Shown: positions 1 through 32,000 of the stretch, in pieces | How positions within the stretch are numbered: the first letter of the stretch is position 1 | How the letters are laid out: each line of letters begins with the position of its first letter | The notes under the pieces: generated by a model | What the model saw: the letters and a program-made list of their open reading frames with translations, nothing else | Told to the model about the DNA's origin: nothing | Database searches by the model: none | Translations under genes and position numbers: made by a program | Origin: Dehalococcoidia bacterium | GTDB lineage: Bacteria > Chloroflexota > Dehalococcoidia > Plut-88900 | Assembly: GCA_965197645.1 (NCBI GenBank) | Contig: OZ240219.1 | Span: 1,658,943-1,690,942, forward strand | Direction of reading: 5' to 3' | DNA length: 32,000 nt

Positions 1-746
1 TGACAACGGAAGAAAAACTGCGCCTGTGGTCCGAGATAAAAGCTCACCTGGGAGACCGAGGGTCCGTCGTGGCCGGCACGGGAAACTACAGCACCGCCGA
101 ATCGATAGAGCTCACCAGTGAGGCCGAGAAGATAGGTGTGGACGCCGCGATGCAGGTGGTGCCCTACTACAACAAGCCCCCTCAGGCGGGCCTGTACCAG
201 CATTTCGGGGCCATCGCTGAGAGCACTTCGTTGCCCTGTATCATCTACAACGTGCCCAGCCGGACGGTAGCCAACCTCTCCGCCGATACGGTGGTCAGGC
301 TGAGCGAGATCGATAACATAGCCGGCATCAAAGAGGCGAGTGCCGACTTCGATCAGATAACCAAGATAATCTCCGGTACCCGGGATGGGTTCAAGGTGTG
401 GAGCGGCAACGACGGAGATACGCTGCCCATCCTCGCCCTGGGAGGGTACGGGATCGTTAGCGTGGCGTCTCACCTCGTCGGGCTCCAGATCAAGGAGATG
501 ATCGATAGCTTCCTATGTGGAAACACCGAAGAAGCCGCACGTATTCACGCCCGTTTGTTGCCCCTGGTCAACAGCCTGTTCATCGTCGCCAATCCGGTCC
601 CGGTGAAATATGCCTTGAACGCCGTGGGATTCAACGTAGGAGGCACCCGATTGCCTTTGGTGAACCCCGACGAAAAGACCGCCGAATCGATATCGGAGGC
701 CCTGGGCAGGCATCGGATCGATCTGCCGGTGCCCGTCAGCTCATAG
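1..746 (+). CDS. dapA: 4-hydroxy-tetrahydrodipicolinate synthase (DapA), 5' end cut by window edge
   Basis: The reading frame is open from nt 3 (TTEEKLRLW...). Translation contains GTGNYST, VVPYYNKP, IIYNVPSRT and IAGIKEAS (Schiff-base Lys context), all typical of DHDPS. Stop TAG at 744-746. Confidence 0.85.
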   Translation, partial: TTEEKLRLWSEIKAHLGDRGSVVAGTGNYSTAESIELTSEAEKIGVDAAMQVVPYYNKPPQAGLYQHFGAIAESTSLPCIIYNVPSRTVANLSADTVVRLSEIDNIAGIKEASADFDQITKIISGTRDGFKVWSGNDGDTLPILALGGYGIVSVASHLVGLQIKEMIDSFLCGNTEEAARIHARLLPLVNSLFIVANPVPVKYALNAVGFNVGGTRLPLVNPDEKTAESISEALGRHRIDLPVPVSS

Positions 747-770
747 AACGCCCATACACCGGACGCGATA

Positions 771-805
771 AGGCCGCCCTGATCTGTTTGGGGCGGCCTT
801 TTTTT
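771..805 (+). terminator. Rho-independent terminator between convergent dapA and purA
   Basis: 9-bp GC stem AGGCCGCCC (771-779) / GGGCGGCCT (791-799) with an 11-nt loop, followed directly by a T-run (799-805). Confidence 0.7.
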
Positions 806-813
806 GCCTCGAT

Positions 814-2106
814 CTACGGAAGGGGTCGGAGAAAGATAGACTCCTCCCGGTGCGGTCCTACCGATACAAGGTCAACGGGGCAGCCGATAAGCTCTTCCAA
901 TCGTTTGACATAGCCCCTCGCTTCGGCGGGCAGGTCCTCGAATTTGCGAGCATCCCGGGTCGAGCCCTTCCAGCCCGGAAGCTCTTCGTACACCGGCTCG
1001 CAGCCGGAGAAATCGGATGCGCTGCTTGGCGGATGGGCCAAGACGGACCCGTTCAGCTTGTATCCGGTACAGACTTTGAGTGTATCGAACCCGTCCAACA
1101 CGTCCAGCCGGGTCAGGGCAACCGATGTAAACCCGTTGATCAAGTTGCTGTACCTGGCGATCACGGCATCGAACCAGCCGCACCTTCTGGGTCTGCCTGT
1201 GCTGGCCCCGTACTCATCGGCCCTCTCTCTGATTTCATTGCCGATCTCATCGGTCAGCTCCGTCGGCATCGGGCCGGCCCCCACCCTGGTGGTGTAGGCT
1301 TTGTAGACCCCGATGATGGAGTCGATCTTGGTGGCACTGATACCGGCGCCCAGGGCTGCCCCGGCGCCCACTGGCGCGGACGAAGTTACGTAGGGGTAGG
1401 TCCCGAAATCGGTATCTAGGAGTGTGCCTTGCGCCCCCTCCATGATCACCAGTTCGTTCTTCTCGATGGCTTCGTGGACAACAACCTCGGTCTGCCGCAG
1501 GTAGGGCGCCAGCAACTCTCCATACCTACAGTACTCGTCGAACATCTCTTGCTTGGACAGCGGATCCGCTCCGTATAGATTGGTGATGATCTTGTTCTTG
1601 TGGTCCACAATCAGGTCCAAGCGTTCCCGGAAAGCCCCGGTGTCCCGCAGGTCGCCGGCCCTGATTCCCATGCGGCCGGTCTTGTCCACGTAGGCGGGCC
1701 CTATGCCCCTCTTCGTTGTGCCCAGAGCCTTCGATCCCCGAGCTTCTTCCTCAAGTTCGTCGAGGAGGATGTGATAGGGCATGATCAGGTGGGCGCGATC
1801 GCTTATGCACAGCCGCTCCCCGGGCGTGACCTCCACGGTCTCCTTCTCCAGGGCGCGTATCTCCTCCAGTAGGGCGGCGGGATTGATCACCACACCGTTG
1901 CCCAGAACGCAAACGGCATTGGAGTTGAAGATGCCTGCAGGCACCAGGTGGAGTACGAACTCCCCATGGGAGTTGCGCACGGTGTGACCGGCGTTGTTCC
2001 CGCCGCTGGAGCGCACCACCATATCAGCGTCTTTGGAGAGCAGGTCGACTATCTTTCCCTTGCCCTCATCGCCCCACTGGGCCCCTACTATGGCTGCAAC
2101 AGGCAC
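814..2106 (-). CDS. purA: Adenylosuccinate synthetase
   Basis: 430 aa. N-terminal GAQWGDEGKGK P-loop, NAGHTV, GTTKRGIGPAY and full-length PurA-like architecture. Confidence 0.95.
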   Translation of the reverse strand: MPVAAIVGAQWGDEGKGKIVDLLSKDADMVVRSSGGNNAGHTVRNSHGEFVLHLVPAGIFNSNAVCVLGNGVVINPAALLEEIRALEKETVEVTPGERLCISDRAHLIMPYHILLDELEEEARGSKALGTTKRGIGPAYVDKTGRMGIRAGDLRDTGAFRERLDLIVDHKNKIITNLYGADPLSKQEMFDEYCRYGELLAPYLRQTEVVVHEAIEKNELVIMEGAQGTLLDTDFGTYPYVTSSAPVGAGAALGAGISATKIDSIIGVYKAYTTRVGAGPMPTELTDEIGNEIRERADEYGASTGRPRRCGWFDAVIARYSNLINGFTSVALTRLDVLDGFDTLKVCTGYKLNGSVLAHPPSSASDFSGCEPVYEELPGWKGSTRDARKFEDLPAEARGYVKRLEELIGCPVDLVSVGPHREESIFLRPLP

Positions 2107-2265
2107 AAACGTATCCCTCTCTGGTTGGTGGACAAAAACCGTCGGGCAGTATATCAGAACAGCTTCGGTCTTGAAAGGTTTTGAAGCCGTTCCGCCGGAG
2201 GCCGCGGACTCACGATGCGCGGTTCGGGTTCCCAGCCCAGGACAGGCTCGTCACTCGAATTGGAC

Positions 2266-3390
2266 TTACATGAAGCCGTACAGCTTGCCGGCGTTTTCGC
2301 AGATGATCTTCTGCTTCGCCTCCGGGTTCTTCATGTTCTTGAAGTTCTCGGCGATGACGTTCTGCGAATCGGGCCAAACGCCGTCAGGGTGAGGGTAGTC
2401 GGAGCCCCAGATAACGTTCTCCTCGCCGATCAGGTGGACCAGCTCGCCGGCCACGGCCTCCTTCTGGAAGGTGGAGTAGCCCTGCCGGTGCCAGTAATCG
2501 CTCGGCTTCATTGTCAGGCCGGGCTGCCCTTCCCCTTCGTGATCCATCCTGTCGATGACGTAGGGAAGCCAGCTGACGCCGCACTCTCCCAGTACGAAAT
2601 TGAAGTTGGGGAACCGCTCGCAGGCGCCGGAGAAGATAACGCTGGAAACGGACTCTACCCCGGAGAGCTGGAACATAGTGGTGCTTATGGCTGCGAACTC
2701 TCGTTCGTACTGCGCCGTCTCTGGCTCGTCGACCCGGCGGGTGGGCAACCCGGCCGTGTGAAACGAAACGGAAATACCCGTCTCCGCAGAGGCCTCCCAC
2801 AGGACGTCCCAGTCCCGGTGATAGATCGGCTTGTGGGCCAGGGCCGCTCCGAACTCGACGCCCTTCAATCCCAGGCTGGCCGCCCGTCTTACCTCGTCGG
2901 CGGCAACCTGTGGATCGTGGTTGGGGATGCACGCCATGCCGGCGAACCGATCAGGATGCGTGTTGCAGAATCCGGCGATCCAGTCATTGTAGACTTTGAA
3001 GATCTCGGTGACCTGATCCTGGTCTTTGAGCTGGCTGGACACGAAAAAGAGGCCGTAGATGACCTCGGCGTCTATGCCGTCCAGCTCCTGGTCCTTCAGC
3101 CGAAGCTCCGGAGTCGTGGGATGATAGCCGCCGCCGGAGGTATCGAAGAGGTCTGCGGACTTCATCGTCTCCGTTCGGTCGATCATCTCCTGGCTGAAAA
3201 ACTCCAGGTCACGGTAGCTGCCAGCCGGGCCTAAACTCACATTGCCGGCCTTCCACCTCTTGCCGTCTTCCCCTTCCTCTACGCGAGGCATTCTGTCCGT
3301 CCACGTACTCGGTGCGTTGGACACGAACAGGTCCTCGGGCAGGAAAGTGAGGTCTACGTGTGTGTCCCCGGAGATAATGTTGTATTTCAT
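2266..3390 (-). CDS. Amidohydrolase-family metal-dependent hydrolase (amidohydrolase-2/ACMSD-like), substrate unknown
   Basis: 374 aa. Begins IISGDTHVD, has HTAG and ends with WGSDYPHPDG, the pattern of TIM-barrel amidohydrolase-2 proteins. Family-level call from motifs only. Confidence 0.65.
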   Translation of the reverse strand: MKYNIISGDTHVDLTFLPEDLFVSNAPSTWTDRMPRVEEGEDGKRWKAGNVSLGPAGSYRDLEFFSQEMIDRTETMKSADLFDTSGGGYHPTTPELRLKDQELDGIDAEVIYGLFFVSSQLKDQDQVTEIFKVYNDWIAGFCNTHPDRFAGMACIPNHDPQVAADEVRRAASLGLKGVEFGAALAHKPIYHRDWDVLWEASAETGISVSFHTAGLPTRRVDEPETAQYEREFAAISTTMFQLSGVESVSSVIFSGACERFPNFNFVLGECGVSWLPYVIDRMDHEGEGQPGLTMKPSDYWHRQGYSTFQKEAVAGELVHLIGEENVIWGSDYPHPDGVWPDSQNVIAENFKNMKNPEAKQKIICENAGKLYGFM

Positions 3391-3487
3391 AGCGCCCCCT
3401 ACCTTTCTTGCTTATACCCGCTATGTGATTATCTACCCTGCGGTCAATAGGGGGCCAGGGTATACCAGTCCAATGCCGGAGAGACGG

Positions 3488-4270
3488 TCACTCTCGACCG
3501 ACTCTGTGGGGAGTGAGCTTCCTTCCGAACCAGGACCCGGGCAGCCCCCGCAGCGTAGTCCGGCCCGAGCCCAGCGGTGTGTGTTTCAGCCAACTATAGA
3601 TGGCGAAGGACGCCAGGATGATCGCTCCACCGACTACCGCGTCTAGGAAGTAGTGATTTCCCGTGACGACGATGGACGCCAACGAGAGGGCCGGGTAAAC
3701 GAAACCGAATACCTTCAGTGAGGGGTGGCTGCTGCGAATGAAAATCATCCCGAATAGCAACGTCCACCCGAAGTGCATGCTGGGCATGGCGGAGTACTGG
3801 TTGTAGTAGTCGATGGCCTCGGAGCTGTTGTACAGGGCCGGCCCCAGCAGCTCGATGGTGTCAACGAAGCCGTACTCCGGCATCAGCCGAGGAGGAGCTG
3901 TCGGGAAGCCGAGGTATACCAGCCAGGTCATGCCATAGCTGATGAGAAACACGTTGCGATAGTAAACGTAGGTTGGATACCGCTTGATGAACAGGACTAT
4001 GGCGGCGGGAATAAGCACAGGGAAGAAGCCGAGGGTGTAGACCCAATTGAAGAACACTACGACGGCGCTATGGTTCTTCAGCAACCACTCCTGGATACTC
4101 TGTTCCCAGAACCCTCCCAACGCCGCTTCCAGGTTGATGATAGTGTGGGCGTTTTCGAAGGCGACGCTCTCCAGGTCTTGTGTGAACAGGTGCTTGACGC
4201 CGATGTAGGCCAGATAACCGGCGATGAGAAGGAGCAACTCAGCGACGTACCGGTTACGGGCTAGTGTCAT
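3488..4270 (-). CDS. PAP2-superfamily integral membrane protein (PAP2_3 / inositolphosphotransferase-like)
   Basis: Multi-TM protein with the C-terminal motifs PSMHFGW and TGNHYFLDAVVG, resembling PAP2 phosphatase motifs C2/C3. The maximal ORF reaches a TTG at 4378. I prefer ATG 4270 (MTLARNRY...) because the extra 36 aa are Ser/Arg-rich and lie ahead of the first TM helix. The start is uncertain. Confidence 0.55.
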   Translation of the reverse strand: MTLARNRYVAELLLLIAGYLAYIGVKHLFTQDLESVAFENAHTIINLEAALGGFWEQSIQEWLLKNHSAVVVFFNWVYTLGFFPVLIPAAIVLFIKRYPTYVYYRNVFLISYGMTWLVYLGFPTAPPRLMPEYGFVDTIELLGPALYNSSEAIDYYNQYSAMPSMHFGWTLLFGMIFIRSSHPSLKVFGFVYPALSLASIVVTGNHYFLDAVVGGAIILASFAIYSWLKHTPLGSGRTTLRGLPGSWFGRKLTPHRVGRE

Positions 4271-4407
4271 GGTCCACCAAACGTACTGTGAAACAGGCCG
4301 TTGCCTTAACCAGGAGGAGGACGACGATGGGCGCAAACTTGCTGCTTGGAGTCCATCCGGCCGGTTTTGGGATGTCAAGATAAGCCGGAGCGGGAACTAA
4401 GCTAGGG

Positions 4408-5124
4408 CTACTCGGCGGACTTGCGCTCGATGACGCCTCGAGCGTGGGCGTCTATCAAGTCGAAGAACTCGGGGTGGAACTTGGCGTCGATGCCCACCAC
4501 GTTGTTGCCGATCAGTATCAACCCGCTGACCCCTTCAAACACCACGCCGTCACAAAGCTGTCTATTCGAAAATGATATTCGGTACTCGGACCCGGAAGCG
4601 TCCAGCTCCCCAGAGGCGCCCGCACAGGAGAAGACGTTGGCGTCGTGCTCGTCGACGGCCGCGGCGGTCGATTCCATGAAGCCATCGAAAAGCCGTTTAG
4701 CCGCTTCCTCGTCCCCCAAGGACTGCATCCACCAGGTTGAGAAGAATCCACCGGAGTTCATGTCGCAACGAAGAATTGTCGAAGGTGTCTCACTCTGGTG
4801 AAACATCCGGAACACTCTATCGATGTTGATCTTCGGCTCGTTGTCCACATCGGCCTGGAAAACGTTGGTTACTTCGCCCAGCTCTCCGGGTATCGACATC
4901 AGGCAATCTTCGTCTCCCAGCGAGGTCATGTAGTCCCCGCCGGCGGCCGGGACCGAAGTCGGCGTATCGACTGGTGGAGAGGTTGGCTGTGCATCAGTCG
5001 TGGGCTCGGGGGCCGATTCGATGGGTTCAGCGGTCGACGGCTCGGACGTTCTGTTGCATGCGGCCAGGACAAGCACCAGCACGGCAACACAAATGATACA
5101 TAAAGCTGTTTTGCGAGGGTTCAT
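4408..5124 (-). CDS. Hypothetical lipoprotein
   Basis: 238 aa. Signal peptide ending in the lipobox LAAC (Cys23), then a Pro/Thr/Ser-rich linker and a four-Cys globular part. I recognise no family. Confidence 0.6.
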   Translation of the reverse strand: MNPRKTALCIICVAVLVLVLAACNRTSEPSTAEPIESAPEPTTDAQPTSPPVDTPTSVPAAGGDYMTSLGDEDCLMSIPGELGEVTNVFQADVDNEPKINIDRVFRMFHQSETPSTILRCDMNSGGFFSTWWMQSLGDEEAAKRLFDGFMESTAAAVDEHDANVFSCAGASGELDASGSEYRISFSNRQLCDGVVFEGVSGLILIGNNVVGIDAKFHPEFFDLIDAHARGVIERKSAE

Positions 5125-5251
5125 GGATCACACGGGACGTCGTCTGGATAACATACAGAGCATCGGGGGGGATTGTACAACATTTACATCGGTGAGATGC
5201 GCTGCCTGAACGGGTGGATTGCTGAGATACGGGGCTGAAACCGGATGATGC

Positions 5252-6184
5252 CTACTGTGGCTCTTCCCGTCGCAACTGGTCCAGGATGCCGGATACGTGA
5301 GCCCGGGCATTGTCGTCGTCTGTCAGCGCCAGCGCTTTTTCCAGGTCTGCGATGGCCATAGCCGTCCTGCCGGTGCGTGCGTAGACTATAGCTCGATTGT
5401 TGTAGGCCAAGACGTTCTTGGGATCGATTGTCAGAGCTGCGTTTACGTCCTCGAAGGCTTGGCCGTCGGCGCCCTTATCGAGATGGGCAGCAGCCCGATT
5501 GACGAGGGCGACGGCGGAGTCGGGGTGCTCTTCCAAGACCGTCGTGGCATCGGCAATCGCCTGGTCGAAGTCTCCCTTGTAGCGGTGGGCTTCGCCTCTA
5601 TCTATGTAGGGTTGGGGCAGCCTGGGGTCCAGCTCTATCGCCTTTGAGGCATCGTCTATGCACCGGTCCAGGGCGCCCAGCTGCAGGAAGGCGCTGGCCC
5701 GGTTGCTGTACGCCAAGGGATAGGCGGGATCCAGCCCTACTGCGTTGTTGTAGTCCCCCAACGCCATCCTCAGCTTGCCCTGCCCTCTATAGGCCCCGCC
5801 CCTGTTGACGTAAGCCGATACCGAATCGGGGTTCAGGCTCAGAGCCTCGTTGGCATCATCCAAAGCTTTGTCGAGATCACCCTTTCTCAAGTATGCGGCG
5901 GACCTGGCGGTGTACGCATCCGCGTTGTTGGGGCTCAGCATCAAGACCTTGGTGGCATCCATTATTGCTTTGCCATACTCTCCCTGGAGGACGTGCAGCT
6001 CGCTCCGGTGGAGATATGCTGCGACTTGCGTGCCGTCCAGCTCCAACGCTTTGCTGAAAAGCTCGATGGCGCCCTCGATATCTTCTTCGTTTCTTAGCTC
6101 AACGCCGCGCTCCAGGTAGCACCGGGACTGTTCCTGCGCCTCTTCCGTTATGGAGGTATCTTTATTCATATCCAGTTGGAGCAA
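5252..6184 (-). CDS. Tetratricopeptide (TPR) repeat protein
   Basis: 310 aa made of about 8 consecutive 34-aa repeats with the A..Y..RG.AY...G....A..D...AL.L.P pattern. The ORF-track start is a TTG at 6184. An in-frame ATG at 6169 (MNKDTS) is an alternative. Confidence 0.8.
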   Translation of the reverse strand: MLQLDMNKDTSITEEAQEQSRCYLERGVELRNEEDIEGAIELFSKALELDGTQVAAYLHRSELHVLQGEYGKAIMDATKVLMLSPNNADAYTARSAAYLRKGDLDKALDDANEALSLNPDSVSAYVNRGGAYRGQGKLRMALGDYNNAVGLDPAYPLAYSNRASAFLQLGALDRCIDDASKAIELDPRLPQPYIDRGEAHRYKGDFDQAIADATTVLEEHPDSAVALVNRAAAHLDKGADGQAFEDVNAALTIDPKNVLAYNNRAIVYARTGRTAMAIADLEKALALTDDDNARAHVSGILDQLRREEPQ

Positions 6185-6210
6185 GAAGCCCTATGCCCAG
6201 GCGGGCCGAC

Positions 6211-8079
6211 TTATATGTACTCCTTGACCCGCTCCGCCAACGATCGGGTCATTCCCATTACCGCCGCCAAGTCGTCTATCTCCGCCTCTCGGATGGCCTT
6301 CACGGAGCCAAACTTTCGCAGAAGCGCCTTCTTTCGTTTGGGCCCGATGCCGGGCACGTTGTCCATGATGGACCTTACCCCGGTCTTCTTGCGCAGCTGC
6401 CGGTGAAAGGTTATTGCGAACCGGTGGGCCTCGTCCCTGAGGCGCTGCACCAGATAGAGGGCCTGGGAGCTGCGGGGCAGGATTATCGGCTCGCTGGAAT
6501 CCGGCCGGAATATCTCCTCGTACTGCTTGGCGATGCTGGCCAGGGGCACGTCGGCCACACCCAACTCCAACATCACCTGGTGGACCGCGCTCAGGTGGCC
6601 TTTTCCGCCGTCTATCATCACCAGGTCCGGTATCCGGCCCCAGCTTCCATTTTGCTTTCGACCGTTCGCCTCGTCGCTGTTCCTATCGTCTCTCGGTGAG
6701 TCCTTCATGCGGCGGAACCGACGTCTCAGCATCTCCTGCATCATCGAGTAGTCATCTATGCCCTCCACCGTCTTGATTTTGAATCTACGGTACTGGGAGG
6801 GCGCCGGCTCGCCGTCCTGGAAGACCACCATGCTGCCGACGGGGTTGCTGCCCTGGATGTTGGATATGTCGTAGCACTCCATCCGCGCGGGCCTGGTCGG
6901 TAGGTTGAGCTGCTCCTGGATCTCGTCCAGAGCCTGGGAGATAGCATCGCTGTTGGCCATCCACTTCACTCTGTGTTGGGCCAGGCCTTGAGCGGCGTTC
7001 TCGGCAACCAGGTCCACCATGTGCCGACGTTCGCCCCGGCTGGGTCGCCGGACCTCCACCTTTCGGCCCCGCTTGTTCTCCAGCCAGGTACGAATCAAGG
7101 ACAGGTCTTCGGGAGAATGCTGGGTCAGAATGAGGGGTGGGATGTACGATGCAAAGTCGTAGAACTGCTTGAGGAAGCTGGCCATGATCTGTGCATCAGA
7201 CTCGTCCTGGGTCCCCTCCATGATGAAGTGGTCCCGGCCCACCAGCTTTCCTTCCCGAACGAAGAAAGCCTCGACCCAAGCCTCGTCCTGGGAGCGGGCC
7301 ATGGCCACGATATCCTCGTTGGCCAGCAGACGAGATACCATCTTCTGGGCTTGGGAGACCTTTTCTATGGCCCGTACCTGGTCCCGGAGCGCCGCTGCCC
7401 GTTCGAACTGGAGCTCCTCCGCGGCCTGGTTCATGCCATGGGTCAGGTCCTGGACTACGGCTTCGTGTTTACCTTCGAGAAAAAGGACCACCTGGTCGAT
7501 GACTTTGTGATACTCCTCCTTGTCCGCCGCCCCTATGCAGGGCCCGACACACCGGTGAATGTAGTAGTCCAGGCACGGACGAACGTCCTCACCGGTGATG
7601 GTCTTGGTACAGGAGCGATAGGGGAACAGCTTCTTGATCAGGTCGAGGGTCCTTCGAACGGAGCTGGCGCTGGCGAAGGGCCCGAAGTACCGGGAGCCGT
7701 CCTCGTCCTGCCGCCGGGTGAAATAGACCCTGGGGAACTCCTCTTTAAGGTCGATTTTGATGTAAGGATAGGTCTTATCGTCTTTGAGCCGGACGTTGTA
7801 GCGAGGCTTGTGCCGCTTGATCAGGATGTTCTCCAGGATCAGCGCCTCTTGCTCCGAATCGGTTACCACGTACTCGTACTCGGCCACCCTCGACATCAGG
7901 GTCCTGAGCTTGGAGGGCAGCAACGAGGAGTCGGCAAAGTAAGACCGGACGCGGCTTCGCAAACTGGCCGCTTTACCCACGTAGAGGACCTTTCCCGTGG
8001 CGTCCCTGTAGATGTAGACGCCGGGCTTTGTCGGGGTTGCCTTTACCTGGCTGGTCAGCGACTTGGTGGTCATAGCCAA
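6211..8079 (-). CDS. uvrC: Excinuclease ABC subunit C
   Basis: 622 aa. N-terminal GIY-YIG (GVYIYRD...VLYVGKA), a central UVR region, and a C-terminal endonuclease plus (HhH)2 (VPGIGPKRKKALLRKFGS). Confidence 0.95.
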   Translation of the reverse strand: MAMTTKSLTSQVKATPTKPGVYIYRDATGKVLYVGKAASLRSRVRSYFADSSLLPSKLRTLMSRVAEYEYVVTDSEQEALILENILIKRHKPRYNVRLKDDKTYPYIKIDLKEEFPRVYFTRRQDEDGSRYFGPFASASSVRRTLDLIKKLFPYRSCTKTITGEDVRPCLDYYIHRCVGPCIGAADKEEYHKVIDQVVLFLEGKHEAVVQDLTHGMNQAAEELQFERAAALRDQVRAIEKVSQAQKMVSRLLANEDIVAMARSQDEAWVEAFFVREGKLVGRDHFIMEGTQDESDAQIMASFLKQFYDFASYIPPLILTQHSPEDLSLIRTWLENKRGRKVEVRRPSRGERRHMVDLVAENAAQGLAQHRVKWMANSDAISQALDEIQEQLNLPTRPARMECYDISNIQGSNPVGSMVVFQDGEPAPSQYRRFKIKTVEGIDDYSMMQEMLRRRFRRMKDSPRDDRNSDEANGRKQNGSWGRIPDLVMIDGGKGHLSAVHQVMLELGVADVPLASIAKQYEEIFRPDSSEPIILPRSSQALYLVQRLRDEAHRFAITFHRQLRKKTGVRSIMDNVPGIGPKRKKALLRKFGSVKAIREAEIDDLAAVMGMTRSLAERVKEYI

Positions 8080-8168
8080 CCCAATTTTAGCACGATGCGC
8101 AGCGGCGGTTGGTCATTAGCCCGAGCTATCGGGTGGATTCAGCGAGGAGATCTGGGAGGTGGGGGAAG

Positions 8169-8516
8169 CTATCCCACAACTACGGCCAGGATGCCGATGG
8201 TGATGAAGATCCCTACGGAGAAGATGCCGATCCGCTTCACGTCCCGTACCACGTAGGCATAGGGCCAGGGCGCCGCCGTCGCCACTTCCGGTATTGTGCC
8301 CACCGGCTCGGGAGCCGTTCCAAGTTCGGCCGGTCCTGTGCCGACGTTGGCGGCATCGCCGGTCTGCTCCACGGGCTCTGATATCTCTTCCGGCGCAACG
8401 TCGGAAGTCGCAGCGGGTTGGATGGGCTCGGGTCGGGACTTTGGCTGCCGTTTCAGCTTACGGCGTCCGGCCAGGGCGGCTTGTCGAGCGGCGAGTTTTC
8501 GAGACTTTCTAGGCAA
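8169..8516 (-). CDS. Hypothetical small tail-anchored membrane protein
   Basis: 115 aa with a TTG start. Highly basic N-terminus (PRKSRKLAARQAALAGRRKLKRQPKSR), an acidic/Pro-rich middle and one C-terminal TM helix (IGIFSVGIFITIGILAVVVG). Third-position GC bias looks coding, and a good promoter lies upstream. I recognise no homology. Confidence 0.5.
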   Translation of the reverse strand: MPRKSRKLAARQAALAGRRKLKRQPKSRPEPIQPAATSDVAPEEISEPVEQTGDAANVGTGPAELGTAPEPVGTIPEVATAAPWPYAYVVRDVKRIGIFSVGIFITIGILAVVVG

Positions 8517-8542
8517 TGTTCATCCTATCGGCTGTTTAGTCA

Positions 8543-8571
8543 ATTATAGGTAGGAAGATATTCGGGTGCAA
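8543..8571 (-). promoter_or_regulatory. Sigma-70-type promoter for the small ORF and probably uvrC
   Basis: The minus strand reads TTGCAC (8571-8566), a 17-nt spacer, then TATAAT (8548-8543). It lies about 27 nt upstream of the TTG start at 8516. Confidence 0.5.
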
Positions 8572-8602
8572 GGAGACCTTAACGCCGAGGGCATCCACGG
8601 GT

Positions 8603-9316
8603 TCATAGCAACTCGGTGAGGCTGGTTATGATCCGGTCGGGCCTGACCTTCGCGGTTTCCGGCGGTCCATCTCCCCTCGGGTTTACCCAGATGCCGGTGA
8701 TCCCCAGCTTCTGTGGGCCTCCGACGTCCCACTCCAGGTTGTCCCCAACCATCCACGTTTCGGCGGCGCTGGCATCGAGCTGTTCCAGGGCGTGGCGATA
8801 AACTCGCTGGTCCGGTTTGCCGACCCCGAACTCGCCTTCGACGAGAATGTAGTTGAACAACGGTCCGAGCCCAAACCGATCGATCTTGCTCCGCTGGGCC
8901 TCTTTGTTGCCGTTGGTGATCAGCGCCAGTCCTATGCCATCCTCGCCGAGCCGCTTTACCGTTTCGATGGCTCCGGGAAAGGGGGTCACGCTGGTCTCCC
9001 TGATCTTGGAGTAAGACTCCGACAGCTCTTCTGTCAGAGCCTGATCAGCGACGCCGAGGCTATTGAGGGCTTTGGAGACGATCTCCTGAACGGGATTGAT
9101 CATCCTGAGCCGGCCCCTTCTATGGCGTTCCGGGTCGCTCCAGAACCATCGGCTCGTGGACTTCAAGGCGTCCAGTAACTGGCCCACCCCCACGTTTTCA
9201 ATCCGGCCGGCAAATCGTTGACATACGTCGTACCAGCACTTGTTGGATACGGACCCGTAAGCGAGGATCGTATCGTCTAGATCAAGTAGGATCGCTTTGG
9301 GGAGAGAACGGCTCAT
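8603..9316 (-). CDS. HAD-superfamily hydrolase
   Basis: 237 aa. Motif I is LLDLDDTIL. There is a downstream ITNG motif and GDNLEWDVGG (motif IV). Confidence 0.8.
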   Translation of the reverse strand: MSRSLPKAILLDLDDTILAYGSVSNKCWYDVCQRFAGRIENVGVGQLLDALKSTSRWFWSDPERHRRGRLRMINPVQEIVSKALNSLGVADQALTEELSESYSKIRETSVTPFPGAIETVKRLGEDGIGLALITNGNKEAQRSKIDRFGLGPLFNYILVEGEFGVGKPDQRVYRHALEQLDASAAETWMVGDNLEWDVGGPQKLGITGIWVNPRGDGPPETAKVRPDRIITSLTELL

Positions 9317-9387
9317 GATATCGGTACGAGGCGGTCCGGTCTGACGATAGGGCCTGGAGACAACTGGTGTGATCCCAGGGGTGAGGA

Positions 9388-10305
9388 CTATTCGGCTCTG
9401 GGATGGGCTTTGTCGTACTCAGACCTTACGTGGTCGCTGGCCAGGTGGGTATACACCTGGGTAGTGGAGATGTTGGCGTGACCCAAGAGCTCCTGGACGT
9501 GCCGCAGGGGAGCTCCATTCCTGAGCATGTGGGTGGCGAAGCTGTGCCTCAGAACGTGGGGTGTGATGGGGGAGGTGATGCCGACCTCTCGGGCGTAGCC
9601 TTTGAGAATCAGCCAGAACCCCTGGCGTGTGAGCCTGTCGCCGCGGCGGTTGAGGAGCATCGCTTGCTCATCGGAGCTTCTGAGAAGCCGGCGGCGTCCG
9701 TTCTCCATGTAATCGGCCAACGCCTTGGACGCCTCTTGGTGAATGGGCAGAATCCGCTCCTTGGCGCCTTTGCCCATGCATCGTATCTGATGGTTCTCCA
9801 GATCGGCGTCCTGGACATTCAGGGAGACCAGCTCGGTCACTCTCATGCCCGTTGCATACAGGAGTTCCATCATCGCCCAGTCTCGTTTTCCTTCGGGAGA
9901 TGAGCCGGACCGGGACCTGGCGCTCTCGATAAGGCTGTTGATCGCTTCGACGCTGAGGGCCTTGGGCAGCGCCCTGCCCACCTTAGGAGATGAAAGGTTC
10001 TCCGTCGGCGAGGTCTCCAGTTCCCCCTCCTCCACCATGAACGCGAAGAAGGACTTGATGGCGGCCACCTTTCGGGCGATGGTCGAGGACTTGAGGGTCC
10101 TATCGTGGAGGTCCATCCCGTAGCTGGCTATCACAGCCTCGTCAACGTCGGACCAGTTGGTAATCGTTTTGGAGCCGTGGTTGTGGTTGCCCTGCAGAAA
10201 GCTCAGGAACTGGTAAAGATCGTTTCGGTAGGCGAACAGTGTGTTGGATGAAAGGCCTCGCTCCACTGTTAGATGGTTGAGATAGGTGTCGATGGCGGGC
10301 TTCAC
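9388..10305 (-). CDS. xerD: Tyrosine site-specific recombinase, XerD-like
   Basis: 305 aa. The N-terminal core-binding domain (YLNHLTVERGLSSNTLFAYRNDL) and the catalytic region (ATGMRVTEL, HVLRHSFATHML, LLGHANISTTQVYTHL) are typical of XerC/XerD. The choice of D over C is tentative. Confidence 0.8.
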   Translation of the reverse strand: MKPAIDTYLNHLTVERGLSSNTLFAYRNDLYQFLSFLQGNHNHGSKTITNWSDVDEAVIASYGMDLHDRTLKSSTIARKVAAIKSFFAFMVEEGELETSPTENLSSPKVGRALPKALSVEAINSLIESARSRSGSSPEGKRDWAMMELLYATGMRVTELVSLNVQDADLENHQIRCMGKGAKERILPIHQEASKALADYMENGRRRLLRSSDEQAMLLNRRGDRLTRQGFWLILKGYAREVGITSPITPHVLRHSFATHMLRNGAPLRHVQELLGHANISTTQVYTHLASDHVRSEYDKAHPRAE

Positions 10306-10416
10306 ATCTCAGCTCCTTAACGTCTTATGACTTTCGCGTTTGCTTTCACAATTAAACATTTTAGCATAGGGCGTTACGGGATGTGCAATTAAGTCTTGCG
10401 GTAAACCGGGAAATTC

Positions 10417-10446
10417 TTGACCCTGGAGCCCATTGATTACTACACT
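10417..10446 (+). promoter_or_regulatory. Candidate promoter for lgt
   Basis: TTGACC (10417-10422), an 18-nt spacer, then TACACT (10441-10446). It overlaps the ORF-track TTG start at 10433, which argues for the downstream ATG at 10505. Confidence 0.4.
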
Positions 10447-10504
10447 AGGTTATAGTTGGTACGGGGGACGCCGTTGTAAATCATATCGGCACATTTCCTG
10501 GCTT

Positions 10505-11317
10505 ATGCTCGAAATAGATCTCGATCCTAATCTGTTTGGCGGCCTTACCTGGCACGGGGTGTACACGGCCCTGGCGGTGGCTATGGCAGTGGTTGTCGTG
10601 GCCCGGCTGGCCCCCAAGCTGGACGTTGATCCCTCTGTAGTCTACTCTACAGCCACCTGGGCCGTCCCCGGCGGGATCGTAGGAGCCCGCTTGATTCACG
10701 TCATAGACCACTGGGGCTTCTACAGCGACAATCCCCTGGACATCATCTACTTTTGGCAAGGCGGCGTGGCCCTCTTCGGAGCGATACTCGGCGGGGCGTT
10801 GGTCGGTGTGGTCTACGCCCTGTTCCGGGGCTATCCGATGGCGAAGCTGGCGGACCTGACTGCTCCGGCATTGCTCATCGCCCAGGCCGTAGGGAGAGTC
10901 GGCGACGTTATCAACGGTGAGCACTTCAGCAATCCCACCGGCCTTCCCTGGTCCTGGGTACATATCCATGATCGCTGGCCGGGAAACCCCGTCCTGGCTC
11001 CGACGCCCAACGAGGGAGGCTACCATCCATCCGTGGGATACGAAATGGTACTGGACTGCGTCCTTCTATTCGTGGTCTGGAGACTCGTTGGAAGGGTCGC
11101 ACCCAACGGGATGGTCATGCTCATATACCTGGTCCTGTACTCGCTGGGGAGATTCGCCATCCAGTTCACCAGGGTAGATGCCGAACGCGCAGGCTCTCTG
11201 CAACAGGGACACATCATCGCCCTGGCTACCATCGGAGTGGCGCTGCTATGGATCGTCCTGCTTCAGGTGCGGCATCGCCAGAGGCTGGCCGGTGTCTCTG
11301 CAGCCGAACATCAGTAA
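10505..11317 (+). CDS. lgt: Prolipoprotein diacylglyceryl transferase
   Basis: Polytopic membrane protein with an Lgt-like N-terminus (IDLDPNLFGGLTWHGVY), YFWQGGVALFGAILGG and GRVGDVINGEHF...GLPWSW. ATG 10505 gives the usual short N-terminus. Confidence 0.85.
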   Translation: MLEIDLDPNLFGGLTWHGVYTALAVAMAVVVVARLAPKLDVDPSVVYSTATWAVPGGIVGARLIHVIDHWGFYSDNPLDIIYFWQGGVALFGAILGGALVGVVYALFRGYPMAKLADLTAPALLIAQAVGRVGDVINGEHFSNPTGLPWSWVHIHDRWPGNPVLAPTPNEGGYHPSVGYEMVLDCVLLFVVWRLVGRVAPNGMVMLIYLVLYSLGRFAIQFTRVDAERAGSLQQGHIIALATIGVALLWIVLLQVRHRQRLAGVSAAEHQ

Positions 11318-11355
11318 CCAACCGTAGCTCGGAACGTTATCTAAACGATAGCCTC

Positions 11356-11364
11356 TGATAGAAT
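11356..11364 (+). promoter_or_regulatory. Possible extended -10 promoter for ccdA
   Basis: TGaTAGAAT at 11356-11364 (TGn plus TAGAAT). There is no convincing -35 element. Confidence 0.3.
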
Positions 11365-11454
11365 GTGGGCAACTAGGCGTCCCTGAGTTCCTGGGAAGTC
11401 ATACGGCAGACTAGTACTGACAGACGGCAAGTAGCTGGTTAAGGGGATAGAGAC

Positions 11455-12273
11455 TTGGATTCCGATACGCAAGTCACATCGGGGGGTGTGCCCGGAATGG
11501 GGATAGTGAGGTCCTTCTCGCTGCCACCTTTCCTACATTCCCTGGCGTTTGTAACCGGCTTCTCCATAGTTTTCACCGCCCTGGGCGCCGCGATAGGCCT
11601 TGCTGGGCCGGGAGGCTGGAGGGACTGGCTCGAGATCGCCGCCGGCATCGTCCTCATCATCCTGGGGTTCAATCTCAGCGGAGTGATCAGATTCGGTCGG
11701 TTGACCGAGTTCCTGTACCGGGAACGGAAGCTCAACATCGGTGTGGGGGAAAGGCCCAGCTACTTCAGGTCCTCCGTGGTGGGATCGGCGTTTGCCATCG
11801 GTTGGACCCCCTGCGTCGGGCCGATACTGGCCGGCATTCTCTCCCTGACGCTGGAAGGCTCGGTAGTCCAGGGCGCTATATTGATGTTCGGCTACTCTTT
11901 GGGACTGGGAATACCCTTCTTGGGAGTCGGCGCCTTCCTGGGAGTCGCCAGGCGATGGCTGAGGAAGATCAATCCGTACATGGAAGCGATCGAGCTCTTC
12001 AGCGGACTCCTGCTGGTCTTCATCGGCGCCCTGATAGTCACCGATTCTCTGCTGCTGCTCAACAGCTACTTCTCATTCATCCCCGAGGTCACCGGCAGTG
12101 GAGAGGTCATCAGCATGGGGCTGGGATCACTGATAATCGCATTCGGCGGAGGAGTCCTCTCATTCCTGTCGCCGTGCATCCTGCCGCTGGTCCCCATCTG
12201 GCTCGGATACATGGCCGGCTCCACCCTGGATGGACAGCGCGCCGTTCCCCAGCCGGCGCCGTCCACCAGCTAG
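11455..12273 (+). CDS. ccdA: Cytochrome c biogenesis / thiol-disulfide transporter CcdA (DsbD family) with permuted helix order
   Basis: 272 aa, six predicted TM helices. Contains both DsbD-family Cys motifs: AIGWTPCVGPIL (Cys120) and LSFLSPCILPLVP (Cys241). The TTG start is preceded by the SD AAGGGGA (11441-11447) at 7 nt. The motif order is reversed relative to canonical CcdA (see findings). Confidence 0.8.
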   Translation: MDSDTQVTSGGVPGMGIVRSFSLPPFLHSLAFVTGFSIVFTALGAAIGLAGPGGWRDWLEIAAGIVLIILGFNLSGVIRFGRLTEFLYRERKLNIGVGERPSYFRSSVVGSAFAIGWTPCVGPILAGILSLTLEGSVVQGAILMFGYSLGLGIPFLGVGAFLGVARRWLRKINPYMEAIELFSGLLLVFIGALIVTDSLLLLNSYFSFIPEVTGSGEVISMGLGSLIIAFGGGVLSFLSPCILPLVPIWLGYMAGSTLDGQRAVPQPAPSTS

Positions 12274-13962
12274 TCACACCAGGACGGGGTCCAGATCCAG
12301 GATCTCCAGCCGCAGGGTGCCGGCCGAGGACCGGTTGTCCCGGCTCAACCGGTACACCAGCTCCACTACCGACCCGACCGCTGGCGCCCTGTCTCCGATG
12401 CCGAAGCCGATGGCATCCCAGACCGCCGGCCCATCCCGTAGCTTCAGCCTCAGGTGCCGCCCTTCGTCTCCCAGCAGCCTCACGTCGATGACCCTGGCGT
12501 CTTTGGCCAGGAATACGGGAGCCGGGTTTTGGAAACCGCAGGGCTCCAGCAGCCCCAGGAACTTGATCAGCCGCTTATCGATCCCCTTTATCGGTAACGC
12601 CGTATCGATTTTCTTCGACGGCCGAAGGTCCACTCCATCCAGCTCCTGGGACGCTAGCTCGACGAGCCGTTGCTGGAGGAGCCCCAGGTTTTCGTTGGCG
12701 ATAACGAATCCCGCCGCCTGGGCATGGCCTCCGTAACGGATGAACAGATCATCGCATTTACGGAACGCCGCGATGATATCGAAATCCGGAATGCTCCGCG
12801 CACTGGCCCTGGCGGTGTCTCCATCTATGGACATGACGATGGCAGGCCGGTAGAACTGCTCCACCAGCTTTCCCGCCGCCAGTCCTACGACTCCTGGGAG
12901 GAAGTCCTTAGCCCCGACCATGAGAATCGGCTGGTCCGATTGCCGGGCGACCACCTCTTCGACAGCCCTCTCTGTGACTTCGCTGCTGAGCTTTCGGCGC
13001 TCCCGGTTCTTGATCTCCAAATCCTGTGCCAACGGCCTCGCCTCTTCCGCCGAACCGGCGCAAAGAAGTCGATAGCTGATCATAGCGTGGTCCACACGGC
13101 CCGCCGCGTTGATACGAGGCCCCAACCCATAGGAGATCGATTCGGCGTCCAGGCTGCCTGGAGAGAGACCCGCCACCGATACCAGCTCCCTGATACCGGC
13201 CTTATCCGTCGAGTTCAGGACCTCCAGCCCCCTTTTGACCAGGGTCCTGTTCTCGCCGATGAGGGGCGCCACGTCTGCAATGGTACCTATAGCCACCAGA
13301 TCCAACAGGCTGTCGTCATCCTCCTTACCCCACGCTTCCCGCAGGGCTTGGACCAGCTTGTATGCCACGCCCACGGCGGAGAGGTGTAGAAACGGATAAC
13401 GGGACCCGTTCAGCTTAGGGTCGACGATGGCCAGTGCGGGAGGCAGCGTGGCGGGCGGCGTGTGGTGGTCTGTGATCACCACGTCCATCCCCATGTCCTG
13501 GGCCGTCACGACCTCGGAGTAGGAGCTGACCCCGCAATCTGCGGTGATGATAAGGGAGGCGCCTTGCTTGTGGAGAAATGTCAGGCCGAGAGAGCTGATA
13601 CCGTGCCCCTCGTCGGTACGGTGGGGGATGTAGGTCGTAGTCTTGGCGCCCAGCTTGCCCAGCCCGTGATGAAGCAGTGCAGATGAAGTGACTCCATCGG
13701 CATCGAAATCGCCGTGAATGCCTATAGTCTCGCCGGTTTCGATGGCGGCCTTTATCCGGCCAACCGCATCCTCCATCGAAGAAAATCGAAGCGGATCGTA
13801 CGTCGCTGTCTTCTCCGGGGACAGAAAGGAGATCAGCTCCGGGCGGTCCGCTATCCCGCGATTGTAGGCGAGATGAGCAATCGGAAATGGAACGTCAGGC
13901 AGGGCGCGTAAATAGGACTCGGGAGGGGGCGGGGACATGATCCAGCGGCGTTCCAGGTTCAT
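12274..13962 (-). CDS. recJ: Single-stranded-DNA-specific exonuclease RecJ
   Basis: 562 aa. DHH-family motifs IGIHGDFDADGVTS, IITADCG and VVITDHHTP, followed by a DHHA1-like region (GGHAQAAG). Confidence 0.9.
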   Translation of the reverse strand: MNLERRWIMSPPPPESYLRALPDVPFPIAHLAYNRGIADRPELISFLSPEKTATYDPLRFSSMEDAVGRIKAAIETGETIGIHGDFDADGVTSSALLHHGLGKLGAKTTTYIPHRTDEGHGISSLGLTFLHKQGASLIITADCGVSSYSEVVTAQDMGMDVVITDHHTPPATLPPALAIVDPKLNGSRYPFLHLSAVGVAYKLVQALREAWGKEDDDSLLDLVAIGTIADVAPLIGENRTLVKRGLEVLNSTDKAGIRELVSVAGLSPGSLDAESISYGLGPRINAAGRVDHAMISYRLLCAGSAEEARPLAQDLEIKNRERRKLSSEVTERAVEEVVARQSDQPILMVGAKDFLPGVVGLAAGKLVEQFYRPAIVMSIDGDTARASARSIPDFDIIAAFRKCDDLFIRYGGHAQAAGFVIANENLGLLQQRLVELASQELDGVDLRPSKKIDTALPIKGIDKRLIKFLGLLEPCGFQNPAPVFLAKDARVIDVRLLGDEGRHLRLKLRDGPAVWDAIGFGIGDRAPAVGSVVELVYRLSRDNRSSAGTLRLEILDLDPVLV

Positions 13963-14026
13963 GGATCAAGAATCGAGGGCGGCGATTCTGGGGGAGACTC
14001 TTCCCGGCCGGCTCGCCGGACCGAAG

Positions 14027-14719
14027 CTACCAGGGAGAGGAACCGTGTTTGTCTCGATAGTCGTTGTAGTCCACCGCCAGATTGTATGCCCTGCTGGTAA
14101 GGTAGATCCACACGGTCAACGACAAAGCGATGAAAATGTAGGCTACGTCTACTTCCCGGCCGATGCCGATGACGGTGAACGTTATGGCCAGCGCGGAGAG
14201 CCAACGTGCTATTCCAGATATGTTGGCGGCTCTGATCTCAGGATAGGCCCATGCCATCAAGAGACCCCATACCACCACCCCAAACGCCCAAAAGAGGGGG
14301 TGGTCTTTACCTATCTCATTGAGTCCGAGATATGTCGCCCACGTCGCCGCACCGGCCAGGAGAAGCAATATACCGGTGGACTTCTTGCCCACGTAGAAAT
14401 GCCCGATGCCCCAGACTCCGAAAACACCGGTCAGCGAGGCCAGCATACCAGCCAACTCGGGGTCCTTGCCGGGCAGGGCGGGCTCGTCTCCTACCTGAGC
14501 GTGAGATGGGATTGGAGGGAAAATGAAGCCCCGGTATCCCGGAAGCTTTAGCGGCGCGTCGTGCTGTTTGACGGCGTCGGGATCTACCGAGTAGGCTAAC
14601 TCACGGGGTATGGGAGCCCAGTTGGTCTCGTCACAGCTATCACATTCCTCTTGGTCTGCGGGCGCCAGCGTAGAGCAGCTACGGCATACTTTGGAGTCCG
14701 TTACGCCTCGAACGCCCAT
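14027..14719 (-). CDS. Membrane protein with an N-terminal zinc-ribbon and a TM2-like domain
   Basis: 230 aa. CRSC...CDSC (two CxxC pairs) at the N-terminus, then about 4 TM helices including GVFGVWGIGHFYVGKK, which resembles the TM2-domain signature. Function unknown. Confidence 0.5.
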   Translation of the reverse strand: MGVRGVTDSKVCRSCSTLAPADQEECDSCDETNWAPIPRELAYSVDPDAVKQHDAPLKLPGYRGFIFPPIPSHAQVGDEPALPGKDPELAGMLASLTGVFGVWGIGHFYVGKKSTGILLLLAGAATWATYLGLNEIGKDHPLFWAFGVVVWGLLMAWAYPEIRAANISGIARWLSALAITFTVIGIGREVDVAYIFIALSLTVWIYLTSRAYNLAVDYNDYRDKHGSSPW

Positions 14720-14813
14720 TACGCTTTACCCTGCCAAACTGTGCCCTTGCCCACTTAAGAGGTGAGCTGGACGACTAAGAGATCCAGTCAGAGGAGAGGG
14801 CTCGCCGCCTCTC

Positions 14814-15176
14814 CTACTCTCCTCCGGAGCCGGGCGAAACCAGCTTGCCTATTCCGGCGTACTTGAAGTCTTGTCCTGAGTAGCACCTGTAGGCGCCGAA
14901 CAGAGAGTAAACAACGGCTGCCAGTATCAACACTAGACCGATCTCGGCCAGCGCATTAAGAATAATAAAGTATATGAAGATAGCGATAGCTTGGAAGATG
15001 AATGCCTGCAACGCCTGGGTACCCACGTACTGGGATGTCTTTCTCTTGAACAGCCAGATGACCATGGCGCCGATGACACCCAGCAAGGGGAGCACGGGGA
15101 TGATGTTCACCACCATGATGGCGTGGGCTATGGCCGCCCACATCTTCTCGTCAGACGACCTAGTTTCAGAGTTCAT
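14814..15176 (-). CDS. Small membrane protein, DUF4870-like
   Basis: 120 aa. EKMWAAIAHA...VIWLFKRKTSQYVGTQALQAFIFQ fits the DUF4870 pattern of 3-4 TM helices. Confidence 0.55.
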   Translation of the reverse strand: MNSETRSSDEKMWAAIAHAIMVVNIIPVLPLLGVIGAMVIWLFKRKTSQYVGTQALQAFIFQAIAIFIYFIILNALAEIGLVLILAAVVYSLFGAYRCYSGQDFKYAGIGKLVSPGSGGE

Positions 15177-15209
15177 TCTCGCCGCCGAGTCCCACAGAAT
15201 TAAAAGAAT

Positions 15210-15238
15210 ACATTAGTACAACCCCGCACTTACGTCAA
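15210..15238 (-). promoter_or_regulatory. Sigma-70-type promoter for the DUF4870 gene
   Basis: The minus strand reads TTGACG (15238-15233), a 17-nt spacer, then TAATGT (15215-15210). It lies about 34 nt upstream of the ATG at 15176. Confidence 0.5.
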
Positions 15239-15366
15239 CTTTTTGGCAGTCTTTCCCGGAGGAAACATTTACCCCTTGGTACTACTTGTAACGCTTCAAC
15301 GGTGGGTATGATTTCTTGCAGCCTTCTGTTTTCCGCTGGTATGGCGAGACACCGGGGGATAGGAGG

Positions 15367-16608
15367 TCAGCCCTGGTACTCTTTGAAAATGAGCACCGAG
15401 TTGTGCCCCCCGAATCCAAGGGAGTTGGAAAGGGCCACTTTTATCTTGCCTCTTCGAGGCGTGTAAGGGGTGTAGTCCAAGTCGCAATCCGGGTCGGGAT
15501 TTTCCAGATTGATAGTGGGTGGTATCTCACCGTTCTTGACCGACAGGGCGGTGACGGTCGCTTCCAGGGCTGCCGCTGCACCGATCAGGTGGCCGGTCAT
15601 CGATTTGGTGGAGCTTATGGGTATCTTGTACGCTTCCTCCCCAAACACTGACTTGATAGCAATGGTTTCGAACTTGTCGTTCAGTTGGGTGGAGGTCCCG
15701 TGAGCGTTGATGTAGTCGATTTCGTCGGGCTCTACGTTGGCCTCATCCAAGGCCATCTTCATCGCCTGGACGCTCCCCGCTCCCCCTTCGGCTGGAGCTG
15801 TGAGGTGGTAAGCATCACCTGATGAGCCGTATCCCGCCAGCTCAGCGAGAATGGGAGCACCCCTGGCTACAGCGTAATCCAGGTCCTCCAAGACCACTAT
15901 CGCGGCGCCCTCGCCCATAACGAATCCATCACGCTCGGCGTCGAAGGGTCTGCAGGCCTTCTCCGGCTCGTCGTTCCGAGTAGAAAGGGCTTTGGCCGAA
16001 TTGAATCCTGCGACTGCTATAGGGGTTATCGGCGCCTCGGCGCCTCCGGTAACAAAGGCCTTGGTGCGTCCGCTTTTAATCATCTGGAACGCCATGCCGA
16101 TGGCATCGCTGCCGCTGGCGCAGGCGGACGTGGTGCAAAAATTCGGCCCCTTGGCGCCCAGGTCGATGGAGACGTACCCAGGGCCCATGTCCGTGATCAT
16201 CATTGGCACCAGGAAGGGGCTTATGCGGGACGGCCCCTTCTCCGCCAGTACCTCGAACTGTTGAGACAGGGTGATCAACCCGCCGATGCCGCTGCCTATT
16301 ACCACCCCTACGTCCTCGGCATTGGAATCGTCGATGGTAAGCTCGGCCCGGTTGACCGCTTCCCGGCTCGCTGCAACGGCGAACTGGACGAAACGGTCCA
16401 TGCGGCGGGCCTCTTTGCGTCCGAAGTAATCGGTGGGGACGAAATCGGAAGCTTCGGCGGCGATGTGGGTATCGAAGGGCTCGGAATCGAAGGCGGTAAT
16501 ATGGCCGACGCCGGACTTACCGGCCAGAAGGCCCTTCCAGGTGGAATCCGTATCCAGACCCAGAGGACTGACGATCCCTGTACCGGTTACGACTACCCGG
16601 TGGTTCAA
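15367..16608 (-). CDS. fabF: Beta-ketoacyl-ACP synthase II
   Basis: 413 aa with a TTG start giving MNHRVVVTGTG. Active-site Cys context TTSACASG, and the His-His pair in NAHGTST and SMTGHLIGAAA. Confidence 0.9.
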   Translation of the reverse strand: MNHRVVVTGTGIVSPLGLDTDSTWKGLLAGKSGVGHITAFDSEPFDTHIAAEASDFVPTDYFGRKEARRMDRFVQFAVAASREAVNRAELTIDDSNAEDVGVVIGSGIGGLITLSQQFEVLAEKGPSRISPFLVPMMITDMGPGYVSIDLGAKGPNFCTTSACASGSDAIGMAFQMIKSGRTKAFVTGGAEAPITPIAVAGFNSAKALSTRNDEPEKACRPFDAERDGFVMGEGAAIVVLEDLDYAVARGAPILAELAGYGSSGDAYHLTAPAEGGAGSVQAMKMALDEANVEPDEIDYINAHGTSTQLNDKFETIAIKSVFGEEAYKIPISSTKSMTGHLIGAAAALEATVTALSVKNGEIPPTINLENPDPDCDLDYTPYTPRRGKIKVALSNSLGFGGHNSVLIFKEYQG

Positions 16609-16631
16609 GCCCTCTTTACCTTCGAGCTCTT

Positions 16632-18176
16632 CTATGCGTTGCTTTGCGCCTCGGCCCGGACGCCGTCATTGGCCTTTTCGAGGATCTCGATACCCGAGTC
16701 GTAGGTGCTGATATCGGACAGGGTCTTGTACTGTCGCAGGAACCTCATGATGCTCTCTCTGGTCGTTGAGACCTCCCGGAGCATCTTCCTGACGCGGTCG
16801 AACCCGCCATCGCCGACGGACCGCCACAGCGAGGCGTATTGCTCATAGAACTTGTTGTGGTTGAGGTTGGTCGGCAACACGCTGTGCAGGAAGTCGAAGA
16901 ACCTGGGTTCGCTGGTTACCAGGGTGTCCTGTACGTCGTTCCACTGCTTGGTGCCGGGCAGGGGGGTGAGAATAGTGTAGTTGGGGAACTCTATCTTGGT
17001 CTGATGCACCTTTTCTTTAAGGTTATCGAAGTTCTTTTCCGCCCAGCCCTGGAAGATTATTACACCGCCCCAGATGCGGACGCCAACGCTGTGCAGAATG
17101 TCGATGGCTTTCTCGTTGTCCCCAACACGGGTGCCTTTCGAAACGGAATTGAGGGTGTCCTGTTCAAAGGACTCCAGGCCCACCAGGGTGGTGTCCAGGC
17201 CGGCTCTGGCCCACTTCTCGAATTTTCGAGGGTTGCGGACCACGTTGTCCGCTCTTACCTGCATCCAGTATCGCTGACCCAGGTCCAGCTCGATGAGCCG
17301 ATCGGCCAAGTCCTCCATCGGATCGTAACCGTCGGCGTTCTGGAGCTTCATTGCGCCCGAGGGCTCGGGGATGGCCAGATCGTCCACTATGTTTATCCAC
17401 GAATTTCTCGGAAGCTGGGATAGCTCCTGGATAGTGCGGTCGTTGCCCTGGACTTTGAACTCGCCCCGGTGGAACTCGTGGACCGAGCAGAAGTTGCAGC
17501 GATACTGGCAACCTCTGGCCGTTTCGACGGAGTAGGGGTTGGTGTGGTAGAGGAAGAAGTACTGGTCCCTGTACCTATCCACCAGATGACGCGCCGGGAA
17601 CGGTCTGCCGTTCATCATCGGTGAATCCATCTCTTTGAGGGAGCTCTTCTTCTGGAACATCAGATTCGTGGTATCGAAGTTGCCCTCAGAGTCCTGGAAG
17701 ATGACTTCGCCCACTCCGTTGAGCCCTTTGCCCTGTTGCAGGTTCAGCACTATCTGCCGGAATGTGGCCTCGCCATCGCCAATCACTATAGCGTCCACGT
17801 GGGGAGAGTAGGCGTCTCGAGGCACCAAACTCACGTGGTGGCCGCCCACAACGACCGGCACGTCCGGGTCGATGGCTTTAACCCAACCCGCCACCTCTTT
17901 AACCGAGTCGACGTCTACGGTGTAGCCCTCTTTTATTCCCACCAGGTCCGGGGCGAACTCTTCCATCACCTGCCGCAGCGGGGTATCGTCCACCCGCATA
18001 TCGAAAATCATTACGTCGGCCAGGTCTATGATGCCGCCGCCCAGGTACTGGAGGCCCAACGGTTCGACTACTACCGTGGCATTGAAGCCTACGTATAGAT
18101 TGTTGGGCGGTTCAATGAGGAGTACTTTCCGTGCCTTGGGGAAATTCCTAACACGGACGGATGATACGACGGCCAT
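16632..18176 (-). CDS. B12-binding-domain radical SAM protein (class B rSAM), function unknown
   Basis: 514 aa. The N-terminal cobalamin-binding-type domain contains KVLLIEPP...VEPLGLQYLGG...VVVGGHH. The radical SAM CxxxCxxC is ARGCQYRCNFC (Cys223/227/230, nt 17487-17510). Its stop is 23 nt upstream of the fabF start. Confidence 0.85.
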   Translation of the reverse strand: MAVVSSVRVRNFPKARKVLLIEPPNNLYVGFNATVVVEPLGLQYLGGGIIDLADVMIFDMRVDDTPLRQVMEEFAPDLVGIKEGYTVDVDSVKEVAGWVKAIDPDVPVVVGGHHVSLVPRDAYSPHVDAIVIGDGEATFRQIVLNLQQGKGLNGVGEVIFQDSEGNFDTTNLMFQKKSSLKEMDSPMMNGRPFPARHLVDRYRDQYFFLYHTNPYSVETARGCQYRCNFCSVHEFHRGEFKVQGNDRTIQELSQLPRNSWINIVDDLAIPEPSGAMKLQNADGYDPMEDLADRLIELDLGQRYWMQVRADNVVRNPRKFEKWARAGLDTTLVGLESFEQDTLNSVSKGTRVGDNEKAIDILHSVGVRIWGGVIIFQGWAEKNFDNLKEKVHQTKIEFPNYTILTPLPGTKQWNDVQDTLVTSEPRFFDFLHSVLPTNLNHNKFYEQYASLWRSVGDGGFDRVRKMLREVSTTRESIMRFLRQYKTLSDISTYDSGIEILEKANDGVRAEAQSNA

Positions 18177-18286
18177 CTAGAGCACCTTCATAGGCCGGCC
18201 TGACACGTATGGGAGCCCGTCAAGCGTGGCTATAGAAATGGATAAGTTAATGCTGTTTTTCAATGCAGAGCCGTTCAACCATTAAG

Positions 18287-18295
18287 ATTATACCA
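18287..18295 (-). promoter_or_regulatory. Extended -10 promoter candidate for the rSAM-fabF unit
   Basis: The minus strand reads TGgTATAAT (18295-18287) inside the only AT-rich stretch of this intergenic region. There is no clear -35. The implied leader is about 100 nt. Confidence 0.35.
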
Positions 18296-18370
18296 CAGGT
18301 CACAATACAACGCGTGAAAAAGTACACAAACATCCTTTGACCGGTTTATCTGGTCACCGCAGGCCAGCTG

Positions 18371-19288
18371 TCAGACCTTGATCGGCGATGGCACGTGGGC
18401 ATCCGCAAGGATGGCGGTGAGACTTCCGATCGCTTCTTCCGCTTCCGAGGGGGTCAGGTCCCGCAGCGGCGGCCTGACGAAGCTCAAGGGCAGCCCGGCG
18501 AAGTATCCCAAGGCGTGCTTGATGGCGCTGTGGGATGGATATCTGTCGAGGGTCCTCCTTATCTCCGAGAGGCGGTCTTGAGTGGAAGTCGCAGGCTTCC
18601 CTTCCTTCACACTGTGAAAGATCGATTTCAAGATGTGAGGGAATACATTGGCGGCTGCGCTTACGTTGCCCTTGGCGCCCGATAAGGCGGCCTGCTCCAC
18701 GTACAGATCCGTGCCGCTGAAAATGCTGAGCTCCGGGAACCGCTCGATGAAGTGCCGGGTCTGATCGATGCTGCCGGAGGTGTCCTTGACTCCCAGCAGC
18801 ATCGAGGGATACCGCTCCAGCAGGGCCTCTATGACCGGGTCCGTGATCTCGACTCCCGATAGCTTGGGTATGTTGTACAGGGCCACCTTCCCATCCGAGG
18901 GCAGCGAATTGAAGATGGCGCCATAGTACTCGATCAGGCCTTTGTCGGACAGGCCTTTGAAGTAGAAGGGCGGCACGACCAAGACCGCGTCGGCGCCCTG
19001 TCCCAGTGCGTACCGGGATAGCTCGATGGTCTCCGGTAGGGCGCTGCATCCGGTGCCAGCCATAACTCCCAGGTCCCCTCGATTCGCCAGCACGGTGTCT
19101 ATAACCGCCCTTCGTTCACCGAAGCTGAGCGATGGGCCTTCGCCATTGGTCCCGCTGATGAGGACGGCGTCCGCCCCGTTCTTCCTTAGGTACTCAAGGT
19201 GCGCAGGTATCCAGTCCAAGTCTACGTTCTCTCCGCCCTTGGTGAAGGGGGTGACCGTCGCCACTATGACGCCTCTTATCTTTGACAA
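18371..19288 (-). CDS. DapA/DHDPS-family lyase paralogue (specific activity unknown)
   Basis: VIVATVTPF, SGTNGEG, VVPPFYFK and LYNIPKLSG fit the class I aldolase DHDPS/NAL family. The ORF track starts at a TTG at 19321. I prefer the in-frame TTG at 19288 (MSKIRGVIV...) because AAGGAG (19302-19297) lies 8 nt upstream. Confidence 0.75.
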   Translation of the reverse strand: MSKIRGVIVATVTPFTKGGENVDLDWIPAHLEYLRKNGADAVLISGTNGEGPSLSFGERRAVIDTVLANRGDLGVMAGTGCSALPETIELSRYALGQGADAVLVVPPFYFKGLSDKGLIEYYGAIFNSLPSDGKVALYNIPKLSGVEITDPVIEALLERYPSMLLGVKDTSGSIDQTRHFIERFPELSIFSGTDLYVEQAALSGAKGNVSAAANVFPHILKSIFHSVKEGKPATSTQDRLSEIRRTLDRYPSHSAIKHALGYFAGLPLSFVRPPLRDLTPSEAEEAIGSLTAILADAHVPSPIKV

Positions 19289-19325
19289 GGTGCCGGCTCC
19301 TTTACCTCTACTCGAATCCAATGCC

Positions 19326-19355
19326 TTGACCCGTTAGAACACCGACAATTATAAT
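19326..19355 (+). promoter_or_regulatory. Sigma-70-type promoter for mtaB-like gene
   Basis: TTGACC (19326-19331), an 18-nt spacer, then TATAAT (19350-19355). The ATG at 19373 is about 11 nt from the predicted TSS, with no SD visible. Confidence 0.5.
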
Positions 19356-19372
19356 ATGCCGAACCTCGGACC

Positions 19373-20764
19373 ATGAAAGCCTCCCCTCCGTCCGCACCGA
19401 ACCCCGTTAGAGTGGCCGTAGCCACCCACGGCTGCAAGCTCAACCAGGCGGAATCCGATTCCATCAGCCGATCCTTCAGCGAGGCCGGTTGCCAAGTTGT
19501 CGATCCCAAGGGGCAGGCCGACATCTACGTCCTGAATACCTGCTCGGTGACCCACGTGGCCGAGAGCAAGGCCCGAAGATGGCTTCGCTCGGCTCATCAC
19601 AGGAACCCTCAAGCCTCGATAATCGCCACGGGGTGCTACTCGTCCCGGGCCGAGGAGGAGTTGGAGGGACTCGAAGGAGTTAGTCTGGTTGTAGGCAACC
19701 AAGACAAAGGTCGGCTAGCCGAGATCGTTGAGATTTCTGGACTGCTGGAGAAGCACGGCTCCCTGCCCATCTCGACGGGCACAACTAACCCATTCGCATC
19801 GCCGCTTCATCGTACCAGGGCGGCGGTCAAGATCCAGGACGGGTGCAACCAGTTCTGCGCTTTCTGTGTGGTCCCTCTCACACGGGGAAGAGAGTCCAAT
19901 CTGCCCATGGACGACGTGATAGAGCTGGTGAGAAGCAAGGTCGAGGAGGGTTACAAAGAGGTAGTGTTGACCGGCCCTCAGATCGGCTCTTATGGGCTTT
20001 ACCCCCCGACCGCCGAGGCCCGCAAGGACTACGATTCATATGACGGGCGTCTTCACAGGCTTATCGAAAGGGTCCTCGGCGAGACCGAGATAGAGCGCCT
20101 GCGCATCTCTTCCATCCAGCCCCAGGACCTCACCGATAGCCTACTCAGGACGTGGGAAGACCCGAGGCTCTGCCGGCATGTCCATATGGCTCTTCAAAGC
20201 GGCAGCGATGCCGTCCTCCAGCGAATGCGCCGCAGATATCGCTCCCCCCAGTACCGGGAGGCGGTGGAGCGTTTGAGGGAGGCTGTACCGGGCATAGCCA
20301 TAACCACCGACGTAATTGTGGGATTTCCTCAGGAGACCGACAAGGAGTTCGACGAGGGATACCAGTTCTGCCTGGAGATGGGCTTTGCAGGGATGCACGT
20401 GTTCCCCTATTCCCCCAGGCCCGGCACCTCCGCCGCAGAGATGCAGAGCGGGCTGCCTGAATCCGATAAGAAGTACAGGCTAGACAGGATGCTCGCCCTC
20501 GCCCACGATAGCGCTTCCCGATTCCGCAGGTCCTTCATTGGTCAGAAGTTCGGCGTACTCTGGGAGGATCAGGAACAGATAGCAGAGCGTTCAATGTGGT
20601 CCGGTCTGACCGATAACTACATTCGGGTCTACTCCGACGATGAGAGACTATCCACCAACCAGATCACATCGACCCTACTGACGACACAGTTGGACAACGG
20701 ATTGCTGGGTGTTCCGGACGTGAACGTCGAGTCCATGTCCGGCGTAAGAGTAAGCCTGAACTGA
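19373..20764 (+). CDS. mtaB: MiaB-family radical SAM methylthiotransferase, MtaB-like
   Basis: 463 aa. N-terminal UPF0004 domain with three Cys (THGCKLNQ, LNTCSVT, ATGCYS), a radical SAM CNQFCAFC, and a C-terminal TRAM-like region. The subfamily (MtaB versus MiaB or RimO) is inferred from the N-terminal pattern only. Confidence 0.75.
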   Translation: MKASPPSAPNPVRVAVATHGCKLNQAESDSISRSFSEAGCQVVDPKGQADIYVLNTCSVTHVAESKARRWLRSAHHRNPQASIIATGCYSSRAEEELEGLEGVSLVVGNQDKGRLAEIVEISGLLEKHGSLPISTGTTNPFASPLHRTRAAVKIQDGCNQFCAFCVVPLTRGRESNLPMDDVIELVRSKVEEGYKEVVLTGPQIGSYGLYPPTAEARKDYDSYDGRLHRLIERVLGETEIERLRISSIQPQDLTDSLLRTWEDPRLCRHVHMALQSGSDAVLQRMRRRYRSPQYREAVERLREAVPGIAITTDVIVGFPQETDKEFDEGYQFCLEMGFAGMHVFPYSPRPGTSAAEMQSGLPESDKKYRLDRMLALAHDSASRFRRSFIGQKFGVLWEDQEQIAERSMWSGLTDNYIRVYSDDERLSTNQITSTLLTTQLDNGLLGVPDVNVESMSGVRVSLN

Positions 20765-21891
20765 TGGGGACCGGATTGCGGCTTTCCCCTCTTCTGCTGA
20801 TTGTAGCAGCCCTCATCGCGGCCGCCTGTAGCGGGGACCCAGAGGAGCCCGAGACGCCGACGGCGGAAACATCTACGCCGACCGCCATCGCTACCTCGAC
20901 TCCAACTCCTACAGCGACGCCAACCCCAACTGCCCAGCCTGTGTCCGCCTCATTGCTGCCGTATACCAGTGATGCCCACGGCGCGACACTGATGGCCCCA
21001 GAAGGCTGGGTGGCGTACGAAGGCAACCCAGACGTACTGACCATCACCAATCCAACTGGCATTGCCGGCATAGAGATCAGGTTCAGCACCTTTCTCGCCG
21101 AACCGACCCCGGCCCAGTTCGATGAATTTGTCAGCCTGAGAATACTATCCTTACAAGCGGAGGTCCCCGGGTTCGAGGAGGTCTCGAGGGAGCGGCTCAC
21201 CGACCCGCCCGGATTCATCATAGCGTACACCTCCGATGAAACGGGAACTGTAGTCCTGTATACGTACAGTGGCGCCAGAGGCGTGGAGGCCGTGGCCACT
21301 ACCGAGCGGGTCTTCTTCTCAAACTTCCGGTCGCTGTTTGAGCAGGTGTTGAGATCTTTGTCCCTGGCGGCCACTCCCCCCGCTCCCACCCCGACACCCG
21401 GCCCCACCGCTTCTCCAACTCCTACGCCCATACCAACCCCCCTGTCCACCATAGCACCGGGACGCTACACCAACGATCAGTTCGGCTTCACCTTGGAGGT
21501 CCCGCTGGGCTGGGGCCTGCTGGCGCCTGCGAAAGAGGATGAGGTGCGGTTCATAGGACCGGAACGCGTCATCGTGCAGGTGTTGACCGGCCGCACAGCT
21601 GCGGGAATGAGCAACGCCGACTTCTCTCAGGCGTTGGTCGAGAGCCGGTACGAGCCGCTAGCCGGATTCAACATCGAATCGGAAGATGACGTGACCCATG
21701 GAAACCTGGCGGGCCGCGAGCTTCGATTCACGGCCAGTACGGGGTTGGGCGGGGCTACTCAAAAGTACCTGGTGCTGGTCACGAAACGAGGGATAAGGGC
21801 CTACGTGATAGAGGCCATCGGTCCGGAATCGGCCTTCGAAGACTACGGGGCGGAGATAGAGGCCTTAGTCTCCAGCTTCCGCCTGCGATGA
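20764..21891 (+). CDS. Hypothetical two-domain lipoprotein with Pro/Thr linkers
   Basis: 375 aa. Signal peptide plus the lipobox IAAAC (Cys22). PT-rich linkers at residues 28-59 and 202-227 each precede a globular module of about 140 aa. The ATG overlaps the mtaB stop (TGATG at 20762-20766). Confidence 0.65.
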   Translation: MGTGLRLSPLLLIVAALIAAACSGDPEEPETPTAETSTPTAIATSTPTPTATPTPTAQPVSASLLPYTSDAHGATLMAPEGWVAYEGNPDVLTITNPTGIAGIEIRFSTFLAEPTPAQFDEFVSLRILSLQAEVPGFEEVSRERLTDPPGFIIAYTSDETGTVVLYTYSGARGVEAVATTERVFFSNFRSLFEQVLRSLSLAATPPAPTPTPGPTASPTPTPIPTPLSTIAPGRYTNDQFGFTLEVPLGWGLLAPAKEDEVRFIGPERVIVQVLTGRTAAGMSNADFSQALVESRYEPLAGFNIESEDDVTHGNLAGRELRFTASTGLGGATQKYLVLVTKRGIRAYVIEAIGPESAFEDYGAEIEALVSSFRLR

Positions 21892-21898
21892 AGGTGGC

Positions 21899-22738
21899 CT
21901 AGGTTACCTTTACTTCCCTCAGGTAGACCTTACCGTTCCTGCGCTCCAGGTACCCGGTTGCCTTTTCCGTGCTGTGGGAAAAGATCAGCAGCCACCCTTC
22001 GTCCTCAGCCTGTTCCAGGATGTCCCGCTTGACCTTAAGCGTGTCCATCGGATACATGTCGAACGCCGGGATGTAGGGGAGGGGAAGGTGATGGTTGGTG
22101 GAGATGAGGTCTCCCAGGATTGCAGCTTTACGTCTACCGTTGCCGACAACTATGACCTGGTGGCCTCCGGAGTGACCGCCGGTGATCTTGGCCAGGACCC
22201 CGTTGACCAGCTCGCTGTCGCCATCGATTAGTTCCAGCTGACCCTTTTCATTGAGGGGCTCGAAGTCATCCTTGTGGTAGGCGGCGGCATTTCTCTCGTT
22301 GGGATTCATCGCCTCTTCCCAGTCGGTCTTCTGCACAATGTACTTGGCCTTGGGGAAGGTGCACACTACGTTCCCTTTGCTATCGAACCGGGTGGCGCCG
22401 CCTACGTGATCGAAGTGCAGGTGGGTGAGGATAACCATATGGATATCTTTGGGGGTCAGCCCGTACTGTTTCAGGCCGCGTTGCAGCTTACCCGCCGAGA
22501 TACCGTAGATATCCTTAACCTTGTCCGGCTCTTTTTTCCCTACCCCGGTGTCCACCAGTATATTGGTGCCGTTCGACTGGATCAGAAGGCAGTTGAGGCC
22601 CATTTGGACCCGGTTTCTTCTATCCGCTCGAACCTTCCGCTCCCACAGGGGTTTGGGTACGACTCCGAAAAGGGCGCCAGCGTCCATCTTGAAAGTGCCG
22701 TCGCTGACGACGTGGACGTTAAGGCTGCCAAGTCTCAT
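21899..22738 (-). CDS. Metallo-beta-lactamase-fold hydrolase
   Basis: 279 aa with the HxHxDH motif THLHFDHVGG and later His/Asp ligands. AGGAGG lies upstream of the ATG. Confidence 0.8.
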   Translation of the reverse strand: MRLGSLNVHVVSDGTFKMDAGALFGVVPKPLWERKVRADRRNRVQMGLNCLLIQSNGTNILVDTGVGKKEPDKVKDIYGISAGKLQRGLKQYGLTPKDIHMVILTHLHFDHVGGATRFDSKGNVVCTFPKAKYIVQKTDWEEAMNPNERNAAAYHKDDFEPLNEKGQLELIDGDSELVNGVLAKITGGHSGGHQVIVVGNGRRKAAILGDLISTNHHLPLPYIPAFDMYPMDTLKVKRDILEQAEDEGWLLIFSHSTEKATGYLERRNGKVYLREVKVT

Positions 22739-22802
22739 TGACGGCCTCCTGAATGTGTAGGAATAGATGGGGCACTAACTATTTTCAAAAAGTATGCGAA
22801 TA

Positions 22803-22878
22803 TGGCGCGCCTGAAGGGATTCGAACCCCCGACCCTCGGTTCCGAAGACCGATGCTCTATCCACTGAGCTACAGGCGC
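22803..22878 (-). tRNA. tRNA-Arg (anticodon UCG)
   Basis: The reverse complement folds by hand into a 76-nt cloverleaf. Acceptor stem GCGCCUG/CAGGCGC, anticodon stem UCGGU/ACCGA, loop CU-UCG-GA, T-loop UUCGAAU, and an encoded CCA. Confidence 0.9.
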
Positions 22879-22917
22879 AGACGCCCTCTCCTCCAGGGCA
22901 TTCCTCTAATGAAAGAC

Positions 22918-22994
22918 TGGGGTGAGCGAGGGGATTCGAACCCCCGATCTCCAGGGCCACAACCTGGCGCCTTAACCGCTAGGCGACGCTCACC
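22918..22994 (-). tRNA. tRNA-His (anticodon GUG) with encoded G-1
   Basis: 77 nt. An extra 5' G pairs with discriminator C. Acceptor stem GUGAGCG/CGCUCAC, anticodon stem CCAGG/CCUGG, loop UU-GUG-GC, T-loop UUCGAAU, and an encoded CCA. Confidence 0.9.
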
Positions 22995-23009
22995 GGGGAA
23001 ACGAACTGA

Positions 23010-23038
23010 ATTCTAGCATCCCATCAATATCGGGTCAA
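23010..23038 (-). promoter_or_regulatory. Sigma-70-type promoter for the tRNA-His/tRNA-Arg operon
   Basis: The minus strand reads TTGACC (23038-23033), a 17-nt spacer, then TAGAAT (23015-23010). The tRNA-His 5' end lies 15 nt downstream of the -10 element. Confidence 0.6.
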
Positions 23039-23091
23039 GGTAAAGCGGTGTGAACAGAGCGGGATTTCCAGCGGGGATGGGCGATGAATCG

Positions 23092-23853
23092 CTAGCTGCT
23101 TTCTTCCCATTCCGCTTCGTTCAACACCCTGCAATCCTCGGCGGTCAAGGGGCTCTTCTTCAGCAATTCGGGCCGGTTCCGCTTGGTCTGCAGCACTGCT
23201 TGCGCCCTTCTCCACCGGGCGATCTCACCGTGATTGCCCGATAGCAGGACATCGGGGACGCCGAGACCCTGGTACTCGGGAGGGCGGGTGTACTGGGGAT
23301 GCTGCAGTAGGCCGTCGGTATGGGACTCGTCGTCCAGCGATTGGTTGGAACCGAGAACGCCGGGGATGAGCCGGACTATGGCGTCGGTGACGACCATCGC
23401 TGCCAGCTCTCCCCCGGTCAGCACGTAATCACCCAGGCTTATCTGGTGGGTGGCCAGGTGCCGGCTGACACGGGCGTCGATGCCTTCGTAGTGCCCGCAG
23501 ATCAGGACCAGGTGGCTCTCCCCTAGCAGCTCTTGGGCCATATCCTGGTTGAAAACCTGACCCTGAGGCGTCAGCAGTATTACAGGAATCTCTTTCTTTG
23601 GATTACGGATATCTCTTCTAACAGCGGATACCACGTCCTCCACCGCCTCGAATATGGGCTCGGGCTTCATCACCATCCCGGCCCCTCCTCCATAGGGGTA
23701 GTCGTCCACGGTCCTGTGCTTATCATGAGCGTAGTCCCGGATGTCGTGAAGGTGGATGCTCGTCAGGCCCGAGTCCCGAGCCCTCTTGACGATGCTTTCC
23801 TCGAAGGGTCCGGAAAACATATCGGGGAACAGGGTCAGGATGTGGATCTCCAT
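23092..23853 (-). CDS. trmD: tRNA (guanine37-N1)-methyltransferase
   Basis: 253 aa. MEIHILTLFPDMF, YPYGGGAGMV, CGHYEGIDARV and SLGDYVLTGGE are classic TrmD motifs. Confidence 0.92.
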   Translation of the reverse strand: MEIHILTLFPDMFSGPFEESIVKRARDSGLTSIHLHDIRDYAHDKHRTVDDYPYGGGAGMVMKPEPIFEAVEDVVSAVRRDIRNPKKEIPVILLTPQGQVFNQDMAQELLGESHLVLICGHYEGIDARVSRHLATHQISLGDYVLTGGELAAMVVTDAIVRLIPGVLGSNQSLDDESHTDGLLQHPQYTRPPEYQGLGVPDVLLSGNHGEIARWRRAQAVLQTKRNRPELLKKSPLTAEDCRVLNEAEWEESS

Positions 23854-23881
23854 CAGGCGCCAACCGGGGACGAACGCAGGG

Positions 23882-24376
23882 TCAACTAGGCTCCTGGTGG
23901 CTTGTCCGCCGCCCCTGCAGGAGCTCCAGAGCGTGGGGAAGAGTGGGAAGGATCGCCTCCAGACATTCTCTGACCCCCTTGGGGCTGCCGGGTAGATTGA
24001 CTATCAGGCACCGCTTCCTTATTCCGGCAGCCTGCCGGCTGAGCATGCCGTGTGGAGTCTTCTTCAGGCTGGTCGCCCTCATCACCTCGGGAAGGCCGGG
24101 AACATCCCGCTCTATGATGGAGCGGGTGGCTTCCGGAGTAACGTCCCGGGGGCTCATCCCCGTTCCCCCCGTGGTCAATGCCAGATCCACGTCTCCGCTG
24201 TCGGCCCACTCTCGGAGGATGTCGGCGATCACCTGCTGTTCATCGGGAACTACGATGTACTTGACGACCTCCCCGTCTATCCGGGGTATCATCTCCTTGA
24301 TGGCGGCGCCACTGGCGTCTTGGCGCTCGCCCTTGGCCCCAAGATCGCTGCTGGTGAGTACTCCTACGTTGAACAT
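23882..24376 (-). CDS. MogA/MoaB-family molybdenum cofactor biosynthesis protein
   Basis: 164 aa. [28 protein letters not shown] and NLPGSPKG match the MoCF_biosynth domain. Confidence 0.8.
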
Positions 24377-24488
24377 TTACACCTTCCGGAATCTGGATGT
24401 CCATGATATCACAGGCAGGGTTCCCTACTGCCGGGAGTATCCGGGGGGCAAACAGGGGATGTGTCGGCAAGTCCAGCTATGAGTATTA

Positions 24489-24516
24489 TTGACAAAAGAT
24501 GCACTAGTGTTAAAAT
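24489..24516 (+). promoter_or_regulatory. Promoter of the mraZ-rsmH-ftsA-ftsZ cluster
   Basis: TTGACA (24489-24494), a 16-nt spacer ending in TGt (extended -10), then TAAAAT (24511-24516). Confidence 0.65.
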
Positions 24517-24541
24517 GTGGCATTACGTGGGGATGAGTGGG
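24517..24541 (+). promoter_or_regulatory. Putative MraZ operator: three GTGG(C/G) direct repeats at 10-bp phasing
   Basis: GTGGC at 24517, GTGGG at 24527 and GTGGG at 24537, each followed by a 5-nt spacer, immediately downstream of the -10. The pattern resembles the described MraZ boxes, which are three TGGGN-type repeats at 10-bp spacing in the mraZ promoter region. Confidence 0.55.
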
Positions 24542-24561
24542 GAATTCTTTTATCTACCGTT

Positions 24562-24987
24562 ATGTTTCTTGGTGAGTACGAGTATCGTATCGACCAGAAG
24601 GGAAGGATCGCGGTGCCGCCCAGATTTCGAGAGTCCTTTGCAACTGGCATCGTAGTCACCCGCGGGTACGATAGGTGTGTGGTGGCCTACACCCTCGCCG
24701 AGTGGAACAAGGTCAGCGAGGACTACGCCTCCCTCCCCACAACGAGCGCCAGCTCTCGCAGACTCAACCGCCTCATCTTCACTAATGCCTTCAGCCTGTA
24801 TCTAGACCGGTTGGGCCGGTTCATCCTTCCTCCCTCCCTGAAGGAATACGCCCAGATTCAGGACGAAGTCGTTATTGCCGGCGTCGGGACTTACCTGGAG
24901 GTATGGGGCAGGGAGGGCTGGAGCCAGGAACGGACCGCCATGGAAGACCAGGCAGCCGAAATAGCGGAAGGACTGCATCCGGAATAG
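24562..24987 (+). CDS. mraZ: Transcriptional regulator MraZ
   Basis: The conserved N-terminus MFLGEYEYRIDQKGRIAVP starts at ATG 24562. The second SpoVT-AbrB repeat is LDRLGRFILP. The ORF-track GTG at 24517 lies inside the operator and would add 15 aa with no MraZ counterpart. Confidence 0.9.
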   Translation: MFLGEYEYRIDQKGRIAVPPRFRESFATGIVVTRGYDRCVVAYTLAEWNKVSEDYASLPTTSASSRRLNRLIFTNAFSLYLDRLGRFILPPSLKEYAQIQDEVVIAGVGTYLEVWGREGWSQERTAMEDQAAEIAEGLHPE

Positions 24988-24989
24988 GT

Positions 24990-25916
24990 ATGCAAAAGAG
25001 CTTCAGCCAGGTCCCCGTTATGGTCTCGGCGGTGCTCGAGGGACTTGACGTCAAGCCTGGAGGCCGGTATGTCGACTCTACCCTGGGGGAAGGCGGCCAC
25101 TCGGAAGCCATCCTTCGGGCCGTCCAACCGGACGGTCGAGTGCTGGGCATAGACGCCGACTCCTCTGTCGTAGAGGTAGCCAAGGGTAGGCTGCAGCAGT
25201 TCGGTCAGTCCTTCCGTGCCGTAGCCGGCAACCACTCCCGCATCGAAGAGATCTGCTCAAACGAGGACTTCCTTCCGGTTGAGGGAGTCCTCTTTGACCT
25301 GGGCGTCTCGTCTTTCCAGCTAGACAGGGCGTTGCGGGGCTTTAGCTTTCAGCGCAAGGGACCACTGGACATGAGGTTCGACACCGAACAGGCCCTGACC
25401 GCCGACGACGTGGTCAACACGTGGCCGGAGCAGGACCTGGCACGGAGCCTGAAGGAGTACGGAGAGGAGCCCCGGAGCCGCCGAATCGCCCGGGCCATCG
25501 TTTCTGCCCGCCCCATCTCTTCGACCGTGGAGCTGTCCAAGATCGTGCAACGGGAAATCCCAGGCGCCGGCAGAAGGACTCACCCTGCAACCAGGACGTT
25601 CCAGGCCTTGAGAATCGTCGTGAACCGGGAACTGGACAAGATCGCGAAAGCCCTGGACCAGGTGGCCGACCTTCTGATGACCGGAGGGCGATTGGCGGTC
25701 ATCACCTATCACTCCCTGGAGGCGAGAATCGTCAAGGACTACCTGCGCCGAGAATCGAAGGACTGCATCTGTGCACCTGAACAGCCTGTATGCACCTGTG
25801 ACCACAAGGCCACCATGGTAACGATCACCAAGAAGGCCATCGGCCCCGACGCGAGCGAAATCGAAGCAAATCCCCGCTGCAGAAGCGCCAAGCTTCGAGT
25901 GGGCCAGCGAATCTAG
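24990..25916 (+). CDS. rsmH: 16S rRNA (cytosine1402-N4)-methyltransferase
   Basis: From ATG 24990: VPVMVSAVLEGL...YVDSTLGEGGHS, FDLGVSS.QLD, TFQALRI.VN.EL and ITYHSLE are RsmH/MraW signatures. The upstream in-frame extension overlaps mraZ and is Gly/Arg-rich. Confidence 0.9.
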   Translation: MQKSFSQVPVMVSAVLEGLDVKPGGRYVDSTLGEGGHSEAILRAVQPDGRVLGIDADSSVVEVAKGRLQQFGQSFRAVAGNHSRIEEICSNEDFLPVEGVLFDLGVSSFQLDRALRGFSFQRKGPLDMRFDTEQALTADDVVNTWPEQDLARSLKEYGEEPRSRRIARAIVSARPISSTVELSKIVQREIPGAGRRTHPATRTFQALRIVVNRELDKIAKALDQVADLLMTGGRLAVITYHSLEARIVKDYLRRESKDCICAPEQPVCTCDHKATMVTITKKAIGPDASEIEANPRCRSAKLRVGQRI

Positions 25917-25948
25917 ATGGACTTCCGGGAACGGAAGGGAGGGGCGTA

Positions 25949-27229
25949 GTGCCGGGACCGAAGATGGTGGCGTCAATAGACGTTGGCACCACCAAGGTGT
26001 GCTCCGTCCTAGCGAGGTTGGAATGGGACGGAAAGTTGGAGGTCCTCGGTGTCAGCACCATTCCTTCGGAGGGTCTGTGGAAAGGCGAAGTCGTCGACGT
26101 AGAGGAGGCCTCCAGATCGATACGCAAGTCGGTGGAAGAGCTGCATGAGACGTGCGGCATCCCCTTAACATCGGCCTACGTCGGCATAACGGGCAGCCAC
26201 GTCTCCTGCGTCAACAACCGGGGCCTGGTTGGCAGCTCTCGAAACTTTCGCTACTTCTCCTCGGGGCCGGTCAACAGGACATTGGAGGAGGCCCGTTACA
26301 GCAGCATGACGCCGGATACCGAGGTGCTGCACGTAATTCCCCGGGCCTACCACCTGGACGGTCATCGCCGGCCGGGCAGCCCCTACGGTGTTCGGGGCCA
26401 CAATCTGGAGATGGAAACTCACGTGATCACCGGAGCGGTGAACCGGATTAAGCTCCTGGTAGAGAGCGTCCAGAACGCTGGAGTACAGGTGAAGGGCCTG
26501 GTCCTGGAGCCCCTGGCCAGCAGCCAGGCCGTGTTGACCAGAGAAGAGCAGGAAGTAGGGGTGATTCTGGCGGACATCGGAGGCGGTTCTACGGACGTGG
26601 CCGCCTTCATCGAAGGGACCATCTGGGACACATCGGTGATCCCGGTAGGCGGCAATCACGTCACCGGCGACCTTGCGGCATGGCTGGACACCGAACCTCA
26701 GCAGGCGGAGAGGATCAAGATAAAGCACGGCCACGCCATGCCGGGACAGGTAGACCCAGAGGAAAGGGTCCCATTATCCGGTACATCCGAGTCGGATGCT
26801 GAGCCGGTCTATCGCCGGGAGCTCTGCGAGGTGATCAGGGACAGGATGGAAGAAACGTTGCAGCTGATAGGCCAACGAGTCAGGGCAGCAGGAATGAAGG
26901 AGGGGCCGGCGGGCGGGCTGGTCCTGACGGGAGGGACGTCAAACCTGCCGGGCATCGAGACCCTGGCCAAACAGGTCCTCGATATGCCGGTGAGGGTAGG
27001 CAGGCCTACACTGCTGGAAGGAGCCCCGGCCAGCCTCCGGGACCCGGCCTTTGCCACCAGCATGGGCATCATAATCTGGAAGCTGGTCCACGAAGACGGC
27101 GAGAGCAAGCTGGACCGGCTGGGTTTCACCAACTACTTCAACAACTTCAGCAAGCGGATGCTCTCTCGGGTCGAGGCGCCCGTGAACGGTCATTTCCCCG
27201 CTCATTTCGAGCCTGAAGCACAGGTCTAG
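25949..27229 (+). CDS. ftsA: Cell division protein FtsA
   Basis: 426 aa. Actin-fold motifs IDVGTTKV, ADIGGGSTDV and LTGGTSNLPG, and a C-terminal amphipathic segment. The GTG start is preceded by GGGAGGGG at 5 nt. Confidence 0.9.
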   Translation: MPGPKMVASIDVGTTKVCSVLARLEWDGKLEVLGVSTIPSEGLWKGEVVDVEEASRSIRKSVEELHETCGIPLTSAYVGITGSHVSCVNNRGLVGSSRNFRYFSSGPVNRTLEEARYSSMTPDTEVLHVIPRAYHLDGHRRPGSPYGVRGHNLEMETHVITGAVNRIKLLVESVQNAGVQVKGLVLEPLASSQAVLTREEQEVGVILADIGGGSTDVAAFIEGTIWDTSVIPVGGNHVTGDLAAWLDTEPQQAERIKIKHGHAMPGQVDPEERVPLSGTSESDAEPVYRRELCEVIRDRMEETLQLIGQRVRAAGMKEGPAGGLVLTGGTSNLPGIETLAKQVLDMPVRVGRPTLLEGAPASLRDPAFATSMGIIIWKLVHEDGESKLDRLGFTNYFNNFSKRMLSRVEAPVNGHFPAHFEPEAQV

Positions 27230-27263
27230 CAGGTATTAGAGGGGAAGGGAAAGGAGCGGACCA

Positions 27264-28394
27264 GTGACGACGAACAATATGAGGTCTACGGAGGTCAATA
27301 TCGTGATCATGGGTGTTGGTGGCGGAGGCTCTAATGCCGTCTCGCGCATGGTCAAAGGTAGGGCGGAAAGCACCCAGCTGTGTTGCCTCAACACCGATGT
27401 CCAGGCCCTGGAGAACATGGACGTGACCCGCAAGATCCCCATAGGGCAACGGCTCACCAAGGGCCTGGGGGCCGGCGGCGACCCTGATCTGGGTCGACAG
27501 TCGGCGGAGGAGAGCAAGGCCGAGATCCTCAAGGCGATACAGGGCGCCGACATAGTGTTCGTCGCCGCCGGAATGGGCGGTGGAACGGGTACTGGCGCCG
27601 CACCGGTAGTAGCCCGGCTCGCCAAGGATGCCGGCGCCCTGACCATCGCCGTCGTCACCAAGCCTTTCAGCTTCGAGGGACAGAAACGCCGCCGGCTGGC
27701 CGACGCGGGCATCAAGGCCCTCACAAAAAGGGTGGACACCATCGTTACCATCAGCAACGATCGCCTGCTGGAGATGTGCGACTCAAACGTCTCGATGATG
27801 GGCGCTTTGGCAATGGCCGACGATGTCCTGGCCCAGGGCATACGGGCCATCTCCGACGTGATCACCGTCGCCGGCGAGATCAATGTGGACTTCGCCGACG
27901 TCCGCTCCATCATGACCGACTCCGGTCGAGCCCTGATGGCCATCGGTACCGGCAAGGGCGTCAACAGGGTCAAAGAGGCCACCCACGCCGTTCTATCGTC
28001 ACCGTTGCTCGATACCCCGATCAAGGGAGCCACGGGCGTTCTCTTCGACATCACCGGCGGCGACGATCTTACCCTCGTCGAGGTCAACAGAGTGGCCCAG
28101 CTCATAGGCGAAGCCGTCAACCCCGAGGCGGAGAAGATTTTCGGCGTGCTCACTGACAAGAAGTTGGACGGCTTCCTCAGGATCACGCTGATAGCCACCG
28201 GCCTCGGTGCAGATGGCGCCGGCCGGTCCTCCAACGAGGACTACCGCAAGGGGTCCACCGCCGAACGCAACGGTCGTTACTCCCTGGCCGGGGAGCCGGC
28301 GCTGTCGTCGAACCGGGAAGGGTTCAACCTGGATATACCAACTTTCCTCAGGCGCAAGGGCGGCGACAAGGTGAGGGAGCAGTCCCTTCCCTGA
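27264..28394 (+). CDS. ftsZ: Cell division GTPase FtsZ
   Basis: 376 aa. GVGGGGSNAV, the tubulin signature AGMGGGTGTGAAPV, NDRL, and the C-terminal peptide LDIPTFLRRK. The GTG start has AAAGGAG 7 nt upstream. Confidence 0.95.
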   Translation: MTTNNMRSTEVNIVIMGVGGGGSNAVSRMVKGRAESTQLCCLNTDVQALENMDVTRKIPIGQRLTKGLGAGGDPDLGRQSAEESKAEILKAIQGADIVFVAAGMGGGTGTGAAPVVARLAKDAGALTIAVVTKPFSFEGQKRRRLADAGIKALTKRVDTIVTISNDRLLEMCDSNVSMMGALAMADDVLAQGIRAISDVITVAGEINVDFADVRSIMTDSGRALMAIGTGKGVNRVKEATHAVLSSPLLDTPIKGATGVLFDITGGDDLTLVEVNRVAQLIGEAVNPEAEKIFGVLTDKKLDGFLRITLIATGLGADGAGRSSNEDYRKGSTAERNGRYSLAGEPALSSNREGFNLDIPTFLRRKGGDKVREQSLP

Positions 28395-28476
28395 GAAACC
28401 CGTTCTAACCTAGGGACGGATACCGGCTCCCCTTTCCTCCCGAAAGGCCCCCTGGAAAACCCCGGGTTCGTGGTCA

Positions 28477-28512
28477 GGCTCCGATGGCACACCCAGCTGT
28501 CGGAGCCCTTTT
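28477..28512 (+). terminator. Rho-independent terminator after ftsZ
   Basis: Stem GGCTCCGA (28477-28484) / TCGGAGCC (28500-28507), then CTTTT (28508-28512). A further T7 run lies at 28522-28528. Confidence 0.6.
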
Positions 28513-28635
28513 GCGCACCCCTTTTTTTCAGCCTGCTGGAAACCCGGGACCATGGGCGGCCCCGACGGTGCCCCGCACCGTCGAGGTCGTTCTATACACA
28601 TCTTAATTCCCCTCCGAAATTCATGTACAATTGTA

Positions 28636-28664
28636 TTGACACACCCACTATCTTGTGGTAATTT
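28636..28664 (+). promoter_or_regulatory. Promoter of nrdR(-nrdJ)
   Basis: TTGACA (28636-28641), a 17-nt spacer ending in TGg, then TAATTT (28659-28664). Confidence 0.6.
28643..28658. promoter_or_regulatory. NrdR box 1 (weaker), inside the promoter spacer
   Basis: ACCCACTATCTTGTGG matches the published 16-bp NrdR-box consensus acaCwAtATaTwGtgt at about 12 of 16 positions. Confidence 0.55.
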
Positions 28665-28673
28665 CACTCGGCA

Positions 28674-28689
28674 ACACAATATATTGTGG
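28674..28689. promoter_or_regulatory. NrdR box 2 (strong), just downstream of the -10
   Basis: ACACAATATATTGTGG matches the NrdR-box consensus at 15 of 16 positions. It starts exactly 31 bp after box 1, about three helical turns, the spacing typical of tandem NrdR boxes. Confidence 0.7.
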
Positions 28690-28718
28690 TTGAAACCCTC
28701 TACCAAAGACTGCTTATC

Positions 28719-29267
28719 ATGAGATGCCCGTTCTGCGACAACGAAGATTCCAAGGTTATCGACTCCCGTGACGTCGACAACGCCATAAGGCGTCGCAGGC
28801 AGTGTCATCGCTGTGGTCTTCGCTTCACAACCCTGGAGCGGATTCAGGCCGCCATCATGTCCCTGATTAAGAAGGACGGCCGTCGGGAGGAGTACAACCG
28901 GGGCAAGCTGGCAGCCGGCATTCGAAAGGCGTGTGCCAAGCGCTCGTTGCCCACTGGCACCATAGAGAAAGTGGTGGACGACATCGAGGCGGACCTGCAA
29001 AAGCTGAGCAAAGCCGAAGTCCCCAGCGGCATCGTCGGTGAAATGGTAATGAACCATCTGAGAAAACTGGACAGGGTGGCTTACATCCGGTTCGCCAGCG
29101 TTTACAGAGACTTCTCCGATGCCGAGACCTTCAAGGTAGAGGTGGACTCGTTGCTCGAGACCGGAAAAGGAGAGACGACGCCCTCGGCTCAGTTGCCCCT
29201 CATGCTGGAGGAAGATAGGGCCTCCATTCGGCCCAGACAGCGCCGGCGTAAGAAACCCACCAGCTAG
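28719..29267 (+). CDS. nrdR: Transcriptional repressor NrdR
   Basis: Begins MRCPFCDNEDSKVIDSR...RRRRQCHRCGLRFTTLERI (Zn-ribbon), followed by an ATP-cone (KKDGRREEYNRGKL...). The ORF-track start at 28686 lies within NrdR box 2 and adds 11 aa not found in NrdR. Confidence 0.92.
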   Translation: MRCPFCDNEDSKVIDSRDVDNAIRRRRQCHRCGLRFTTLERIQAAIMSLIKKDGRREEYNRGKLAAGIRKACAKRSLPTGTIEKVVDDIEADLQKLSKAEVPSGIVGEMVMNHLRKLDRVAYIRFASVYRDFSDAETFKVEVDSLLETGKGETTPSAQLPLMLEEDRASIRPRQRRRKKPTS

Positions 29268-29395
29268 CCGGGGCCGAGACCTTCCCTTGCGACATTCGGG
29301 TCTCAGCGTTGATTTCCGGCCCTGACGCCAACCGGAACCAGGGCGCTAACAATTTACAGGACAATACACAAGTTTCTAGAAAGCAAACCGGAATC

Positions 29396-31792
29396 ATGGC
29401 AACTCTCCGCACAGACAAGCAGACCATAAAGAGCCCTCATTACAGGAGGGTTCGTGGTCTGCGTGCGGAAATGAAGACTCAGGGGCACGATAGCGGCCCA
29501 GATGTATCGGCGAACGCCATGGCGGTCCTCAAGCGGCGCTACCTCACCAAGGACATCAAGGGCGTCGTCACCGAGGAGCCGGAGCAGCTTTACCGCCGGG
29601 TAGCCGGAAACATCGCCGAGGGGGATGTAGAGTTCGGTGCGTCGATGTCACAGGTGGAGGCTCTGGCCGAACGTTTCTACCAGATGATGGCCCGCAGAGA
29701 GTTCATGCCCAACTCTCCCACGCTGATGAACGCGGGAAGAGAGCTGCAGCAGCTCTCGGCCTGCTTCGTGCTGCCGGTCCCCGACTCCATGGAAGACATC
29801 TTCGAGGCCGCCAAGTACACCGCTATCATCCACAAAAGCGGCGGCGGGACCGGTTTCGCCTTTTCCAACCTCAGGCCGGAGATGGACAGGGTCGGATCCA
29901 CCGGCGGCATCGCCAGCGGGCCCGTATCCTTCATCCGCATATTTGATACCGCTACCGATGTGGTCAAGCAGGGCGGCACGCGACGGGGCGCCAACATGGC
30001 CATCCTGGACGTGACCCACCCCGATATTCTCCGGTTCGTCCATTCCAAAGACGACGATAAGTCCCTTCAGAACTTCAACATCTCCGTGGCCGTCACTGAG
30101 GACTTCATGGAAGCGGTCGACAAGGGCGGAGACTACGATCTGATCAATCCCCGCACCCGGGAGACGGTCGACAGCCTGAACGCCACCGAAGTTTTCGAAG
30201 AGCTGGTGCAAAGCGCCTGGAAGACTGGTGACCCGGGCATCGTTTTCATGGACCGGATGAACGAACCGCACTCCAACCCGGTGCCCAAGCGAGGGCCCAT
30301 CCAGGCGACCAACCCCTGCGGCGAGCAGCCCCTCTATCCATACGACTCGTGCAACCTGGGGTCGATCAATCTCGCCGCCTTCGTGGTGGACACAGGTGAG
30401 GAGCCAACCCTCGACTGGGACGGGCTGAGGGAGTCCTGCAAGCTCGCCGTCCACTTCCTGGATAACGTGGTAAGCCAGAACCGGTACCCCATCCCCCAGA
30501 TAGAAGATACCTCCAAGCGTATACGACGTATCGGACTGGGGGTTATGGGCTGGGCTGACCTGCTCATCCAGCTGGGCATCCCGTACGACTCCCAAGAGGC
30601 TTTAGACCTGGGCGAACGGGTGATGCAGTTCATAAGCACCGTGGCGACGGACGCATCCCAGGAACTGGCGGGAGAACGAGGCAGCTTCCCGGACTGGGAA
30701 GACTCGGTGTACGGGCCGGATGGCAGCCTGGACAATAGGTCGATGAGGAACTCGACCCGCACGACCATCGCGCCCACGGGTACCATCAGCATAATCGCCA
30801 ACTGCTCCAGCGGAATCGAGCCCCTCTTCGCTCTGAGCTACGCAAGACACGTCATGGACGGCACGCGGCTGGTCGAGGTCAACCCCTATTTCGAGTCGGT
30901 TGCCAAGCGGGAAGGGTTCTACAGCCCCAGCCTGATGGAAGAGCTGGCGGAGCGGGGCAGCATCCGGGGCGTCGAAGAAGTACCCGAGTGGGTGCAGGAG
31001 ATCTTCGTTACGTCCCACGATATCGAACCGGAATGGCACGTGAAGATGCAAGCCGCTTTCCAGAGGCATACGGACAACGCCGTATCCAAGACGGTGAACT
31101 TCCCCCACGACGCCACGGAAGACGACGTACGAGAAGTCTACATGCTAGCGTACCGGGAAGGCTGTAAAGGCGTCACCATCTACCGGGACGGGAGCAAGAG
31201 CGAGCAGGTGCTCAATATTGGTCATACGGAAAAGGTCAACGGCGACCAGCCAGCCTCGGAAGCTCAGAACGGGCCGGTGCCGCGCAAACGACCGCAAGTG
31301 GTGCACGGGGTGACTGAGAAGGTGCACACCGGACACGGCAACATGTACGTGACCATAAACTTCGATGAGGAAAAGAGACCCTTTGAGCTGTTTGCCAATT
31401 TAGGCAAGGCCGGAGGATGTGACTCGGCCCAGTTGGAGGCTATCACGAGGCTGATATCGCTGAGTCTTCGGGCCGGCATAGACCCGAACCAGATCATCGA
31501 TCACATGCGCGGCATAACCTGTTGCCCGGTGTTCAACGGCGGAGGCGAGATGGTCAGGTCCAGCCCCGACGGAGTTGCCCTGGTCCTGAGCCGGCATAGC
31601 CGGGAGAGCGAGTTCGGCGCAGGATTTGGAAATCAGACCTTGGTTGCCCAGCCCAGCCTTTTCGAGCATGTCGAGGCAAAAACCAATGGGAAAAGCGAGT
31701 TCTTGGGTCGTTGCAAAGAGTGCAACAGCACGCTGGTCTACCAGGAAGGTTGCGTAATGTGCCCGGGTTGCGGGTACAACAAATGTGGGTAA
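29396..31792 (+). CDS. nrdJ: Adenosylcobalamin-dependent (class II) ribonucleotide reductase
   Basis: NAMAVLKRRYL, PNSPTLMNAG, LSACFVL, the active-site NPCGEQPL, TISIIANCSSGIEPLF, and a C-terminal TSCPD-like module plus the Cys-rich tail CKECNSTLVYQEGCVMCPGCGYNKCG. The start is uncertain: ATG 29396 is chosen, ATG 29471 and TTG 29309 are alternatives, and none has a well-spaced SD. Confidence 0.9.
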   Translation: MATLRTDKQTIKSPHYRRVRGLRAEMKTQGHDSGPDVSANAMAVLKRRYLTKDIKGVVTEEPEQLYRRVAGNIAEGDVEFGASMSQVEALAERFYQMMARREFMPNSPTLMNAGRELQQLSACFVLPVPDSMEDIFEAAKYTAIIHKSGGGTGFAFSNLRPEMDRVGSTGGIASGPVSFIRIFDTATDVVKQGGTRRGANMAILDVTHPDILRFVHSKDDDKSLQNFNISVAVTEDFMEAVDKGGDYDLINPRTRETVDSLNATEVFEELVQSAWKTGDPGIVFMDRMNEPHSNPVPKRGPIQATNPCGEQPLYPYDSCNLGSINLAAFVVDTGEEPTLDWDGLRESCKLAVHFLDNVVSQNRYPIPQIEDTSKRIRRIGLGVMGWADLLIQLGIPYDSQEALDLGERVMQFISTVATDASQELAGERGSFPDWEDSVYGPDGSLDNRSMRNSTRTTIAPTGTISIIANCSSGIEPLFALSYARHVMDGTRLVEVNPYFESVAKREGFYSPSLMEELAERGSIRGVEEVPEWVQEIFVTSHDIEPEWHVKMQAAFQRHTDNAVSKTVNFPHDATEDDVREVYMLAYREGCKGVTIYRDGSKSEQVLNIGHTEKVNGDQPASEAQNGPVPRKRPQVVHGVTEKVHTGHGNMYVTINFDEEKRPFELFANLGKAGGCDSAQLEAITRLISLSLRAGIDPNQIIDHMRGITCCPVFNGGGEMVRSSPDGVALVLSRHSRESEFGAGFGNQTLVAQPSLFEHVEAKTNGKSEFLGRCKECNSTLVYQEGCVMCPGCGYNKCG

Positions 31793-31810
31793 ATATGAAA
31801 AACTGCCTGA

Positions 31811-31830
31811 CGGCTCGTCTAGGCGAGCCG
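31811..31830 (+). terminator. Hairpin 19 nt after the nrdJ stop (possible terminator; no adjacent U-tract)
   Basis: 7-bp stem CGGCTCG (31811-31817) / CGAGCCG (31824-31830) with a 6-nt loop. The + strand tail is CCTTAACAAATTT. On the minus strand, TTTTT follows after 8 nt. Confidence 0.3.
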
Positions 31831-31845
31831 CCTTAACAAATTTGT

Positions 31846-32000
31846 AAGTAACCGGGGAGGGTTCCACCCCGGAACCGTCCCGAGCTACTCGGGCGCCTCC
31901 CCGCTTACTTGACCCCGTGCGCTGCTCCTCCCAGCGCACGTCTCCTCGGGCACCCTAGGGCGCCACCTCCCCCCAGGGTGCCCACCCTTTTGTCCGGGAT
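31846..32000 (+). other. Hairpin-dense structured element of unknown identity (ncRNA, leader or repeat), truncated by window end
   Basis: - A 14-bp closing helix (31846-31860 / 31896-31910, one C-C mismatch) encloses two hairpins: GTTCC/GGAAC (31861-31875) and CCCGAG/CTCGGG (31879-31893).
- Next comes a 9-bp hairpin (31916-31940).
- Then a 9-bp hairpin GGGCACCCT/AGGGTGCCC (31948-31983), followed by ACCCTTTTG.
- No convincing ORF covers the element. Its strand is not established. Confidence 0.3.

What the first reader, a model, noticed from the sequence alone, without database searches (positions are those of the whole stretch)
11455..12273. CcdA with circularly permuted transmembrane order (TM1 Cys motif moved to the C-terminus)
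Canonical CcdA/DsbD-core proteins (for example B. subtilis CcdA) run in this order:
- TM1 (..LSFxSPCxLPLxP..)
- TM2 (..LGFSxxFxxLG..)
- TM3
- TM4 (..GWTPCxGPIL..)
- TM5
- TM6

In this ORF the recognisable blocks appear in a different order:
- TM2-like FLHSLAFVTGFSIVFTALGA (res 26-45)
- TM3-like helix
- AFAIGWTPCVGPILAGIL (Cys120, nt 11812-11814)
- TM5-like helix
- TM6-like LLLVFIGALIVTD
- A roughly 25-aa linker
- GGGVLSFLSPCILPLVPIWLGYMAGS (Cys241, nt 12175-12177) as the final helix, about 20 residues before the stop

The 137 nt upstream of the start (11318-11454) carry stop codons in all three forward frames, so no separate TM1 is encoded there.

By the positive-inside rule canonical CcdA is N-out/C-out. 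Appending TM1 after TM6 therefore keeps every helix in its original orientation, changing only the termini to N-in/C-in. That makes the permutation topologically allowed.

This is the product expected from a tandem ccdA-ccdA fusion trimmed at both ends. I am not aware of a described natural circular permutant of this transporter family.
Basis: partly seen in the sequence, partly recalled or inferred. Interest (0 to 1): 0.7.

Follow-up and report, generated by a model that had tools for sequence, protein, structure and literature searches.

The report
Naturally circularly permuted CcdA transporter
This gene encodes the membrane electron carrier CcdA with its first helix, which holds one of its two catalytic cysteines, moved to the end of the protein; the rearranged form is conserved, common in Chloroflexota bacteria, exists in a second version too, and is labelled in databases as ordinary CcdA.

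Summary
ORF 11455-12273 (272 aa) contains all six CcdA helices in the order TM2-3-4-5-6-1. Against a profile of canonical relatives it gives two out-of-order matches. After in-silico de-permutation it gives one collinear full-length match. It also aligns collinearly across the junction of a tandem canonical CcdA.

It is not an artefact. More than 170 distinct proteins share the order, many on multi-Mb contigs, and two orthologues sit in the same uvrC-xerC-lgt-ccdA-recJ synteny. dN/dS is 0.09, and the relocated helix has dN = 0. Both cysteines are invariant. Loop charge bias indicates that every helix keeps its orientation, giving N-in/C-in termini. Relatives lie in a ccm operon or directly upstream of membrane-anchored CPPC thioredoxin-like genes, so the protein probably works as a normal thiol-reductant shuttle.

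Beyond the finding:
- The permutation changed order at least twice. A long subclass shares a rare insertion and core phylogeny with canonical-order proteins.
- A second permutant family (TM4-5-6-1-2-3) exists, with at least 120 clusters, mostly in Dehalococcoidia.

No tandem-fusion intermediate was found, the 3D comparison was inconclusive, and no prior description turned up in the searchable literature.

The parts
11441..11446 (+). Shine-Dalgarno-like AAGGGG, 8 nt upstream of the TTG start
   Evidence: Sequence read. The start is also supported by the conserved MxSxTQ N-termini of homologues P0003-P0008.
11455..12273 (+). Circularly permuted ccdA (272 aa plus stop), helix order TM2-3-4-5-6-1
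   Evidence: dN/dS is 0.088 against the 93%-identical orthologue.
11455..11529 (+). New N-terminal cytoplasmic tail (residues 1-25), derived from the distal part of the former TM1-TM2 loop. Poorly conserved.
   Evidence: dN/dS is about 1. pLDDT is below 50. The N-tail median is 19 aa across the family.
11530..11604 (+). TM2-like helix (residues 26-50; FLHSLAFVTGFS...LG)
   Evidence: Aligns to 5vkv residues 39 onward and to canonical hmm position 50 onward. AF2 helix 23-50.
11623..11685 (+). TM3-like helix (residues 57-77)
   Evidence: AF2 helix 55-75. Hydropathy core 65-75.
11686..11763 (+). Cytoplasmic TM3-TM4 loop (residues 78-103), 6 K+R
   Evidence: This loop is the breakpoint of the type-B permutants and the site of the insertion in the long class.
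11764..11847 (+). TM4 helix with the GWTPCVGPIL motif. Catalytic Cys120 is the codon at 11812-11814.
   Evidence: Cys120 is invariant in 105 aligned family members.
11866..11940 (+). TM5-like helix (residues 138-162)
   Evidence: AF2 helix 137-164. Aligned to 5vkv.
11980..12045 (+). TM6-like helix (residues 176-197; LLLVFIGALIVTD)
12046..12126 (+). Extracytoplasmic linker joining the old C-terminus (after TM6) to the old N-terminus (before TM1): residues 198-224, 0 K+R, acidic
   Evidence: Aligns across the copy junction of tandem canonical P0045. Junction comparison.
12127..12204 (+). Relocated TM1 helix (residues 225-250; GGVLSFLSPCILPLVP). Catalytic Cys241 is the codon at 12175-12177.
   Evidence: 47.8 bits, i-E 1.4e-16 to canonical hmm 7-46. 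27 bits to 5vkv residues 4-35. dN = 0 at dS = 0.58. Cys241 invariant.
12205..12270 (+). New C-terminal cytoplasmic tail (residues 251-272), derived from the proximal part of the former TM1-TM2 loop (GYMAGSTLDGQRAVP against canonical GYLGGASVRSEGRVP)
10433..11317 (+). lgt (prolipoprotein diacylglyceryl transferase), the conserved upstream neighbour
   Evidence: Pfam LGT 169 bits. Same neighbour in L001 and L086. ccdA-Redoxin-lgt in L013 and L022.
12274..13962 (-). recJ, a convergent neighbour whose stop codon abuts the ccdA stop
   Evidence: Pfam DHH, DHHA1 and RecJ_OB. Synteny.

Best explanation
The ORF encodes a functional, naturally circularly permuted CcdA.

Shown:
- It contains all six helices and both catalytic-cysteine motifs of the CcdA/DsbD membrane core.
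- The polypeptide starts at TM2 and ends with TM1.
- The old C- and N-termini are joined by an acidic linker of about 27 residues on the outer face.
- The new termini come from cutting the cytoplasmic TM1-TM2 loop.
- The order is conserved under strong purifying selection.

Inferred:
- Every helix keeps its original orientation, so the protein is N-in/C-in instead of N-out/C-out and folds into the same six-helix bundle.
- It works like canonical CcdA. Cytoplasmic thioredoxin reduces the Cys120-Cys241 pair in the membrane, and the pair then reduces an extracytoplasmic, membrane-anchored thioredoxin-like protein (CPPC Redoxin / CcmG / ResA type). That protein serves cytochrome c maturation or other envelope thiol reduction.
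- It arose by tandem duplication and in-frame fusion of ccdA, followed by loss of TM1 from the first copy and TM2-6 from the second.
For: Order and completeness:
- Out-of-order matches to 5vkv and to a canonical profile. The de-permuted sequence gives one collinear hit, hmm 7-237, 246 bits.
- Collinear alignment across a tandem canonical junction: 47% identity over 243 columns.

Reality of the gene:
- 64 of the top 120 hits, 91 of the first 268 proteins, and 74 of 80 new hits from the tandem-query search are permuted.
- Orthologues at 93% and 72% identity share the uvrC-xerC-lgt-ccdA-recJ synteny on 87-kb and 3.43-Mb contigs.
- The P0016 cluster has 78 members on many Mb-scale contigs.

Function retained:
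- dN/dS is 0.088 overall. For the TM1 segment, dN = 0 with dS = 0.58.
- C120, C241 and the flanking motifs are invariant in 105 sequences.

Topology:
- Predicted inside loops carry about 10 K+R, against about 1 outside. The linker is acidic.
- The charge pattern is the same loop by loop in 176 canonical, 88 type-A and 3 type-B proteins.

Pathway:
- P0050 lies in CcmE-cytochrome c-CcmA-CcmB-CcmC-permuted CcdA-Redoxin-glutaredoxin-like.
- L013 and L022 have permuted ccdA followed by an anchored CPPC Redoxin. L014 has a Redoxin/Thioredoxin_10 protein downstream.

Origin:
- The type-A C-tail after the TM1 Cys has a median of 30 aa, about the same as the whole canonical Cys-to-TM2 span (31 aa). There is also a 19-aa N-tail, so the loop is kept at both ends.
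- Junctions resemble the C-tail plus N-terminus of near canonical relatives.
Against: - No biochemical or genetic test was possible.
- AF2 models are only moderate (pLDDT 67 and 60; pTM 0.61 and 0.52).
- The window itself has no thioredoxin-like partner or cytochrome c maturation gene, so the pathway assignment for this particular gene is by homology.
- No 12-TM tandem-fusion or partly trimmed intermediate was found.
- I could not check whether the same genome also keeps a canonical ccdA.
Confidence: 0.85

Rival explanations
1. Assembly or annotation artefact: a chimeric contig, a collapsed tandem repeat, or a wrongly joined sequence creates an apparent permutation.
For: The window is an uncultured-organism sequence, and read coverage cannot be inspected.
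Against: The same order, at the same breakpoint, occurs in more than 170 non-identical proteins from ENA, NCBI, JGI and Logan assemblies. Syntenic orthologues lie on 3.43-Mb and 87-kb contigs. Substitutions between orthologues are overwhelmingly synonymous. Stops occur in all frames upstream.
Confidence: 0.01
2. A decaying remnant of a tandem ccdA duplication: a non-functional pseudogene-like fusion on its way to loss.
For: The order is what a partly deleted tandem pair would give. The window has no partner gene nearby.
Against: dN/dS is 0.09 overall, and dN = 0 in the relocated helix. Both Cys and the flanking motifs are invariant across proteins down to about 37% identity. The length and termini are conserved. 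Permuted genes occupy the CcdA slot of a ccm operon and of ccdA-Redoxin pairs.
Confidence: 0.03
3. The C-terminal helix is an unrelated SPC-containing segment, and the real TM1 is supplied in trans by another gene, so this would be a split CcdA rather than a permuted one.
For: The motif is short, and hydrophobic helices can match by composition.
Against: The segment scores 47.8 bits (i-E 1.4e-16) to canonical hmm 7-46 and 27 bits to 5vkv TM1. The alignment runs on through the former loop (GYMAGSTLDGQRAVP). No TM1-only ORF lies upstream or anywhere in the window. The helix is the most constrained part of the gene.
Confidence: 0.02
4. Same protein, different origin: the permutation arose by gene fission (TM1 | TM2-6) and re-fusion in the opposite order, or by another rearrangement, rather than by tandem duplication and trimming.
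For: No tandem 12-TM fusion or partly trimmed intermediate was found among the best hits to a tandem query.
Against: The TM6-to-TM1 junction aligns collinearly with canonical C-tail plus N-terminus, with few gaps. Both termini retain loop-derived sequence, 30 + 19 aa against a 31-aa canonical span, which duplication predicts and fission does not. A second permutant with another breakpoint but the same TM6-TM1 junction (type B) is the other product expected from trimming a tandem fusion. No split genes were seen.
Confidence: 0.1
5. All type-A permutants descend from a single ancient event. The apparent scatter among canonical proteins would then be phylogenetic noise, horizontal transfer or gene conversion.
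For: The sequences are short and saturated, and only NJ trees were possible. Several NJ 'clades' share junction similarity (A-i with P0121, P0137 with P0151, P0236 with P0239), so 20 events is certainly an overestimate.
Against: The long permuted class shares a homologous insertion of about 80 aa in the TM3-TM4 loop with canonical-order proteins P0135, P0120, P0144 and P0237 (42-49% identity end to end after de-permutation). An insertion-free core tree groups those two sets with only 1 extra taxon and excludes the window's clades in 86 of 100 bootstraps. Fitch steps number 17-23 in all bootstraps.
Confidence: 0.15

Closest known systems
Canonical CcdA (Thermus thermophilus CcdA, PDB 5vkv; Archaeoglobus fulgidus CcdA, 2n4x; B. 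subtilis, R. capsulatus and S. pneumoniae CcdA)
   Same: It has the same six helices and the same two Cys motifs (xSFLSPCxLPLVP and GWTPCxGPIL). The loop charge pattern is the same. The expected partners are the same: thioredoxin-like Redoxin/CcmG/ResA/Etrx proteins and ccm genes (PMC3322552, PMC3914529).
   Different: The helix order is cyclically shifted by one (TM2-3-4-5-6-1). The termini are inferred to be cytoplasmic instead of outside. A new outside linker of about 27 aa joins the old termini. The catalytic TM1 is synthesised last.
DsbD beta domain and ScsB beta domain (the 8-TM members of the same superfamily)
   Same: [quoted passage not shown] Weak NCBIfam hits to DsbD and TsoB cover the TM2-TM6 region.
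   Different: It has no periplasmic alpha or gamma domains and no extra TM7-8. Scores are far below the DsbD subfamily cut-off (31 against 330 bits). The helix order is permuted.
Type-B permuted CcdA found here (TM4-5-6-1-2-3; e.g. P0127, P0445)
   Same: It belongs to the same superfamily and has the same TM6-to-TM1 junction and the same inferred N-in/C-in topology. It also occurs in Chloroflexota, is annotated 'CcdA', and sits in a thiol-redox neighbourhood.
   Different: The breakpoint is in the TM3-TM4 loop (profile position about 122-127) instead of the TM1-TM2 loop, so the two 3-helix repeats are simply swapped. 80 of 120 members have a third Cys, and the sequences printed show an SPCC motif at the active site.
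Permutation by duplication in soluble proteins (swaposin/saposin, DNA methyltransferases), recalled from my own knowledge and not tested here
   Same: The same evolutionary route is proposed: tandem duplication, in-frame fusion, then trimming at both ends.
   Different: Those are soluble domains. Here the permuted units are transmembrane helices, so only cuts that preserve helix orientation are allowed.
Ancient circular permutation inferred for the ZIP metal-transporter fold (preprint PMC13192868)
   Same: It is a helix-level permutation in a transporter built from inverted repeats.
   Different: In ZIP the event is a deep inference from internal symmetry. Here the canonical and permuted forms coexist at 45-60% identity, so the event is recent enough to be read directly from the sequences.

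Membership tests
CcdA / DsbD_TM (Pfam PF02683) | Profile match above the curated threshold | tested here: met
   DsbD_TM scores 61.4 bits against a cut-off of 27.1. DsbD_2 scores 41.6 against 24.9. The best stretch covers only profile positions 45-215, because TM1 lies elsewhere.
CcdA / DsbD_TM (Pfam PF02683) | Two redox-active cysteines in the conserved TM1 (SPCxLPxxP) and TM4 (WTPCxGPxL) motifs | tested here: met
   Cys241 lies in SFLSPCILPLVP and Cys120 in GWTPCVGPIL. Both are invariant in 105 family members.
CcdA / DsbD_TM (Pfam PF02683) | Six transmembrane helices | tested here: met
   There are six hydrophobic helices by hydropathy and AF2 secondary structure. All six align to canonical profile segments.
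CcdA / DsbD_TM (Pfam PF02683) | Collinear order TM1 to TM6 with both termini outside | tested here: not met
   The order is TM2-3-4-5-6-1. Charge bias places both termini inside. This is the one departure, so it is filed as a permuted variant of the family rather than a canonical member.
CcdA / DsbD_TM (Pfam PF02683) | Same three-dimensional fold as solved CcdA (5vkv, 2n4x), with the two Cys adjacent in the membrane | tested here: inconclusive
CcdA / DsbD_TM (Pfam PF02683) | Transfers reducing equivalents from cytoplasmic thioredoxin to an extracytoplasmic thioredoxin-like protein | not testable with these tools
   Only context is available. Permuted relatives sit in a ccm operon and next to anchored CPPC Redoxins. 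No partner is encoded in the window itself.
Circular permutant (by definition) | The same segments occur in cyclically shifted order, and the protein aligns collinearly to a tandem duplicate of the unpermuted protein | tested here: met
   blastp of query 26-265 against tandem P0045 positions 52-284 gives 47% identity, 13 gaps and E = 3e-55. The de-permuted sequence gives a single collinear profile hit.
Circular permutant (by definition) | The original termini are joined by a linker, and the new termini are created inside a former loop | tested here: met
   The linker is residues 198-224. The tails are derived from the TM1-TM2 loop.
DsbD proper (NCBIfam NF001419) | Full-length match including the periplasmic alpha and gamma domains | tested here: not met
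   31.3 bits against a cut-off of 330. Only the membrane core matches.

The most novel reading that the evidence does not exclude
CcdA is a polytopic membrane protein that has been circularly permuted repeatedly in nature. There were at least two separate order changes at the TM1/TM2 loop, plus a distinct repeat-swapped form cut at the TM3/TM4 loop. All keep the cyclic helix order and the helix orientations and move both termini to the cytoplasm. The forms are abundant in Chloroflexota and appear sporadically in MAGs labelled Eremiobacterota and archaea. If so, the fold and the thiol-relay function do not depend on the order in which helices leave the ribosome, even when the catalytic TM1 is made last. 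An N-in topology, which avoids translocating the N-terminus, may be repeatedly favoured. None of this appears to have been described, and all members are annotated as plain CcdA.
Probability: 0.5. Interest if true: 0.78.

Novelty: new variant of a known kind. Interest (0 to 1): 0.68.

Why it matters
- **Membrane protein folding.** Natural circular permutants of polytopic membrane proteins are rarely documented, because most cuts would flip helices. Here the canonical and permuted forms coexist at 45-60% identity, with two different breakpoints. That gives a natural experiment on whether helix synthesis and insertion order matters for folding an inverted-repeat transporter. In the window's form, the catalytic TM1 is inserted last.
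- **Mechanism.** The CcdA models built on 5vkv and 2n4x can be tested against proteins in which TM1 is tethered to TM6 rather than to TM2.
- **Structural biology.** The permuted forms place both termini in the cytoplasm, which may suit fusion or termini-restraining strategies.
- **Annotation.** Profile searches report only a partial match, and databases call these proteins ordinary CcdA. Domain-order-aware annotation would be needed to see them.
- **Evolution.** The data give sequence-level support for permutation by duplication in a membrane protein, and suggest it can recur.

Tried and rejected
- **Structure comparison.**
  - Two AF2 runs, with 53 and 105 sequences, gave only moderate models.
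  - Foldseek against the PDB returned no significant match and did not even list 5vkv, despite clear sequence homology. I therefore treat that null as uninformative.
  - Model coordinates are not exposed, so Cys-Cys distance and helix packing could not be measured.
- **Tandem-fusion intermediates.** A tandem query (two copies of residues 23-258) found no 12-TM protein. The longer hits (P0269, P0270, P0293, P0342) are canonical cores with two extra C-terminal helices, not intermediates.
- **lgt linkage.** I tested whether the acceptor Redoxin is an Lgt-dependent lipoprotein, as in S. pneumoniae Etrx (PMC3914529). The adjacent Redoxins have TM anchors and CPPC motifs but no lipobox, so this was rejected.
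- **Junction-versus-termini scoring.** It worked for a few lineages, but the segments (28-40 aa) are too short to be decisive overall. I therefore do not claim about 20 origins from the NJ/Fitch count.
- **Literature.** PMC11205269 matched 'CcdA' plus 'circular permutation' only in its reference list. The Bushweller 2020 review (PMC7485265) is not held.
- **Local partner.** The window has no thioredoxin-like ORF and no second ccdA.
- **Cultured host.** Cluster look-ups gave only MAG labels.
Full report
**1. Observation**

The ORF is present exactly as described: 11455..12273 on the + strand, 272 aa. Its TTG start is preceded by AAGGGG at 11441-11446. The N-terminus MDSDTQ matches the MxSxTQ starts of its closest homologues. 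The 137 nt upstream contain 3, 5 and 4 stop codons in the three forward frames. A CcdA profile finds no other CcdA-like ORF anywhere in the window.

**2. Is the order really permuted?**

Yes.
- phmmer against the PDB aligns residues 225-256 to residues 4-35 of Thermus CcdA (5vkv, TM1) and residues 25-209 to residues 39-213.
- Pfam DsbD_TM is well above threshold, but its best stretch covers only profile positions 45-215.
- I built a profile from 55 canonical-order relatives. The native protein gives two out-of-order domains: hmm 50-237, then hmm 7-46, the latter at 47.8 bits and i-E 1.4e-16.
- Moving residues 215-258 to the front gives one collinear domain, hmm 7-237, 246 bits.
- Against a tandem copy of the nearest canonical protein (P0045 twice), the native protein aligns in one piece across the copy junction, with 47% identity over 243 columns and 13 gaps.

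These are the formal criteria of a circular permutation.

**3. Artefact or real gene?**

It is real.
- Of the best 120 database hits, 64 have the permuted order and 55 the canonical order.
- With an exhaustive search added, 91 of 268 proteins are out of order by the profile test. A further search added 74 more.
- Many lie on contigs of 1-6 Mb.
- Orthologues at 72% and 93% identity sit in the same uvrC-xerC-lgt-ccdA-recJ arrangement as the window, on a 3.43-Mb and an 87-kb contig.
- Against the 93% orthologue, dN/dS is 0.088 overall. In the relocated TM1 helix, dN = 0 while dS = 0.58. Only the first 24 residues evolve freely.
- Cys120, Cys241 and their flanking motifs are invariant in 105 aligned members.

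**4. Topology**

In the window protein, the loops predicted to be cytoplasmic (N-tail, TM3-4, TM5-6, C-tail) carry 12 K+R, and the others carry 1. Family-wide the figures are about 10 against about 1, and the TM6-to-TM1 linker is acidic.

Mapped on the canonical profile, the charge pattern is the same loop by loop in 176 canonical, 88 type-A and 3 type-B proteins. So each helix keeps its orientation. The old outside termini are joined by the linker, and the new termini are cytoplasmic. That canonical CcdA is N-out/C-out is established knowledge of the DsbD/CcdA family, and it agrees.

**5. Function**

The window is a housekeeping region: DHDPS, purA, uvrC, xerC-like, lgt, recJ, fabF-like, radical-SAM genes, trmD, mraZ-rsmH-ftsA-ftsZ and ribonucleotide reductase. 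It has no thioredoxin-like gene.

Relatives are more informative.
- A long-class permuted protein (P0050) lies in CcmE-cytochrome c-CcmA-CcmB-CcmC-small ORF-permuted CcdA-Redoxin-glutaredoxin-like.
- In L013 (Anaerolineales) and L022 (Chloroflexota), the permuted gene is followed by a membrane-anchored CPPC Redoxin and then lgt.
- In L014 it is followed by a Redoxin/Thioredoxin_10 protein.

These are the classic CcdA partner arrangements (PMC3322552; PMC3914529). I therefore infer the normal thiol-relay mechanism.

**6. Origin**

The junction aligns with canonical C-tail plus N-terminus. In canonical proteins the span from the TM1 Cys to the TM2 motif has a median of 31 aa. In permuted proteins the C-tail after that Cys has a median of 30 aa, and there is an additional 19-aa N-tail. 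So both ends keep loop-derived sequence, as expected if a tandem fusion was trimmed at both ends. The window's C-tail GYMAGSTLDGQRAVP still matches the canonical GYLGGASVRSEGRVP.

No 12-TM or partly trimmed intermediate was found, so the route remains inferred.

**7. One event or several?**

On an NJ tree of de-permuted sequences, the permuted state needs about 20 changes, with 17-23 in bootstraps and about 73 for shuffled labels. Each permuted clade has a canonical protein at least as close as any other permuted clade. I do not trust the number 20. The sequences are short, only NJ was available, and junction similarities link several of these clades to each other.

Two independent lines give a firm lower bound of two events.
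- The long permuted class (about 340-370 aa) shares a homologous insertion of about 80 residues in the TM3-TM4 loop with canonical-order proteins P0135, P0120, P0144 and P0237. After de-permutation they align at 42-49% identity end to end.
- A tree from match columns only, which excludes the insertion, groups these two sets with a single extra taxon. It excludes the window's clades in 86 of 100 bootstraps.

For some lineages the junction also looks like the termini of their own nearest canonical relative. Examples are P0129 against P0092, type B against P0124, and A-ii against P0064.

**8. A second permutation**

Three cluster representatives, and then all 120 hits of a dedicated search, have the order TM4-5-6-1-2-3, with the breakpoint at profile position about 122-127 in the TM3-TM4 loop. 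One is a complete gene with an upstream in-frame stop and nothing CcdA-like nearby. Another sits on a 591-kb Dehalococcoidia contig among Redoxin, Thioredoxin_3 and Thioredoxin genes. This form swaps the two three-helix repeats and shares the TM6-TM1 junction with type A.

**9. Distribution**

In a scan of reference genomes, 9 of 80 loci were type A. Eight were Chloroflexota (Dehalococcoidia, Anaerolineae, Chloroflexia) and one was labelled Woesearchaeota. All Proteobacteria, Acidobacteriota, Nitrospirota and other phyla were canonical. Distant type-A clusters carry the labels Eremiobacterota and 'archaeon'. Every named member is a MAG and is annotated simply as CcdA.

**10. Structure**

AF2 gives six helices plus short amphipathic segments. 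The TM1-like helix is broken at the SPC motif, and its confidence is similar to that of the other helices. Overall pLDDT is 67 and 60. Foldseek against the PDB found nothing, and the other libraries were unavailable. Fold identity is therefore inferred from sequence, not shown.

**11. Novelty**

Searches of the open-access library found no description of a permuted member. The queries paired CcdA or DsbD with circular permutation, permut*, inverted repeat or Chloroflexi. The main superfamily survey defines DsbD, CcdA and ScsB classes and never mentions permutation. Subscription literature is not covered, so prior description cannot be excluded.

I classify this as a new variant of a known kind. 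It has the known family, the known chemistry and a rearranged architecture.

**12. Verdict**

The gene is a functional-looking, conserved circular permutant of CcdA. The wider picture is what gives the finding its interest: a large family, more than one origin, and a second breakpoint. The main gaps are experimental function, the 3D superposition, and a rigorous phylogeny.

Noticed in passing
L085:192-1016; L087:6001-6828; proteins P0123, P0127, P0133, P0349-P0467: There is a second, different circular permutant of CcdA with order TM4-5-6-1-2-3 and its breakpoint in the TM3-TM4 loop. At least 120 clusters at 64-80% identity are labelled Dehalococcoidia or Chloroflexi, and the genes are complete. 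On a 591-kb contig one lies among Redoxin, Thioredoxin_3 and Thioredoxin genes. 80 of 120 members have a third Cys, and the sequences printed show an SPCC motif.
   Followed up: partly
Proteins P0049-P0112 (permuted, about 340-370 aa) and P0120, P0135, P0144, P0237 (canonical order); L004:6001-7029: An insertion of about 80 residues, with extra hydrophobic helices, lies between TM3 and TM4. It occurs in both canonical-order and permuted proteins, so this subfamily probably has 8 helices. What the insertion does is unknown.
   Followed up: partly
window 10433-11317 (lgt) next to 11455-12273; L013:6001-8108; L022:1485-3587: Permuted ccdA is repeatedly linked to lgt: lgt-ccdA in the window, L001 and L086, and ccdA-Redoxin-lgt in L013 and L022. 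The neighbouring Redoxins have no lipobox, so a lipoprotein acceptor does not explain the link. It remains unexplained.
   Followed up: partly
window 12271-12276: The stop codon of ccdA (12271-12273) directly abuts the stop codon of the convergent recJ (12274-12276), leaving no intergenic space. In L001 the gap is 17 nt.
   Followed up: no
L086:6865-8554: In the 93%-identical relative, recJ is called as two ORFs (69 aa RecJ_OB plus 489 aa). The record name reads '5x', possibly 5x coverage, so this is probably a sequencing frameshift rather than a real split.
   Followed up: no
L014:6001-7798 (MAG labelled Candidatus Woesearchaeota); P0214 ('archaeon'); P0239/P0481 (Eremiobacterota): Type-A permuted CcdA occurs outside Chloroflexota, including archaeal-labelled MAGs. 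In L014 it is followed by a Redoxin + Thioredoxin_10 protein, an architecture that, from memory, resembles the C-terminal part of mycobacterial DipZ. This could reflect horizontal transfer, independent origin or mis-binning.
   Followed up: no
window 24517-28394: mraZ and rsmH are followed directly by ftsA and ftsZ, with no mur, ftsW or PBP genes between them. This would fit a Dehalococcoidia-type organism lacking peptidoglycan, but the rest of the genome is not visible.
   Followed up: no
window 14027-14719 (-), 4408-5124 (-), 20764-21891 (+), 28410-29057 (-): Four sizeable ORFs (215-375 aa) have no Pfam match. The 230-aa one downstream of recJ is conserved in position in L001 and L086 (229 aa, no Pfam).
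   Followed up: no
window 14814-18176 (-): A DUF4870 membrane protein, a FabF-like ketoacyl synthase and a B12-binding radical-SAM enzyme are conserved as a block next to recJ in the window, L001 and L086.
   Followed up: no
Proteins P0269, P0270, P0293, P0342 (314-330 aa; one labelled Spirochaetia): These are canonical-order CcdA cores with two additional C-terminal hydrophobic helices ending in a conserved W(L/F)T(F/Y)QG(I/L) motif. They are an 8-TM CcdA variant without DsbD-type soluble domains.
   Followed up: no
L030:7959-8917: Near a Chloroflexia permuted ccdA lie a PCYCGC-motif protein and a COX2/cupredoxin-like protein. This hints at a link to copper-centre or oxidase maturation in that lineage.
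   Followed up: no
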